Shown here one piece after another: positions 1-64,000 of a stretch of 64,000 nucleotides of DNA. Every line of letters begins with the position of its first letter. Within the stretch, counting starts at the first letter, position 1. This stretch comes from Acidimicrobiales bacterium. Its GTDB lineage: Bacteria > Actinomycetota > Acidimicrobiia > Acidimicrobiales > Bog-793. Made by a program: the position numbers and the translations under genes. The notes under the pieces were generated by a model. That model saw only the letters and a list, made by a program, of their open reading frames with translations, made no database searches and was not told where the DNA came from. The stretch covers positions 76,463-140,462 of the forward strand of contig JBEKBX010000015.1 in NCBI GenBank assembly GCA_050015175.1, read 5' to 3'.

Positions 1-660
1 GCGAAGATGGCCTTGCGCCTGATGATCCTCGTCGGGATCGGCTACACGGTCGACCGGCACCTGATCCAGAGTCTCCTCGGGCCCGGGACCCTGCCCATCC
101 AGTCGACGATCGCCACAGCCGCGAGCGGCCTGCTCGGTCTCGTCCGAGACATCGTGGGCGCCGCTTTGCTGCTGGCGATCGCCGACTACGCCTTCCAACG
201 ACGGCGGTTCAACGACTCCATGAAGATGTCCAGGGAACAGGTCCGGCGCGAGATGCGCGAGACCGAAGGCAACCCGGAGGTCCGCCGGGCACTGCGGCGG
301 CGGCGCCGGCGTCTTTCCAGGATGCAGATCCTCGCCGGGGTCGCCCGGGCAGACGTGATCGTGGTGAACCCCACTCACTTCTCGGTCGGCCTGTCCTACG
401 ACCGCCACAAGGACAGAGCGCCCCGTGTCGTCACCAAGGGTGACGACGAGGACGCCCTCGCGATCCGGACTGTGGCGCTCGAGCGGGCCGTGCCGATAGT
501 CGAGAACCCGCCGGTCGCGCGTGCGCTTTTCGACGCCTGCGAGATCGGCGACGAGGTGCCGGCCCACCTCTACCAGGTCGTCGCGCGCCTGCTCGCTTTC
601 CTCTACCGGCTGACACCGGCCCAGCGTGCTCTCGTCGACATCCACAAGATGGCCTCGTGA
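1..660 (+). CDS. flhB: Flagellar type III export protein FlhB, C-terminal part (5' end outside window)
   Basis: Frame is open from base 1. Has 'KMSREQVRREMRETEGNPEV' and the NPTH autocleavage motif ('VVNPTHFSVGLSY'). Lies directly upstream of flhA. Confidence 0.9.
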   Translation, partial: AKMALRLMILVGIGYTVDRHLIQSLLGPGTLPIQSTIATAASGLLGLVRDIVGAALLLAIADYAFQRRRFNDSMKMSREQVRREMRETEGNPEVRRALRRRRRRLSRMQILAGVARADVIVVNPTHFSVGLSYDRHKDRAPRVVTKGDDEDALAIRTVALERAVPIVENPPVARALFDACEIGDEVPAHLYQVVARLLAFLYRLTPAQRALVDIHKMAS

Positions 661-743
661 AGGCAAACTGATGCGCCGCCGCGCCGTTAGGAACACGAAG
701 CCAGGATGGCCACCGTTCGGTCAAGGATCGACCCGGACAGACG

Positions 744-2829
<2,086 letters not shown>

Positions 2830-2852
<23 letters not shown>

Positions 2853-3960
2853 GGGAAAGACGATGGAGGCGGCCCGGCAACGGGCGCTCGAGCACCTCGG
2901 TACCGACGTGTCCGAGCTCACGGTCCTCCGCCACGGCAGGGAGCTCTCCGGCGGGCTCTTCGGCTTCTTCCAACGGGAACGCTTCGTGATCGAAGTCGAA
3001 GACCCTCAAGCCGATGCCGCCCGACCGGCCCAGGCCCGTGCGAACGCACCCCAGCCGCCAATACGACAAGCGGCTCTTCCTCAGGCCATCGCTGTACCCG
3101 ATCGCCTGGCTGCGCTGCTCGAGGCCACGACCGACACGGTGGGCCTGTCGTTCGACCGCGAGCTGCGGGGAGTCATAGAGGACGCGGAGGCAGTCGTGTC
3201 CGACGCCGCGGAGACTTCCGGCCTCGTGTCCGCGTCTGTCCTGCCGGCGACCGAGCCGTACTCGATCCCGGCCGGAGGCGGGCCGGCACCACGCGCGATC
3301 ACGCTCGGCGTCAGCGAGACTTCGAGTGCCGCGCTCAGGGACCGCCTCGCCGCGGCCGGTCTCGCCGAGGAGTACCTGCCCGACCCGTTCTTCTCCCAGC
3401 CCGCCCTGGCCCTGCCTCTGCGGCTCGGCGCCCTGCCGCCTCCTTGTCCGGTCCCGTCCCGGCCCGGTGACGTCCTGGTCCTCGTCGGTGACGTGGACGA
3501 GTCTGTCAAGGTCGCAGAACGAGTGGCTCGGCGGATCGGCGAGGACGCAACGGTGATCGTCGTCTCCCACAGGCGCCTCAGCCCCTCGCCCGCCCACGTG
3601 AGGGCCCACAACCCTCTCGAAGCCGGGACCATGGTGCTCAAGCGGCGCTTGGCGGGGCTCGTCAGCGTGGTCGTGCTCGACTCGCTCTGCCGTGACGGCT
3701 TCGTGCCGCTCGCCGTCGCAGGCCTGCGGCCCGATGCCTCCTGGGCAGTCGTGCCCGCCTCGTGGGACGAGGGGCGGGCACGCACTCTCGAGAGCGTGGT
3801 CGGTCGCTTCGCCGCCATCGCCATCTACGGGTTCCTTTCGACGGATCGTCCGGCCGGCCTGATCGGTCGGGGTTGGCCAGTCGCCTACCTCGACGGTTGG
3901 GAAGCGAGTCCGCTCTCGATCGCGGCCCGGCTGGTCGAAGCAGTGACGGCGGACCTGTGA
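2830..3960 (+). CDS. FlhF-like protein with degenerate GTPase motifs
   Basis: N-terminus 'RFEGKTMEAARQRALEHLGTDVSELTVL' resembles the FlhF N-domain and the gene sits after flhA. The expected P-loop position reads 'VLVLVGDVDESVKVA' (no GxxGxGK[ST]) and the G3-like position reads 'VVLDSLCRDG'. Confidence 0.55.
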
Positions 3961-4247
3961 TGCGCGAGAAGCTCAGCGTCTTCGCCGCGGATGTCAACCG
4001 TTTCGGGCCGCTCGCCGTCGTCTCGCTCGCGACCGTCGTGTGTCTGCCGAGCCTGCTCGAGTTCCTCTCGGGCCGGCTCGCCATCGCCTCGATGCTCGGG
4101 CGGTACTGCGCCGCCTTCGTGCTCGCGACCCTCGGCGTGAAGTTCGTCTCGTGGGTCGTGCTCAGATACGCGGTCAAGAACGCGACAGACACAGAGCTGG
4201 CGGCATCACACAGATCCACTGACGGAGCAGGTGACCGACGCAGTTAG
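3960..4247 (+). CDS. Small membrane protein (95 aa), flagellar locus
   Basis: ATG overlaps the upstream stop (TGATG). Two or three hydrophobic segments ('GPLAVVSLATVVCLPSLL', 'YCAAFVLATLGVKFVSWVVL'). No family recognised. Confidence 0.4.
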   Translation: MREKLSVFAADVNRFGPLAVVSLATVVCLPSLLEFLSGRLAIASMLGRYCAAFVLATLGVKFVSWVVLRYAVKNATDTELAASHRSTDGAGDRRS

Positions 4248-4273
4248 TAGTCAACGGCTAAGGAGGTACGGCA

Positions 4274-4783
4274 GTGAGCGAGCAGTATGCGTTCATCGAG
4301 GACGCAGAGCAAGACGCAATTGACAATCTCGTGGCGACCACACGCCAGCTTGTCGAGGCTGTGCTCGTCGTCGAGCTCCGACTCGCGGCGGTCGCCGCGC
4401 TCACCGAGAAATTCGGGAGCCGCTACGCCGAGCGCGCGACGATCGAGCTCCAGGGGGCCAGTGAACGGCTCAAGGTCATCGAGGAGAGGCGCCGCGCGGC
4501 CCTGTCGGTAGCGACGTCGCTTCTCGGCAACCCTTCGGTGGCGACGATCGACGAACTGGTCGATGTGAGCCCCGGGCCGATTCGCCAACTGCTGGCTGAC
4601 TCAAGGGCGGATCTGATCGCGGCCCGCGACCGGATCGACGTCCTAAGAGGCAAGGCCGAGGACATCCTCGGGCGACGGATCGCTCTGGTCGTGGAGGCGC
4701 TCACCGCCCCAGGGGGGGCGCTCGAGGCCACCTACGGTCGTGAGCACCGGCCTCGCTCCCGGGTTGTGAGCGGAGTGTTATGA
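4274..4783 (+). CDS. FlgN-like flagellar chaperone (tentative)
   Basis: AGGAGG lies 7 nt upstream of GTG 4274. Helical, coiled-coil-like 169-aa protein. ATGA overlap with flgK. The position upstream of flgK-flgL is typical of flgN. Confidence 0.45.
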   Translation: MSEQYAFIEDAEQDAIDNLVATTRQLVEAVLVVELRLAAVAALTEKFGSRYAERATIELQGASERLKVIEERRRAALSVATSLLGNPSVATIDELVDVSPGPIRQLLADSRADLIAARDRIDVLRGKAEDILGRRIALVVEALTAPGGALEATYGREHRPRSRVVSGVL

Positions 4784-6225
4784 GCGACCTCAGCCTGCAG
4801 ATCGCGGCCTCGGGCATCGAGGCCGACCAGGCCGAGCTGGACACTGCCGCCAACAACCTCTCCAACGTCAGCACGCCCGGCTACGCCGAGGAGGTGGTGA
4901 ACCTTCAGAACATCACACCCTCGACGACGACAGGTGTCGGCGAAGGCGTCGCGGTGAGGTCGGTCACCGAGGACGGCTCTGCTCTCTACGACCAGCTCAA
5001 CCTCGTCTCCCAGGGTCAGCTCGGCTCCGCCAACGAGGCGGCGTCGGTACAGAACCTCACCCAGAACGTCTTCCCCGAACCGAGCACAACGGGGCTGCAG
5101 GCGCAACTGAGCCAGCTCTGGACCGACATGTCGACGTTGGCCACCCAACCCTCCAACGCCGGCGCCCAGGAAAGCGTCGTGCAGGACGCGAGCCAGGTGT
5201 CGCAGAGCTTGAACGGCGCCTGGTCGCAGTTGTCCGACGTCGCCCAGCAGCTCTCGAACGACCTCGAAGGACAGGGCAGCACCAACGGTGGGTTTGTCGG
5301 GCAGGCGAACCAGCTCATCAACCAGATCGCCACCTTGAACGGCGACATCGTCGCCGGCCAGAACGGCGGGACGGACGTGAACTCGCTCGTCGACCAGCGC
5401 CGCCAGGCGGTGAACCAGCTCGGCACGCTCCTCGGCGTCCGCACCACGACCGAGCCGAACGGCACCTTGACGGTCACCTCAGGTGGCATCCAGCTGGTCA
5501 ACTCGACCAACGCCGTCGATCTCCAGGCAACAGGCTCCGCCGCCTCTGGCGACCTGGGTGTCGAGACGACGACAGGCAACGTGCTCCCCTCCGGGGGACA
5601 GATCGGCGCCCTCCTCACAGGGGTGAACACGACGATCCCGGACTACCAGTCGCAGCTCAGCTCGATCGCCGACTCCCTCGCGCAGAGCCTCAACACCCTC
5701 CAGTCGAACGGCGTGAGCGCTCAGGGGATCCCGGGGGCCACGTCCAGTGCCGGAGCACCGCCCTACACAGGGTCGTTGCTGCCCTCGATCTTCGTGGACA
5801 ACGCGAGCTCGACGACCTACACCCCGGGGGCCGGGTCCGCACAGTCCATCGCCGTCAACCCGGCGCTTCTCGCCAACCCGTCGCTCATCGCCACGGCGTC
5901 GGGTACCTCGACGGCCGGCACGGCGACGATCGACCCGACGACCGCTCAGGCGATGGCTGCTGTCGGGCAGGCTTCAGGAGGACCGGACGACCTCTACCAG
6001 ACCCTCATAGGCCTCGTCGGATCGCAAACCGCGGCGGCAAACAACAACCAGACCTCGGCGCAGGCGCTGTCGGATTCCACGACAGCCCAGCTCTCAAGCG
6101 TGGAAGGGGTCGACACAAATCAGGAGACGGTCAACATGCTCTCTGCACAGCAGGCATACCAGGCCACAGCTGCGGTCATCAACAGCACTACGACGGCGCT
6201 CGAGGCGCTGCTGGCGGCGGTGTGA
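4780..6225 (+). CDS. flgK: Flagellar hook-associated protein 1 FlgK
   Basis: N-terminus 'IAASGIEADQAELDTAANNLSNVSTPGYAEE' and C-terminus 'NQETVNMLSAQQAYQATAAVI'. Confidence 0.9.
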   Translation: MSDLSLQIAASGIEADQAELDTAANNLSNVSTPGYAEEVVNLQNITPSTTTGVGEGVAVRSVTEDGSALYDQLNLVSQGQLGSANEAASVQNLTQNVFPEPSTTGLQAQLSQLWTDMSTLATQPSNAGAQESVVQDASQVSQSLNGAWSQLSDVAQQLSNDLEGQGSTNGGFVGQANQLINQIATLNGDIVAGQNGGTDVNSLVDQRRQAVNQLGTLLGVRTTTEPNGTLTVTSGGIQLVNSTNAVDLQATGSAASGDLGVETTTGNVLPSGGQIGALLTGVNTTIPDYQSQLSSIADSLAQSLNTLQSNGVSAQGIPGATSSAGAPPYTGSLLPSIFVDNASSTTYTPGAGSAQSIAVNPALLANPSLIATASGTSTAGTATIDPTTAQAMAAVGQASGGPDDLYQTLIGLVGSQTAAANNNQTSAQALSDSTTAQLSSVEGVDTNQETVNMLSAQQAYQATAAVINSTTTALEALLAAV

Positions 6226-6226
6226 C

Positions 6227-7129
6227 ATGAGAGTCACCGACATGACACTCGCAAATCAGCTCTCGGGTGACCTCGCGAGCCAGCAGGCGACGATCACCTC
6301 GCTCGACGAGCAGCTCTCGTCCGGAGACGCGCTCATGTCCCCTTCGGACAACCCTGTAGCGGTCGCGGACTCCCTCGGGTACAACCGCCAGATCGCTCAG
6401 GCGGCGTCGGACCAGAGCAACGCCACGATCGCCCAGTCCTGGCTCGGTATCGGCAACCAAACCGCCAATCAGGTGGTCGACACGCTCCAGTCCGTGAACA
6501 CGACGGTGCTCCAGGCCCTCAACACCGGCTCGAACAACACCCAGACCTACAGCGAGATGGCCCAGCAGGTGCAGGGCTTGATGTCCCAACTGGTCGGCCT
6601 CGCGAACACCCAATACGGCAACACGCCCATCTTCGGGGGCACCGCGGGTGTCAGCCAGCCGTACTCCTCTACGGGCGCCTACAGCGGAAACTCCCAGCCG
6701 TTCACCATCAGCGTCGGCAATGGTGCCCCGGTCGCGGTCTCTGTGTCCGGTGACCAGATGTTCGGCGGAGGGACCTCGGGCGTCCAGAGCGTCTTCACGA
6801 CATTGCAGAACATCGTGACCCACCTCCAGGCTGGTCCCGGCTCGGCCTCCTATGCGGGGCTCCAGGCCGACCTGAACGACCTGAGCACGAACATGACCCA
6901 GGCGGAGCAGGCCGCGACGACGCTAGGAACCTCGACACAAGCGGTGTCGACCGCCTCCACCGCGGCCCAGAACACTTCGACACAGCTCCAGACGGTCCTC
7001 TCCAAGACCGTGTCGACCGACGTCCCCACGGTCACCGCCGCCCTCCAGTCCGACCTCACGACCTATCAGGCCGCGCTCTACGCTGTCTCGCAGACGGTGC
7101 CCGAGACGCTGGCCCAGTTCCTCAAGTAG
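6227..7129 (+). CDS. flgL: Flagellar hook-associated protein 3 FlgL
   Basis: Flagellin-like N-terminus 'LSSGDALMSPSDNPVAVADSLGYNRQI'. Immediately follows flgK. Confidence 0.85.
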   Translation: MRVTDMTLANQLSGDLASQQATITSLDEQLSSGDALMSPSDNPVAVADSLGYNRQIAQAASDQSNATIAQSWLGIGNQTANQVVDTLQSVNTTVLQALNTGSNNTQTYSEMAQQVQGLMSQLVGLANTQYGNTPIFGGTAGVSQPYSSTGAYSGNSQPFTISVGNGAPVAVSVSGDQMFGGGTSGVQSVFTTLQNIVTHLQAGPGSASYAGLQADLNDLSTNMTQAEQAATTLGTSTQAVSTASTAAQNTSTQLQTVLSKTVSTDVPTVTAALQSDLTTYQAALYAVSQTVPETLAQFLK

Positions 7130-7163
7130 GGTCTCGCCGGCCCGGTTCCGAAAGGAAGCGTTC

Positions 7164-7637
7164 ATGCCAGTTGCAACAGAGCTTCGTGTGCTCCCCGCAT
7201 TGGAGCTCACCTTCCCCGTCGGTCTCCCCGGCTTCAAGGGTGCTCGGCGGTTCCGCCTCGAGCCGCTCGGTGACGGTGTGACGCTCAACCCATTCGGCAG
7301 GCTCGTTGCTCTGGAGCCGGTGACTCTGGCCGACGGTTCGTTCGCCGAGGCGGTTCGCCTGATCGTCGCGGCACCCGGCCTGCTCTGGCCCGACTACACC
7401 GTGGAGATCGACGACGCCACCGAGGCCCTGCTCGAGATCGACGAGGCCCGCGACGCCGCCGCCCTCGTCGTGGTGACGCTCGGCCACTCGATCGAGACCT
7501 CGACCGCGAACCTTTTCGCGCCGCTCGTGTTCAACATCTCCAAGCGGCTCGCGACCCAGATGGTGCCGATGGGATCACTGGACGACCCAGGACACTGGCC
7601 GATCCACGCACCGTTGCCGCTCCTATCGCCGTCGTAG
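7164..7637 (+). CDS. fliW: Flagellar assembly factor FliW
   Basis: 'LELTFPVGLPGFKGARRFRLEPL' N-terminal signature. Size (157 aa) and locus context fit. Confidence 0.85.
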   Translation: MPVATELRVLPALELTFPVGLPGFKGARRFRLEPLGDGVTLNPFGRLVALEPVTLADGSFAEAVRLIVAAPGLLWPDYTVEIDDATEALLEIDEARDAAALVVVTLGHSIETSTANLFAPLVFNISKRLATQMVPMGSLDDPGHWPIHAPLPLLSPS

Positions 7638-7647
7638 CCTTCGGATC

Positions 7648-7665
7648 GCCCCACTTAAGGGGCGG
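7648..7665. terminator. Hairpin between convergent fliW and glycosyltransferase genes
   Basis: CGCCCC-ACTTAA-GGGGCG, 6-bp GC stem, in the 32-nt convergent gap. No clear U-tract. Confidence 0.4.
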
Positions 7666-7669
7666 TCGG

Positions 7670-9424
7670 TTATGAGGCTGCCGACAATACTGGCGGGACG
7701 GTGAGCCGGCGCCGCACGAGATCACCCGGCCGGTCGAGCCACTCCTCGAAACGGGCCCCGCTGCCGAGCAGGCGAACGGCCTCGAGCGTCGTTGTCACAT
7801 CGACGGGCCGACGCGCCTCGAGCGTTGCGAGCAGCCCCAGGTAGTAGTAGTCCGCGAAGGCTGCGTTGCCGGCGGCGAGGTGCATGGCGAGGCTCAGCGC
7901 CTCCGAGGCGCGCCCGCCTTCGATCAAAGACAGGAGCACCCACCGACCGAGGATCGCCTGGGCGGGCTCCGGCGACTGCTGGCACTGGCCGGCGAACCAC
8001 GAGAAGGCCGCGTCATAGAGCCCCTCCCGCAGGAGGTCGATCCCGAACTGATACCTCGCGTCGTCGACCGGGGACTGCGAGCGAGCAGGAAGGTAGGCCC
8101 TCCCTGTGCCCGCGAGTCCGCCCTTCTTGTGCGCCACCACCCTCCATCGGACGAGCTGGTACTCGCCATGCGACGGCTGGGCAACCGGGATCGCGAAATG
8201 CCCGTAAGGCGATGCCTGGACGAGCTCGTCCAGCCGCGATCTGTCCTCTTCGTGGTCGAACTCGAGATCGTCGACGGCTATCTCGACTTCGGCCGGCGGA
8301 GCCGGTGGCAGGCTATCCACGAGTGCCCTGAATCTCTCCAGCAGCTCTGCTGTGATCACCGACCAGTTGTAGAGGGCAGCCGTCTCGAGCCCCGTCGAAA
8401 CCAGACCCTCCGCGAGCTCGGGGTCATCGAGCACACGCCTGACCGCTGCCAGAAGGGCGCGGACGTCGCCGACTGGTGCGAGCAGGCAGTTCTCGCCGTC
8501 GCGGGCGTATGCGAGGATGCCGTCGTTGTTAGTCGATACGACCGGAGTGCCGGAGGCCATCGCCTCGAGGGGCGGGAGCGGGAACGACTCATAGCGGGAG
8601 GTCCCGACGTAGACCGACGCACAGCGGAAGTAGCGGGCGAGGGCGTCCTGAGAGGGGGCGACGACGGTTCCTCCCATCTTTCTGCCCAAGGGAGGATTCG
8701 GCGTGATCCAGACGATGTCGACGTCGGGATGACTGGCGGCGAGGCCCTCGGCCACCCGCCGTGCCACGTCGATGCCCTTGAATGCCGAGCCGTCCCAGCC
8801 GACAAAGACGACGCTCCGCTTCGCCCGCTTTTCGGAAAGGGGGTGGAAGACTTCGGTGTCGACGGCGTTGCTGATCCGGTGTGCGAAGACGCCATAGCGC
8901 TCGGCGAGGGCGTTCTCGGCCGCCTCGCCAACTGTGATCGTCCAGTCCGCCGCCCCGAGCGACGCCTCCACGACGGGCCTTATCCCGGCGGGAACCTCGT
9001 CATAAAGGTGGAAGTCGCCCTGCTCGAAGTGCACCACCGGGGCGATCCCGAGCCTGCGCGCCGAAATGACCTCGTCCCAGTAGCCCGCGACGATGAGGTC
9101 ACACGGCGGCACCGACTCGCACAAGGCCTGGCCGAAGGGGACCTCAACGAAGTCGGTCGCGAGATCGAGCCAGCCGGGCCTCGGGAAGTGCGAGACGACG
9201 GTCACGTTCACACCAAGACGAGAAGTGTGGTTCGCGTGTTCGAGCAGGACACGCGCTCCTCCGCCCGCTGCCGTGCGCGGCATTAGGTAGACAACCCGCA
9301 GCAGCTCCCCGGTGCGCCTGGTCCGGTACAACGGGGGCAGGGGTTCGCCGATGACCGCTGCCATCGCCGTGAGCTCGGCGACGCGGGCGGCGGCGACTGC
9401 GACCTCTGGGCCGGGAAGGCTCAT
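7670..9424 (-). CDS. GT-B (GT4/GT1-type) glycosyltransferase with C-terminal helical-repeat extension
   Basis: 'GTPVVSTNNDGILAYARDGENCLLAPVGDV' GT-B C-terminal signature. ATG 9424 overlaps the stop of the upstream orf (TGATG). The 616-aa track ORF start at 9520 was rejected. Confidence 0.75.
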   Translation of the reverse strand: MSLPGPEVAVAAARVAELTAMAAVIGEPLPPLYRTRRTGELLRVVYLMPRTAAGGGARVLLEHANHTSRLGVNVTVVSHFPRPGWLDLATDFVEVPFGQALCESVPPCDLIVAGYWDEVISARRLGIAPVVHFEQGDFHLYDEVPAGIRPVVEASLGAADWTITVGEAAENALAERYGVFAHRISNAVDTEVFHPLSEKRAKRSVVFVGWDGSAFKGIDVARRVAEGLAASHPDVDIVWITPNPPLGRKMGGTVVAPSQDALARYFRCASVYVGTSRYESFPLPPLEAMASGTPVVSTNNDGILAYARDGENCLLAPVGDVRALLAAVRRVLDDPELAEGLVSTGLETAALYNWSVITAELLERFRALVDSLPPAPPAEVEIAVDDLEFDHEEDRSRLDELVQASPYGHFAIPVAQPSHGEYQLVRWRVVAHKKGGLAGTGRAYLPARSQSPVDDARYQFGIDLLREGLYDAAFSWFAGQCQQSPEPAQAILGRWVLLSLIEGGRASEALSLAMHLAAGNAAFADYYYLGLLATLEARRPVDVTTTLEAVRLLGSGARFEEWLDRPGDLVRRRLTVPPVLSAAS

Positions 9425-9726
9425 CAGAACACCGAGTTGACGACGCCGCCGGCTCTGCACGGCTCTATGCGGCGGCGGGCTTCGATCGAGCGCATGGAGG
9501 TGAGCACTTCCTCGATCCATGTCCTCACCTGTGCGGCTAAGCGCTCGGTCTCCGCCAACATGACCGCCGCGCTCTCGGCGTGCTCGAGTGGGACGATGCC
9601 GGCCGGATGGCGGAGGTCCCGCTTCGGCACGACGAAGGCGTTGCGTTGCTCGAGCGATCCCGACACCGTCCGGAGGTAGTCCTCCAGCGCGTCCAGGTAC
9701 TCAGGCCACCCCGGCTGTGGCTCCAC
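9424..9726 (-). CDS. Hypothetical 100-aa protein downstream of fliS
   Basis: GTG start. Helical, and coupled to the downstream glycosyltransferase. No family recognised (FliT-like position). Confidence 0.4.
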   Translation of the reverse strand: MEPQPGWPEYLDALEDYLRTVSGSLEQRNAFVVPKRDLRHPAGIVPLEHAESAAVMLAETERLAAQVRTWIEEVLTSMRSIEARRRIEPCRAGGVVNSVF

Positions 9727-10123
9727 CGGCCTCGCCTTTCTCTAGTTCGATTGCGACGGCTTCCATCCACGCGGCGTGCAACGGGGCGATGATGCCCTGG
9801 CACTGCCCGATGACGGTCAGGTCCTTGAAAAGGTTCGCCTTCACGAGAAGGTCGATCAGGGTGTTGTAGAGCCTACGGAGGTCATCCCCACCGTGGAAGC
9901 CGGCGGGCCTGAGGCCGGTCCGGAGCACTATCACGATCTTCTGGGCGTGCTGGAGGCAGGAGTCAGCGTTCTCGTAGTCGTTCGCCTCGATGTAGCGCCT
10001 GGCCAGCTCCACGTCGTGCGCCAGCCTGTCGTACAGGCGGACGATGAGCATCGGGCCAGAGTTGACCGTCTTGGCCGCGGTGTCGCTGTAGGCATTTGCG
10101 ACATCTTGTTCAGTTAGTGCCAT
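9701..10123 (-). CDS. fliS: Flagellin-specific chaperone FliS
   Basis: 'LIVRLYDRLAHDVELARRYIEANDYENADSCLQHAQKIVIVLRTGL'. GGAGAG lies 7 nt upstream of ATG 10123. Confidence 0.85.
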   Translation of the reverse strand: MALTEQDVANAYSDTAAKTVNSGPMLIVRLYDRLAHDVELARRYIEANDYENADSCLQHAQKIVIVLRTGLRPAGFHGGDDLRRLYNTLIDLLVKANLFKDLTVIGQCQGIIAPLHAAWMEAVAIELEKGEAGGATAGVA

Positions 10124-10148
10124 ATGCTCACTCTCCACTCGTGCTGCC

Positions 10149-12683
10149 CTAGGAACTTGACGAACTGCTTCCTCCTGTCAACGACCCGAGAGAGTCCGAC
10201 GATGTGCCGTACATGCTCGAGAGGTACGACGACTGGCTCTTCAAAGTGGCGAGGGTCGCCTCGAGACTGTTGAACTCCGCCTGCAGCTGCTGTTGCTGCT
10301 GGACGACCATCTGCTGCTCGACGGTGATCTGGTCACCGAGCTGTTTCGAGGTGTTCTGCATCGCCGCGATCTTCGAGGGGAGCTCGCCGTTCGGGGTGGC
10401 CGATGCGCTCGCCATCAGGTTGGCGAGGCCACCGGCGAGCCCGGCGGTGTACGTGAACTGGCCGAGGGACGTCGGCGATGTGATCCCCGGCGTCGTCACG
10501 AGCAATGAGAGACCGGCGAGCGTCGCGTCGGTGCTGGGTGCCGCGAGGACCTGTCCGTCCCCCGAAGCCGCGACACCGTTGATCGTTCCCGCCACGTTCG
10601 AGCCGACAAACGACGAGCCGACCAGGCCCAGCTGGTCGGACCCCGACGAGCTCACAGAGAACGAGGCCTGCGAGCCGTAGTCGGAGGAGGTGATCTGGAG
10701 CGAGGACCCCGAGCCGTTCCCGACCACCTGCGCCGAGAGGTCGAGACCTGCTTGCGCGAAGGCGGCGTCGAACCCGGAGGCGACCTGGGCGAGCGACTCC
10801 CCCGCTTGCAAGGCGTAGGTGGCGCTCTGGCCGCCGGAGCTGACCGTGTAGCTCTCCGGCGCGGACACCGCCGACGGGGCGGATGCGAAGCTAGCTGTGC
10901 CGGTGTCCTCGGCCTGGGCGGCGGACTGGCTCACGACGACGGAATAGCTACCCGGCTGGCTGTTGTCGCTTGCGTAGACGAAGCTCACGTCGCCGGTCGC
11001 GGCCGGCGCACCAGCGCCCGGCACGAAAGTCCCGCCCTCGGTGAACAGTTGTGCGACGGCCGACGGGTTCTTCGCGTAGTCCGTGGCGAAGGTCGCGGCG
11101 TCGAAGTTGATCTGGCCGGTCTTGGCGTCTATCGATAGCCCGGCCGCGCTGCCGGCGGTGCCGAGGTCGGCAGCGCTGGAGGTTCCGATCGCCTGTCCGA
11201 CCGTCGCGAGGATCTGCTGGCCGAGGTTCTCGAGCTCGAAGTCGCCGTTCAGGGGTCCGGCGGTGTTGGTGGTCTGGTCGTAGGCCGTGTCGGTGGAGAT
11301 CGTCTGAAGGACTGTGTTCGCCGCGGTCACGAAGGTCTGGACCAGGCTCGCCGCCGCTTGCCCGTCGGGGCTCACCGTCACCGTCACCGGCGAGCTGGAC
11401 ACGCCCTGGAGCGCGATGCTCACGCCCGGCATCACCCCGGTCACGGTGTTCGAGGCCGAGCGCACCTCGTAACCGCCGGCCCCGCCGAGGCTTATGACCG
11501 CATCCTGGCCCGCGGTCGTCGTGGCGAGCGAGCCGAGGCCGGAGCTCGAGAATGCGGAAGGGTCCACCGAGACGTCGTTTGACGCGCCCGTCGTGTCCGA
11601 GCTGATGGACAGTGCGTACTGGTCCTGGCCGACATCGAGCGACTCCGCTGTCACACCGACGTCGGCGGCGTTGATCGCCGAGACGACCGAGGCGAGCGAC
11701 CCGTTGCCCACCGAGACGTTCTGCGCCATGACGCTGCCCATGTTGAGGCCGCCGGCATTGAGGCTCGCCTGCACCGAGCCTCCCGATCCGGAGCTGAGAG
11801 TCACGGGTGTGGTGCCTGTCGCGGCGATGTCGGAGATGGTGTTGGCCTGTCCGTCGACGGTGATGATCCCGTCAGTCCCGTTGACGGCATCGCCGGAGGT
11901 GAGCCCGAGTGCCCCGTTCGCCGAACCTGAGCCGATCTCAAGAGTCGCCTGCGAGCCCTGTTCGGTCGTGGTCAGCGTGAGCTGGCCGGTATTGTTGACC
12001 TGGGCAGTGAGGAGCCCACCGGAGGCCGTGGCGATGGCGGAGGCGAGCTGCTGGGACGTGTAGGTCCCGTTCGCGATCGTGAACGAGCTCGCCGTCCCGT
12101 CGATCGAGACGCTGAGCTGGTCGTTCGAGGATGAGATCTGTGTGGAAGAAGCGATCGCCGATGAGCCGGCGACGCTGGCGCCGGCTGATGCCTGGGTGAC
12201 GGCGATGCTGTGCGCGCCGGTCGTGAGGCCCGTACCGGAGATCGACCCGATCCCGAGGGCGGAGGCGCCTGCGGCGATGAGGAGGTTGCCGCTCGAAACG
12301 ACGTCGTCGACCGAGGACACCGTGCCGCTCGACACGAGCGTGTCCGCGGTGGCGAGCTGGTCGACCGAGAACGTCGTCGAACCGGGGCTCGCCCCGGTCC
12401 CGGTGGTCGCCGTGGCCACCGAGGAGTTCGTGGAGCTGGCTGAGATCGCACTTGCAAAAGCATCCGGGGCGCTCACCTGGTCAGCAGCGGTCTGGAGCGC
12501 CTGGAGCTGCTGCTCGATCGTCTGGTAGGCCGAGACCTCGTCGTTGACGGTTGTCTGCTGGTTCTGGAGCTGGGTCAGCGGCGCCTCGTCGATCTGCAGG
12601 TAGGCGCTCATGATCTGCTCGGTGTCGAGGCCCGACTCGATCCCGGTGAAGGTGACGGGGGCCGTGGAACCGATGTCCGTCAT
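10149..12683 (-). CDS. fliD: Flagellar filament cap protein FliD (unusually long, 844 aa)
   Basis: N-terminus 'FTGIESGLDTEQIMSAYLQIDEAPLTQLQNQQTTVNDEVSAYQ' and C-terminus 'LQAEFNSLEATLATLKSQSSYLSSM'. Long Ser/Thr/Gly/Ala-rich middle. Confidence 0.85.
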   Translation of the reverse strand: MTDIGSTAPVTFTGIESGLDTEQIMSAYLQIDEAPLTQLQNQQTTVNDEVSAYQTIEQQLQALQTAADQVSAPDAFASAISASSTNSSVATATTGTGASPGSTTFSVDQLATADTLVSSGTVSSVDDVVSSGNLLIAAGASALGIGSISGTGLTTGAHSIAVTQASAGASVAGSSAIASSTQISSSNDQLSVSIDGTASSFTIANGTYTSQQLASAIATASGGLLTAQVNNTGQLTLTTTEQGSQATLEIGSGSANGALGLTSGDAVNGTDGIITVDGQANTISDIAATGTTPVTLSSGSGGSVQASLNAGGLNMGSVMAQNVSVGNGSLASVVSAINAADVGVTAESLDVGQDQYALSISSDTTGASNDVSVDPSAFSSSGLGSLATTTAGQDAVISLGGAGGYEVRSASNTVTGVMPGVSIALQGVSSSPVTVTVSPDGQAAASLVQTFVTAANTVLQTISTDTAYDQTTNTAGPLNGDFELENLGQQILATVGQAIGTSSAADLGTAGSAAGLSIDAKTGQINFDAATFATDYAKNPSAVAQLFTEGGTFVPGAGAPAATGDVSFVYASDNSQPGSYSVVVSQSAAQAEDTGTASFASAPSAVSAPESYTVSSGGQSATYALQAGESLAQVASGFDAAFAQAGLDLSAQVVGNGSGSSLQITSSDYGSQASFSVSSSGSDQLGLVGSSFVGSNVAGTINGVAASGDGQVLAAPSTDATLAGLSLLVTTPGITSPTSLGQFTYTAGLAGGLANLMASASATPNGELPSKIAAMQNTSKQLGDQITVEQQMVVQQQQQLQAEFNSLEATLATLKSQSSYLSSMYGTSSDSLGSLTGGSSSSSS

Positions 12684-12704
12684 GGTCTCTCCTCTGGCTC
12701 CTCA

Positions 12705-12751
12705 GTGAGCGAGCCGCCCCGGGCACGCGGCCCGGGAGCGGCTCGGCTCAC
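12705..12751 (-). terminator. Long GC hairpin between fliC and fliD
   Basis: GTGAGCGAGCCGC...GCGGCTCGGCTCAC outer stem (one bulge) enclosing a CCCGGG..CCCGGG inner stem. Lies between the fliC stop and the fliD SD. No U-tract. Confidence 0.5.
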
Positions 12752-12773
12752 TATTCCTTCTCCGCTTCCGCCG

Positions 12774-13595
12774 TCAGATGAGCTTGAGGGCCAACTGCGG
12801 GAGCTGTTGGGCCTGGGCCAGGACCGAGATGCCGGACTGTTCGAGGATCTGCAGGGAGGTGAACTGCGATGTCGCCGAGGCGACGTTCACGTCGACAAGG
12901 TCCGCGTGTGCCGAGGTCAGGTTCTGCTGGGCGACCGTGACGTTGTTGGACAACGCCTGGATCTGGTTCTGCGAGGAACCGACAGCAGCCGCGTCGGACG
13001 CCAAAGTGTTGATGGCGGACTGAACGGCGACCATCGCCGACTCCGCGCCCGCTACCGAGCTGATGTCGAAGGTCGCACCGGAAAAGAGCGCGCTCCCCGT
13101 CGTGTTCGCAAGGGTGACGGTAACCTGATCGGCACTGCCCGCCGTCGGGCCGACCTGGAAAACCAGGGACGTGGCCGAGCCGTCGAGGAGGTTGGTTCCG
13201 GCATAGGTCGTCGACGATGCGATCTGGTTGAGCTGCGCGATAAGGGAGTTGAACTCTGCCGCGTCGGCGGCTCCGCCGGTCCCAGCGGTCGTGGTGTTGG
13301 CTGCCTGGGTCGCGATCGTGTTCGCCTGCTGGAGGATGGCCTCCTGCTGGTTCATCGCTCCCTGGGCGGTCTGCAGCACCGAGACCGCGGTCTGGGCGTT
13401 GCTCTCGGCGGCGCCGTAGCCGTTGATCTCTGACTGTAGGGACTGGGCAATCGAGTAGCCCGCCGGGTTGTCGGCTGCCGTCTGGATCTGCAGACCGGAG
13501 CTCAGCTGACCGACGACGCTGGACAGCGCAGTGTCCGTGGCGTCTAGGTTGTTCTCCGCCCCGAGGGCGGCGACGTTGTCATTGATGAGCAGCAT
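12774..13595 (-). CDS. fliC: Flagellin (273 aa)
   Basis: N-terminus 'LLINDNVAALGAENNL...GLQIQTAADNPAGYSIAQ' and C-terminus 'SLQILEQSGISVLAQAQQLPQLALKLI'. AAGGAGGA lies 7 nt upstream of ATG 13595. The 363-aa track ORF start was rejected. Confidence 0.9.
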   Translation of the reverse strand: MLLINDNVAALGAENNLDATDTALSSVVGQLSSGLQIQTAADNPAGYSIAQSLQSEINGYGAAESNAQTAVSVLQTAQGAMNQQEAILQQANTIATQAANTTTAGTGGAADAAEFNSLIAQLNQIASSTTYAGTNLLDGSATSLVFQVGPTAGSADQVTVTLANTTGSALFSGATFDISSVAGAESAMVAVQSAINTLASDAAAVGSSQNQIQALSNNVTVAQQNLTSAHADLVDVNVASATSQFTSLQILEQSGISVLAQAQQLPQLALKLI

Positions 13596-13602
13596 TTCTG
13601 TG

Positions 13603-13661
13603 TCCTCCTTGACTGTCGTGGGCCGGTAACCGCACCGGTCCTCTGATGGCCTTCCTTGGCC
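13603..13661 (-). promoter_or_regulatory. fliC 5' leader with two GGA elements (CsrA-type site architecture, tentative)
   Basis: On the minus strand, GGCC-AAGGAA-GGCC (13648-13661) places GGA in a hairpin loop. The SD AAGGAGGA (13603-13610) supplies a second GGA. Confidence 0.3.
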
Positions 13662-13836
13662 TGTCAATGCAAACGACCGGTTCCCCTCTGGTCTTGCCTG
13701 ATTCGGTGGAAAATTCTCTGCAGGCCGTGCGCGCCTCCCGTGGCGACCCGATGGCAGTCCGAGTTGCGACGGCGTCGTTAATAGGGAAACCGGCACCCGT
13801 GAGGCCCAAGCCCGCGAACACGGCACTGGAGGATGA

Positions 13837-16800
13837 GTGGCGCTCGTTTCGTTGTGCATGATCATGAAGAACGAGGAGGACGAACTTCCCCTCGTGATCG
13901 CTTCCGCGGCCAGCCTGGCCGACGAGATCGTGATCTACGACACCGGCTCGACCGACCGATCCGTCGCTCTGGCACGCGAGCTCGGTGCCACCGTCGTCGA
14001 GGGGTACTGGGACGACGACTTCTCCCGGGCCCGAAACGAAGCGCTCGAGCACTGCAACGGAGATTGGGTCCTCTGGCTCGACGCCGACGAGGCTGTCCAC
14101 GGCGACAAGGCCGCGTTTCGTGCACGACTTGCACGCGAGCGGACCTTTGACCAGTACGCCGTATCGATCGAGTCCCTCGAAGGGCGCGGGCTCGGCGGGC
14201 GATCGGCTTTCAGGGCCGCGCGCGTGTTCCGCCGGGAGCGGTGTCACTGGTTCGGACCCCTTCACGAGCAGATCGGGCTCCGGGGCAGTGACGCACGCCC
14301 CGCTACGACCGTCTGCTCGGAGCTGCGCATCCTCCATCGCGGCTACACGAGCCTCAAGTGGAAGTCCAAGGACCTGACGGAGCGGAACCTGCGGATCGCC
14401 CGGAGCGCCCTCGACGACCCCGAGGTCGATCACTCGAGGGCGCTGTACGACTACGGTCGCACCCTGGCTGTGGGCGGCGACCCTCGCTCGGCGATAGCGC
14501 CGCTGCGGGAAGCTGCCGACACGACGACGTTGCCGATGGTTCGGCGGACTGCCTTGCGGACGATCTTTGACATCCACCTCCGCTTCGACGCGTTCGACGA
14601 GGCGTCCGCGATAGTCGAAGAGATGCGTCTCCTGCTCACCAAGACGATCACCGCCGACATCATGGACGTCAGGCTGCTCTTGAGAAGGAAGGATTACGAG
14701 GCCTGCGTCGAGGCGATCGAGCGCCTCCCCTTCGCCGACTGCGACGAAGACGGGTTCGAGACCGGTCGTGCCTGTCTTGCCTGGGCCAAGGCAGAGGCTC
14801 TCGACGCCCTCGGCCGTCCCGACGATGCGGCCGATGCCTTGCTCGACGCGCTGCGCACGCAGGGCCAGCTCGACGTGAGCCTCGCAAGTCTCGTAGGGCT
14901 GCTGCACGAGGCCGGCCGGAGCGCCTCGGAGATCGCCCGAAAGGCGCGACCCGAGTCCATGCCTGTCCTCGTCGCGACGGCAACTCGTCTTCCCGCGCCT
15001 GAGGCAGACGAAGTGCTGGCGTCGTTCGCCGAAACCTACCCGGAGCGCCTGGAGCCCCTCGCCGCGGCCAGTGACCTCGCCGCAGGCCTGGGCGTGCCGA
15101 GAGCGATGTGGTGGTCGGACCGTTTCCGGCGTGCCGGGCTCGGCGAGATGTGCCCGCTCGTGACGATCACCCGGGACGAGACGCTCGAGCCTTTGTTCAG
15201 GCTGCTCGCTGCCGCAGGCGGCTACCTGTCCTTCCGGGACCAGCGCCTTGTCGCGCCGGCACGCGCTGGCCTCGCGGCCATCGGCGCCGAAGCCCGATCC
15301 GCAGCGATCGAGCAGGTGAACGCCATATCACCCGAGCTCGCAAGGCTCCTGTCGAGCACCACCCAGGCCGTCCGCTTGTCTCGCCAGGGAACGACCCTCG
15401 ATGGCTACCTTTGCTACGCGACGCGGCCGGGCACCGCCGCCCAAGTGGTGGACCCTGGCGTCCTGCCGCTCGGGGTCGCGACCGTTCACGAGCTCGTGGC
15501 CGAGGACGTTCTTGCCTCGATCCGCCACGACAGCGCGGGCGCGGTCCTGGAGGAGTGGGCGCGTGTCGTCTGCGACGGTGGCTGTCTCACGCTCAGCGTG
15601 CCGAACCTCGAAGCGGTCCCCGACCTCCTCGCCGATGGTCGTTCGGCCGAGCTCCGTCGGCTCCTCTACGGCGGGCGCCGGTTCGGCGAGGCCGGCAGGG
15701 ACGAGGCCAACGCGGACGCCTGGTCGCCCGTGGAGCTCGAGCACACCCTCGCCAGTGTCGGCTTCGTGGTCGAGGAGATCGACGCCGGCGCAATGATCAC
15801 CGTGTCCGCGAGGCGCACGGCGGTAGTGGCGAGACAGGCAGTCGGCCAAGCGCCGCCGGTGTGCGTGCTCGTCATCTCCACGGGCGGCGTCGGCGCCCTG
15901 CTCGGCCGGCTGCGGGCCCTTTGTGAGACGGACGCCGGCGTCGACTTCGAAACGGTCGTGCTCGTCAACGGGCCCGACGAGCCTTCCCGCGCGCTCGTTG
16001 CAGCCCTCGAAGGCGACGTGACGGCCGTGGCGAGCCCGGTCGTGCTGGACCCGGCAGCCGCCTTCGACGAGGCGGCGCGGCTCGCCCGGGCCGATACCGT
16101 CGTCGCCCTTTCCCCGCGCGCCCGACCCGTCGACGGTTGGCTCGCGCGTCTTGTCGCCCCTCTCGGCGACGCAACGATCGCGCTGAGCAGCGCTGCGGTC
16201 ATCGACGAGCGCACGCTCGTCGTTCACGCGGGCTTCGACGTCCTCGGAGACTGCGCGAAGCCGTCCCTCAACACCGCGCCGCGCTCTTCGTACCTGCGCG
16301 CCGAGGCCGCGCTCGGGTCCGATGCGGACGTAGACGCCGTGGGAGCGGAAGCCGTCGCCATGAGGCGTGAGCTTTGGGAAACGCTCAAAGGCCTGGCCCC
16401 AGGGTGGTCGGAGAGCGACTCGGTGATCGACTTGTGCCTCCGAACGCGCTCTTCCGGCCTGCGATGCGTCGTGGCAGCCGGCTGTGCCGTGATGGCAGAC
16501 CCAGCGGACGAGGATGCCTCGAGCCGCGAGCGGCTGGCGTGGTACTGGGCCGGGCGCACCACCTTGCGGCCCCCACAGGCACGACGCGTGTCGGCATCGA
16601 GCCTGATGCCTTCTTCGACGCTCATCGAGCGTGTCTCCACGGTGATGGCAGTGCCGGCCGTGCCGCGCCCCGGCGGGGTGAACCTCGTGGGCGACTTCGC
16701 CGACTCCCGCGTCCTGTCGTATGCGACCGCCCTGTCACGAACAGGCGGGCGCGTCTCGCGACTGAATTGGGTAGGTGGGCTCCCCTCGCCGCTCGGGAAC

Positions 16801-17769
16801 GACACCCCCTTTGCCTACTCCACCACCTTGCTGGCTCTCGACGGGGACCAGCTCGTCGACTACGTCGGCGAGGTGGGCCTCGACTCGCTGCGCAACCGGC
16901 GGACGATCGTCGCCTGGGAGTGGCCGCTCGCTCGGCCGCTGGCGAGCTGCTCGGCGGAGGCTTCGATGGTCGGCGAGGTCTGGGTCCCGAGCACGTTCTC
17001 CGAAAAGGCCCTCAAGTCGGTGACGCAGCGGCCGGTCCTCTGCGTCCCGCCCCCCGTCATAGTCCCTCACGAGGCGTCGCGGAGCGACGGCCGCCTGCCC
17101 GAAGGCTTCGTGTTCGCGGCCGTTGCCCGGCTCGGGCGCTGCAGGCCTGGGGACGAGGCGCTCGCCAACCCTCTCGACACGATCGAAGCCTTCCTGAGCG
17201 CCTTCGCACCGGGGTCCGGCCCGGTCCTCTGCGTCGTCCTTCACGGCCGCAAGACCCAGGCGATCGCCGAGAACTGCAGGCTCTTCGCCAACGGGCGCCG
17301 GGACGTCCTCGTTATCGAGACCGACGACCCCGCGGTCGCAGATGCCGCGAGCGTGAAGGCGGACTGCCTCGTCTCGCTCCACCGCGCGAGCGCCTTCGGA
17401 ACCGACATCGCACGTGCGATCTCGGTGGGCTGCCCCGTCGTGGCGACCGCCTACGGCGGACCGATGGACTACCTCACCGAGGAGTATGCAAAGCTGGTGC
17501 CCTACAAGCTCACGACTAGCAGCGCCGCGGCGTACCCCTTCCCGGCCGGGACCGAATGGGCGGAGCCCGACCTGGACGCCGCTGCTGCTGCGCTACGCCT
17601 GGTTCACGACGACATCGCCGAGGCGCGGCGCCGTGCTTGGCAGGGACGCATCGCCGTGACGCGGCTATGTGGCCCGAAAGCGGCGGCCCGTGCACTTCGA
17701 CGACGGCTGGACGAGCCTTCAGTTTGCCCGGTTGAGGCCCCTCGGACCCGGGCGGGAGCCGTCCGCTAG
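13837..17769 (+). CDS. 1310-aa multidomain glycosyltransferase (GT2 - helical repeats - methyltransferase-fold remnant - GT2 - GT-B)
   Basis: N-terminus 'VSLCMIMKNEEDELP...IVIYDTGSTDRS...WVLWLDADE' (GT2 DxD). 'LEEWARVVCDGGCLTLSVPN' (class I MTase-like). 'VCVLVISTGG...VVLVNGPDEP' (second GT2). 'GCPVVATAYGGPMDYLTEE' (GT-B). GTG start. Divergent from fliC. Confidence 0.8.
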   Translation: MALVSLCMIMKNEEDELPLVIASAASLADEIVIYDTGSTDRSVALARELGATVVEGYWDDDFSRARNEALEHCNGDWVLWLDADEAVHGDKAAFRARLARERTFDQYAVSIESLEGRGLGGRSAFRAARVFRRERCHWFGPLHEQIGLRGSDARPATTVCSELRILHRGYTSLKWKSKDLTERNLRIARSALDDPEVDHSRALYDYGRTLAVGGDPRSAIAPLREAADTTTLPMVRRTALRTIFDIHLRFDAFDEASAIVEEMRLLLTKTITADIMDVRLLLRRKDYEACVEAIERLPFADCDEDGFETGRACLAWAKAEALDALGRPDDAADALLDALRTQGQLDVSLASLVGLLHEAGRSASEIARKARPESMPVLVATATRLPAPEADEVLASFAETYPERLEPLAAASDLAAGLGVPRAMWWSDRFRRAGLGEMCPLVTITRDETLEPLFRLLAAAGGYLSFRDQRLVAPARAGLAAIGAEARSAAIEQVNAISPELARLLSSTTQAVRLSRQGTTLDGYLCYATRPGTAAQVVDPGVLPLGVATVHELVAEDVLASIRHDSAGAVLEEWARVVCDGGCLTLSVPNLEAVPDLLADGRSAELRRLLYGGRRFGEAGRDEANADAWSPVELEHTLASVGFVVEEIDAGAMITVSARRTAVVARQAVGQAPPVCVLVISTGGVGALLGRLRALCETDAGVDFETVVLVNGPDEPSRALVAALEGDVTAVASPVVLDPAAAFDEAARLARADTVVALSPRARPVDGWLARLVAPLGDATIALSSAAVIDERTLVVHAGFDVLGDCAKPSLNTAPRSSYLRAEAALGSDADVDAVGAEAVAMRRELWETLKGLAPGWSESDSVIDLCLRTRSSGLRCVVAAGCAVMADPADEDASSRERLAWYWAGRTTLRPPQARRVSASSLMPSSTLIERVSTVMAVPAVPRPGGVNLVGDFADSRVLSYATALSRTGGRVSRLNWVGGLPSPLGNDTPFAYSTTLLALDGDQLVDYVGEVGLDSLRNRRTIVAWEWPLARPLASCSAEASMVGEVWVPSTFSEKALKSVTQRPVLCVPPPVIVPHEASRSDGRLPEGFVFAAVARLGRCRPGDEALANPLDTIEAFLSAFAPGSGPVLCVVLHGRKTQAIAENCRLFANGRRDVLVIETDDPAVADAASVKADCLVSLHRASAFGTDIARAISVGCPVVATAYGGPMDYLTEEYAKLVPYKLTTSSAAAYPFPAGTEWAEPDLDAAAAALRLVHDDIAEARRRAWQGRIAVTRLCGPKAAARALRRRLDEPSVCPVEAPRTRAGAVR

Positions 17770-17839
17770 GCCACAGGCAGCCGAACTGTCGCAGGCACCA
17801 TGCCGGTACCGAGAATTCACGAGAAATTTCCCGATTTTC

Positions 17840-17936
17840 GTCACTCTAAGTGACTGAACCCCTACTAATCGCGCGCACCACATGATATTCTGTTCCAGTC
17901 ATAAGACCGCTGGACCTGACGGCTGGAGCCCGTCAG
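17840..17936 (+). promoter_or_regulatory. Inverted repeats in the AT-richer region upstream of fliA
   Basis: GTCACT-CTA-AGTGAC (17840-17854) and CTGACGG-N7-CCGTCAG (17916-17936), seen directly. Confidence 0.3.
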
Positions 17937-17977
17937 CTCCTTGTGGAGCAGCTGGGCTCCTCCGTCTCGCCACTGGC

Positions 17978-18811
17978 ATGGACGCGAAGGAGGTGTTCCG
18001 GTTGGGCGCTCGCACTCGGTCGGCACACCCCCGACACGAGACGCTCGACCAGATCTGGTCGGCGTACGCGAGCGAGAGGGACCTCGTCCATCGGAACGAG
18101 CTCGTCGTCGCGTACCAGCCACTCGTCAACGAGACCGTGCAGCGGCTCCCCTCCTACATCCTGTCCTACTGGGAGCCCTGCGACCTGCGCAGCTTCGGGC
18201 AGGACGGCCTGCTCCGAGCGATCTCGCGTTGGGTCGACCCGGACAACTCGAAGTTCGACCAGTACGCGCGCCGCTGCATCAGGGGAGCGATCTTCGACGA
18301 GCTCCGGCGGCTCGACTGGATGCCGCGATCGGCCCGCCAGCGCGTCATCTCCTACAGGACCACGTACGACTCGCTGGTCGGCGAGCTCGGGTGCAACCCG
18401 AGGCCGGAACAGGTCTGCGCCGCCATGGGACTCACGGGTCGGCAGGCAACCGAGCTCATGAGCGAGCTGAACTCGTCCCAGCTGCTGCATCTCGAGGGCC
18501 GGGCGGCTTCACAGTCCAACAACGAGAGCAGCTTCGTCGAGGTCATCTCCGACGAGAGCGCCGAGCCCGAGACCGAGGTACTGGCGTCGGCCGAGTCAGA
18601 GGCGCTCCAGGCCGCGATGGAGACTCTCGGCCCGCGCGAGCACACGGTCCTGTACCTCTCCTTCTTCGCGGGCCTCACCCAGGAACAGATCGGTCTCATC
18701 ATCGGAGTGGGTGGACCGCAGGTGTGCAAGATCCATGGCGCCGCGCTCCGCAAGCTGCGCTCGATCCTCGGTTCGAGCCGCACCGAGATGGAGGAGGCAC
18801 TCGCCAGCTGA
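17978..18811 (+). CDS. fliA: Sigma-28-type (FliA/WhiG family) RNA polymerase sigma factor
   Basis: 'RNELVVAYQPLVNETVQRL', 'FDQYARRCIRGAIFDELRRLDWMPRS' and region 4 HTH 'LTQEQIGLIIGVGGPQVCKIHGAALRKLR'. Start is uncertain (ATG 17978 or TTG 18002 after AAGGAGG). Confidence 0.85.
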   Translation: MDAKEVFRLGARTRSAHPRHETLDQIWSAYASERDLVHRNELVVAYQPLVNETVQRLPSYILSYWEPCDLRSFGQDGLLRAISRWVDPDNSKFDQYARRCIRGAIFDELRRLDWMPRSARQRVISYRTTYDSLVGELGCNPRPEQVCAAMGLTGRQATELMSELNSSQLLHLEGRAASQSNNESSFVEVISDESAEPETEVLASAESEALQAAMETLGPREHTVLYLSFFAGLTQEQIGLIIGVGGPQVCKIHGAALRKLRSILGSSRTEMEEALAS

Positions 18812-18937
18812 ACAGGCAACCCTTCACCGGTCCCCTCTTCGGTCCGCACGCCGGCTGATTGCCGTTTGGTAGCTCGCAGGACGTAGTAAACACCCTGACT
18901 GGACACACAAGCGTTTCGAGCAAGGAGGACGACGGAC

Positions 18938-19042
18938 ATGTCCGACGATGTCGTCGATCTGGTACACCGGCTCCTGGGTCTCGGCATCGGCTCGTTTGCC
19001 TCGCCAATGGTCACGTCGGGAAACGGCGGCGGCCCACGATGA
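18938..19042 (+). CDS. Candidate 34-aa leader ORF coupled to the DUF1643 gene
   Basis: AAGGAGGA lies 8 nt upstream of ATG 18938. Its stop overlaps the downstream start (ATGA at 19039-19042). Below the ORF-track size cutoff. Confidence 0.3.
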   Translation: MSDDVVDLVHRLLGLGIGSFASPMVTSGNGGGPR

Positions 19043-19587
19043 CCATCGTCGATGACAGGGCGACCCGTTCCTGGTCGATCTCCGACTGCGCCCGCTACCG
19101 GTACTCGCTCACCCTGAGATGGGGTTCCGGGGAGCGCTTGATCACCTGGGTCCTCTTGAACCCGTCGATGGTCGATGAGATGGTCGACGACCCGACGACA
19201 CGGCGAGTCGGTGAGTTCTCCCGCCGTTGGGGCTACGACCGTCTCGAGATCGTCAACCTCTTCGCCCTGCGGGCCGTCCGGCCCGAGGAGCTGTCAAGCG
19301 TCGAGGACCCCGTCGGACCCAAGAACCTGGCGTTCGTACGCCACGCGATCACCAACGCCGAGCTCGTGGTCGTCGGCTGGGGCGACGGAATCCAGCACGC
19401 CGTCTCGCAGCCGGAGACGCTCGACGAGGTCGTCCGCCTTCGCCGCGCCAACACAGCGATGCTCTGCTTCGGCGTCACCGAAGCCGGGCACCCCCTCCAC
19501 CCCGGATCCCTGGACCGCTCGAGCATCCCACTCGTGTGGACGCCGCAGAGGGCACCGCTGAACAAGCCGTTCCCGACGGCTTCCTAA
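19039..19587 (+). CDS. DUF1643-like protein
   Basis: 'ITWVLLNPSMVDEMVDDPTTRRVGEFSRRWGYDRLEIVNLFALR' matches my recollection of the DUF1643 core. Confidence 0.65.
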   Translation: MTIVDDRATRSWSISDCARYRYSLTLRWGSGERLITWVLLNPSMVDEMVDDPTTRRVGEFSRRWGYDRLEIVNLFALRAVRPEELSSVEDPVGPKNLAFVRHAITNAELVVVGWGDGIQHAVSQPETLDEVVRLRRANTAMLCFGVTEAGHPLHPGSLDRSSIPLVWTPQRAPLNKPFPTAS

Positions 19588-19644
19588 CCCGGCCGCCCCG
19601 GCCTAACGCCGTCGCGGGCCGATCGACAAAGCGCTCCGCCGAGC

Positions 19645-22206
19645 TCAGCTCCTGAGGGTGGCCTGGTGCCCGCTCTCCACGGCGCGGATGCACTGCATTC
19701 GCAGATCGGCCACCTCCCCGTCGGTCAAAGTCCGGTCCAGGGCGCAGAAACGTAAACGGTAGGCCACAGACCGCGAGCCCTCGCTCACGCCTGCTCCCCG
19801 ATAGACGTCGAAGAGCTCCACCGATTCGCACAACTCGCCGGCGGCACTGCGGAGGGTCGACTCGACGGCGGCTGCAGGGACCGAGTCGGCCACGACGAAG
19901 GCAAGGTCGACATCACTCGAGGGGAAGCGGCTCACCGGACGCGCGACGAGGGGCCGGCGGGGAGCGGCGGCAAGCTCCGCGAGGTCGAGCTCGAGCCAGC
20001 CTGCTCGCGGCCGCGCCAGCTCATATGCCTTGAGCGTCTCCGGGTCGACTTCACCGACGACGCCGAGCACGGTGCCACCGGCCACGATCTCAGCCGTCCG
20101 CGCCGGGTGGAGGCCTGGGAGGGCAACGGGGCGGAGCTCGGCCTCTTCGAGCCGGAGCGCGTCCGCGACGACGCGCCAGGCGTTCAAGGCGGCGACGGCG
20201 TCGTCGCCGACATCGGCGAGAAGGAGCCCCACGAGCTCCCACTCGTCAGGCAGTTCACAGGTCGTCCCGGTGCCCGGTCCGTCCGCCGGGCCCGGACCTG
20301 AATCCTGGCCCGGCGGCGTCGGTTCGCTCGGCAACGCGAAGACGTCACCGATCTCGAAGAGCCGCAACCACGGATGGCGGTGGCCGACGTTGTGGCGCAC
20401 AGCCCTCAACAGGCCCGGCAAAAGGCCCCCCCTGAGCACGGACTCCTCCGCCACCATGGGGTTCAGCAGCGGTACGAGTTGGCTTGTCACTCCCCCACGC
20501 AGCTGGTCGCGCGCCTCGACGATGGACATCGTCCAAGCCTCGTGCGCCCCGAGCCCGGCCAGGACCCGCTTCAGCCGGCGCCGGAGGGACTGCAGGTCGG
20601 TGAGCCGCCCCACGTAGGGAGATCGGCGCTCGGTCGTCGGCAGCTCCTGGTAGCCGATCCGCCGCGCCACCTCTTCGGCGACGTCTACCTCCCGGCGGAC
20701 GTCGGGGCGGAACGACGGCACTTCCACCTCGACAAGGCCGGCCGCAGCGGAGTCGGTGGGCAGCCTGGTCACAAAGCCGAGCGGTTCCAGGAGACGTCCC
20801 ATCTCGGCGTCTTGAAGTTGCGTCCCGAGCAGGGCAGCGACCCGCTCGGTCCGGACCGGGATCCGCCTCGGCACGTACTCGACCGGGTTGGCGTCGAGCA
20901 AGCCCGCTGCGACCACTGGCGCGGCGGCACCTGCCGCGCGCGCCGCAGCGACCACGAGCTCGCAGAAACGCAGCGCCGCGCGCTCCATGCCTCGCGGGTC
21001 CACGCCGCGCTCGAAGCGCACGGAGGCCTCGCTCCTCAGCCCGACGCGCCGCGCAGTCCGGGCGATTGCCAGCGGAGCGAAGTATCCGACCTCGAGCAGC
21101 ACACGCGAAGCCTCCGCCGTGATCTCGCTCGACTGGCCGCCCATTATGCCGCCGATGCCGACCGGGCGATCGTCGGCGTCGCAGATCACGCAATCGCTGC
21201 CAGCGAGCGGGTCGTCAGTGCTGACGGGCTGAGTCCCGAGCGCTCGGGTCACCCCGTCGAGGGTGACGAGCTCCTCACCGGGGCGTGCCGCCCTTACCCG
21301 GAGCCCGTGGCCCCCGAGGCGGTCGAGGTCGTATGGATGCGTCGGCTGACCGAGCTCCAACATGACGTAGTTCGACGCGTCGACGACGGCATCGATCGGC
21401 CGCATCCCCGCCAGCGTCAGGCGGCGAGCGATGACCGCGGGCGAAGCCACGTCGGTGACTCCGACCAGCACCTTGCCGATCAGGCGATGACACAGCTCGG
21501 GCGCCAGCACCTCGACGCTCGCGTACGAAGCGGCCGGGCCCGGGCCGTGCTCGACGACAGGCTCCGGCAGCTGCAGCGGCAGGCCCAGACGAGCGGCGAC
21601 GTCGCGCGCGATGCCTGCGACGCAAAGGCAGTCGGGGCGGTTGCCCTCGATGGCGAGGTCGAAGACGACATCGGGCCCGAACGCGGCGCCCAGGTAGTCA
21701 GCGAGCGGGAGCCCCAGCTCCAGTCCCCGGTCGGAACCTGCGGAGAACTGCACACCGGCCGGACCGTCGTCCCGGCCGAGAACCAGGATTCCCCCTTGAT
21801 CCTCCGACAACCGCAGCTCGCGCCCCGAGCACAGCATCCCGTTGGAGACGACGCCGCGCATGCGCCGCTGCTCGATACGGAACTCCCCTGGCAGCACCGC
21901 ACCCACCGGAGCGAACGGCACGACGTCCCCGACCTCGAAGTTCCAGGCGCCACAAACCACCTCGACTGGTTCGGGCCCGCCCGCGTCGACCACGACCCGG
22001 CGGATCTTGTCCGCCTTGGCGATCGCGGCGATCTCGAGGACGCGGGCCAAAACGACGTCTCGCAGACCTTCGCCGACTTTCTCGATCCCTTCCACGACCA
22101 GGCCGAGCGCGTCGAGGTCCGCTGCGAGCGCGGCAACTTCCGCGCGATCGTCCGGCCGCGTCTCGAGCGGGGTCAGCTCCCGTAACCACGACAGTGGAAC
22201 GCGCAC
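19645..22206 (-). CDS. pheT: Phenylalanine--tRNA ligase beta subunit
   Basis: 853 aa with 'MRVPLSWLRELTPL' N-terminus. Lies immediately downstream of pheS. Confidence 0.95.
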   Translation of the reverse strand: MRVPLSWLRELTPLETRPDDRAEVAALAADLDALGLVVEGIEKVGEGLRDVVLARVLEIAAIAKADKIRRVVVDAGGPEPVEVVCGAWNFEVGDVVPFAPVGAVLPGEFRIEQRRMRGVVSNGMLCSGRELRLSEDQGGILVLGRDDGPAGVQFSAGSDRGLELGLPLADYLGAAFGPDVVFDLAIEGNRPDCLCVAGIARDVAARLGLPLQLPEPVVEHGPGPAASYASVEVLAPELCHRLIGKVLVGVTDVASPAVIARRLTLAGMRPIDAVVDASNYVMLELGQPTHPYDLDRLGGHGLRVRAARPGEELVTLDGVTRALGTQPVSTDDPLAGSDCVICDADDRPVGIGGIMGGQSSEITAEASRVLLEVGYFAPLAIARTARRVGLRSEASVRFERGVDPRGMERAALRFCELVVAAARAAGAAAPVVAAGLLDANPVEYVPRRIPVRTERVAALLGTQLQDAEMGRLLEPLGFVTRLPTDSAAAGLVEVEVPSFRPDVRREVDVAEEVARRIGYQELPTTERRSPYVGRLTDLQSLRRRLKRVLAGLGAHEAWTMSIVEARDQLRGGVTSQLVPLLNPMVAEESVLRGGLLPGLLRAVRHNVGHRHPWLRLFEIGDVFALPSEPTPPGQDSGPGPADGPGTGTTCELPDEWELVGLLLADVGDDAVAALNAWRVVADALRLEEAELRPVALPGLHPARTAEIVAGGTVLGVVGEVDPETLKAYELARPRAGWLELDLAELAAAPRRPLVARPVSRFPSSDVDLAFVVADSVPAAAVESTLRSAAGELCESVELFDVYRGAGVSEGSRSVAYRLRFCALDRTLTDGEVADLRMQCIRAVESGHQATLRS

Positions 22207-22283
22207 TTCCTCGTCTCCTCAAACCTCGTCTGTGGTGCCTTCCGGCACCGTGTCTCTGCCGGACGCCGCATCGGGCCAAGGGC

Positions 22284-23330
22284 TCAGAACTGCCCGAGGA
22301 ACCTCACGTCGTTCTCGATCATCACCCTCAGGTCCGCGATCCCGTGGTGCATGATCGCGATCCGGTCGATCCCGAACCCGAAGGCGAAACCCGTCCACTC
22401 CTCGGGATCCACTCCGGTCGCCTCGAACACAGCGGGATGCACCATCCCACAGCCGCCGAGCTCGATCCAGCCGACACCCGAGCAGGTTCGGCACCCGTCG
22501 CCGCCGCAGATCACGCACGACATCTCGAACTCGGCCGACGGCTCGGTGAACGGGAAGTAGGCGGGACGCAGCCGCGTCCTCGTCGCCTCGCCGAATATGG
22601 CACGGACAAATGTGTCGATCGTCCCCTTCAGGTCCGCGAAGGTGACCCCGCGGTCGACGACGAGCCCCTCGATCTGGTGGAACACGGGTAGATGAGTCGA
22701 GTCCGGGGTGTCCTTGCGGTAGGTGCGACCGGGAACCACGGCGTAGATAGGCAGCACGCCCCGCTCTAGGAGCCGGATCTGAACCGGCGAGGTGTGAGGA
22801 CGCAAGAGCACGCTCCACGGCTCGCCGAAGTCGACGTAGAAAGTATCGAGAGGGCTCCGGGCAGGATGATCCTCAGGGATGTTGAGTGCCTCGAAGTTGC
22901 GCCACCCCGTCTCGACCTCGGGCCCCTCCGCGATCTCATAGCCCATGCCGACAAAGACGTCCTCGAGCGCCTCACGCACCTGGGTCACCAGGTGCAAGTG
23001 GCCTGCGAGGCGCCCCGGGAGAACCTCCGTGAGATCAAGGCGGTCCGCCGCGAGGCGCTCGGTTCGAGCGGCAGCGACGAGCTCGGCTCGGCGGCTATCG
23101 GCCAGTGCTTCGAGCCGGCCGCGCAACTCGTTCAGGAGCCCGCCGAGAACACGGCGCTCCTCGGGTGCCTTGGAACCCAGCTTCTGGTACATCTCCGCGA
23201 AACGCGAGCGTCTCGAGCGGAATGCCACCCGCTCGCGTTCCTCGAGCGACACCAGGTCCGTGGCTCCTTCGAGCGCGGCTGTGGCCTCGGCCTCGAGCTC
23301 GGCGATCTCCTCGGCCGGGTCTGTCGTCAT
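22284..23330 (-). CDS. pheS: Phenylalanine--tRNA ligase alpha subunit
   Basis: 'FPFTEPSAEFEMSC' and 'GWIELGGCGMVHPAVFEATGVDPEEWTGFAFGFGIDRIAIM' class II motifs. Confidence 0.95.
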   Translation of the reverse strand: MTTDPAEEIAELEAEATAALEGATDLVSLEERERVAFRSRRSRFAEMYQKLGSKAPEERRVLGGLLNELRGRLEALADSRRAELVAAARTERLAADRLDLTEVLPGRLAGHLHLVTQVREALEDVFVGMGYEIAEGPEVETGWRNFEALNIPEDHPARSPLDTFYVDFGEPWSVLLRPHTSPVQIRLLERGVLPIYAVVPGRTYRKDTPDSTHLPVFHQIEGLVVDRGVTFADLKGTIDTFVRAIFGEATRTRLRPAYFPFTEPSAEFEMSCVICGGDGCRTCSGVGWIELGGCGMVHPAVFEATGVDPEEWTGFAFGFGIDRIAIMHHGIADLRVMIENDVRFLGQF

Positions 23331-23386
23331 GGCGCCGACCTCGGGCGCCTGGTGCTCGGTAGCGATGGCGACATGCTATGACAGCC

Positions 23387-24208
23387 TCAGACGACGGTCC
23401 GGCGGCGGCGTGCCAAGTCGAAGCAGAGCACCGCTGCTGTCATCGCCACGTTCAACGACTCTGTCCCGTCCGCCATGGGGATCGTCATCGAGCCGTCGAG
23501 AGCGCCTACGATCTCGCCGGGCAAGCCTGCCCCCTCGTTGCCGAGAACGAGCGCGGTCCGACCGTCGAGGTCGGCAGCCTCGTAATTCGTCCCCCCTCTG
23601 GGTACCGTCGCCCAACACCGGTAGCCGTGCGCCGCCAGACCGGCGAGAGCCCCGGCCGGCGCGACGTCTGTGACTAGGGGCACCCGGAACACCGCGCCGG
23701 CGCTCGCGCGCACGACTTTCGGATTGAACGGATCGACGGTCCCCTCACAGCAGATCACGCCGGATACGCCGGTCGCACCCGCGATGCGCAGCACCGCCCC
23801 CAGGTTGCCCGGATCACGCACGTCCACGCACACGAGGACCACAGCCCGTTCGGAGCCCGGGCCGGAACGCGACAACAGCTCGTCGAGCCGGAGGTCTACG
23901 ACCTCGACGACCGCACAGACCGGCTGCGGACTGACGGTGTCCGCCACGCGCTCCATGATCCCGGGCCCGAGCTCGAAGACCGCCAGCCCGGCCCGATCCG
24001 CTCGCTCGACGACCTCCGTCACCGATGCCGACGACCGCCAGCCTGCGGCGACGAAGAGCGACTCGACAGGGGCACTGGCATCGAGCGCCGCTTCGACGAT
24101 TCTCACGCCCTCGGCTACGAAGGCACGCTCGGTGCCACGGACGCTCGAGCGCCGGAGCAGCCTCCGCAGGCGCTGGACCCGCTTGTCACGTGCCCCGAGC
24201 CTGTTCAT
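23387..24208 (-). CDS. TrmH/SpoU-family RNA 2'-O-methyltransferase
   Basis: 'ALVLGNEGAGLPGEIV' and 'IPMADGTESLNVAMTAAVLCFD'. Conserved position between rplT and pheS. Confidence 0.85.
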   Translation of the reverse strand: MNRLGARDKRVQRLRRLLRRSSVRGTERAFVAEGVRIVEAALDASAPVESLFVAAGWRSSASVTEVVERADRAGLAVFELGPGIMERVADTVSPQPVCAVVEVVDLRLDELLSRSGPGSERAVVLVCVDVRDPGNLGAVLRIAGATGVSGVICCEGTVDPFNPKVVRASAGAVFRVPLVTDVAPAGALAGLAAHGYRCWATVPRGGTNYEAADLDGRTALVLGNEGAGLPGEIVGALDGSMTIPMADGTESLNVAMTAAVLCFDLARRRRTVV

Positions 24209-24252
24209 GTTGAGGTCCGCCTAGACGCTGATGCTCGAGTTGACGCGTGCGG

Positions 24253-24660
24253 CTAGGAGACGGCCTCGTCGACGCTCCCGAAGTCGAGGCCGTGCTCAGT
24301 TTCGTCGCCGAGTGCGCCGACGGAGAGCTGTACCAGTGCCGAGAACGCCTGCGGGTCGCGGACCGCGAGGTCCGCGAGCATCTTGCGGTCGACGTCTACC
24401 TCCGCCTTGTGCAGCCCGGATATGAAACGGCTGTAGGTCGTGCCGTTGAGCCGAGCCGCAGCGTTGATCCGTTGGATCCAGAGCTTGCGGAACTCGCCCT
24501 TGCGGGCTCTGCGGTCGCGATACGCGTACTGGAGCGAGTGCATGACTTGCTCGTTCGCCGCCCGGTACGAACGCGACTTGTTGCCATAGAAGCCCTGCGC
24601 GCGTTCGAGAACGGTCCTCCGGCGCTTCTTGCCGTGGACTGCGCGCTTGACCCTGGCCAT
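24253..24660 (-). CDS. rplT: 50S ribosomal protein L20
   Basis: '[39 protein letters not shown]' from ATG 24660. Confidence 0.95.
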
Positions 24661-24789
24661 TTCGGGGCTCCCTTCATCATCTGTTCGAGTGCGATCTGCG
24701 GTGTTACAAAAAAAGGACCTGGTTGGGATCACCGAGCCGCGGTTGTCGCGGTGACGGCGAGGCGCGACCGGGCAGGGCCTGTGGCGGCC

Positions 24790-24984
24790 TCAGATCCCGA
24801 GCAGCCGGCGAACGCTCTTGCGGTCGGCCGAGGAGAGCTCGACTTCGTGGGCGAGGCGGCGGGTGCGAACCGACGACTTCTTCTCGAGCAGGTGGCCGCG
24901 GTTCTGCTGCCGGCGCCTGATCTTCCCGGTCCCGGTGATCTTGAAACGGGCCACTGCACCCCGGTCCGTCTTCTGCTTCGGCAT
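24790..24984 (-). CDS. rpmI: 50S ribosomal protein L35
   Basis: '[36 protein letters not shown]'. Confidence 0.95.
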
Positions 24985-25139
24985 TTCGGTACCCCTTGTC
25001 CTCTTTACGGTCTTCGTCTCGTACTGCCCTCGGCCCGTAGGCCGTTCCTACCGCACAGCTCCCGGGCTGGCGACCCGCAAGTGCGTCCGCCCAGCCGGTA
25101 CAGCTGGCTCCCGACTCCAACGACGCCCGAGCAGGTCTC

Positions 25140-25865
25140 CTACGGCTGCGTCTCTGCCTGCACGCGCGTCTCCAAGCCCGCCTGTCCGTTGTCCGGCACC
25201 GCCGCGCCTGGTCCTGGCACGGTCATGCCGGGCGCTGATCCGAGGCCTTGCGGTGACCCGGAGCCGACCGGCGCATTGCCGTTCGAGGCCACCCGGTGCC
25301 GTTCCTCAGTCAACTGCTTGGCTTCTGATGACTGCTTCGCCCGCTTGTCCGGAGCGAGCACCATCACCATGTTCCGTCCGTCCAGGCGACCCTCCGTCTC
25401 GATCTTGGCCACTCCGTCGATCTGCTCTGTGATCCGCTCGAGAATGCGCCTGCCCAGGTCAGGGTGGATGACCTCCCGTCCCCGGAACATCACCGTCACT
25501 TTGACCTTGTGGCCCTCGCTCAAGAACTTGAGGACCTGGCGCGTCTTGGTGTCGAAATCGCCTGGGCCGATCTTCGGCCTGTACTTCATCTCCTTGATGC
25601 CGACATTGCTCGTCTTGCGTCGCGACTCTTTGGCCCGTTGCGCCGCATCGAATTTGAACTTCCCATAGTCCATGATCCGGCACACCGGCGGGTTCGCCAG
25701 AGGCGCCACCTCCACCAGGTCGAGATCCTGCTGCTGGGCAATGGCGAGCGCCTGCGCAAGAGGCGTGATCCCGAGCTGGCGACCTTCAGCGTCGACTAGC
25801 CGGACCTCACGAGCACGGATGCGGTCGTTGATCCGTGGCTCATTGGAGCTGGGAACAGTGGTGAT
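25140..25865 (-). CDS. infC: Translation initiation factor IF-3 (non-canonical ATC start proposed)
   Basis: The track ORF (from GTG 25715) lacks the N-domain. In-frame upstream sequence encodes 'INDRIRAREVRLVDAEGRQLGITPLAQALAIAQQQDLDLVEV'. ATC at 25865 lies 9 nt after GAGAGGA. Confidence 0.85.
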   Translation of the reverse strand: MTTVPSSNEPRINDRIRAREVRLVDAEGRQLGITPLAQALAIAQQQDLDLVEVAPLANPPVCRIMDYGKFKFDAAQRAKESRRKTSNVGIKEMKYRPKIGPGDFDTKTRQVLKFLSEGHKVKVTVMFRGREVIHPDLGRRILERITEQIDGVAKIETEGRLDGRNMVMVLAPDKRAKQSSEAKQLTEERHRVASNGNAPVGSGSPQGLGSAPGMTVPGPGAAVPDNGQAGLETRVQAETQP

Positions 25866-26047
25866 TGGGCGTCGTCCTCTCGCTAGGGCCGAGACTGTGC
25901 TCGACCGTACGAAAGGGAAGCCGGCGATGCCGACCGGTCACTCTCAAGACCCGGCGCACACATCGGCGGCGCCGACAGTGGCCGGGTGGGAGTCACGCCA
26001 AGCGCGCAGCCCCGCTTCCCTCAGTTGTCACCACGTACGCTAGCAGC

Positions 26048-26536
26048 ATGAGCACCCTGTGGACACCAGAAGGGGAACATCGCGTGCCGCGGCCGGGCGA
26101 GGCCGGGCCGGCAACAGGAGGATCTCCTGGCTCAGGAGCGCCGGGCACGCCGGGAGGCTCGCAGCAAAAGCCTGCCAAAGACAGTGACGCCCCCGAACCG
26201 GGCACCATGAGCGAGGAGGAGCTGGCTGCCGAGGAGGAGCTTCGCCAAGTGGCGCAGCACCTGGCCGCCGCCCCGGTGGAGGACGTGGTCGCGAATCACT
26301 GCTACGGGCTGTTCGAGCTCGCGGCCCTGCACCTCTCCCAGCAACCGCCGCAGCTCGACAAGGCGAGACTGGCGATCGACGCCCTCGGTCTTCTCGTCGA
26401 CGGCCTCGGCGACCGTCTCGGCCAGCACGCCGGGGCGCTGGCAGAGGGCCTCTCCCAACTCCGCCTCGCGTTCGTCCGGATTGCCGCCGCGGGACCCGTC
26501 CCCGATGGGCAGTCCAATCCGGAACCGGGAGACTGA
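26048..26536 (+). CDS. DUF1844-like protein
   Basis: Disordered N-terminus, then 'NHCYGLFELAALHLSQQPPQLDKARLAIDALGLLVDGLGDRLG'. Divergent from infC, as I recall for this family in actinobacteria. Confidence 0.5.
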   Translation: MSTLWTPEGEHRVPRPGEAGPATGGSPGSGAPGTPGGSQQKPAKDSDAPEPGTMSEEELAAEEELRQVAQHLAAAPVEDVVANHCYGLFELAALHLSQQPPQLDKARLAIDALGLLVDGLGDRLGQHAGALAEGLSQLRLAFVRIAAAGPVPDGQSNPEPGD

Positions 26537-27439
26537 CTAAGCACCGGACAGGCCCAGCAGACCCGCAATCTCCGCCCAACCTCCCTCGCTCGCCGGTGGC
26601 AGCACGCGATCCGCGTTCGCGAGTGCCGCCTCGGTCCCGTCGGCGACTGCAAGAGCGATCGAAGCTCCCTGCAATAGCTCCACGTCGTTGTCCGCGTCCC
26701 CGATTGCGAGCACGCGACCAGCATCGAGCCCACGCGCGGCGCAGTACGCCAGTACTCCCGACCACTTGCTCACCCCGAGAGGCCGAAAGCTCAGATGGAG
26801 GCCTCCGTAGGTCCTGTCCGTAGAGGTCGCGGCCGCCACCGGTGCCCGGGCGGTCACTTGGGCGGCCAGGGCCCGGACCATGGACGGCTCGCCGCCGAGC
26901 AGAGTGAAGGCCAGGACGCTAAGCGTCCGCACGGCGGTCCACGGATCTTCCTCGCGCACAAACGGCCTGATGCGGCGGATGTAGTCGGGATGGGTGAACG
27001 GGTGCTCGCCCAGCACGACGTCCCGGTCGGGATCGTCCACGTGAACGCACGGACTGACATCCAGCTCGTCGAGTATCTCCAGCACCTCGGTGGCAACCGC
27101 CGGGCTGAAAGCGCGGGTGTGGAACGCCGTCGTCGCGCCGAACTCGAAGCCGATCGCGCCGTCGAGGAAAACCCCCGGAAGGGCAACCTCGTTGGCCTCC
27201 ATCACCGCCCAGGCGCTGTGTGCCCCGCGTCCGGTGGCGACCAACACCGGGATCGAGGCGCCGGCAAGGGTCCGAAGTGCCCGATGGGTGCGGGGATGGA
27301 TCAATCCCTTGCCGTCCCAGAGCGTGCCGTCTAGGTCGGTCACGACGAGGTCGATCCGCGGCGGCGCTCCCCGCTCGGCCGTCGCGCACGGCACCGACGA
27401 CGCGCTAGCGCCCGGTGCGGAGCCTGAGCCCGGCCTCAT
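26537..27439 (-). CDS. HAD-superfamily (Cof-type) hydrolase
   Basis: 'DLVVTDLDGTLWD' motif I, 'VLVATGR' and 'LAIGDADNDVELLQ' motif IV. ATG 27439 overlaps the GNAT stop (ATGA). Confidence 0.8.
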   Translation of the reverse strand: MRPGSGSAPGASASSVPCATAERGAPPRIDLVVTDLDGTLWDGKGLIHPRTHRALRTLAGASIPVLVATGRGAHSAWAVMEANEVALPGVFLDGAIGFEFGATTAFHTRAFSPAVATEVLEILDELDVSPCVHVDDPDRDVVLGEHPFTHPDYIRRIRPFVREEDPWTAVRTLSVLAFTLLGGEPSMVRALAAQVTARAPVAAATSTDRTYGGLHLSFRPLGVSKWSGVLAYCAARGLDAGRVLAIGDADNDVELLQGASIALAVADGTEAALANADRVLPPASEGGWAEIAGLLGLSGA

Positions 27440-28284
27440 CGACGCTGGACGCCGTCGTCGAACCGGTAGACGAGCATCTCCGAGACCGCCTCGAAGCCGA
27501 GGCGCCGATAGATCGCGTTCGAGCTCGCATTGCCGAGCTGGGCGTACAGCACCGAGTTGGCGCCCTCCTCGTCGCGGACCCATTCGCACAGAGCCCCGAC
27601 ACAGGCCGCCGCGTACCCGCGCCGACGCCACTCGGGCGGCGTGAAGACAGCTCCGATCCGCGAGATGCCTCCGAGCGGTTCGGTGGCGCGGGCCAGGCAT
27701 CGAGGCCCCCCGTCGTCCCAAAAGAAGTACCGACGTGCCGAGAGTGACAAGTCGACGGCCTTGGACACGTCGCCACCGGGCAAGCCGGTCTCGACCTGGA
27801 AGGCCGAGCACCATTCGATCAGCATGTCCCGCTCCTGCGGCCCTGCTCGTCGCAGCCGTCCCGCCACCGCATCCGGGACGACAAGGCGGCCGAGCGCGTA
27901 CAGGCGCTGCGCGTCCTGCACGACCGCAGCCGTGCTCACACGTTCGGTCCAGCAGCCGGCGAACGCCGACGTTGTGGACGCCTCGCCGGAGACGCCCGAG
28001 AGGCGGTGGCCTTCGCCCGAGATCGCGACAGCCATCGCGTCCGCAAGCTCGCGTCGCATGGGCGAGATCGCCGCGTAGTGCCCGGGCGGGCACTCGATCA
28101 CGAGGCCTGCGACGTCACCGTCGGTCTCCGCCAGCCAGTACCGCCCGGGAGAGCCGGTGCCGGCCCACGTTTCCATGACGCTCCAGATGACGTTGAGCGC
28201 CACGGGGTCAGCAGCCAGAAAGCCGCCTGCCCGCGTGATGACCGCGGCCGCGTCAGTCGTGGTGTCCACATGCAAGCCACCCAT
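27436..28284 (-). CDS. GNAT-family N-acetyltransferase
   Basis: 'VFTPPEWRRRGYAAACVGALCEWV...NASSNAIYRRLGFE' acetyl-CoA-binding motif A. Confidence 0.75.
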   Translation of the reverse strand: MGGLHVDTTTDAAAVITRAGGFLAADPVALNVIWSVMETWAGTGSPGRYWLAETDGDVAGLVIECPPGHYAAISPMRRELADAMAVAISGEGHRLSGVSGEASTTSAFAGCWTERVSTAAVVQDAQRLYALGRLVVPDAVAGRLRRAGPQERDMLIEWCSAFQVETGLPGGDVSKAVDLSLSARRYFFWDDGGPRCLARATEPLGGISRIGAVFTPPEWRRRGYAAACVGALCEWVRDEEGANSVLYAQLGNASSNAIYRRLGFEAVSEMLVYRFDDGVQRR

Positions 28285-28341
28285 CCCTCCTAGCCTGCCA
28301 CGGCGACGGACACCTTCGGCACAACTCCTACGCTCTCAGGA

Positions 28342-28908
28342 ATGGGTCGCACATACGAGGCCATCGATGACCGGCTGGCAAGCTTTCTCCTGTCACAACC
28401 TGTCTTTTTCGTCGCGTCGGCCCCAGTCTCGAGCGACGGGCACGTGAACTGCTCACCGAAGAGCAACCACGGCGAGCTCGCCGTGATCGACCCATATCAC
28501 GTCGCCTACCTCGACCGGACCGGTAGCGGCGTCGAGACGATCGCCCATCTGCGTGAGAACGGGCGGATCGTGCTCATGTTCTGCGCCTTCGACGGACCGC
28601 CGCGGATCGTCCGTATCCATGGCCGCGGCTCTGCGGTCCACCGCGACGACGACGGCTTCGAAGACCTGGCGCGCAGGTTCACGACGGAGCGGACCGAGGG
28701 TGCCCGGGCCATCATCGTCGTGTCCGCTCAGCGCGTCTCCGACTCCTGCGGCTACGGGGTTCCGTTGATGGATTTTCGAGCGCAACGGACCCAGATGACC
28801 GAGTGGGCCGATCGCAAGGGTGACGACGGGGTCAGGCAGTACTGGGAGTCCACGAACTCCGTGAGCCTCGACGGCCTCCCAGCCCTGCGGGACATCACGC
28901 GGGCCTGA
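28342..28908 (+). CDS. Pyridoxamine 5'-phosphate oxidase-family protein
   Basis: 'VFFVASAP...DGHVNCSPK', 'YLDRTGSGVETIAHLRENGRIVLMFCAF'. Confidence 0.7.
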   Translation: MGRTYEAIDDRLASFLLSQPVFFVASAPVSSDGHVNCSPKSNHGELAVIDPYHVAYLDRTGSGVETIAHLRENGRIVLMFCAFDGPPRIVRIHGRGSAVHRDDDGFEDLARRFTTERTEGARAIIVVSAQRVSDSCGYGVPLMDFRAQRTQMTEWADRKGDDGVRQYWESTNSVSLDGLPALRDITRA

Positions 28909-29091
28909 CAGCCGTGCTGTCCCACCGGCGGTTTCCTCGAGGTGCCGGCACGCGGGCCAATTTGAGAAGACGGGCGTCGTTGGCGTCGCTCCTGTCGTGG
29001 CCCCACGCAGGCATGACGGATGACATGCGGACTACTTACTCCGGCGCGAGCGCCTCGAAGGGGCTGGAGCGAACCCCGTTCAGGTCCACGC

Positions 29092-29967
29092 TCAATGGAC
29101 GATCTTGGCGATCGCGAGCTCGACGATGTCTGTCGCGCCCCGTTCCTTGAGCTCGGGGATCAGCACGTTGATCTCGGACTTCGGGACCACCGTCTCGACG
29201 GCGTAGCCGGCCTCGCCGAACAGCTTGGAGACCGTCGGCGCCCTCATCGAGGGCAGCACGGCGATGATGTTGTCGAGATACGCGGGCGCGACGTTCAGTT
29301 TCACCAGGACTTTCCCCCGAGCCTCGAGGGCGCCCTGAAGCAGCACGAGGAGCTGCCCCATCGCGCGCAGCTTCTCCGGGTCGGCGACCGAGACGGGATT
29401 CGCGATCAGCTCGGTGTACGACAACATGAGAGTGTCGATCACCCGCAGTCCGGCCGCCCGAAGTGCCCGCCCTGTCTCGGTGATCTCGACGACGGCGTCG
29501 GCGATGTCCGGGATCTTCGCCTCGGTGGCCCCGAAGGAGAAACGGACGTCCGCTTCGAGCCCACGCCCGGCAAGGAACCGCTTGGTCAGCCCCGGATACT
29601 CGGTCGAGATCCGGCAACCCTGCTCGAGATCCTCCACCTTTCGGATCGGTGAGTCGTCACTCACCGCGAGCACGACCTTGATCGGCTCGGCGGTCGCCTT
29701 CGAATAGCGCAGCTCGCCGAGGCTGACGACATCGGCGCCCGTCTCCTCCACCCAGTCACGGCCGGTCACGCCGAGGTCGAACAGGCCCTCCGCCACATAG
29801 GTCGGTATCTCCTGGGGCCGAAGAATATGGACCTCGTCGATCCGCGGGTCGTCGATCGTGGCCCGGTAGGCCACCTCGGATGCCCTCCGGACCGTGAGGT
29901 CTGCGGCGGCAAAAAGCTCGAAGGTCGCCAGCTCCAACGAGCCTTTGGGGAGGACTAGTCGCAGCAT
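29092..29967 (-). CDS. hisG: ATP phosphoribosyltransferase
   Basis: 'MLRLVLPKGSLE', 'RPQEIPTYVAEGLFDLGVTGRDW' and a C-terminal regulatory domain. The 426-aa track ORF start was rejected. Confidence 0.9.
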   Translation of the reverse strand: MLRLVLPKGSLELATFELFAAADLTVRRASEVAYRATIDDPRIDEVHILRPQEIPTYVAEGLFDLGVTGRDWVEETGADVVSLGELRYSKATAEPIKVVLAVSDDSPIRKVEDLEQGCRISTEYPGLTKRFLAGRGLEADVRFSFGATEAKIPDIADAVVEITETGRALRAAGLRVIDTLMLSYTELIANPVSVADPEKLRAMGQLLVLLQGALEARGKVLVKLNVAPAYLDNIIAVLPSMRAPTVSKLFGEAGYAVETVVPKSEINVLIPELKERGATDIVELAIAKIVH

Positions 29968-29969
29968 CG

Positions 29970-30596
29970 CTAGCTCGCTCTTCCCGACGCGTGGACTCCG
30001 GCATTGCCTGGGCCCGTCACTGAAGTCCCGGCGAGCCGCCGGAGCAGGTTCGCCATCTCGATCGCGGTCGCCGCCGCCTCGGTCCCCTTGTTCCCGAGGG
30101 CTCCGCCGGCTCGCGCGAGAGCCTGGTCCAGGTTCTCGGTCGTGAGAACGCCGAAGGCCACGGGCAGCTTCATGTCGAGCTGGACGCGCTGGATGCCGGC
30201 CGCGCACTCGCCGGCGACGAAGTCGTAGTGCGACGTCTCGCCACGGATCACAGCCCCGAGGCAGATGACGGCGTCGAACCGGCGGGTCCCGGCCATCGTC
30301 ATCGCAGCGAGCGGCAGCTCGAAGGCCCCCGGCACCCAGACAACGGTCCTGTCGGTCTCGGCTACGCCGCAACGGTCAAGCTCGGCCTGCGCTCCAGCGA
30401 GGAGCAGACCGGTCACCTGCCCGTTGAAGCGGCTGCAGGCGACAGCGACGCGAAGCCCGGTACCGTCATCGCAGCCCCGGGTCCCTTCTCCCTCGATGTC
30501 ACCGATCGCCGGAAGGCGATGGGTAGGGATCGGGGCGTCGTGGCTCGCGGACTGCTCGCCGAGCTCCACGCGAGGCGACTCGTCAGCCGACGCCAT
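29970..30596 (-). CDS. ribH: 6,7-dimethyl-8-ribityllumazine synthase (start uncertain; about 45-aa N-terminal extension if 30596)
   Basis: '[14 protein letters not shown]', '[10 protein letters not shown]', '[14 protein letters not shown]'. Confidence 0.9.
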
Positions 30597-31857
30597 CGAG
30601 GTCGCCGCTGTCGCCGATGGCCTCCTGCGCGGTCATCCCCGGCGTCGCGGTCTTCTCGAGGCCATGGAGGAGGTGGCCCAGCCGTTCTCGCTTCGTGCGC
30701 AGATACTCGACGTTCTCCGGGTTCGACCCAGGCTCGAGCGCCACCCGTTCGACGATGTCGAGCCCGTAGCCCTCGAGGCCCCCGTACTTCGCCGGGTTGT
30801 TCGTCATCAGGCGCATCTTGGTCACCCCGAGCTCCACGAGGATCTGGGCTCCGATGCCGTACTCGCGGCTGTCGACGGGGAGCCCTAGCTCGACGTTCGC
30901 GTCGACGGTGTCCCTGCCGTTGTCCTGGAGGTTGTAGGCGCGCAGCTTGTGGGTGAGGCCGATACCACGGCCTTCGTGGCCGCGAAGGTAGACGATCACT
31001 CCCACGCCTTCCTCGCCGATCCTGCGGATCGCCGCTTCGAGCTGTGGCCCGCAGTCGCAGCGGAGCGACCCGAACACGTCCCCGGTCAGGCACTCGCTGT
31101 GCACACGGACGAGCACGCTGTCCTTGCTGTGGACGTCGCCCGCCACGAAAGCGAGGTGTTCTTCGCCGTCGAGCAACGATCTGAAGCCGTAGGCGGTGAA
31201 CTCGCCGTGTTCGGTCGGGATCCGCGCCTGTGCGACCCGCTCCACGAGCCGCTCGCGGTGGTGCCGGTACCGGACGAGATCCGCGATCGAGATGATGGGC
31301 AGGCCGTGGTCGGAGGCGAACCTCTCGAGCTCGGGGCGGCGCGCCATCCGCTGCTTGTCCTTGGTCACGATCTCGCACAGGAGTCCGGCGGGGTAACAGC
31401 CCGCGAAGCGGGCCAAGTCAACCGTCGCCTCGGTATGGCCCGCGCGCTTGAGGACACCGCCGGGTCGGTACCGCAACGGGAGGACGTGTCCTGGCCGGGC
31501 AAGGTCGTCGGGTTTGGTGTCGGGGCTTATGAGCGCCTGGATCGTCGCCGCCCGATCGCCCGCGGAGATGCCGGTCGTGGTCCCGTGCCGGTAGTCGACG
31601 GTCACCGTGAACGCTGTGCGCTGGGACTCGGTGTTGTGGGAGACCATGAGGGGCAGCTCGAGCTCGTCGAGCCGGTCAGGCGTGAGCGGCACGCAGATCA
31701 GGCCCGAGGTGTGCGCGAGGAAGAAGGCCACCTTCTCGGGGGTCGCGAACTCCGCCGCCATGACGAGATCCCCCTCGTTCTCCCGGTCCTCGTCGTCCAT
31801 CACGACGACCATCTCGCCGCGCCCGATGGCCGCTATCGCTTCCTCGATGCTGGCCAT
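30583..31857 (-). CDS. ribBA: Bifunctional DHBP synthase / GTP cyclohydrolase II
   Basis: '[16 protein letters not shown]' and '[21 protein letters not shown]'. ATG 31857 preferred over 31932. Confidence 0.9.
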
Positions 31858-31895
31858 CGCCACCTCGTTCTCGGCCTCCTTCTCCGGTCTTGAGC

Positions 31896-32954
31896 CTACC
31901 GGCCGCGAGCCGGCTGCGAATTCGCAGGCCATCGGGGTACCGATCCCCCTGGCGCCGCTGACTCGCGTGAAGGCCGCACGGGGAAGGGTTCGACATCGAC
32001 GCGGAGGTCATCTCCGAACCGGCACACCGAGACGAGCCGGCCGCGCCAGGCCTCTGCCATCGTCGTGGCACCTGGCCCGGCAAAGACCGGGATCCCGTCG
32101 TCGCCACCGAGAAACGCCGGCGCCAGGTACCACACATAACGGTCCACGAGGCCGTCGCGGTGGAAGGCGTGGGCGACGTGAGCGCCCCCCTCGACGAGGA
32201 GCTGCAGGACGCCTCGCCGGCCGAGATCGTCGAGAACAACGCCGAGGTCACCGCCGAGCTCGAGTGCGGGCTGGACGCGAGCCCGTCCGGGAACATGTCC
32301 CAGCACCACACGAAGCGGCTGACGGGACGGAGCGGGCGCTGCGTCTTCGCGTACGTCGAGCGCAGGATCGTCACAGCGCACGGTCCCCGCCCCTACGAGC
32401 ACCGCGTCGGATTCGGCCCGCAGCCGGTGGACGTCGCGTCGAGCCTCGACGCCGGTTATCCAACGGCTCGAGCCGTCCGGCGCCGCCGTGCGCCCGTCGA
32501 GGGTCGCGGCGAGCTTGAGCACGACGTAGGGGCGGCCGGTCGACCGGTGCACGAGGTACGGGCGGAGCTGGTCGCTCACGTCTCGCGCGAGCACGCCCAC
32601 CGCGACCGAGACGCCCGCCTGTTCGAGTGCCCGGAACCCCGCGCCGGCCACGCGCTCGTCCGGATCGCCGACCCCGGCGACCACCCTGGCGACACCGGCT
32701 CGGATGAGCGCGTCCGTGCACGGCGGCGTCCGACCATGGTGCGCACAGGGCTCGAGAGTCACATAGACGGTTGCACCTCGCGCTCTCCGCTGTGCCAGCG
32801 CCAGCGCGGCATGTTCCGCGTGCGGCCCACCGGGAGGCGCCGTCGCCCCTTCGCCCACGACCCGGCCGTCCCGGTCGACTATGACGCAGCCGACCCATGG
32901 GTTGGGGGACGTCGTCGTGCGCACGCCCTGGGCAAGCTCGATCGCCCGAGCCAT
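31896..32954 (-). CDS. ribD: Riboflavin biosynthesis deaminase/reductase RibD
   Basis: 'HAEHAALA...[14 protein letters not shown]' zinc deaminase motif and '[23 protein letters not shown]' reductase part. ATG 32954. Confidence 0.9.
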
Positions 32955-32989
32955 GTGGCCTTCGTCGGTGCGACCCGACTCATCCTGGC

Positions 32990-33517
32990 TCAATGTGGCC
33001 TCTCGCCGCTGATCAGGGCGAGCGCGTGCGGCAGCACGTCCACCACCGCGTCGAGGCATTCGAGCGACCCTTTTGTGGAGCCGGGGAGGTTGAGCACGAG
33101 CGAGGTCCCGAGTGTTCCCGCCACGGCGCGCGACAGCCTGCCCAGCGGGCTGGCGAGCCGCATCGCCTCGGCGAGGCCAGGTGCGGGACGGTCGAGCACC
33201 TGCGAGGTGCCCTCCGGAGTGAGGTCCCTCGGCCCGAAACCTGTGCCGCCCGTGGTCACGATCAACCCGGAGAAACCCTCGGCCAGCTCCGCGATCGCCG
33301 TGGCAACCGACTCGACCCCGTCTGCCACCACCCGCCGTTCCACCACTTCGTAGCCCTCGGCTGCCAGGCGCGCCGCGACCGCGGCGCCCGAGACGTCCTC
33401 GCGTGTACCGGCGACGACCCCGTCGGACACGGTGCACACCTTGGCCTGCAGCGGGTCGGCTGGACTGCTCCGGCCTGCAGCCGGGCCTCCCGGCAGACCC
33501 GTCTTCGACTCGCTCAT
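32990..33517 (-). CDS. MogA/MoaB-family molybdenum cofactor biosynthesis protein
   Basis: 'LIVTTGGTGFGPRDLTPEGT', 'NLPGSTKG'. ATG 33517 overlaps the rpe stop (ATGA). Confidence 0.8.
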   Translation of the reverse strand: MSESKTGLPGGPAAGRSSPADPLQAKVCTVSDGVVAGTREDVSGAAVAARLAAEGYEVVERRVVADGVESVATAIAELAEGFSGLIVTTGGTGFGPRDLTPEGTSQVLDRPAPGLAEAMRLASPLGRLSRAVAGTLGTSLVLNLPGSTKGSLECLDAVVDVLPHALALISGERPH

Positions 33518-34323
33518 CTGTCCGGCGGGATCGCCGCGGACGCCGCGGCGTGGATGCGGCGCACCATCTCGGCGGGGTCGGGGGAGTGGAACACGGCAGA
33601 GCCCGCCACGAAGCACCTCGCCCCCGCAAGGGCGGCAACCGGCGCCGTGCGTTCGTCGATGCCACCGTCGACCTGGAGCGTGACGTGAAGGCGCTCGCGC
33701 TCGGCCTGGGCCCGCGCCTCGATCAGTTTCGGCATGACGTCCGCGATGAACGACTGACTCCCGAAACCGGGATGCACCGTCATGATCAGCAACAGGTCCA
33801 CCAGGTGGAGATAGGGAGCGGCCGCCTCGTAGGGCGTCTCGGGGTTCACGACGAGACCCACGCCGAGGCCGAGTCGACGCATCTCGGCACACAAGGCCTC
33901 GGTCTCCCCCACCTCGACGTGCACCGAGCAGGAGTCCGCGCCGGCGTCACGGAACGCCTCGAGGTAATCCCCGGGATCGGTCATCATCAGGTGGCAGTCG
34001 AAGAACATCCCCGTGCGCCTCCTGATCGACGCGACGACCGGCGGCCCGACGGTGATGTTGGGGACGAAGTGGCCATCCATCACGTCGACGTGCAACCAGT
34101 CGGTCACGGCGGCGACTTTCGTGATCTCAGACCCCAGCGCGCCGAAGTCGGCCGACAAGATCGAGGGGGCGATCTTCAGCTCACCCTCCGTCAGCAAAGG
34201 AAGGCCAGAAGCGTGGGCCCGTTCGGCGGCTTCGACCACGGCTCCACGGTAGCCAACCGCATCGCGCCGGGCTGCTACCCGCCGAGACACTCGCCCGCCG
34301 TCGGCCGCGCGCCGCGTCGCCAC
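33514..34323 (-). CDS. rpe: Ribulose-phosphate 3-epimerase (start uncertain, probably downstream of 34323)
   Basis: 'IAPSILSADF', 'HVDVMDGHFVPN', 'MTVHPGFGSQSF'. Confidence 0.9.
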   Translation of the reverse strand: MATRRAADGGRVSRRVAARRDAVGYRGAVVEAAERAHASGLPLLTEGELKIAPSILSADFGALGSEITKVAAVTDWLHVDVMDGHFVPNITVGPPVVASIRRRTGMFFDCHLMMTDPGDYLEAFRDAGADSCSVHVEVGETEALCAEMRRLGLGVGLVVNPETPYEAAAPYLHLVDLLLIMTVHPGFGSQSFIADVMPKLIEARAQAERERLHVTLQVDGGIDERTAPVAALAGARCFVAGSAVFHSPDPAEMVRRIHAAASAAIPPDR

Positions 34324-35213
34324 GCGTCGAATGCCTGGGCCGCGCGCCCTTCGGGCCTGACTTCCAGCAGCTCGAGGCGGCCCTCGCCGCAGATCACCTG
34401 GTCACCGACCAGCGTGCCCGGCACCAGCCCGCCGAGCCGTTCCGCCCCGGCACCGCCGTCGTCCCGGTTGGGCCCCGTGTCGTCACAACGGGGTGGCCCG
34501 GCCGTTGCGACCCGGGCACGCTCGACTATCAGGCGCTTGCCCCGGAACGTCGTCCAGGCACGCCCGACCCGCACGAGCCGGTCGAGCTCGACGGCCGGGC
34601 GCTGCCAGGCGAGGCGTAGTTCGTCGCGGTCGATCTTGGCCGCGTACAGAGCCTCACCGGTCTGGGGCACGGGCGTCCCGAGGGTCGCGACCCCACCGGC
34701 GAGGCGCTCGAGGAGCAGCGCGGTGCCGAGTTCCGCAAGGCGCGCCCGGAGCCCGGCTGCAGTCTGGTCGGGGAGGATCGGGGCCTCCACGCGGGCATAG
34801 ACCGGACCTGTGTCGAGCCCCTCGTCGAGGGCCATGAGGCAGACGCCGGTTCTGTCGTCGCCGGCAAGGATGGCCCGTTCCACGGGCGCGGCACCACGCC
34901 AGCGCGGAAGGAGCGAGAAGTGCATGTTCACCATCGGCACGCGTCCGAGCACGTCGGCGCGAATCAGCGTCCCGAAGGCGACGACGACGCCGAGTTCGAC
35001 GTTCGCGTCGAGCACGTCGGCCACGCGGCTCGACACGTCGAGCCCGAGCTCGAGCGCGCACTTCTTCACAGGCGTCGGCGCAAGGGCGCTCCCGCGACCG
35101 CGGCGACGGTCGGGGGCGGTCACCACGAGCGCCACGACGTGGCCGGCATCGTGCAGGGCCCGCAGCGGACCGACGGCCACCTCCGGCGTGCCGAGAAAGG
35201 CGAGCCTTGTCAC
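34275..35213 (-). CDS. fmt: Methionyl-tRNA formyltransferase
   Basis: 'MTRLAFLGTPEVAV', 'VNMHFSLLPRWRGAAPVERAI'. Confidence 0.93.
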   Translation of the reverse strand: MTRLAFLGTPEVAVGPLRALHDAGHVVALVVTAPDRRRGRGSALAPTPVKKCALELGLDVSSRVADVLDANVELGVVVAFGTLIRADVLGRVPMVNMHFSLLPRWRGAAPVERAILAGDDRTGVCLMALDEGLDTGPVYARVEAPILPDQTAAGLRARLAELGTALLLERLAGGVATLGTPVPQTGEALYAAKIDRDELRLAWQRPAVELDRLVRVGRAWTTFRGKRLIVERARVATAGPPRCDDTGPNRDDGGAGAERLGGLVPGTLVGDQVICGEGRLELLEVRPEGRAAQAFDAWRRGARPTAGECLGG

Positions 35214-35237
35214 CGGCCGTGGCCCAAAGGCGCTGGG

Positions 35238-35753
35238 TCAGGCGTCGCGGCGGGACCCCGCGGATTCCGCGAAGGCACGGGCCCTGAGCACGCGCATGGC
35301 CTGTTTACGCTGGTCCTTCTCAAGGCGCTCGAGGAGCAATATTCCGTCGAGGTGGTCGAGCTCATGCTGCAAGACCCGTCCGAGCAGCTCGTCGCCTTCG
35401 ATCGAGAGCTCGTTTCCTTGGAGGTCGTGGCCCACGAGATGGACCTCCTTCGGCCGGACGATCGGCCAGTGCAGGTCGGGGACCGACAGGCAGCCCTCCT
35501 CGTACTCCCACTCACCGCGGGACTCGACTATCTCCGGATTGATCACCGTCACGGGGCCGTCGCCGACGTCGTAGACGAAGATCCGGCGCTCGATGCCGAC
35601 CTGTGGCGCTGCAAGTCCCACGCCCGGCGCGGCGTACATCGTCTCGAGCATCTCCTCGGAGAGGCGGGCGATCTTGGAGTCGATCGCCTCGATCTCCGCG
35701 GCGCGCTGGCGCAGCACGGGGTCGCCGAACACCCGGATGGGGAAGATGGCCAC
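35238..35753 (-). CDS. def: Peptide deformylase
   Basis: Three motifs: 'GVGLAAPQVG', 'EGCLSVP', 'QHELDHLDG'. Confidence 0.95.
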   Translation of the reverse strand: MAIFPIRVFGDPVLRQRAAEIEAIDSKIARLSEEMLETMYAAPGVGLAAPQVGIERRIFVYDVGDGPVTVINPEIVESRGEWEYEEGCLSVPDLHWPIVRPKEVHLVGHDLQGNELSIEGDELLGRVLQHELDHLDGILLLERLEKDQRKQAMRVLRARAFAESAGSRRDA

Positions 35754-35840
35754 CGCGCAACTTTACCTGCGCGCGACCGAGAATCTGCTCCTCCACAAGG
35801 GGCCCGTCGCGCGGCGTGCACACCCGCGCTGGGTCACACC

Positions 35841-36659
35841 TCAGCCGAAACGAACCCGGACGACCTCGCCAATCTCGCCCTGGAACGCCGGCCGGCCCGC
35901 AGGCACGCCGACCGCCGAGATCTCGACACGCTGCGGTCCTTTTCCGTCGCGACCGGGCACTACCAATCGAGCCGTGACGCTCTCGCCCGCGTCGCCGAGC
36001 GCGAAGCCCGGGTACTCGCCTGGTGGCGGCAGGAGGATCTCGCCGGGGACTTCGACGGCTAAACGGCCGTTCTCCCCCGGCTCAGTTTCCCCGCTGTCGA
36101 CGACAAGCCCGCGCACCTCGTGCGGTCGCCCGAGCAGCGTCGCCGCCTCTGCCAGCTCACCTTTGGCGATCAGCCCCCGGATCCGCGTCGATGACACGAC
36201 CTCATGGACGCGCTCGTCCGAGACGAGGTGCACCGGTTCCACCGAGAACCCCGCCTCCTCCCCCATCGCCTGCAGTAACGCGACGTTGCCCCGTCGTTGG
36301 TGGCCGAAATGGAAGTCGTCGCCGACGACGACAACCCGCGCCGAGAGCTCGGCCACGAGCACTTCAGCCACGAAGTCCTCCGCCCTCTCCTTGGCTCGCT
36401 CGGCGTCGAACTCGATGACGAGGATATGGTCGACGCCGGTCCCGGCCAAGAGCTCGAGCTTGAGGTCGATGTCGGTGAGCCGGGGCGGGGCCGCCGCCGG
36501 GTTGACCACAGCGGCAGGGTTCTTGTCGAAAGTAACGACGACGCTGCGAAGCCCCCCAGTGGTCGCCCGGCGACGGACGTGTTCGATCACCTGGCGGTGG
36601 CCTATGTGGACCCCGTCATAGGCCCCGATGGTCACGGCGCTGCCGTTGTCGTGTCGCAC
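35841..36659 (-). CDS. ribF: Riboflavin kinase / FAD synthetase
   Basis: 'VTIGAYDGVHIGHRQV' nucleotidyltransferase motif. The C-terminal kinase-like part is short and divergent. Confidence 0.85.
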   Translation of the reverse strand: MRHDNGSAVTIGAYDGVHIGHRQVIEHVRRRATTGGLRSVVVTFDKNPAAVVNPAAAPPRLTDIDLKLELLAGTGVDHILVIEFDAERAKERAEDFVAEVLVAELSARVVVVGDDFHFGHQRRGNVALLQAMGEEAGFSVEPVHLVSDERVHEVVSSTRIRGLIAKGELAEAATLLGRPHEVRGLVVDSGETEPGENGRLAVEVPGEILLPPPGEYPGFALGDAGESVTARLVVPGRDGKGPQRVEISAVGVPAGRPAFQGEIGEVVRVRFG

Positions 36660-36671
36660 CGCGGACGGAGG

Positions 36672-37634
36672 CTACTCGTGGCTCGTGGCTGACCCGATGC
36701 CAGCGCGAACGCCGTCAGCGGTCTGGACGACGACAACGGGCCTCACGCGTTCGTGCCCGACCGGCCCGCAGATGGCCACGAGCCTGCCGGACTCGTCGAG
36801 CACCGCCCAAGGGCCGTCACCGACGACGCCGAGAGCGAGTCGCTCGACGATCCTGCCGTGGCCGAGCGCCCGAGCGAGCTCGGGGTTCACAACCGCGCCG
36901 GGCAGGTCCCGCACGAGCTCTTCGAGCGGACGGATCCGCTCGGGCGCCACCGCCTCGAGCGTCAGGGCTTCAATGTCGCTGAACGACCCGATCGACACCC
37001 TGCGCAGGACCCTGAGGTGGGCGCCGCCGCCGAGCCTCGTTCCGAGATCGGCCGCGAGCACACGCACGTAGGTGCCGGAAGAGCATTCCACGAGGATCCG
37101 GTAGCAGTCGGACTCGCCAGTTTCGAAGACCTCGAAACGGAAGACTTCGACACCCCGGGGGGGCCGCGCCACCTCGATCCCCTCGCGGGCGAGTTCGTGC
37201 AGTCGGCGCCCGCCCACCTTGACCGCCGAGACCATTGGCGGGACCTGCTCGATCCGGCCGGTCAGCGAGCGCGCCGCTTCTCGTACCTCCGCCAGAGCGA
37301 CACCTCGCATCTCGAAGTGCCCGGTCACTTCTCCCGAGGCGTCCAGAGTCGTGGTGGTCACGCCGAGCACGATCTCGCCGACGTAGGTCTTCGGCAGCGC
37401 CGTCGCGAAACGCAACAGTCGCGTCCCCTTCCCGACCCCGACGATGAGGACCCCGGTGGCGTCGGGGTCGAGCGTCCCGGCATGGCCGACCTTCCGTGTG
37501 CCGAGAAGGCGGCGGCAACGGGCGACGACGTCATGCGACGTCCAACCGGCCTGCTTGTCGACGACGATGAAGCCGCCCGGGTCGTCGATCCCCCGGCCGG
37601 GCGTCTCGGGCCGCCCGAGCTCGTCAGGACCCAT
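36672..37634 (-). CDS. truB: tRNA pseudouridine(55) synthase
   Basis: 'GFIVVDKQAGWTSHDVV' and 'KVGHAGTLDPDATGVL'. Confidence 0.9.
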   Translation of the reverse strand: MGPDELGRPETPGRGIDDPGGFIVVDKQAGWTSHDVVARCRRLLGTRKVGHAGTLDPDATGVLIVGVGKGTRLLRFATALPKTYVGEIVLGVTTTTLDASGEVTGHFEMRGVALAEVREAARSLTGRIEQVPPMVSAVKVGGRRLHELAREGIEVARPPRGVEVFRFEVFETGESDCYRILVECSSGTYVRVLAADLGTRLGGGAHLRVLRRVSIGSFSDIEALTLEAVAPERIRPLEELVRDLPGAVVNPELARALGHGRIVERLALGVVGDGPWAVLDESGRLVAICGPVGHERVRPVVVVQTADGVRAGIGSATSHE

Positions 37635-37917
37635 CGTGCCGGGCACGACGCAGTGCCTCCTCCACGCGCTCGCCTGCGGCAACAGCGGGGTCGGCGACGA
37701 AGCTCAGCGTCGGCGTCCGCTTCAGCCTCACCTCGCGTGCAATGGCCGTTTGGAGATCACCTCGCCGCGCTTGGAGCGCGGCGAGGGCGCCCTCGGGCAA
37801 GGAGGCCATGTAGACGGTGGCGTGGCGAAGGTCCGGATCCACGCTCACGCCGGTCACCGTCAGCAACGCCAGGCGGTCGTCGTCATCGCGGAGCCGCTCG
37901 AGGGCATCGCCCAGCAC
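37624..37917 (-). CDS. rbfA: Ribosome-binding factor A (true start unresolved, see findings)
   Basis: 'LLTVTGVSVDPDLRHATVYM' and 'LKRTPTLSFVADP'. Conserved N-terminal helix residues continue upstream of GTG 37917. Confidence 0.8.
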   Translation of the reverse strand: MLGDALERLRDDDDRLALLTVTGVSVDPDLRHATVYMASLPEGALAALQARRGDLQTAIAREVRLKRTPTLSFVADPAVAAGERVEEALRRARHDGS

Positions 37918-37984
37918 TTGGACGAGGACGGCGTTGACACGCGCGGCCCGCGGATAGCCAGCCGACGAACGACGATCGTGTTGC

Positions 37985-40900
37985 CTAGCTACGGGGGATC
38001 TCCCGTTCCTCGTAGGTTTCGATCACGTCGCCCTCCTTCAGGTCCTGGAAGTCGGTGAGACCTATTCCGCATTCGAAGCCTGCCTGAACCTCTCTGACGT
38101 CGTCCTTGAAGCGGCGCAACGAAGAGATCGCTCCCTTCCAGATGACCACGCCTTCGCGGAGGAACCGGACCTTGGAGCCCCGCGCTATCGCACCGTTGGT
38201 GACGTAGCAGCCCGCGACTGCTCCCACCCTCGGGACCCGGAAGACGGCGCGCACCTCGGCATCGCCGGTGACGATCTCCTCGATCTCGGGGGCGAGCATC
38301 CCGACCATGGCCGCCTGCACGTCCTCGATGAGCTTGTAGATGATCTCGTAGGTGCGGATCTCCACCTTGTGGCTCTCGGCCAGCTCGCGGGCCCTGCGAT
38401 CGGGCCGGACGTTGAAACCGATGATCGTCGCGCCCGACGCCGCAGCGATGGTCACGTCGCTCTCGGAGATGCCGCCCACGGCACGATGCACGAAGGACAC
38501 TTTCACGTCGTCGCGCTCGAGCTTGAGAAGGCTCTGGGTCACCGCTTCGAGCGAACCCTGTACGTCGGCCTTCAAGACCAGGGTGAGCGTCGCGGTCTCG
38601 CCCTTGCGGATCGCCTCGAAGAGGTCCTCGAGCTTCGCCCCCGGGCTTGTGGACAGGGTCGACGCCTGCGCGAGCGTCGTGAAGCGAAGCCGTTGTTCGC
38701 GGGCGTCGCCCACCGTCCTCGCTATCGAAAGGTCCGAGGTGACCCGGAGCTCGTCGCCGGCTATCGGGGGCTCCGACAGCCCGAGCACCTGCACCGGCAT
38801 GGAAGGGAAGGCTTCTTTGATCTGGTCGCCGCGGTCGTTTATCAAAGCCTTCACGCGGCCCCATGCGGCCCCGGCCACGATCGGCTCCCCGACGCGCAAC
38901 GTCCCGCGCTGCACGATGATCGTCGCTACCGGCCCGCGGCCGATGTCGAGGTTCGACTCGAGCACGACGCCTCTCGCGTCGACTTCGGTGTCGGCACCCA
39001 GCTCGAGCACCTCGGCGAGCACGACGAGCTGCTCGAGGAGCTCGTCGATGCCGAAGGACTGAAGAGCCGAGATCTCGACGGTGATCGTGTCGCCGCCCCA
39101 GGCCTCCGGCACGAGCCCGTGCTCGGACAGCTGCTGCAGCACCCGGTTGGGGTCCGCGTCCGCCTTGTCGATCTTGTTGATCGCGGCCACGATCGGGACC
39201 TTCGCTGCCTTCGCGTGGTTGATCGCCTCCACCGTCTGGGGCATCACACCGTCGTCGGCAGCGACGACCAGCACCACGATGTCGGTGACGCTCGCTCCCC
39301 TCGCGCGCATGGCCGTAAAGGCCTCGTGGCCGGGGGTGTCGATGAAAGTCAACAACTGGCCGTGCCACTCGACCTGGTAGGCACCAATGTGCTGGGTGAT
39401 CCCGCCGGCTTCGCCTGCGATCACGTTCGAGTGACGGATCCGGTCCAACAGCAGCGTCTTGCCGTGGTCGACGTGGCCCATGACGGTGATGACGGGAGGT
39501 CGCACCGGCAGCTCCTCGTCCTCGTCCTCGATGTCCTCACCACCGAAGAACCTGGCCCGGAGGGCGGCCTCCTGCTCTTCGCCGGGATCGACCAATCGGA
39601 TCTGCGCGCCGATCTCCGCGGCAAAAAGCCCGATCATGTCGTCGGTAAGCGGTTGCGTCGCCGTGACCATCTCACCCTGGAGGAGGAGAAAACGCACGAC
39701 GTCGCCGGCAGAGCGGTTGAGCCGCGGGCCGAGCTGTTGAGGTGTGGAACCGCGCTCAACGATCACCTCGTGGTCGGGAACCGGAGCGCTCGACGCCAGG
39801 TAGGTCGCTATCTGGACCGGCTCGAGCTCCTCCATGTTGCGACGCCGACGGCGTGGCCTGCGTTGGGGCGGACGCCCCCTGCCGACGGGGCCGCCTCGCG
39901 CTGCACCCGTTGGACCACCAGGCGTATAGCCGCCACCGCGGGCGCCAGGGGCTCCTCCGCCTCCGTAGCCGCCGCCGGTGGGGCGCCCGCCGTCCCGCGG
40001 CGGGAAGTGACCAGGAGAGCGCGGGAAGCCGGTGCCCGATCCGGGCCGCGGGCTCACTTGACGCCCGGCCGGCGGCCGAGAACCGACAGCACCAGGACGT
40101 GTCGGGTTCATCCCCGGGCGCGCGCCCGGGGCAACGGGACGCGTTCCCGGGGCGGGCGGGCGCGAGCCCGTACCGCCCGGCGGCAGCGGACGCCGCGATC
40201 CGGGCGGTGGTGGAATCGGACGACCCGAGATCGACCGCGGTCCGGGAGGTGGAGGGATCGGCTTGCCTGAAGGGCTGACCGGTCGCGGCGCGCCCACCTT
40301 GTGATTGCCACCGGGTGCCAGGGGAACGGCCGTCGGTGACGAAGAGGTGGAAACCGTCCCCTCCTGGGGCGGAGAGACCGGGACGACCGTGGCAGCTGCG
40401 ACCGCCGCGCCGGGCACTGACGGCGCGGCTGGTGCGACCGAAGCCGGTGGGGCCGACGGCGGCACCGGAGCGCGGGGCGCGAGGGGAGACGGCGCGGGCC
40501 CTGGACGCTGGCCACCGGCTGCCGACCCGGGCCTCGCAGTCCCCGGGGGGGCCGCCGACCTGGGCGCGCCAGCAGGAGGCGTGACGAGCGGGCGCGCAAT
40601 GACGGTCCGTGGCGCATCGATGGTCTCGCTTGTCGACTTGCTCACCACCAGGCGTTGACCCGGGCGTGGCTCGTGGATCTGCGCGACGGCTTCGGCCTCC
40701 GGCAGGAAAACGTCGCTGACGCCTGAGGTGATCGGCTCGGGTGTGGGCGCAGGCGGCGCGGCACCAGGTCGCTCGCCTACGGGCACGCTCGCGCTGCGCT
40801 GGGACACGCCCGCCCCTCTCGGTCTCGCGCCTGCGACCGAGCTCGTTGCAGGTGCCGCAGCCGGCTCCTCGGGTTGAACGGCGCGACGCAGCCCTTCACG

Positions 40901-41056
40901 GTCGGCCTTCCGCCGGGCGCGGTCGGCTTGCGCGTCTTCGATCGACGACGAGTGGCTCTTCACACCGATCCCGAGATCGATGCAAATGTCCAGGGCTTCC
41001 TTGTTTGTCAGCCCCAGCTCACGGGCAAGCTCGTAGACGCGGATTTTCTTGGGCAA
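37985..41056 (-). CDS. infB: Translation initiation factor IF-2
   Basis: TTG start with GGAGAGGA 12 nt upstream. Pro/Gly-rich N-terminal region. G-domain '[17 protein letters not shown]', 'DTPGHEAF', 'NKIDK'. Confidence 0.97.
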
Positions 41057-41311
41057 CTGGTGGTTCGGTCCTCTCCGATCGAGGGGCAGCGCAGCGTTCG
41101 GGATCCCGAGCCTGACGCGGCCTTACATTCTCACACAACGCCGCTGGCTCGTACACCCGTGCACGCATTCTAGGCCCTAGTCCACGATTGCCGAGTCGTC
41201 CGCCAACGCGCGTCGAGAGCGCGGCATCACTGCCGAAGTACCGGAGAATCTGCGCAAACCGGTGTCGGCCGTCATGCCTGGCCCGTCTCCTCGGCGTCAC
41301 TGCGGACTACA

Positions 41312-41962
41312 TTGCGGGCGGTGCAACTGTCGTTCGGCTTCCGGGAGGGCGAAGCACTGGTGGCAGTCGAACGGGCGAACGGCGGAGAGCTGGCTCCGCT
41401 CCTGCAGGTGCTGTGGACTCTGCACGGCCTCACGCCGGCCCGGTCGAGGCCGAGCCCCGCCGAGTTCGCCGCCTCGGCGACTCTGTTGATCGACCTCGGC
41501 GTCGTCGAGTACGTCGACGACCAGCTCGGCCTCACGCCTGAGGGGCGCAAGCTGCTGCGACGATCCGGCATGCGCAACGATCCGCGGCACGTGGCGCTCG
41601 TCACCGAGCTGCTGCAGGAGTTCGACGGGGAGGACTACGAACCCGAGGGACCGCCGGCCGCGCCGACGGAGGAAGATGTTCGCCAGGCCCTCAGCGATGG
41701 GGACCTCATCCAGGGCACTGAGGGTGGCGCCGGCACGCCGGTCATCGACGAGCACTACTCGCCGATCCTCGGTCTCGGCTCGCCCGGCTTCGTCATCGCG
41801 TCGCACCCGGTGCCGGCCGTCCCGCCCGGCGACGCCGGCTACGCACCGGAACCGCCCGAGTCCCTCCGGTTTACGGGATCGCCGGCACACCCTTTCCTCG
41901 ACCGCCTGTTCGGCCGCGGGCGGCGAGACCACAGCGGGCGCGAGAGCGCGGGCGGCAGTTGA
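41312..41962 (+). CDS. Hypothetical acidic protein on the opposite strand between ylxR and infB
   Basis: The plus frame shows strong third-position G/C bias and a plausible composition. The antisense 211-aa ORF is Arg-rich shadow-like. No family recognised. Confidence 0.45.
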   Translation: MRAVQLSFGFREGEALVAVERANGGELAPLLQVLWTLHGLTPARSRPSPAEFAASATLLIDLGVVEYVDDQLGLTPEGRKLLRRSGMRNDPRHVALVTELLQEFDGEDYEPEGPPAAPTEEDVRQALSDGDLIQGTEGGAGTPVIDEHYSPILGLGSPGFVIASHPVPAVPPGDAGYAPEPPESLRFTGSPAHPFLDRLFGRGRRDHSGRESAGGS

Positions 41963-41979
41963 GCCGGTGCCGGGGAACG

Positions 41980-42282
41980 CTATCGGGGGGTCTTCCCGGG
42001 CGGTCGCCGGGAAGCCGACCGCGCGGAGCTTGACTCGGACCTCAGCTCCGCTCGCAACCGGTCAACGGCTTCCGGCCTGATGGCATGGCGCAGGGCTCTC
42101 GAAAACGCGCCACGCCGGTCCGCTAGCTCTACACATCCGGGCGCGTCACGGCAGAGCCATGCGCCGCGGCCGTCGAGGCCAGTGCCGACGCGAAGCGCTC
42201 CTTCGCCGGCATGAACAACGCGCACGAGCTCGGACACCGGCGCCACGCGGCGACATCCGATGCAGGTGCGGAGCGGAGTCGT
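41980..42282 (-). CDS. ylxR: YlxR/DUF448-family RNA-binding protein (proposed ACG start)
   Basis: 'RTCIGCRRVAPVSELVRVV...GRGAWLC...AFSRAL'. The signature begins upstream of the first canonical start (GTG 42246). Confidence 0.75.
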   Translation of the reverse strand, partial: TTPLRTCIGCRRVAPVSELVRVVHAGEGALRVGTGLDGRGAWLCRDAPGCVELADRRGAFSRALRHAIRPEAVDRLRAELRSESSSARSASRRPPGKTPR

Positions 42283-43538
42283 TACGAGAGCTGCCCTTCT
42301 CCGCTGGGCGCCTCCGGCTCGCCTGGCGGGGGTGGGAGGAAGTCACCGGTCTCGATGCCTTCTGCGACGGCTTCGGTGGCGACATCGGCCTCGGTCTTGC
42401 CGGCTCCACCGCTCTCCGCGTCGATTTCCACTGTCTCACCCGCGGCCCACGCCTCCGCCGACAGAGTCTCCCCGCCTTCGGCCGGCTTCCAGACCATCTC
42501 ACCCGACTGTTCGACCCACTCGCCCTCGGCCCACTCGCCCTCCGCGTAATGGGCTTCCTCAGCCGCAGCCTCGGATTCGCTCTTGATGTCGATGTGCCAT
42601 CCCGTCAGGCGCGCGGCCAGGCGGGCATTCTGGCCCTCCTTGCCGATCGCAAGCGACAGCTGATAGTCGTGAACGATCACCGTCGCCCGGCCGCGATCCT
42701 CGTCGAGGATGACCTCTTTCACCTTGGCCGGCTGGAGCGCCCGTGACACGAACTCGGCCGGGTCATCCGAGAACGGCACGATATCGACCTTCTCGCCGCG
42801 CAGCTCGGTGGTGACCATGCGCACCCGCGCGCCCCGGGCGCCCACGCAGGCTCCCACCGGGTCCACGTTGCTGTCGTTCGACCAGACCGCGATCTTGGTC
42901 CGATGGCCGGGCTCTCGGGCGCAGGCCTTGATCTCGACGACCCCGTTGGAGATCTCGGGCACCTCAAGCTCGAAAAGGCGCTTGATGAGCCCGGGGTGGC
43001 TGCGCGAGACGACGATCTGAGGCCCTTTGCTCGTCTTGCGGACCTCGACGATGTAGGCCTTGAGGCGGGCACCGTGGTCGTAGCGCTCGTAAGGGACCTG
43101 CTCCGCCTGAGGCAACAGTGCCTCGACCTTGCCCAGGTCGAGGAGGGTGTAACGGTTGTCGCTCTGCTGAATGATCCCTGTGACGATGTCGCCCTCGCGC
43201 CCCGCGTACTCCTCGTACTTGCGATCGCGTTCTGCTTCGCGGATGCGCTGGAGGATCACCTGGCGCGCCGCCTGGGCAGCGATGCGGCCGAAGTCCTCAG
43301 GAGTGTCGTCCCATTCGCGCGTTACGTTGCCTTCCTCGTCCAGCTCCTGGCCGTAGACGCGGATCTCCCCGGAGTCCGGGTCGATCGTCACGACGGCCTC
43401 CTCAGCGGCCTGCGGGAGGCGCTTGTACGCGGCCACGAGCGCGTTCGCGAGCGCGTCGAACAACGTGTCAACCGCGATGCCCTTCTCCACGGCGATCTGC
43501 TGGAGCGCCTCCAGGAGGTCGAAATTCGTCGAGCTCAT
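42282..43538 (-). CDS. nusA: Transcription termination/antitermination factor NusA
   Basis: 'MSSTNFDLLEALQQIAVEKGI', S1 and KH regions ('GACVGARGARVRMVTTELRGEKVDIV'). Confidence 0.97.
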   Translation of the reverse strand: MSSTNFDLLEALQQIAVEKGIAVDTLFDALANALVAAYKRLPQAAEEAVVTIDPDSGEIRVYGQELDEEGNVTREWDDTPEDFGRIAAQAARQVILQRIREAERDRKYEEYAGREGDIVTGIIQQSDNRYTLLDLGKVEALLPQAEQVPYERYDHGARLKAYIVEVRKTSKGPQIVVSRSHPGLIKRLFELEVPEISNGVVEIKACAREPGHRTKIAVWSNDSNVDPVGACVGARGARVRMVTTELRGEKVDIVPFSDDPAEFVSRALQPAKVKEVILDEDRGRATVIVHDYQLSLAIGKEGQNARLAARLTGWHIDIKSESEAAAEEAHYAEGEWAEGEWVEQSGEMVWKPAEGGETLSAEAWAAGETVEIDAESGGAGKTEADVATEAVAEGIETGDFLPPPPGEPEAPSGEGQLS

Positions 43539-44107
43539 AGCGTGTCCGCCATCTCTCTCTGGGCGCTGCCACTTCCTTTCTCTGTCGACGACGCCTTCGC
43601 GTCGCGGCGCCTGTCGCTGCGGGCTGTCGGCGAGGCCGTACTCGCCAACGCCGCCCTCCAGTCGAAGACCGTGTGAGCTCTTTCGATGTCGCCATACGCG
43701 AGGTGCCTGCAGCCATCGGGCAGTTCAGACGCCGTAACGACGACGCCACGGTCGTCGGCGGAGACGAGCTCGCCCTCGAGCCTCCGCTCGCCTTCGACCC
43801 CCGGCATCGTGCGAAGCGAGATCTGGTGGCCGACGAACCGGCGGAAGTGATCCGGCCGGCGGAGGCGCCTCTCCAGGCCCGGGCTCGAGACCTCGAGCTC
43901 GTACCGGCTCGACGGTCCGATTCCCTCACGGTCGATCGCAGCCGAGATCGACTTGCTCGCGGACGCGAGCGTGTCCAGGTCGACTCCACCCTCGCGGTCG
44001 ACTGTCACGACGATGTTCCCGGACCTGATCTCGACGTCCACGAGATCAAGGCCAGCGGTCTGCAGCAATGGCGCGGCGATGCGCTCTACGTCGTCTGACG
44101 TACCCAT
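43535..44107 (-). CDS. rimP: Ribosome maturation factor RimP
   Basis: 'IAAPLLQTAGLDLVDVEI'. ATGA-type overlap with nusA. Conserved operon position. Confidence 0.9.
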   Translation of the reverse strand: MGTSDDVERIAAPLLQTAGLDLVDVEIRSGNIVVTVDREGGVDLDTLASASKSISAAIDREGIGPSSRYELEVSSPGLERRLRRPDHFRRFVGHQISLRTMPGVEGERRLEGELVSADDRGVVVTASELPDGCRHLAYGDIERAHTVFDWRAALASTASPTARSDRRRDAKASSTEKGSGSAQREMADTL

Positions 44108-44151
44108 CGCCGCTGCCTCCTTCGTAACCTACCTGCTCCAGAAATGACAAA

Positions 44152-44171
44152 ACGTGGGCGGCCGCCCACGT
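44152..44171 (-). terminator. Rho-independent-type terminator after the ECF sigma gene
   Basis: Perfect 20-nt palindrome ACGTGGGCGGCCGCCCACGT, followed on the minus strand by TTTGTCATTT. Confidence 0.6.
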
Positions 44172-44282
44172 CCACGCTTGCTGCATATCAATCGAACGGT
44201 TCGGGAGACTTTAGCATTCCGCCGGCCTGCCGGCACTGCCCAATCTCAGTCTACCGGGCTCTCATCGCGCCCCGTACGCCTT

Positions 44283-44798
44283 CTAGGTGGGCATTTGCGG
44301 CTCCTCGACCAGGTGCCTGAGGTCGTCTCTCGCAAGGCCCAGCTGCTTGCGAACGGTGCCCTCGGCGATCCCGAGCGAACGGGCCGCCTCTTTCGGTGTG
44401 AGGCCCACCACGAAACACAACGTTGCGCACGCCCGCCGCCTGGCAGGCATGCGGCTCAGCGCGGCCTCGAGGCCGAGGTTCGAGACTGCCTCGGCAGCGG
44501 TGTCACGACGCGAAGCCTGCTCGGTCTCCAGCGGGTATTCGTGCTTCCAATGACCGCGCGATAGGCGGAACGCCGTGCGATAGGCGTACCCCGGTGGATT
44601 CGTGCCGAGGCGCACACGCCGCCAGTGACCGAGCGTGCGGGCGAAGGCTTCTTGCGCCACGTCCTCGGCCGTGGGCCGGTCCAAGCCCCCGATCTCGAGC
44701 GCGCGTACCAGCCGCGGATAGTGAGTCTCGTAAACGGTGACGAAGTCCCCGGCCACCTCGCTTGTTCGGTCGTCTTCGATGACAACAGTCTGTCCCAC
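44283..44798 (-). CDS. ECF-type sigma-70 family sigma factor
   Basis: 'DVAQEAFARTLGHWRRV' (region 2) and 'TPKEAARSLGIAEGTVRKQLGLARDDL' (region 4 HTH). Confidence 0.85.
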   Translation of the reverse strand: MGQTVVIEDDRTSEVAGDFVTVYETHYPRLVRALEIGGLDRPTAEDVAQEAFARTLGHWRRVRLGTNPPGYAYRTAFRLSRGHWKHEYPLETEQASRRDTAAEAVSNLGLEAALSRMPARRRACATLCFVVGLTPKEAARSLGIAEGTVRKQLGLARDDLRHLVEEPQMPT

Positions 44799-44825
44799 CG
44801 GGACCGTCCCCGGTCGCCAGGCGCG

Positions 44826-46043
44826 CTAACCGCCGATCGGCTTTGTAGTCGGGGCCGGTGCCCGGGAGCTGGGCGAACCCGACCCGCCTGAGCCCGTCGA
44901 ACCGGGAGAGCCCGACGCACTGGAACCGGAGACATTCTGCGCTCCGCCGTTGAGCCCTGTGCACGCAGCCACCGTCATCGCCAAGGCCCCGGACCCCGGC
45001 AGGCCGGCTTGTTCGAGAACTGATCCGGTGCCGGACAGCGCGTACACCGTTGCCTGCCCTGGTGTCGCGCTGCCCTGGCTACCGGTCCCGCCAGCCTTTG
45101 CCGTCGTCTGCTCGTGAACGAGCACGGCCCAGTGGGCGACGACGGTCATCACGTCTTTGCCTCCTCCAGCAAAATCGGCACGCACGGCCACCGCCTGGCC
45201 CGTCGTGTGGGCGACGACAACGGCGATCGGTGACCCTTCCGCCTCACCTACGACCTGGTCCGACAGCACGTCGATGGGTCGCTCGAGCGCTGGCCCGAGC
45301 GGAACCGTGACGACTCCGACAGCCCCGGGATCGGACACCTCGACGACGAGGGCCTGGGTCACCGCACAGCTCGTCGGCAGTGCCTGCGCACTGGGCGTGG
45401 CAACCGAGGAACCCGGTTCGGTCCCGGTCGCCGCGGGGGTCGAGGCAGGCGCTGATGCCGTCGGAACGAGCTCGAGAGGTGCGACGGCCCAGACGGCGGC
45501 GAAGGCTCGGACGGTCACACCCTCGCTCGTGCGAGTGAACAGATGGTGGAGCACCGCCTCGCCGATCGATCCATTGCGCGAATACAGCGAGCAGTTCCAG
45601 ACGCTGCACAACGACGCCCCAGAGCTTGAAAAGGCGTTCGTCACCTGCAGACGGCCTGAGCTCTGGGTACTCGTGGTGCCCTCTGCTGCGGGCGTGACCA
45701 CTGTCGCGGCGACTCCCACTTCCGACCCGGCGTTCACCCAGCCGAGTCCTTCGGGAGCACTGCCGGGACTCGCAGAAGACGGGGCCTGTGCCGACATGCG
45801 GCCCATGGTCGGCGGATGACTTGGGAGCCCCGGCAGCGCCGACGTCGTCGTCCCGCCGTGACGGCTGAGGCCTATGCCCACGCCTGCGCCCGCCAGGGCG
45901 ATCACTATGCCGAGCGTCGCCGCGGTACGGGCGCGACGGGCTCGTAGGCGGCGGCGGCGGCGGACGATGCCCTCGAGCACCTCTCGGGAGGGCCGCTCGA
46001 GGTTGGCTTCGTCGAGAAGGTGGGAGAGATCAGGGCCGTCCAT
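44826..46043 (-). CDS. Single-pass membrane protein upstream of the ECF sigma (possible anti-sigma)
   Basis: Cytoplasmic Arg-rich N-terminus, TM 'AATLGIVIALAGAGVGIGL', and a Ser/Thr/Ala-rich ectodomain. Function inferred from context only. Confidence 0.45.
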   Translation of the reverse strand: MDGPDLSHLLDEANLERPSREVLEGIVRRRRRLRARRARTAATLGIVIALAGAGVGIGLSRHGGTTTSALPGLPSHPPTMGRMSAQAPSSASPGSAPEGLGWVNAGSEVGVAATVVTPAAEGTTSTQSSGRLQVTNAFSSSGASLCSVWNCSLYSRNGSIGEAVLHHLFTRTSEGVTVRAFAAVWAVAPLELVPTASAPASTPAATGTEPGSSVATPSAQALPTSCAVTQALVVEVSDPGAVGVVTVPLGPALERPIDVLSDQVVGEAEGSPIAVVVAHTTGQAVAVRADFAGGGKDVMTVVAHWAVLVHEQTTAKAGGTGSQGSATPGQATVYALSGTGSVLEQAGLPGSGALAMTVAACTGLNGGAQNVSGSSASGSPGSTGSGGSGSPSSRAPAPTTKPIGG

Positions 46044-46236
46044 TACGTCCTTTCAAAGCGACGAGGAGGCAGTTTCGCGCACGCGCAGTTGCGAGAGGCC
46101 AGTATCAGCGCTGTGGGCCGACCAGGTCGCCGCCGAGGTCGGAGGTGACCCCGAGCGGCGCGACGCCGGCTGCCGCAACGCCACGCGGGCGTCGAGGCAG
46201 CCGGCCTGGGCAAGGAAGAGCGGCACAAGAGCGTGC

Positions 46237-47214
46237 TCAGGATGAGGCGACGAGTTGGTAGACGACTGTCACCTGGACCGAGATCTGCTGCTGGCCCGCT
46301 TGCACCGGCACCGCCGTGCCGGTCGCCACCGGGGCAGCCGCGTTGAGGTTGTAATACACGTACTGGCCTGCATTCTCCTGATCGGTGATCGACACGATCG
46401 GTCCGACCGTCATTCCGCCTCCCGCCGCAACCTGGGTCGCCTCGGTGTTCGCCGCCTGCATCGCCTGTGCTCGTGCCGAGGCGAGCAGTGCCGACTGGTT
46501 CGAGATCGAGAAGGAGATGCCGTCCAGCGTGACGCCGTTGCCCGTCGCGGTCACTGCCGCGTCAAGAGCCTGTCCGAGGCTCGACAGATCGTTCATCGTC
46601 ACTGTGAGGTCGTCCTCGGCGCTGAAGCTCCTGACCCATCCTTTCGAGTTGGTGTTGGCGGAGAGATTCAGGTAGCTCGTCTGCATGTCCTTCAACTGGA
46701 CTCCGCTCTGCTCCAGCGACTGCTCGAGCGTCGCCACCTTGGCATTGTTCTGCTCTAGCGCCTCGAGCGCGGTGTGCGCGGTCGTGTCCACGCCGATGTT
46801 GAAAATGGCGGTGTCGGGCGTGCCCTCCACTACGCCGTTGCCCGTGACGGTGATCGTCGCCGGGGAGGACGTTGAGGCGTCGTGGGAAGTGGTCAGTACC
46901 GTCTTGATGCTGGTTGAGCGCGGCGACGAGCCGGCACTGCTCAACGCTGCCGCGCCGACAAGCGACCCCACAACCACCAACGCTGCGACGGCGACGACAC
47001 CGGTCGCTCGAGCAGTGAAGCTCCTGCCGCGCTTGCGAGCACCAACCGGGCCGGGGAAGCTCGGGCCGTCCGCGTCGACAGCTGTCGGCTGCGGCCCGGC
47101 GCTCAGCGATTCCTGTGCTGAGTCCCCCTGTGCGGGGAGGACTCCGGGCTCTCGGTCTTCGTTCACGTCGGACTCTCCTTGGGTGAGTGTTCGACCCTCC
47201 CGCTGAGGGTCCAA
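46237..47214 (-). CDS. SIMPL (DUF541)-domain protein
   Basis: TM anchor, then 'TVTGNGVVEGTPDTAIFNIGV...ALEQNNAKVATL...LDGISFSISNQSALLASARAQAMQAA'. Confidence 0.7.
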   Translation of the reverse strand: MDPQREGRTLTQGESDVNEDREPGVLPAQGDSAQESLSAGPQPTAVDADGPSFPGPVGARKRGRSFTARATGVVAVAALVVVGSLVGAAALSSAGSSPRSTSIKTVLTTSHDASTSSPATITVTGNGVVEGTPDTAIFNIGVDTTAHTALEALEQNNAKVATLEQSLEQSGVQLKDMQTSYLNLSANTNSKGWVRSFSAEDDLTVTMNDLSSLGQALDAAVTATGNGVTLDGISFSISNQSALLASARAQAMQAANTEATQVAAGGGMTVGPIVSITDQENAGQYVYYNLNAAAPVATGTAVPVQAGQQQISVQVTVVYQLVASS

Positions 47215-47568
47215 TGCTTCAAAGCGTCGGGCCTGCCGATTCGCGTACGGCGGATCTCACAGCCCGGCCAGGACCGCGCTGCGAGTCGTGCGAGATCGCA
47301 CCCGTGCCGTCGGCAGCACCACCGGTAGGTGAGCCGGTACGGGCTTGTCCGACGATCACGCCATGCCACTCGCAAAGGCTCCCCCGGACCGCTCGGTGCC
47401 CGGTCGCACCTTCCCCAGAGGACGCACGGGCCAGCGCCCTTCCTTCGCGCCTCGTGGCTGTCTCGCCTGCAGGAGCGGAATCGAGCGTGCTCGCGTGTAG
47501 CTCGAGACCAAGCAACGGGTCGTCTCCCTATGAAGACTCCGCCGCCTGTGGCTGTCGCTGGTCCCAGG

Positions 47569-48183
47569 TCACCCACTGTCGCCAGGACGAGTTGCCGTAA
47601 GAGATTCGGGCCCCATAACCGGACTGTTTTCGGGGGCGGGTGCTCTCATTGCTGTTGCGACTAAGAGTCCGATTCCAACGGTCATCACGACGTCACCAAT
47701 ACTGATGACGCTGCGAAACCAGGACAGAGGAATGACATCGCCCAGCGCGCGTAGAACAGTGCCGTGGTTCAACAGCACGTGCTTTGACAAATGACCAAGG
47801 CCAATTGACTTGGAGGGCGCGATGCCGGCGCGGTCAAGTGCGGATTCGGAGACTGGCATTCCCTTGTTCGGGATGATTGCAAGAAGGTTCAGAGCCCAGC
47901 CAACCTCAACAATGCCTAGTCCGAACCGCGCTCCGCCTGACGAGGCCCGAGCATTCTCGAAAACCCACCAACCTACGACGAGGTAGGTGACCAGGACGAT
48001 GGCAAACCTCACACCTGAGGGCCAGCCACGGATTCCCGGAACCTCCAGCGCTGCTTGTGCCGCGATCGCCGCAAAAACCAACGAGGAATGGTGGAATCGC
48101 AGCTCTGAGAGAACGCGGCAGCTACCGCCCGTCATCCACCCGGCAAGTAACCCCACAACGACAGCGAAGGGCAGGATCAGCAT
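47569..48183 (-). CDS. Polytopic membrane protein (DUF5317-like)
   Basis: 'MLILPFAVVVGLLAGWMTGGSCRVLSELRF' plus several further TM segments. Confidence 0.55.
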   Translation of the reverse strand: MLILPFAVVVGLLAGWMTGGSCRVLSELRFHHSSLVFAAIAAQAALEVPGIRGWPSGVRFAIVLVTYLVVGWWVFENARASSGGARFGLGIVEVGWALNLLAIIPNKGMPVSESALDRAGIAPSKSIGLGHLSKHVLLNHGTVLRALGDVIPLSWFRSVISIGDVVMTVGIGLLVATAMRAPAPENSPVMGPESLTATRPGDSG

Positions 48184-48274
48184 GTCGGGGATGCATCGAC
48201 GAGCCGGTGCTCACTAGGAGCTTGCATCTGCGGCCGGCGAGGGACATTAGGAACTCGCTGGCAAGCACCTGCAC

Positions 48275-48394
48275 TTACCAGTGCAGGTGAGGCCCTTGGA
48301 AGAAGGGAGCGGCCCCTGCGAACCAGAGAGCTCCCATCGTTGCGGCAGCGGCCGCTATCCGGGCGATTCTCTTCCGGGCCGTTGTTGTGCTCAT
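48275..48394 (-). CDS. Candidate 39-aa membrane-anchored small protein
   Basis: CAGGAGGAC lies 6 nt upstream of ATG 48394. Encodes 'MSTTTARKRIARIAAAAATMGALWFAGAAPFFQGPHLHW'. The stop is embedded in hairpin CCTGCAC-N6-GTGCAGG. Confidence 0.3.
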   Translation of the reverse strand: MSTTTARKRIARIAAAAATMGALWFAGAAPFFQGPHLHW

Positions 48395-48507
48395 CTTGCG
48401 GTCCTCCTGGATCGTGGCGGCTCATTTCGCCATGCTCGGCTAAGGAGCGTGACTATACAAAGACTCACGAGTCCGCCGCCAGCCAGTGGTCCTGATCGAG
48501 ACCCACG

Positions 48508-48628
48508 GTGACGAAGACTGCGCCAGGAAATGTCCAGGTCAACGGCGCCGCGGAGTCGTTCCGGTACCGGAGGCGGCTCACTGAGCTTGTCGCGTTCCTC
48601 GCCATGCCTCCCGAGGGGGCGGTTAACT
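48508..48628 (+). pseudogene. 5' fragment of a small wHTH/BTAD-like regulator gene split by the IS
   Basis: Encodes '...FRYRRRLTELVAFLAMPPEGAVN', then runs into IS sequence and stops at 48649-48651. Confidence 0.55.
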
Positions 48629-48662
48629 GCTCCGCTCTGAGTAGTCTTTAGATGGCGTACGT

Positions 48663-49256
48663 GTGTTCTATACTGGAGCCGTGAACCTTTCGGACTGGGC
48701 TGACCAGGTAGGTGTGAGCAAGTTCACTGCCTATCGCTGGTTCCGTGAAGGAACGCTCCCGGTTCCCGCCCAGCGGGTCGGTCGTCTGATCCTTGTGGAC
48801 ACTCCGTCTCCCGAGAAGGTGAGCAACCGGACTGTTTGCTATGCGCGAGTCTCCTCCCACGATCAGCGAGGAGACCTCGATCGACAGGTCGCCCGCATTA
48901 CCTCGTGGGCGACCGCCCACGGTCTACAGGTCGCCGAAGTCGTGACCGAGGTCGGATCAGGAGTGAACGCCGAGCGGCGCAAGCTCGCCCGACTGCTTGC
49001 AGACCCGAAAGCCCAGACCATCATTGTCGAGCATCGGGACAGGCTTGCCCGATTCGGGGTTGAGCATCTCCAAGCGGCACTTGGAGCGCAATGTCGCTCG
49101 ATTCAGGTTGTCGAAGACGGTGAGGTAGACGACGACCTCTTGAGGGACATGACCGAAGTTCTCACCTGGTTCTGTGCCCGTCTCTACGGGCGAGGTGGCG
49201 CACGGAACCGTGCGCTGCGCTCGATCACAGCAGCTAAACAAGCCCTGGCGACGTGA
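48663..49256 (+). CDS. tnpA: IS607-family serine recombinase TnpA (alternative start GTG 48681)
   Basis: MerR-like HTH 'SKFTAYRWFREGTLP' and serine-recombinase active site 'VCYARVSSHDQ'. Confidence 0.9.
   Translation: MFYTGAVNLSDWADQVGVSKFTAYRWFREGTLPVPAQRVGRLILVDTPSPEKVSNRTVCYARVSSHDQRGDLDRQVARITSWATAHGLQVAEVVTEVGSGVNAERRKLARLLADPKAQTIIVEHRDRLARFGVEHLQAALGAQCRSIQVVEDGEVDDDLLRDMTEVLTWFCARLYGRGGARNRALRSITAAKQALAT
48669..48674 (+). promoter_or_regulatory. -10-like hexamer TATACT for a possibly leaderless tnpA transcript
   Basis: TATACT lies 6 nt upstream of GTG 48681 ('NLSDWADQVGVS...'). This geometry is typical of actinobacterial leaderless genes. Confidence 0.35.
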
Positions 49257-50656
49257 CCGTCGTACGCCAGGGGTTCCGCTTCGAGCTTGACCCAAACAAC
49301 AAGTCTCGTTCGAAGCTGTCCTCACACACCGGTGCCAGCCGCTTCGCTTACAACTTCGGTCTCGCTCTTGTGAAAGAGCGGCTTGGCGAGCGGGCAAAGC
49401 TCCGCGCCTGGGCGCTCGACTACGGCCTTTGCGCCGATCAAGCCGAGGTCTTCGCCCGCAGTGTCGAAGTGCCGTGGAACCTCTACTCGCTCCGGCGGGA
49501 GTGGAACTTCGCCAAGAGCACTATCGCTCCGTGGTGGTCGGAGAACTCGAAAGAGGCGTACTCGTCCGGTCTCGATGGACTGGCTCGTGCGCTCGACAAC
49601 TTCTCGAAGGCCCGCTCTTTAGAACGAGCGGGACAGAGCGGGTTTCCTTCGTTCAAGAACAAGTCGGCACGACGCTCCTGCCGGTTCACAACCGGGGCGA
49701 TCAAGGTCGTCGACGACCGGCACGTCCAACTGCCGAGGATCGGCGTTCTCCGCACGAAAGAACCGGCGACCAAGCTCCGAGTGATGCTCGACAGTGGGAG
49801 CGCCCGGATTCTGTCGGCGACGATCTCCACCCTGGCCGGTCGATGGTTCGTCTCATTTGCTTGCGAGGTCGAGCGCTCCGATCGAAAGGCCAAGTGCCCG
49901 TCCGAGATCGTCGCCGTCGATCTCGGAGTCAAGCAGTTGGCCACGCTCTCTAATGGCGAGATTGTCGAGAACCCGACGGTGCTCTCTCGCTACCGGCGGC
50001 AGATGGCGAGCTTGCAGCGAAAGATCGCACGCCAGCAGCCCGGTTCTCGCCGTCGCGCCCACTCCAAGGCGAAGCTCGCCCGCTGTCACAAGCGGGTTGC
50101 CGACGCTCGGCGAGATGTCCTCCACAAGCTCACCACTGAACTTGCCGAGACCTACGGCACGGTCGTCATCGAAGACTTGGCCGTGAAGAACATGACGAAG
50201 TCGGCGTCGGGAACGATGGAGTCGCCGGGCACGAACGTCGCTCAGAAGTCGGGCCTCAACCGAGCCATCCTCGATGTCGCACCGGCTGAGTTCCGGCGTC
50301 AGCTCACCTACAAGATGGCCTGGCACTCCGGCCGCCTGATCGTGGCCAACCGGTTCTACCCGTCATCGAAGACCTGCTCGTCGTGTGGGGAAGTGAGAGC
50401 CAAGCTCTCCCTGGACGAGCGCACCTATACGTGCGAGCACTGCGGTCTTGTCATCGACAGAGACCTCAATGCCGCAATCAACCTTGCCGCCTACGCGCGA
50501 CGAGAGCTGGACGTCGCCGGGAGTGGCCTGGAGACGGTAAACGCACGTCGAGGAGACCAACCGCGACTGCGGTCGCAGTCTCCGGTGAAGCGTGAAGACG
50601 GCACCGGCTCGCCGGATAGGACCGCCACCGCCTCATCGCAACGTGAGGCTGCTTAA
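49253..50656 (+). CDS. tnpB: TnpB (OrfB) RNA-guided endonuclease family protein
   Basis: 'VAVDLGVKQLATLSNG' (RuvC-I), 'VVIEDLAVKNM' (RuvC-II), 'CSSCGEV...YTCEHCGLVIDRDLNAAINL' (Zn finger + RuvC-III). GTGA overlap with tnpA. Confidence 0.92.
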   Translation: MTVVRQGFRFELDPNNKSRSKLSSHTGASRFAYNFGLALVKERLGERAKLRAWALDYGLCADQAEVFARSVEVPWNLYSLRREWNFAKSTIAPWWSENSKEAYSSGLDGLARALDNFSKARSLERAGQSGFPSFKNKSARRSCRFTTGAIKVVDDRHVQLPRIGVLRTKEPATKLRVMLDSGSARILSATISTLAGRWFVSFACEVERSDRKAKCPSEIVAVDLGVKQLATLSNGEIVENPTVLSRYRRQMASLQRKIARQQPGSRRRAHSKAKLARCHKRVADARRDVLHKLTTELAETYGTVVIEDLAVKNMTKSASGTMESPGTNVAQKSGLNRAILDVAPAEFRRQLTYKMAWHSGRLIVANRFYPSSKTCSSCGEVRAKLSLDERTYTCEHCGLVIDRDLNAAINLAAYARRELDVAGSGLETVNARRGDQPRLRSQSPVKREDGTGSPDRTATASSQREAA

Positions 50657-50690
50657 TGGGCTGCGTAACTACTGCACGCTCATTTCGCAA
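50450..50690 (+). ncRNA. Predicted omega-RNA (scaffold in tnpB 3' end/right end plus flank-derived guide)
   Basis: Inferred from the established TnpB architecture. Nested hairpin GGAGAC..GCGAC-TGCG-GTCGC..GTCTCC at 50552-50583. The right end lies 14 nt after the tnpB stop. Confidence 0.3.
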
Positions 50691-50918
50691 CGGCTTGCCC
50701 ACTGGGCAGCACTTCAAGGATTGCTCGTCTCGCCCTGGGACGAGAGGCTCTACCGTCTCTTGATGCGGGCGGCAGACAGGATGGGGAGTCGCGGTGGCGT
50801 GGACGCCGCACTTCGCAGTCTTGCGCTGGCGCTCGAGCTCGAAGGCGACCCGCTGCTCGGCATCCATCCCGAGACGTCGGCGCTCTACCGCAGCCTCACC
50901 TCGAGCTCGCTCGCGTAG
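50666..50918 (+). pseudogene. 3' fragment of the IS-split wHTH/BTAD-like regulator gene
   Basis: Encodes 'YCTLISQRLAHW...DERLYRLLMRAADRMGSRGGVDAALRSLALALELEGDPLLGIHPETSALYRSL' (SARP/BTAD-like C-terminus). Confidence 0.55.
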
Positions 50919-50959
50919 CTTCGCAAGGCCGAACGCCAAACCACGGCTACGGTGGGCCC

Positions 50960-51736
50960 GTGGGGATACTCGAAGGCAAGCGCATTCTGGTCACCGGAGT
51001 GCTGACGGATGACTCTCTCGCGTTCGGCGCGGCCCGACTCGCTCAGGAGCAGGGAGCCGAGGTGGCACTCACCGGCTTCGGTCGAGGCCTCTCACTCACA
51101 AGCCGAGCGGCCCGCAAGCTTCCAGCACCGGTAGAGGTCTACGAGCTCGACGTCACAGTGGAGGAACAGGCGCACGAGGTGGCTTCAGAGCTCGCGAATC
51201 GATGGGGCGGACTGGATGGCGTCGTCCATGCGATCGGCTACGCACCTGACAGCTGCCTGGGCAACGGCGTCCTCGCGTCAGGTTGGGAGGACGTGGCGAC
51301 GGCGGTGGAGGTCTCGGCCTACTCGCTCAAGGTCCTCGCCGCGGCGTTTGCGCCCCTCCTCAGCAAAGCGGCGGGCGGAGGATCCATCGTCGGCTTCGAC
51401 TTCGACGCCTCCGTTGCCTGGCCCGGCTACGACTGGATGGGCGTCGCCAAGGCGGCGCTCGAATCCCTCGCCCGCTACCTCGCCCGCGACCTGGGACCAA
51501 GTGGAATCCGAGTCAACCTCGTCGCGGCGGGCCCGATCAGCACCGTGGCAGCAAGGTCGATTCCCAGTTTCGAGCGATTCGAGAGCGTGTGGAACGCGCG
51601 TGCCCCCCTCGGTTGGGACGTCCGCGATTCCGAAGCGGTCGCACGGGCCTGTGTCGCGCTCTTGTCGAACTGGTTCCCACGCACAACCGGAGAAATCATC
51701 CACGTGGACGGAGGATTCCACGCCACCGGGGTGTGA
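50960..51736 (+). CDS. fabI: Enoyl-[acyl-carrier-protein] reductase (NADH), FabI/InhA type
   Basis: 'GKRILVTGVLTDDSLAFG' and 'GYDWMGVAKAALESLARYLA'. GTG start. Confidence 0.9.
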   Translation: MGILEGKRILVTGVLTDDSLAFGAARLAQEQGAEVALTGFGRGLSLTSRAARKLPAPVEVYELDVTVEEQAHEVASELANRWGGLDGVVHAIGYAPDSCLGNGVLASGWEDVATAVEVSAYSLKVLAAAFAPLLSKAAGGGSIVGFDFDASVAWPGYDWMGVAKAALESLARYLARDLGPSGIRVNLVAAGPISTVAARSIPSFERFESVWNARAPLGWDVRDSEAVARACVALLSNWFPRTTGEIIHVDGGFHATGV

Positions 51737-51791
51737 CAGCTCCAGCGCAGACAGCGAACCCGATTCGGCAGAGGACTAGAACAGCCCATGG

Positions 51792-51829
51792 CGCGTCCAC
51801 GGGTGGGCGCTCAGCCACCCGTGGACGCG
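51792..51829 (+). terminator. Strong hairpin downstream of fabI
   Basis: 15-bp perfect stem CGCGTCCACGGGTGG / CCACCCGTGGACGCG with an 8-nt loop. No U-tract. Confidence 0.5.
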
Positions 51830-51952
51830 ACTTGCTCGGAGAGCCCTCGACACCCACAGACGGGGCGCGGACACACCGCGGTAGTGTTGGGCCGCCCTTC
51901 CGGACGGCGGTCGGTTCAGGCCGTCGGTCCTAGAGGTGAAGATGCTTGACCG

Positions 51953-52027
51953 GGCGGCGTGGCCGAGTGGTTTAGGCAAGGGCCTGCAAAGCCCTGTACC
52001 CCAGTTCGATTCTGGGCGCCGCCTCCA
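51953..52027 (+). tRNA. tRNA-Cys (GCA)
   Basis: Hand-folded cloverleaf. Acceptor GGCGGCG/CGCCGCC. Anticodon stem AGGGC/GCCCT with loop CTGCAAA. T-arm CCCAG-TTCGATT-CTGGG. Encoded CCA. Confidence 0.9.
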
Positions 52028-52110
52028 GTAAACTCCCTGGTAAAAGGCCTACACTTAAGTCCTGGCCGCTTCATACTCTGGTTCGTTGGCGCGAGGATGG
52101 CGCGGGACCT

Positions 52111-53241
52111 TCAGGGACGCAGGCGCACTATCCCGGACTTGGGCGCCCGTTTGGCCTCGGCGATGACAGCCCCTAAGAAGTCCGCGACGGCTCGGTCGCG
52201 CTCCGCGGTGGCGTGTTGGTAGATGAGCGCCGCCCGCGGGCTCGCGTGGCCCATCCGTGACATCACCTCTTTGGTCGTGATCCCCGGCATGCGGGCCGTG
52301 GTTCTACCCGCGAAGTGCCTTAGGTCGTGCGGGTGCACGCCCTCTATCCCTACGACGGCGCAAGCGGCGTGCCAGGCGTTCGACAGGTCCGAACGACGCA
52401 GCGGCCGTCCCGAGGGTCGGGTGAACACGTAGGCCTCAGGTTCGGGGGCGACGTAGGCGTCCAGGTGGTTACGCAGTTCGTCTCGGATCTCGGCAGGCAG
52501 CACCACGGTGCGATCTCCTGCCTCAGACTTGGGTGGCGTCAAAATGCGCCCCTGCCCGGTGATCTCGTGCGCCTCGCGTTGGACGTGCACGGTTGAGTGC
52601 AACAAGTCGATGTCACCACGCTGCAAGCCCAACAGCTCACCCGGTCGGAGCGTGCCGAATCCTGCAACAAGGACAAGAACGCGAAGCCGTGGAGCGATGG
52701 CGTCCGCGAGGTCGAACACCGTGGAGGTGTCGAGCATCGGCCGTTCGGTCGCGTGCTCGACGCCGGCGCCCTTGATCCCACACGGGTTGCGCGCGATCAG
52801 CTCGTCGCTGACGGCCGTCATGAGGATGGCGCGAAGCAGGCGGTACGACTTCGCGGCCTGATCGCTCCCCCTTTCGGCCGTGACCTTGCTGTGCCACTCC
52901 CGAACACGTTCGGGTGTGATCTGGCGCAACTTGGTCCTTCCGAAATGCAGGCCTATGTTGCGCCTGAGCAGCGCCTCGTAACCCTGCCGGGTCATCGGTG
53001 TGAGCGGTCGACCCTTGACGAGACGAGTCTCGAGCCAATCCGCGGCGTACTCGCCGAACACCCGCTCGCCGCCCTTCGGGTCGATTACCAACCCGGCCAG
53101 CTCGTCGGCGTGAACCTTCTTCAGCCGAGACTTGGCGTCCTTCTCCGTGCGGAACGTGTCGGTGCGGCGCTTGCCGTTGACGAGATAGCGCACGTCATAG
53201 CGCGGCCCGTCGTTCGTCTCTCGCTTGCGCACGTAGCCCAT
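52111..53241 (-). CDS. int: Tyrosine-type site-specific integrase
   Basis: 'HPHDLRHFAG' and 'GHASPRAALIYQH' C-terminal catalytic motifs. 83 nt from the 3' end of tRNA-Cys. Confidence 0.92.
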   Translation of the reverse strand: MGYVRKRETNDGPRYDVRYLVNGKRRTDTFRTEKDAKSRLKKVHADELAGLVIDPKGGERVFGEYAADWLETRLVKGRPLTPMTRQGYEALLRRNIGLHFGRTKLRQITPERVREWHSKVTAERGSDQAAKSYRLLRAILMTAVSDELIARNPCGIKGAGVEHATERPMLDTSTVFDLADAIAPRLRVLVLVAGFGTLRPGELLGLQRGDIDLLHSTVHVQREAHEITGQGRILTPPKSEAGDRTVVLPAEIRDELRNHLDAYVAPEPEAYVFTRPSGRPLRRSDLSNAWHAACAVVGIEGVHPHDLRHFAGRTTARMPGITTKEVMSRMGHASPRAALIYQHATAERDRAVADFLGAVIAEAKRAPKSGIVRLRP

Positions 53242-53829
53242 GACGGCACCTTAGCGAGTACAGGGCTTCTAGTACAGGGTATTTCCGCGCCATTGCCATG
53301 CTAGTCGGGCGATGAGTGGCCAAAGCGAACGCCCATCACCGTTAGCGCACCGGCCGGTCCGGCGCTCGCTCCCGCGGTCAAGACGTGCCCTTGGTGCCTA
53401 CGCGGCGGCGGGCAACTCGTAGCTCGGGTACCTGCGCCCCGAGCGACGGATCGAAGGTGTAGTAACGGGTTCGTAGTGAAGCCAGCAGGTGCAAGCGACG
53501 CGATTTTCATCTCGGATCGGGCGATCAGCAAGCCGTGCCGGCTTCGTCTCACGCGGGCCGATGACGAGTTGCCGTCCCGCCGGCCCCTATCGCGAACTAT
53601 CCAAGCTCACCAATCTCAACCCAAAGCTCCAACGCCAATCCAAGTCCATGACCGGCATGCCGAGCGAGCCGGAGCGACCTGCTCGCCAGCGCTGAGCTCT
53701 CCACCTCCGGCGAGAAATCCCCCGCGTTGTTGGGTGATGCCGTAGCAGGCCGCGGCGACGGCACCCGACCACACCCATCGAGCTTGCCGCCGGTGCGTGC
53801 GGAAGGCGGGGGAGACAGGGTCCTGCGCA

Positions 53830-55215
53830 TTACTTCTTGACCGATCGGTCCTCGGCGCTGGGCTTTGACAATGGCAGGTTTCGCAGATACGACCAATGCC
53901 AGGTTTTCCCACTGCTGTCGGTGATGCCCACGATGAGATGGTTGAGATTGTCAGGAGCCGATGCGCGCACGGTGTCCACTGCCAGGGCTGCCCAACTGCC
54001 GTTAGCAACTAGAGATTGAGGCAGGACGAAATCGACGTGACCGAAGAACGGTGCCTGAATAGAGTCCTTACTCCAGTAGGGGAAGACACCGGACCACTTC
54101 AACCCGGCATCAGTCGTGCGCTCGACGGATCCGGGCAACGCTCCGTTCCAATCGCGCCACAGCCAGGCCTGCTGCTTACTCGTGACGACGACCTGCCCGA
54201 CCTGGAACCAACCCCTCCACTTGAACTGCCAACTGTTGCCACTGTCGAAGGACACGTACGAGCGCGCTGGGAGCAGGCCGGGCATCGTGTCAAAGGCGCC
54301 TGTTGGGCACAGCAGCCAGAGCGCTTGTTTTATCCCGGTCAGGTAGAAGGAACCCCATCGTCTGGTACTCGTACACGGAGTCGTCCGCTTCACCCACGAT
54401 CGGCCTGCGTCGCTCGTGGTCCAGTAGTAACTGGGGGCTGCAACCTGGGACACGGGATCTTGCGCCTCGCTGAGATACACGGTCGAAGCGGAAAGAGGGA
54501 GAAGCTGCCAGTTGCAACTCGTGCCAAGGCGCGGCTGGTTCTTCACCGGTACCGGCAAAGCGCTGTCGCCGGACGACAAGAGAACCTCGGACCGGCAGTG
54601 ACTGGGCGGACCGAAACCCACTGACTCGACCATCCACGTTCGCCTGCCGGAGGTGGCGAGTGACAGCACGCTTCCGATCGTCGAAACCTCCTGCCAGTTC
54701 GCACCACTGTCGCTGGTTCGCCGTAGCACGCTCCCGCCCCACCACCAGCCGTCGCTCCGGGAATTGAAGGAAAGGTTGGAAGGGTTCACGGCCACGTCCG
54801 AGGGACCTGGTGGCTCACGCAGGGCAAGCCAGGTCTGGCCGCCGTTTGTGGTCCGTTCCAACAACGCCGAAGTGCCGTTAGCGCTCGCGCCCGTGACGAA
54901 TGCAAACCCTTCCTTGCTGCTCGGAAAGGTGAGCGACGTGACTGACCAATGGCCGATGAAGTTGATCGAGCTGGCTGATGCCGAGAATTGACCTGTAGGA
55001 GAACCTCGTCCCGGCTCAGGCGAGGTGGGAACGACCCGCTTCGGCCCGGTCCTGGCCGGCCAGCCTGTTGCCCCCACAGATGCCACAATCGCTGCCACGA
55101 GGACCACTACGGCAGCAATCGCCCACCGCCGGCGGACCTGACGTCGCCTGGCTTCTTTGATGAGAGCCGCGGCCTCCAGTACCAGGGAATCGGGTTCGTC
55201 CTGAACAACAGACAT
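53830..55215 (-). CDS. Membrane-anchored Asp-box (BNR) repeat beta-propeller protein
   Basis: N-terminal TM 'WAIAAVVVLVAAIVASVGA'. Asp-box-like repeats 'TTNGGQTW', 'TSDSGANW', 'TSDAGRSW', 'SFDSGNSW', 'TTDAGLKW', 'DSSGKTW'. Confidence 0.7.
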   Translation of the reverse strand: MSVVQDEPDSLVLEAAALIKEARRRQVRRRWAIAAVVVLVAAIVASVGATGWPARTGPKRVVPTSPEPGRGSPTGQFSASASSINFIGHWSVTSLTFPSSKEGFAFVTGASANGTSALLERTTNGGQTWLALREPPGPSDVAVNPSNLSFNSRSDGWWWGGSVLRRTSDSGANWQEVSTIGSVLSLATSGRRTWMVESVGFGPPSHCRSEVLLSSGDSALPVPVKNQPRLGTSCNWQLLPLSASTVYLSEAQDPVSQVAAPSYYWTTSDAGRSWVKRTTPCTSTRRWGSFYLTGIKQALWLLCPTGAFDTMPGLLPARSYVSFDSGNSWQFKWRGWFQVGQVVVTSKQQAWLWRDWNGALPGSVERTTDAGLKWSGVFPYWSKDSIQAPFFGHVDFVLPQSLVANGSWAALAVDTVRASAPDNLNHLIVGITDSSGKTWHWSYLRNLPLSKPSAEDRSVKK

Positions 55216-55229
55216 CTCCGCCAGACCTC

Positions 55230-55571
55230 CTATGAGACCTGCTCGATCAGCTTTGCGATCTCGTCCGGTCGATAGCCGAGACGCCGTGCCATCGACACGA
55301 GCTCTTGGGCTTTCACGACGAGAGCGCCGTGTTCGGGTGCGGCCCCGCTGACGGTGACTCCTCGTCCCCGGCGAAACTCCAGCAGTCCCTCCTCCCGAAG
55401 GGTGTGAAGGGCACGCAGGACGGTGTTCCTGTTCACCCCCAGTACAGCCGCGAGGTCGAAGGCTGGTGGGAGGCGGTCTCCGGGGTTCGCCTCACCGTCG
55501 GCGATGGCACGCCGGACGGCCGCGGCGACCTGCTCGTGCAGAGGAATGGCGCTGCCGAGATCGATGTCCGT
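55230..55571 (-). CDS. GntR-family (short, YtrA-like) transcriptional regulator (proposed ACG start)
   Basis: In-frame 'IPLHEQVAAAVRRAIADGEANPGDRLPPAFDLAAVLGVNRNTVLRALHTLREEGLLEFRRGRGVTV'. The first canonical start (GTG 55436) would cut the wHTH in half. Confidence 0.75.
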   Translation of the reverse strand, partial: TDIDLGSAIPLHEQVAAAVRRAIADGEANPGDRLPPAFDLAAVLGVNRNTVLRALHTLREEGLLEFRRGRGVTVSGAAPEHGALVVKAQELVSMARRLGYRPDEIAKLIEQVS

Positions 55572-55630
55572 GAAGAAATAATACTATTAAACCTAGTACA
55601 ACTCAACCGCAGCCAGCCGCGTCACCTCTG

Positions 55631-55701
55631 CCGGGGGCGTCCCGCACAGGGGCGAACGCACGAAGGACGGAAGGGGGGTTCCGGCCTACGGACGCCCCCG
55701 G
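55631..55701. repeat. 12-bp perfect inverted repeat flanking a 47-nt GC-rich spacer
   Basis: CCGGGGGCGTCC (55631-55642) and GGACGCCCCCGG (55690-55701), between the 752-aa propeller gene stop and the gntR promoter region. Possible terminator. Confidence 0.4.
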
Positions 55702-55738
55702 GACTGCGGTCATTGTGGCCCCTCCTCGGTGGGGACGG

Positions 55739-57997
55739 TCAGCTCACGGCGGCCCAACGTCGTCCTCCGTCGGTCGTGCGCCAGAGCGCGGGTTGGACCG
55801 CCGTTGGCACGCCGGGGGCGAAGTCGGTTCCGACCAGCATCCAACCGACGGCGGGTTGACCGGGAAGGAACTGGATAGCAACGGGTCCAAGCCCCACGGG
55901 CCACTGTGCTCCGGCGAGCCGTGTTTCGGTCATCGATCGCGGCAGCAAGTACCTGGTCCAGGTGTGCCCACGGTCGAGCGTCTTAAGGAGACCGGTCGCC
56001 AGCACGAGCGCTTCCGGCTCTCCGAGGGCGTCCCCGAACCTTGTCAGCCACAACCAGGCGGCGTCGGGGCTGAGCGCCTCGATGTCGTAGCCGGGCGTGC
56101 TCGGGGCCTCTTCTCCTACGGTGGGGACCGAAGCGAGGACGGACCAGTGACTACCAGCGTCGAGCGTCGCGTCAAGTGTCGCCGGGCAACCCGGGAATGC
56201 GGCTCCCGAAACGAGCCAGCCCCCTCGTCCGGCAAAGCTCGTGGCGATGACCGGGCCCGCTCCGACGGAAAGCTTCGTAACCGTCCAAGCCCTTCCTCCG
56301 TTTGAGGTATCGAGCAGGAGGTTGGGGCGACTCGCCGCGCAAGGCAGCGAAACGGCGCTGGCCTGTGAGGGGACGACAATGCGTGCCCGGGCGATCGAGA
56401 TCGCTTGGAGAGCGCCGGGGCCCAGCGGTAGCTTTGCCAAGGTCATTGCTGTGTTGTCCGGGAGCGGGACCGTCGCCTCCCAGCGGAGGCCACCGTCGGC
56501 CGTCGTCAAGACCTCGGCTGTGCCCCCTCCCGTTTCGCCGGTGATGACCAGTGCCCAACCGTGGACCGCGTCGGTGAAATCGACGCCGAGGAATTCGCTC
56601 CCGATCGCGCTCACCTGCCGCCAGGTGCGGCCCCCGTTGCTCGTCGCAAGCAGTGCGCCCGGATCGGCGATCGTGCCCCAGCCGAAACCCATTCTGGAGG
56701 AGACGAAGTCGATTCCGTTCACTGGGCTCGATGCCGGCAAGACCTGCGTCCAGTCGAGGCCGGCGTCTACGGTGCGTAACACCGATGTGGAGCTCACCGC
56801 CCAGCCTTTGGCGGACGGGATAACCATAGAGGTGGGCGTTGCAGCGAAGCCGGCGGTCCGGAGCAGGTGCCAGGTGCGGCCGCCGTCGCCTGTTTCGTCG
56901 ACATGGTCGCGCTCGACCGGGCACTGGCCCTCGGTGCCGAGGTTCACGAGGATCTTGCCGTGCGGGCCAGCTGCCACAGCGCCGATGGGAGTGCCACACC
57001 CGAAGAAAGTCCCAGGAAGAGTGGCCGATGACCAGGCCTCGCCCCCGTCCGCGGTTGTCAGCACCTCGTCTAGGCCACAACCGTGCATCGCGCAGGTTGA
57101 CGAGGAGAACAGCGTGATGGCGCCGAAGTTGGCGGACGCGAAGACAATCTGGGTCGCGATGTCGGACGGGATCGGAAGCTCCGAACGAGGTCGCACCAAA
57201 CCGAGCCGCACCCAACTCTTCCCGTCGTTGCTGCTCTGCAGGACTCGCACCCAGCTCGAGCTCGCCCGAGCGCTGTCCGCCGAGGTTCGTGCCTCGACTG
57301 CCCATGTGGTCCGCCCCAACGATGTGAGCGCGATGACCGGTGAGGCCGTCTGCAGGACCGTCGTCCAGTGCATTCCGGCGTCGACCGTGCGCTCGATGCG
57401 ACCGCGACACGGTGCTGGCGGCACAGGCTCACTGCTCGACGACGCCTTGCACGCATCGACAGCCACGAAGCCGACGAGTGGCGAGACAAAGGTCATCGAC
57501 CAGATCGGTGGCAGATCTCGGCCGACAGCCGACCAGTGTCGCCCCGCGTCGGTAGTCGAGAGAAGCACGTGGCACGGGCGCAACAGGCCGCCGGTCCCGC
57601 ACGCGGGGCTCGATGCCAGGTTGCCGAGGAGGAAGCCGTCGGACGCAGAAGAAAACGCGAGCGTCGTGCCGAGAACCGCCCCCGTCGAACCGACGCGCCA
57701 CTGGGCTCCGCCGTCAGTCGTCCTCGCAAAGATCCCCGTGCACTTTGGCGAGCATGTTGAACCGGTGACGAACCCGGCGTCCGTGCCCGCTGCGGCCACC
57801 GCGGCGTAGCTCGTGGCTTGGTCCTGCACCGTCGCCGGCGAGAACTCGGCGTGCACCACTTTCGTCACGCAGAGGGTCCCGTCCGAGTGAGCTGCGCACG
57901 TCTGCCCCCTTGTCGAGGCAGATGTGGCGGTGTTCGTTGCGACCGCGATGTCGATCGTCGCCAGGACGACTGCCGCGATAACGCGATAGCGATGCGT
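55739..57997 (-). CDS. Secreted tandem beta-propeller protein with about 13 Asp-box repeats (GH74/sortilin-Vps10-like) (proposed ACG start)
   Basis: Repeats 'TTDGGAQW', 'TTDAGRHW', 'TVDAGMHW', 'SNDGKSW', 'TADGGEAW', 'TGDGGRTW', 'TVDAGLDW', 'TSNGGRTW', 'TADGGLRW', 'TSNGGRAW', 'TLDAGSHW', 'TLDRGHTW', 'TTDGGRRW'. A signal-peptide-like segment lies upstream of GTG 57868. Confidence 0.75.
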   Translation of the reverse strand, partial: THRYRVIAAVVLATIDIAVATNTATSASTRGQTCAAHSDGTLCVTKVVHAEFSPATVQDQATSYAAVAAAGTDAGFVTGSTCSPKCTGIFARTTDGGAQWRVGSTGAVLGTTLAFSSASDGFLLGNLASSPACGTGGLLRPCHVLLSTTDAGRHWSAVGRDLPPIWSMTFVSPLVGFVAVDACKASSSSEPVPPAPCRGRIERTVDAGMHWTTVLQTASPVIALTSLGRTTWAVEARTSADSARASSSWVRVLQSSNDGKSWVRLGLVRPRSELPIPSDIATQIVFASANFGAITLFSSSTCAMHGCGLDEVLTTADGGEAWSSATLPGTFFGCGTPIGAVAAGPHGKILVNLGTEGQCPVERDHVDETGDGGRTWHLLRTAGFAATPTSMVIPSAKGWAVSSTSVLRTVDAGLDWTQVLPASSPVNGIDFVSSRMGFGWGTIADPGALLATSNGGRTWRQVSAIGSEFLGVDFTDAVHGWALVITGETGGGTAEVLTTADGGLRWEATVPLPDNTAMTLAKLPLGPGALQAISIARARIVVPSQASAVSLPCAASRPNLLLDTSNGGRAWTVTKLSVGAGPVIATSFAGRGGWLVSGAAFPGCPATLDATLDAGSHWSVLASVPTVGEEAPSTPGYDIEALSPDAAWLWLTRFGDALGEPEALVLATGLLKTLDRGHTWTRYLLPRSMTETRLAGAQWPVGLGPVAIQFLPGQPAVGWMLVGTDFAPGVPTAVQPALWRTTDGGRRWAAVS

Positions 57998-58103
57998 GCC
58001 GTCACACTCTCATAGCGCTTGAGACAATTGTTGTCGCCTCCATGCAGTTATGAAGCCTCACGGTGAATTGGTCCGTTGACTGTGGTCTGCGTCGCTGCGC
58101 GCT

Positions 58104-59297
58104 CTAGAGGGAAAGCGACCCGAAGTCATCGCCATGGCACATGTTCAGGCTGAGTTCGTCACTCGGTGACGAGCTGGCGTTGGCCACGACTGCCCTTCCT
58201 GCTGCGAAGCGGAGCAGGAATGACGCAGGAACGAGTCGGTGGTTGGCACAGGTACCGCCAGTCAGGTTCAGCAGTCCCAGCATTTCGCCGAGAGGGACTT
58301 GACCGGCCACGATCGGATTGGCTCGAGGGCTGAGCACGAGAAGGGACTGTTGAACTCCGAGATCGGTCATGAGACCCACCGCCGCCGTGATCGTCCGGGT
58401 GACGGGCTTGCCGGCGGCGTTCAGGCCAGTCGCCTTAACGGTGCTCGGGAAGAGGCAGGCGCGACGCGAAACGTCCCGGGCAACGATGGAGCCCACGTCC
58501 TGGAAGCTGTTAACGGCGCCACCACCTACGTACTGGAACGCCACGTCGGCCGATGAGCAGGTTGGCTCCGGGCCGACAGCGATGACGAGGTCCAACTGGC
58601 TGCCGATCCCGGGAAAGCCCGCCGGTGGGTACTGCAACAGGACGCTCCCGAACTTCACAGAAGGATCGACCTCGTCGCCGGCGTCACCTGCAGCAAAGCC
58701 TTTATCAGCGGCAACTCGGCCCGCCTTTACGAGCGGGAGTCCCTCGACGTCCGGGGCTAGGGCACCGGGGAGGCGGGCCCCGGCGAGCCCAGCCGTTGCG
58801 ACAAGGGTGGAAGTGAGCGTGGCGTCGAGCACTCTGGCGTTTCTGCCCAGGTAGGCAAGCGGTCGAGGACAGCCAAACTCGACGACGTCGACGGCGACCT
58901 CTTCGCGAGAGGAGGTGTAGCCGAACAGCAGCACCACGTCGGGGGGGATCGCCGCACATCGCTTCGTCAGGGCGTCCCCTGGCGGTGCCTCGTTGATCAG
59001 GACAGTGAGGGCGTTTGCGGCGTAGGCGCCGAGGAGGACTCCGTCCCTCGGTCGTTTCGAGATCGTCTTCGACGGGCCGCAGAGCCGGACCGCGGTCGCC
59101 CCGGACGGCACCTCGGATGGCTCGTTGTTGGCGACCGTCTTCGGCTGTCGCGCCGGCTGACCTTCGCAAAGGCTCGGGGCGACATATTTGCGCGAGGCGA
59201 CGTCTTGGTGGATGGATGAGACGGCAGTCGCGCAAGCGCCGAGGAGCAACGCCAGGACCATTGCGCCGATCGCGCCGAACTCGCGCACCGTGCTCAT
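58104..59297 (-). CDS. Putative lipoprotein with a PASTA-like segment
   Basis: 'MSTVREFGAIGAMVLALLLGAC' (lipobox-like). 'PDVEGLPLVKAGRVAADKGFA...GSVLLQYPPAGFPGIGSQLDLVIAVG' resembles a PASTA domain. Confidence 0.55.
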   Translation of the reverse strand: MSTVREFGAIGAMVLALLLGACATAVSSIHQDVASRKYVAPSLCEGQPARQPKTVANNEPSEVPSGATAVRLCGPSKTISKRPRDGVLLGAYAANALTVLINEAPPGDALTKRCAAIPPDVVLLFGYTSSREEVAVDVVEFGCPRPLAYLGRNARVLDATLTSTLVATAGLAGARLPGALAPDVEGLPLVKAGRVAADKGFAAGDAGDEVDPSVKFGSVLLQYPPAGFPGIGSQLDLVIAVGPEPTCSSADVAFQYVGGGAVNSFQDVGSIVARDVSRRACLFPSTVKATGLNAAGKPVTRTITAAVGLMTDLGVQQSLLVLSPRANPIVAGQVPLGEMLGLLNLTGGTCANHRLVPASFLLRFAAGRAVVANASSSPSDELSLNMCHGDDFGSLSL

Positions 59298-59396
59298 GGT
59301 CTCACCAAACGTCCACGTAGCGCGTTCGCGCTCTAGGCCCGCACACAGACGCCCACGTTCGCCCACCTGAAGGCGTCGAAACCACGAGAAGTCAGC

Positions 59397-61583
59397 TCAT
59401 GGCCGCCGACGTTCAGCGTGGGCACGAAGGGGGTCGGCACCAGGAGAGGCGGCATCAGCCGATCGTTCTGATCCAGTGATCGAGGCAAGAGTGGAGCGCC
59501 ATGCGTCGCGCCAGTGTCGCCGCTTCTCATCGTCGGCCAGCGCCGCGTCGACCGCCGTGGAGCCTTCGAACGGCCACAGCGGTTCACCTCCCGATGCCAA
59601 GCAGAGCCGAGCGAGAAACGAACGCCGCACCAGGTCTCGAAGTCGATCGACGGCGAAGGCCATCGCCACGCCAAAAGGGGCATCGTCAGCGACGGTGGAT
59701 ACCGAGTAGATCCACTTGCGCAGATCTGACTCCTTGATGCGTTCACCATGCACGAGCCTCGATCGCACCCCATACAGAGAGCTCACATCGCGGTAGATAG
59801 CCAGGCCCGGATCGTCGTCGGTCCACAGCAACGCCGCCGCACGCGTCCGGAGACGATGACCCACCGCTTCGGTGTCGGATTCCGATCCGGTGAGGATCGC
59901 TTCGAGGGCCGTCGCCAGGTCGATGACTCTTTCGAAGTCGTCGCCGGTCTCGTGCGACCGGTTGTAGTTGAGCAGCGCCACGTCGAAGGAGGTCGCCACC
60001 ATTCCTTCCCGCTTGACCACGGCGGCATCGAGGAGCTCACCGAGGCCGGCGAACGCTGCGGCGTCGGAGTCCTGCAGCTCCACGACTCTCTGCATGCGGA
60101 TGTCGGGGATGATGGCCTTCTCGAACCGGCGGTACATCGGAGAGACCCGCGAGACGAGCGTCGAGGCTCCGATCAGCTGCCAACACGATTGGTACGTTCC
60201 AGCGAACAGGAGTCGGGCGAGTAGTAGGAACCGGTCGATGCGCCCCGCCAACGTCCGGGCCACGCCGTAGATGTCTCCATCGTCGGTGGTGCTGCTCGTG
60301 ACGAGGAGAGAGCTTGGCGGGTCGTAGAACCTTGGGATCTGGCGGTTGAGGGCCGATGGCCCTGCCGGTATCAGGTGGATCGATCGGCGGAGGAGATCGT
60401 CCGACTCTCCCGAGTCCGGATAGATCGTGACGTCTCCGAGCGTCACCGGAGATCCGGTGGCGGGAGCGATCTGCGAAGCGGCACGACAGCAGTTCATCGT
60501 GTACTCGCTCGCATCGAGCACGCTCAAGAGCTCATCCACTGATGCCTGGACGGGCGGAGTGTCCGCTTCAAACACATCGTCTCCGGCATCCGAACATCGG
60601 ACGACGCAACCCTCGAGGAAACTGAAGACGTACATGTTCGAGAATTCGGGATGCGGCTTCGTCATCGGATCAGAGAAACGCTGCGGATAAGCGATGTCGA
60701 GCGCCTCTTCCAACGCGGAGAACTCCGTACCGCTGACGTCTGCGCCTGAGTAGTCGCGACCCACGTCGATGAAGGGGTGGTGCCTTGGCGGGGGCACGAT
60801 GTGATCCTGCGCAAGGGCTGGGAACGCGGCTCCGATGAACGAGTGCGCCAGAGCGGCGATCACATCCCGTTGACTGACCGGGTCGTGTGCGCCGCGCTTC
60901 CCACTTTGATACTCCCAGATCTCATGATCGAGAGCCCGTGGGTCGACGTCAAAGTGCTGGGCCGCCGCTTCGACGAGGGCCACGGCCCGGTCCGCTTCGA
61001 CGGTGCGTTCTTCGACGCCGAGCGCGCTCGCGACGAACCGCAGCACCATTCGATCCGGCTTGACGTCTCGTAGCCCAACCAGCATCCGCAGGTACCCCCA
61101 CGAGATGCCTGAGCGCTGACCGGGAACGGAGAGCCATGCTTGCTTCGCCTGATCTCCCAACGCCGAGCCGTCGGCGTCGCGAAACTGCGCCGCAGTGTCA
61201 ATGCCCAGATCATGAAGAGCCAGAGCGGCGCGGTGAACCGCATCCCCCTTACGAACGGCATCGGGCTGGGTCGAGACACGGTTACGAGTACCGACCTCGT
61301 CGATGAAGCCATCGACCCCGCCCACTGCTTCGTAGAAGGCGAGCAGTTCGGGCAGGCCGTCTTCTTCGGGATTCCCCTGCCAACGTCGCCGTCCCCGGTA
61401 TCGTTCGACGACCCCTCTCGCTATCACGTAGCGCGCGTTGATGGACCAGATGGCATCGACCACCGAGAGGGCGAGACCATCCGGATAACCGGTGAAGGGT
61501 TTCCAGTCTGCGGATGGAGCAAGGCGTTCTCGACAGGCGCTGACCATCTTGTCGATGTCGGGCTGCCCAACCTGCTCAGGCAT
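59397..61583 (-). CDS. 728-aa protein with HhH-like N-terminal region and C-terminal HEPN-like (Rx4H) domain
   Basis: GGGGAG lies 6 nt upstream of ATG 61583. 'VPGQRSGISWGYLRMLVGLRDVKPDRMVLRFV'. C-terminal 'LATALEAIL...HRLRTRAAALL...LYGVRSRLVHG' (RSRLVH at 59748-59765). Confidence 0.6.
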   Translation of the reverse strand: MPEQVGQPDIDKMVSACRERLAPSADWKPFTGYPDGLALSVVDAIWSINARYVIARGVVERYRGRRRWQGNPEEDGLPELLAFYEAVGGVDGFIDEVGTRNRVSTQPDAVRKGDAVHRAALALHDLGIDTAAQFRDADGSALGDQAKQAWLSVPGQRSGISWGYLRMLVGLRDVKPDRMVLRFVASALGVEERTVEADRAVALVEAAAQHFDVDPRALDHEIWEYQSGKRGAHDPVSQRDVIAALAHSFIGAAFPALAQDHIVPPPRHHPFIDVGRDYSGADVSGTEFSALEEALDIAYPQRFSDPMTKPHPEFSNMYVFSFLEGCVVRCSDAGDDVFEADTPPVQASVDELLSVLDASEYTMNCCRAASQIAPATGSPVTLGDVTIYPDSGESDDLLRRSIHLIPAGPSALNRQIPRFYDPPSSLLVTSSTTDDGDIYGVARTLAGRIDRFLLLARLLFAGTYQSCWQLIGASTLVSRVSPMYRRFEKAIIPDIRMQRVVELQDSDAAAFAGLGELLDAAVVKREGMVATSFDVALLNYNRSHETGDDFERVIDLATALEAILTGSESDTEAVGHRLRTRAAALLWTDDDPGLAIYRDVSSLYGVRSRLVHGERIKESDLRKWIYSVSTVADDAPFGVAMAFAVDRLRDLVRRSFLARLCLASGGEPLWPFEGSTAVDAALADDEKRRHWRDAWRSTLASITGSERSADAASPGADPLRAHAERRRP

Positions 61584-61869
61584 CGTCGACTCCCCTGAAC
61601 GCGACGTCCTCAGCCACGTCCGGATCGATCGCAGCGCGATTCTGGCCCACCGCCCCATCCTCCTTTCCACTTTGCCGGGAACGGTGCCCTCGGGGTGGGA
61701 CGGCAGCCTTGTCCGGGGGTCTGTGCGGAGGGTACAGCGGCGACCCGGAGGCCAGCGGATCGACTGGAGCGACGCTCGTGGATCCGGAGGACCTCCCGGC
61801 CACGACGTCTCCGTCGTGCTTCCTCACCCGACCGAGCTGCCACTGACCGGCGGGATCTCCCGTGCTCGT

Positions 61870-61898
61870 ACCTATGTCCAGAAATCCTGGACATAGGT
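61870..61898. promoter_or_regulatory. Perfect 12-bp inverted repeat (candidate operator) in the divergent intergenic region
   Basis: ACCTATGTCCAG-AAATC-CTGGACATAGGT, 14 nt upstream of GTG 61912 and followed by TATGCT. Confidence 0.6.
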
Positions 61899-61911
61899 GT
61901 ATGCTAGGTCC

Positions 61912-64000
61912 GTGCCGTCCGCCGCCGAGATGCTCCAGTCAACGCTGGGAGAGACCGCCTACCTGGCGCTGAAGGCTCTGGCTGAGAGCCGGAAACCCCT
62001 GTCCGGGCGCCAGATGGCCACCGCATTAAGCGTTGCACCGACCACGGCGACGGGGGCTCTGAGGAGGCTCCGGGACGCCGGGTTCGCCCTGTCCAGTCAG
62101 GAGGGGAGGGCGACCCGTTGGCACCTCAACACCGACAACCCTGTGGTGCGCGCCTGGCTCGAGGGAGAACGAAGCGAGGTGAGCCCTGCAATGGCAGCTG
62201 ACGGGATGAGCCCGTACGCCACCGGGGGCGGGGGTGTGACCTTCGAGCGGAAGGTCGGCGTCCAGTATCTCGCCAACCTCCTGCTCGGGGACGCAGCCCC
62301 GGAGCTGGGCGACGGTCGGTTCGTGGTGAGCGTGTCTTTCCAGCAGGCGCCGGAGCATTCGGTCGATGATCTCGTCGTCCGCGCTGCTCGCGAGGGGGAA
62401 CCGGAGCCGTCGCTCGTGCTCGCCGTCGCGGTGCGCCGTGCTCCCAACCTCGTTCAGAGCAACGAGGACTCCCGGAAGCTGATCCGTTCCTTCATGAACG
62501 AGATCGTCAACGCGCCTGCCGAAGGTCCCGAGCATCGAGTGGCGCTCGTCGTTGCAGGCACCCAGGATCACGCCAAACAAATCGCCACCCTCGCCGGCCT
62601 TGCATCCAATCAGGTGGAAGCGTCGAGCTTTTTCGGCCTTGTCGGAACTCTCGGGCGATTCAGCGCCGACATTCGTGGTCGCCTGGATCAGGTCCAAGCA
62701 CTGGTGAGGCTTGCACTTCAGGACCTTGGCATCGCCGACCCTGCCGAGGAGGTCGTCCGGCAACGCACGTGGGAATTGCTGTCCCGCCTCACCGTGCTGA
62801 TGCCGCGCCTTGAGGCACCGGACGAGGCGGACTGGGGAGCGATCGCGAATGCCCTGACCCGCATCGCTCGCGGAGGTGATCTGTACGGCGCGTCCCGGCT
62901 GCGCGACCGGCTGGTTGCACTCGCATCCGAGTATCCACAGAACGCCGCCTCGGTCGATCGGAGCCTGCTTCGGCGTCAAGCCCACGAAGTCCTCGACTCC
63001 ACTGCCCGCCACCACGTGCAGGGACGGGGAGCCCTCGACCACCTTCACGCACGCGCCATCGCAGCGGTGCGCAGCGAGATCACCTCCGAGGATCGCAGTC
63101 GCGTCGTCCATTTGGATCGAACCGACGTGTCGGCCGAACTCGCTGCAGTCATCGCATCCTCACCGCCGGCTGTGGTTGCGCACGGCGACTCTGGAGTTGG
63201 GAAGAGCGCTGTCGTGGTTCAGACGGCGACGGACGCCGCCACCAACACTCCCGACTCGACGCAGGCGTTGTGTATCAACCTGCGTCACCTCCCCAAGACG
63301 AGTCTTGAGTTCGAGTCGTACCTCGGTGCGCCACTTGCAACGCTCCTCGCAGAACTCAGTGCTCCTCAACGGCTTCTCGTCATCGACGGCGCCGATGCGA
63401 TCTCCGAGGGTATGAGCGACGTCTTCCAGTACGTCGTTGATGCTGCGGTGACCGGCGACGTGACGATCGTCGCTGTGACCGCGACCGAGAGCAAACAGCT
63501 TGCGCGCGACATGATCTCCGACCGGGTGAACGGACAGGTCGTCGACTTTCCCGTGTCGCCCCTGACGGATACCGAGATCGACACCATCGTCGCCGTGTTC
63601 GGCGAATTGGCTCCGCTGGCAGCCAACCCGCGCTCGCGAGATCTGTTGCGTCGGCCGATCGTGGCGGACCTGTTGGTACGGGGAGGCCCATCAGGAACCC
63701 CGTTGAGCGACGCAGAAGCGATGGAGCAGGTCTGGTCGGGGTTGGTCCGCCATCGCGGGCAATCCGAACATGGAACGCCCGACGCGCGTGACCTTGCGCT
63801 GTTGCGCCTGGCGGATCTGGCGCTCTGCGGCGGAGACGCGGTCACGGTCGTCGGTGCCATCGACCCGGCAGCACTCAACGGTCTCCGGCGAGACGGGGTG
63901 TTGCGGACGCCTGACGACTCATGGGCTATTGGACCCGAGTTCGCTCACGACGAACTGCGGCGCTATGCGATCGCGCGTCTTCTTCTGGCGCCGGGCAACT
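61912..64000 (+). CDS. wHTH - nuclease-like - P-loop (STAND/NACHT-like) NTPase, 3' end outside window
   Basis: Frame 1 is open from the stop at 61894 to the window end (checked codon by codon; absent from the track because there is no stop). wHTH 'LSGRQMATALSVAPTTATGALRRLRDAGF'. Walker A 'GDSGVGKS' (63184-63207). Walker B 'LLVIDGAD' (63373-63396). Alternative starts at 61897 and 61930. Confidence 0.75.
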   Translation, partial: MPSAAEMLQSTLGETAYLALKALAESRKPLSGRQMATALSVAPTTATGALRRLRDAGFALSSQEGRATRWHLNTDNPVVRAWLEGERSEVSPAMAADGMSPYATGGGGVTFERKVGVQYLANLLLGDAAPELGDGRFVVSVSFQQAPEHSVDDLVVRAAREGEPEPSLVLAVAVRRAPNLVQSNEDSRKLIRSFMNEIVNAPAEGPEHRVALVVAGTQDHAKQIATLAGLASNQVEASSFFGLVGTLGRFSADIRGRLDQVQALVRLALQDLGIADPAEEVVRQRTWELLSRLTVLMPRLEAPDEADWGAIANALTRIARGGDLYGASRLRDRLVALASEYPQNAASVDRSLLRRQAHEVLDSTARHHVQGRGALDHLHARAIAAVRSEITSEDRSRVVHLDRTDVSAELAAVIASSPPAVVAHGDSGVGKSAVVVQTATDAATNTPDSTQALCINLRHLPKTSLEFESYLGAPLATLLAELSAPQRLLVIDGADAISEGMSDVFQYVVDAAVTGDVTIVAVTATESKQLARDMISDRVNGQVVDFPVSPLTDTEIDTIVAVFGELAPLAANPRSRDLLRRPIVADLLVRGGPSGTPLSDAEAMEQVWSGLVRHRGQSEHGTPDARDLALLRLADLALCGGDAVTVVGAIDPAALNGLRRDGVLRTPDDSWAIGPEFAHDELRRYAIARLLLAPGN

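Follow-up and report, generated by a model that had tools for sequence, protein, structure and literature searches.

The two large genes that diverge near the end of the 64,000-nt Acidimicrobiales sequence analyzed here (hereafter, the window) are best explained, with reasonable though not high confidence, as two independent single-gene immune-type modules, an ApeA-like gene A and an Avs4-like gene B, rather than as partners. This reading draws on gene models, motif conservation, domain modularity, a lack of co-conservation, a remote similarity to Avs4 and island contexts. On this view, their adjacency reflects a common location on a variable island associated with an integrase.

Gene models and the divergent spacer

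The divergent arrangement described in the first-pass annotation was confirmed by the ORFs of the window (Table 1). The minus-strand ORF of gene A spans 59397-61670, and alignment of 67 close homologs supported ATG 61583 as its start, which yields the 728-aa protein reported earlier. The motif residues previously given as R636 and H641 are real and were numbered on a 757-aa GTG ORF; they correspond to R607 and H612 of the 728-aa protein. Gene B is truncated by the window, as had been noted, and starts at GTG 61912 or ATG 61930, so that the "330-bp" spacer is 328 or 346 bp long, respectively. A tRNA-Cys and a tyrosine integrase are present, in keeping with the proposed tRNA-linked island; an att repeat of the tRNA-Cys 3′ end was not found inside the 64-kb window and the far end of the island was, therefore, not seen.

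The intergenic region (61584..61911) had no Rfam match and no sigma-70 consensus promoter. The perfect palindrome reported between the genes was found at 61870-61898. Inverted-repeat arms of at least 12 nt arose in only 1 of 2000 spacer shuffles, the site occurs once in the window, and it is kept in both orthologous loci (L010 and L017), where its arms are extended to 17 nt. The palindrome abuts the start of B, lies at least 270 bp from that of A and is probably an operator of B itself. A TATGCT hexamer, kept as TATGCT or TAGGCT in the orthologs, is placed such that the B start is possibly leaderless.

Table 1. Coordinates of features in the window
Feature	Position	Strand	Description and basis
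tRNA-Cys	51953-52027	+	Island anchor
Tyrosine integrase	52111-53241	-	Island anchor
Gene A	59397..61583	-	728 aa; HhH-GPD-like N-domain fused to ApeA-like core; ORF and 67 close homologs
A residues 505-728	59400..60071	-	All-alpha HEPN-like domain; all helices in AF2
RSRLVHG (R607-G613)	59745..59765	-	Putative HEPN Rx4H catalytic motif
DLATALEAILT (555-565)	59889..59921	-	Helix, E561 near-invariant; counterpart of HEPN helix 1
A residues 236-504	60072..60878	-	Helical lobe and alpha/beta "mid" domain of core; AF2 secondary structure
A residues 1-235	60879..61583	-	HhH-GPD DNA-glycosylase-like domain; Foldseek and stand-alone homologs
A residues 150-183, WLSVPGQRSGISWGYLRMLVGLRDVKPDRMVLRF	61035..61136	-	HhH hairpin, Gly-Pro loop, Asp177 motif
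Divergent intergenic region	61584..61911	.	Between A and B starts
Palindrome	61870..61898	.	ACCTATGTCCAG-5 nt-CTGGACATAGGT, perfect 12-nt arms; putative operator over -35/spacer of B promoter
TATGCT	61900..61905	+	-10-like hexamer (TANNNT type), placed 6 nt ahead of GTG 61912; read from sequence
Gene B	61912..64000	+	Truncated by window end; start GTG 61912 or ATG 61930; Avs4-like STAND NTPase
B residues 1-75	61930..62154	+	Winged HTH (ArsR/MarR-like); closest B relatives only
B residues ~90-385	62197..63084	+	Conserved N-terminal domain, SPYATGGGGVTFERK...; presumed effector position
B residues ~400-690	63127..63999	+	STAND NTPase
B Walker A, GDSGVGKS (aa 419-426)	63184-63207	+	Conserved
B Walker B, LLVIDGADA (aa 482-490)	63373-63399	+	Conserved
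B NPRSRDLLRR (aa 566-575)		+	Conserved

Domains and relatives of gene A

The motif LYGVRSRLVHG singled out in the first-pass annotation is real and occupies residues 603-613. Within it, R607, H612 and G613 are invariant in an alignment of 79 diverse relatives, and of 85 representatives of the stand-alone core, 83 carry RSxxxHG and one more carries RNxxxHG. We compared the protein with ApeA, a single-gene HEPN defense system (Gao et al., 2020) whose structures and mechanism are described in bioRxiv 10.64898/2026.01.26.701840. By hhalign, the C-terminal domain of A scored 29.8 against the ApeA HEPN domain (P=0.0012, probability 19%; weakly significant), eleven control comparisons scored 10.8-22.1, and the whole A core reached a probability of 4%. 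Against an alignment of ApeA homologs, E561, R607 and H612 fell in register with ApeA E371, R502 and H507, the DLATALEAILT helix aligning to LWIALESL; R502A is the catalytic mutant that was used for the Ec2ApeA structure (bioRxiv 10.64898/2026.01.26.701840). Residues 236-504 had no structural or sequence match and were weakly collinear with the ApeA N/Mid region.

Both proteins are encoded by single genes with no conserved partner, lie in mobile or defense islands, and have the same domain order (helical N lobe, alpha/beta mid, insert-rich HEPN) and a common signature, h-Y-x-x-R-[SN]-x-h-V-H-x-G with a Glu in the ALE(A/S)L helix. They differ in that no significant sequence or HMM match joins them, the PADLOC ApeA model being silent on A; the A core is ~490 aa, compared with ~540-600 aa for ApeA; the long H1-H3 insert of ApeA is much shorter in A; and A carries an HhH-GPD-like domain that ApeA lacks.

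This N-terminal domain, missed by the first-pass annotation, was recognized in the AF2 model of A (pLDDT 87, pTM 0.81), for which Foldseek returned 1kea, a thymine-DNA glycosylase (probability 0.98, TM 0.52 on target), and OGG1 (probability 0.96). Pfam HhH-GPD did not match the domain, nor was any significant sequence match to HhH-GPD enzymes obtained. P154, Q156, D173 and D177 are invariant across the fusion family, and D177 fell on Endo III D138 by hhalign, without significance. Homologs of the domain also exist alone (230-245 aa), and such ~240-aa proteins are one point of likeness to the Dag glycosylases, unannotated HhH-fold enzymes now known as defense proteins (bioRxiv 10.1101/2025.10.29.685425). 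Dag and A are alike in being unannotated, in a predicted fold resembling HhH glycosylases and in their mobile or defense contexts. In A, however, the glycosylase-like domain, whose catalysis is putative, is fused to a HEPN-like core, a combination that the main text of the Dag report does not mention.

Foldseek, run with two confident models, returned neither a HEPN nor an ApeA structure, a result that goes against the HEPN similarity claimed earlier, and A and 79 relatives were without a match among the models of Pfam, NCBIfam and PADLOC. The lack of HMM matches is weak evidence, because a bona fide ApeA was likewise missed by Pfam and Thr1ApeA by the PADLOC ApeA model. Two members of the A family are named "HEPN domain-containing protein" by NCBI. 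These null searches and the weak hhalign link would also suit a protein that is no RNase, its R/H motif being structural or ligand-binding, and that acts on DNA through the glycosylase-like domain or has a non-defense role in mobile elements; the invariant Asp at the HhH-GPD catalytic position and the ability of HhH glycosylases alone to give defense (bioRxiv 10.1101/2025.10.29.685425) point the same way. We regard this as unlikely, though deserving of some weight, for most members do without the N-domain while retaining RSxxxHG, E561 and a group of invariant Arg, Asp and Trp residues, which indicates that the core is an autonomous functional unit. Moreover, the motif, its preceding Tyr and following Gly, and the upstream Glu-helix match the ApeA catalytic signature in register. 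A HEPN identity for A is plausible, short of proven.

The A-core family is large and mostly from Actinomycetota. Its members are mostly stand-alone proteins equivalent to A residues 240-728. Most representative matches to A were ~490 aa long and covered residues ~243-725, others were ~240 aa and covered residues 7-238, and the two parts are not neighbors where they are encoded separately. Further fusions join GNAT to the core and the N-domain to MazG. Relatives of A were found with KwaB and NERD, with ubiquitin-like Bub genes and NERD, with an M78 peptidase, integrase and giant helicases, with relaxases, with other STANDs, and with DUF3644, RloB, DUF499 and SNF2; one stand-alone core homolog sits in an ordinary-looking neighborhood. 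A search of IMG/VR yielded no relative of the A core.

Gene B as an Avs4-like STAND NTPase

The size of more than 690 aa first recorded for B falls far short, as the full-length ortholog in L010 (91% identical) has 1,795 aa and a tripartite architecture; it combines a wHTH, an N-domain, a STAND NTPase and a long sensor. The annotated Walker A and B motifs are present and conserved. B itself gave sub-threshold matches to Pfam NACHT, nSTAND5 and AAA_16; the STAND assignment made earlier is supported by precomputed NACHT/nSTAND1 matches in its relatives and by a match of the B-family profile to solved Avs4 (8dgf_A; E=6.6e-7) that covers the P-loop and a sensor segment, where WYRGTGVGPYPC aligned with WCSYRGTQVSTY. 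This match suggests that B is a distant member of a known single-gene antiviral STAND class, and B thus resembles a named single-gene system (Avs/AVAST), where the first-pass annotation had recognized none. Like Avs4 (AVAST type 4), B is one giant polypeptide in which an N-terminal domain precedes a STAND NTPase (Walker A/B) and a long helical sensor occupies the C-terminus. Its score against NCBIfam Avs4 (18.9 bits) is, however, far below the equivalog cut-off of 1500. Ninety or more antiviral STAND families have been described (Nature 2026, PMC13581612).

Residues ~90-385 contain many invariant residues in the alignment of B relatives and differ from the nuclease described for Avs4. Profile searches returned no family or PDB match for this domain and no (D/E)xK triad was evident, leaving the nuclease-like module proposed there unsupported. 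The wHTH, an extra relative to Avs4 in this sub-branch, gave sub-threshold matches to Pfam HTH_11/MarR and NCBIfam ArsR. Regulators of the AfsR/MalT type, which combine HTH, NTPase and repeats, are common in Actinobacteria. The N-terminal wHTH, the perfect, conserved palindrome adjoining the gene and the naming of one relative as an ArsR-family regulator by JGI could be taken to mean that B is such a STAND-class transcriptional regulator, controlling its neighbors, possibly including A, via the palindrome. We consider this improbable. In most B relatives the wHTH is absent and the protein begins at MSPYATGGGG, implying that DNA binding is not the core function of the family; the Avs4 match extends over both P-loop and sensor segment; one relative sits among transposases and the defense genes GmrSD and AbiEi; and the palindrome overlaps B's own promoter, as would fit autoregulation.

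Association of the two genes and proposed modes of action

Co-occurrence was assessed across 47 loci that carry A relatives and four that carry B relatives. A tblastn search of the former with full-length B as query placed it beside A only in L010 and L017, near-identical Acidimicrobiaceae MAG loci of the same lineage with 93-95% nucleotide identity to the window. In the other 45 no B relative was present within 8-10 kb, where the contig reaches that far, and none of the four B-family loci had an A relative. No ORF cluster recurred beside A across distinct locus groups, except integrases in eight loci. A+B as a conserved two-gene system was ruled out, the genes being neighbors in one lineage only, an outcome by which the first-pass annotation itself would have its module refuted; the likeness of B to Avs/AVAST counts against the module as well.

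The first-pass annotation had proposed an undescribed two-gene module of abortive-infection type. In such a module, the STAND protein would sense infection and then switch on or license its HEPN partner, with co-regulation from the shared spacer. Apart from the divergent adjacency, what speaks for it is a 9.15-kb block (a 330-aa unknown gene, B and A) that recurs in three genomes amid different flanks, synteny of the window with L010 and L017 stopping ~25-30 bp past the A stop codon; within this lineage the three genes thus travel, or are retained, together. Given their 93-95% identity, the three copies count as one evolutionary event. Both families are, moreover, dominated by stand-alone genes with unrelated neighbors, the closest characterized analogues (ApeA and the Avs systems) each act alone, and the palindrome is at the B promoter only. 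Together with the missing partners in the remaining loci, these observations make a joint module very improbable; the block gives cooperation confined to this lineage a small remaining chance.

For two genes acting independently, we envisage the following activities and triggers, all of them inferred. The C-terminal sensor of B would bind a conserved phage protein and drive ATP-dependent oligomerization, with the conserved N-terminal domain as putative effector. Most likely, the additional wHTH acts through the palindrome to repress the promoter of B itself. Gene A has the look of a remote HEPN RNase of the ApeA type with an acquired DNA-glycosylase-like domain; the activity, ring oligomers and trigger (5′-phosphorylated deoxydinucleotides in Ec2ApeA) described for ApeA are candidate properties of A. 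The sub-branch to which gene A belongs has gained the HhH-GPD-like domain N-terminally. This domain may bind DNA, or bases that are non-canonical through phage modification or damage, and would serve either to sense such a signal and license the RNase or as an additional effector. Compared by description, a sensor role would recall DARNA, a HEPN tRNase whose activator is ssDNA bound by SSB (bioRxiv 10.64898/2026.02.22.705581), in that a non-catalytic domain recognizes a DNA signal and thereby controls the HEPN RNase within one protein. In DARNA, the domains come in the opposite order, with HEPN at the N-terminus and a helical DNA claw at the C-terminus, and there is no glycosylase-like fold. 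Two HEPN domains of A would dimerize into a composite R607/H612 RNase site, kept inactive until an infection cue binds; once activated, A may cleave RNA (by analogy with ApeA, tRNA anticodon loops) and so abort the infection.

Gene models and genomic setting

Analysis of the ORFs together with homolog alignments confirmed that the two large divergent genes reported in the first-pass annotation, referred to here as gene A (minus strand) and gene B (plus strand), are both real. The residues R636 and H641 highlighted in gene A do exist, but their numbering is that of a 757-aa ORF with a GTG start; in the 728-aa protein they correspond to R607 and H612. The frame of gene B is open from ~61897 to the end of the window at 64000. 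In alignments, relatives sharing its N-terminus have six residues ahead of "ML" and, because of this, a GTG at 61912 (VPSAAEMLQ...) is favored over an ATG at 61930 as the start codon. The ATG may be internal. An Rfam scan of positions 59000-64000 gave no match.

The tRNA-Cys gene and tyrosine integrase of the proposed tRNA-linked island are present, but no att repeat of the tRNA-Cys was found within the window. G+C content in 1-kb bins was 0.61-0.68 over the last ~17 kb (47000-64000) and 0.66-0.74 over most of the upstream window, a drop that fits horizontally acquired DNA beginning ahead of the tRNA-Cys gene. The three cargo proteins encoded between the integrase and gene A are not defence-like, and look secreted or envelope-associated; the 709-aa BNR/Ycf48-like protein among them matched PF14870 (1.4e-10).

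Coordinates of features in the window, in the gene B protein (aa) and in loci carrying relatives of gene A
Feature	Location	Strand	Remarks
tRNA-Cys	51953-52027		~6 kb beyond gene A
Tyrosine integrase	52111-53241		~6 kb beyond gene A
Integrase-to-A cargo	53830-55215, 55739-57868, 58104-59366	minus	BNR/Ycf48-like repeat proteins (two); 420-aa protein weakly matching PASTA
Gene A ORF	59397-61670	minus	ORF call; start ATG 61583 by alignment with 30 relatives, giving 728 aa
Perfect inverted repeat	61870-61898		ACCTATGTCCAG/CTGGACATAGGT
TANNNT hexamer	61900-61905		TATGCT
Gene B, wHTH	aa 1-75		Pfam and NCBIfam matches sub-threshold
Gene B, conserved N-terminal domain	aa ~90-385		starts SPYATGGGGVTFERK; no recognised fold; presumed effector position
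Gene B, STAND NTPase			Walker A GDSGVGKS and Walker B LLVIDGADA, both invariant
Gene B, sensor-like region	~1,050 aa after NTPase		read in the 1,795-aa L010 ortholog
L010, shared block	141-9268		
L010, gene B ortholog	1183-6570		91% identical to gene B
L017, shared block	3210-12345		
L017, second tyrosine integrase	15263-16459		
L017, cyclase protein	17873-21418	minus	1,181 aa; adenylate/guanylate cyclase + AAA_16 STAND + TPR; 6 kb from gene A
L053, STAND-type protein	3605-6661		NPHP3_N-like, 1,018 aa
L053, STAND-type protein	14104-18195		CHAT + NB-ARC, 1,363 aa

Conservation of the A-B neighborhood

The first-pass annotation had interpreted genes A and B as a candidate two-gene defence module combining a HEPN protein with a STAND NTPase. 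Close relatives numbered 67 for gene A and >225 for gene B, and the A-relative loci examined comprised 42 genomic loci and metagenomic contigs for six further relatives. When 47 A-family loci were searched by tblastn with the full-length B protein, B adjoined A only in L010 and L017, two contigs of Acidimicrobiaceae MAGs with 93-95% nucleotide identity to the window over the A-B region. An A relative was absent from all four B-family loci examined. When all plausible ORFs of 49 loci and of the window's end were clustered, integrases (8 loci) were the sole neighbors to recur beside A across distinct locus groups. With a partner present only in two loci of the same lineage, the genes are not conserved neighbors across diverse genomes and the proposed two-gene system is not supported.

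A 9.15-kb block, consisting of a 330-aa gene of no assigned function followed by B and then A, was common to L010 and L017, while the flanks differed; similarity of the window to both contigs stopped ~25-30 bp past the stop codon of A (window 59367-59397). Since the same block is kept amid different flanks, it persists as a unit in one lineage, pointing to either a cassette-like unit or a hot spot for recombination. Its sharing by the window, L010 and L017 counts as a single evolutionary event rather than as co-conservation. A role for the 330-aa gene downstream of B as third component was considered and rejected, since the other B loci lack it. In L017, a second tyrosine integrase adjoins a large cyclase, STAND and TPR protein. 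Divergent adjacency on an island is not evidence of a system, and the co-conservation test fails clearly here.

Like ApeA, a known single-gene system, the gene A family consists of a single gene without a conserved partner and with varied neighbors. In six loci these were, respectively, KwaB with NERD; an M78 peptidase, an integrase, and giant DEAD/MZB and SNF2 helicases; ubiquitin-like Bub genes with NERD; a relaxase, Lsr2 and two other STAND proteins; Replic_Relax genes; and DUF3644, AAA_21/RloB, DUF499 and SNF2/NOV_C. One stand-alone homolog of the core of A (~residues 236-728) had an ordinary-looking neighborhood, and a scan of IMG/VR for relatives of this core found none. In L053, a 62%-identical A homolog lies on a relaxase-bearing element, flanked by two STAND-type proteins unrelated to gene B.

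Gene B and its putative promoter region

The STAND-type NTPase attributed to gene B was supported by its invariant Walker motifs and by precomputed NACHT/nSTAND1 matches in its relatives; in B, matches to NACHT, nSTAND5 and AAA_16 were sub-threshold. The L010 ortholog has the tripartite architecture of Avs proteins in one polypeptide, with a presumed effector at the N-terminus, the NTPase and a long C-terminal sensor. A nuclease-like module had also been read into B, but we found no family or PDB match for it and no evident (D/E)xK triad. Most B relatives are without the wHTH and begin with the residues MSPYATGGGG. Many database entries look short only through frameshift splits; in L057 and L058, two further loci of relatives, the B match runs into the next called gene.

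A profile built from 25 B relatives matched the solved Avs4 structure 8dgf_A (E=6.6e-7) in two places, over the P-loop region and over a segment of the sensor in which WYRGTGVGPYPC of B aligned with WCSYRGTQVSTY of Avs4. Gene B and Avs4 thus share a STAND NTPase and similarity in a sensor segment, but with the NCBIfam Avs4 equivalog model B scored just 18.9 bits, where the cut-off is 1500. Because a significant profile match is combined with a score so far below this cut-off, B is, on the evidence of these comparisons, a distant Avs4-like antiviral STAND and not a member of Avs4. Avs4 is activated by a phage protein, the portal. A survey of antiviral STANDs described at least 90 families, those characterised being single polypeptides that sense a phage protein (PMC13581612). 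Within this known class, gene B counts as a new member or variant. By analogy, its sensor would bind a phage protein, the NTPase would drive oligomerisation and the conserved N-terminal domain would act as the executioner. With gene B, the Avs4-like STAND repertoire reaches into the Acidimicrobiia, and an uncharacterised N-terminal domain occupies the place presumed for the effector.

The perfect palindrome noted earlier in the A-B spacer was found, and is unique in the window; in 2000 shuffles of the spacer, arms of such length turned up once. The palindrome lies directly upstream of the B start, and the start of A is no less than 270 bp away. The TANNNT hexamer is located 6 nt ahead of the in-frame GTG at 61912. 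This spacing would suit a leaderless promoter of the actinobacterial kind, the palindrome then covering about -15 to -43, and suggests that gene B may be translated from a leaderless mRNA. In L010 and L017 the core of the repeat, CACCTATGTC[C/T]AGAAAT[C/T/A]CTGGACATAGGTG, was kept between flanks that have diverged, with arms of 17 nt in L017. In Kitasatospora, a B relative that has the wHTH showed no such palindrome in its upstream region. The simplest reading of the palindrome is autoregulation, in which the wHTH of B would repress B's own promoter.

Gene A as a fusion of a glycosylase-like domain and a HEPN-like core

A profile search with gene A against 1.84 billion representative proteins returned 6,648 matches at E≤1e-3, 416 of them at E≤1e-30. 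Among the best 150 of the 6,648, most were ~470-520 aa long and spanned A residues ~243-725, whereas others were 230-245 aa long and spanned residues 7-238. This division indicates that gene A is a fusion of an N-terminal domain (N-domain, residues 1-235) and the core. The full-length fusion was found in Acidimicrobiales, Catenulispora, Kitasatospora, Streptacidiphilus and Actinospica, and core-only forms in Streptomyces, Nocardia, Solirubrobacterales, Gaiellaceae, Dormibacterota and Chloroflexota. In genomes having the two modules as separate genes, these were not neighbors, and so provided no Rosetta-stone link. The homolog P0314 (370 aa) joins the N-domain to a MazG-like nucleotide pyrophosphohydrolase (PF12643, 7e-8), which hints that the N-domain may deal with non-canonical nucleotides. 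Another homolog, P0227 (647 aa), carries a GNAT acetyltransferase domain (PF00583, 2.5e-11) N-terminal to the HEPN-like core, a second case of a variable N-terminal accessory.

The predicted structure of full-length A was determined using AF2 (pLDDT 87, pTM 0.81). In a Foldseek search with this model, the N-domain was found to resemble HhH-GPD enzymes, namely 1kea, a thymine-DNA glycosylase (prob 0.98, target-normalised TM 0.52 over 221 columns), and OGG1 (mOGG1 7ayz, prob 0.96), although the E-values were only 0.24-0.43. The domain contains the motif VPGQRSGISWGYLRMLVGLRDVKPD177, in which P154, Q156, D173, P176 and D177 are invariant. Hhalign comparisons with E. coli Nth (Endo III), MutY and AlkA were in the right register and without significance; with Nth, D177 fell on the catalytic D138 at P=0.017-0.11, no better than controls. 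Neither Pfam HhH-GPD nor PDB glycosylase sequences matched the N-domain, and faint matches to HHH_5 and RNA_pol_A_CTD occurred in two stand-alone N-domain homologs only. Given Foldseek similarity, no Pfam match and hhalign scores at control level, the N-domain is predicted to be HhH-GPD-like by fold only. Unannotated HhH-fold glycosylases, the "Dag" families, were recently shown to be anti-phage (bioRxiv 10.1101/2025.10.29.685425); the N-domain is likened to these by its predicted HhH fold and their description.

The core was also modeled separately (residues 235-728; pLDDT 88, pTM 0.88). Its predicted secondary structure comprises helices at 235-357, strands and helices at 361-503 and an all-helical segment at 505-728. 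This last segment holds the Rx4H motif on which a HEPN domain had been proposed, and carries the conserved Rx4-6H of the HEPN superfamily. Of the 85 core representatives left after clustering at 50% identity, 83 had RSxxxHG and another one had RNxxxHG. In 79 core sequences with a mean identity of 33%, P264, G472, R499, R581, Y604, R607, H612, G613, R647, R653, R654, R659 and W670 were invariant, and E561, S608, D646 and D650 nearly so. The motif is therefore real, but Foldseek and Pfam provided no HEPN match. A search of the core model against PDB and BFVD returned no HEPN (best E>0.5), in a PDB copy that may be without ApeA structures; the full A model matched only glycosylases in PDB, through its N-domain, with nothing for the core. 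PDB sequence and profile searches with three gene A queries (A1, A4, A5) gave nothing meaningful, and Pfam, NCBIfam and PADLOC scans of A, 31 close and 79 distant relatives gave nothing consistent. Two members of the core family carry the NCBI product name "HEPN domain-containing protein".

ApeA, a HEPN defence protein that works as a single gene, is built from an N-terminal domain, an alpha/beta Mid domain and an insert-rich HEPN domain. Its RNase cuts the anticodon loops of tRNAs, and the structure of Ec2ApeA made use of the catalytic mutant R502A (bioRxiv 10.64898/2026.01.26.701840). Starting from partial ApeA sequences in the supplement of the same study, full-length homologs were retrieved, of which 32 were aligned. 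In hhalign, the A C-domain profile matched the ApeA HEPN domain with a score of 29.8 (P=0.0012, probability 19%); the eleven controls, run with reversed profiles and with helical domains of unrelated proteins, reached 10.8-22.1. "DLATALEA" of A aligned with "NLWIALESL" of ApeA (E561 on E371), and "LYGVRSRLVHG" with "IYRxRNxIVHxG" (R607 on R502, H612 on H507); the known H1-H3 insert of ApeA was a gap in A. The full-length alignment was collinear over the N, Mid and HEPN domains but weak (P=0.009, probability 4%).

The PADLOC ApeA model PDLC02157 matched neither A nor 79 of its relatives. We considered whether the absence of Pfam and PADLOC matches argues against a HEPN domain, and rejected this since bona fide ApeA proteins escape the same models. 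Of four ApeA homologs (P0350, P0376, P0398 and P0414, including Ec2ApeA and Thr1ApeA), PDLC02157 matched Ec2ApeA alone (2e-12), missing Thr1ApeA and the two others, and Pfam HEPN_Apea missed all four. Thus, the Pfam and PADLOC libraries under-detect the ApeA family and the negative library scans of A carry little weight. The C-domain of A is rather likely to be a catalytic HEPN domain. For the core as a true, though very distant, homolog of ApeA the odds are somewhat less than even, and we put this forward tentatively.

HEPN proteins have metal-independent RNase activity that arises from a dimeric composite site. In gene A, the HEPN domains would dimerise to form such a site from R607 and H612, the RNase would be kept inactive until a cue is bound, and RNA cleavage would then abort infection. 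In the fusion sub-branch, the HhH-GPD-like domain may recognise DNA or a modified base, either as sensor or as second effector. The fullest version of this proposal, which we regard as speculative and on balance unlikely, is that A belongs to a large, mostly Actinomycetota clade of ApeA-like HEPN abortive-infection RNases, one sub-branch of which captured a defence-type HhH glycosylase-like domain, coupling recognition or excision of a non-canonical (phage-modified) base to RNA cleavage in one polypeptide. We found no description of a glycosylase-like sensor combined with an RNase effector in one polypeptide in the literature searched, within which the fusion of an ApeA-like core with a glycosylase-like domain is previously undescribed. 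Taken as a whole, the sequence comparisons suggest that the A family is probably ApeA-like HEPN, matched by no library model tested. If it is a true HEPN defence RNase, it would represent a large, mostly actinobacterial clade of single-gene systems missed by the Pfam, NCBIfam and PADLOC models tested, and the glycosylase-like fusion would be a testable example of DNA-base sensing wired straight to an RNase.
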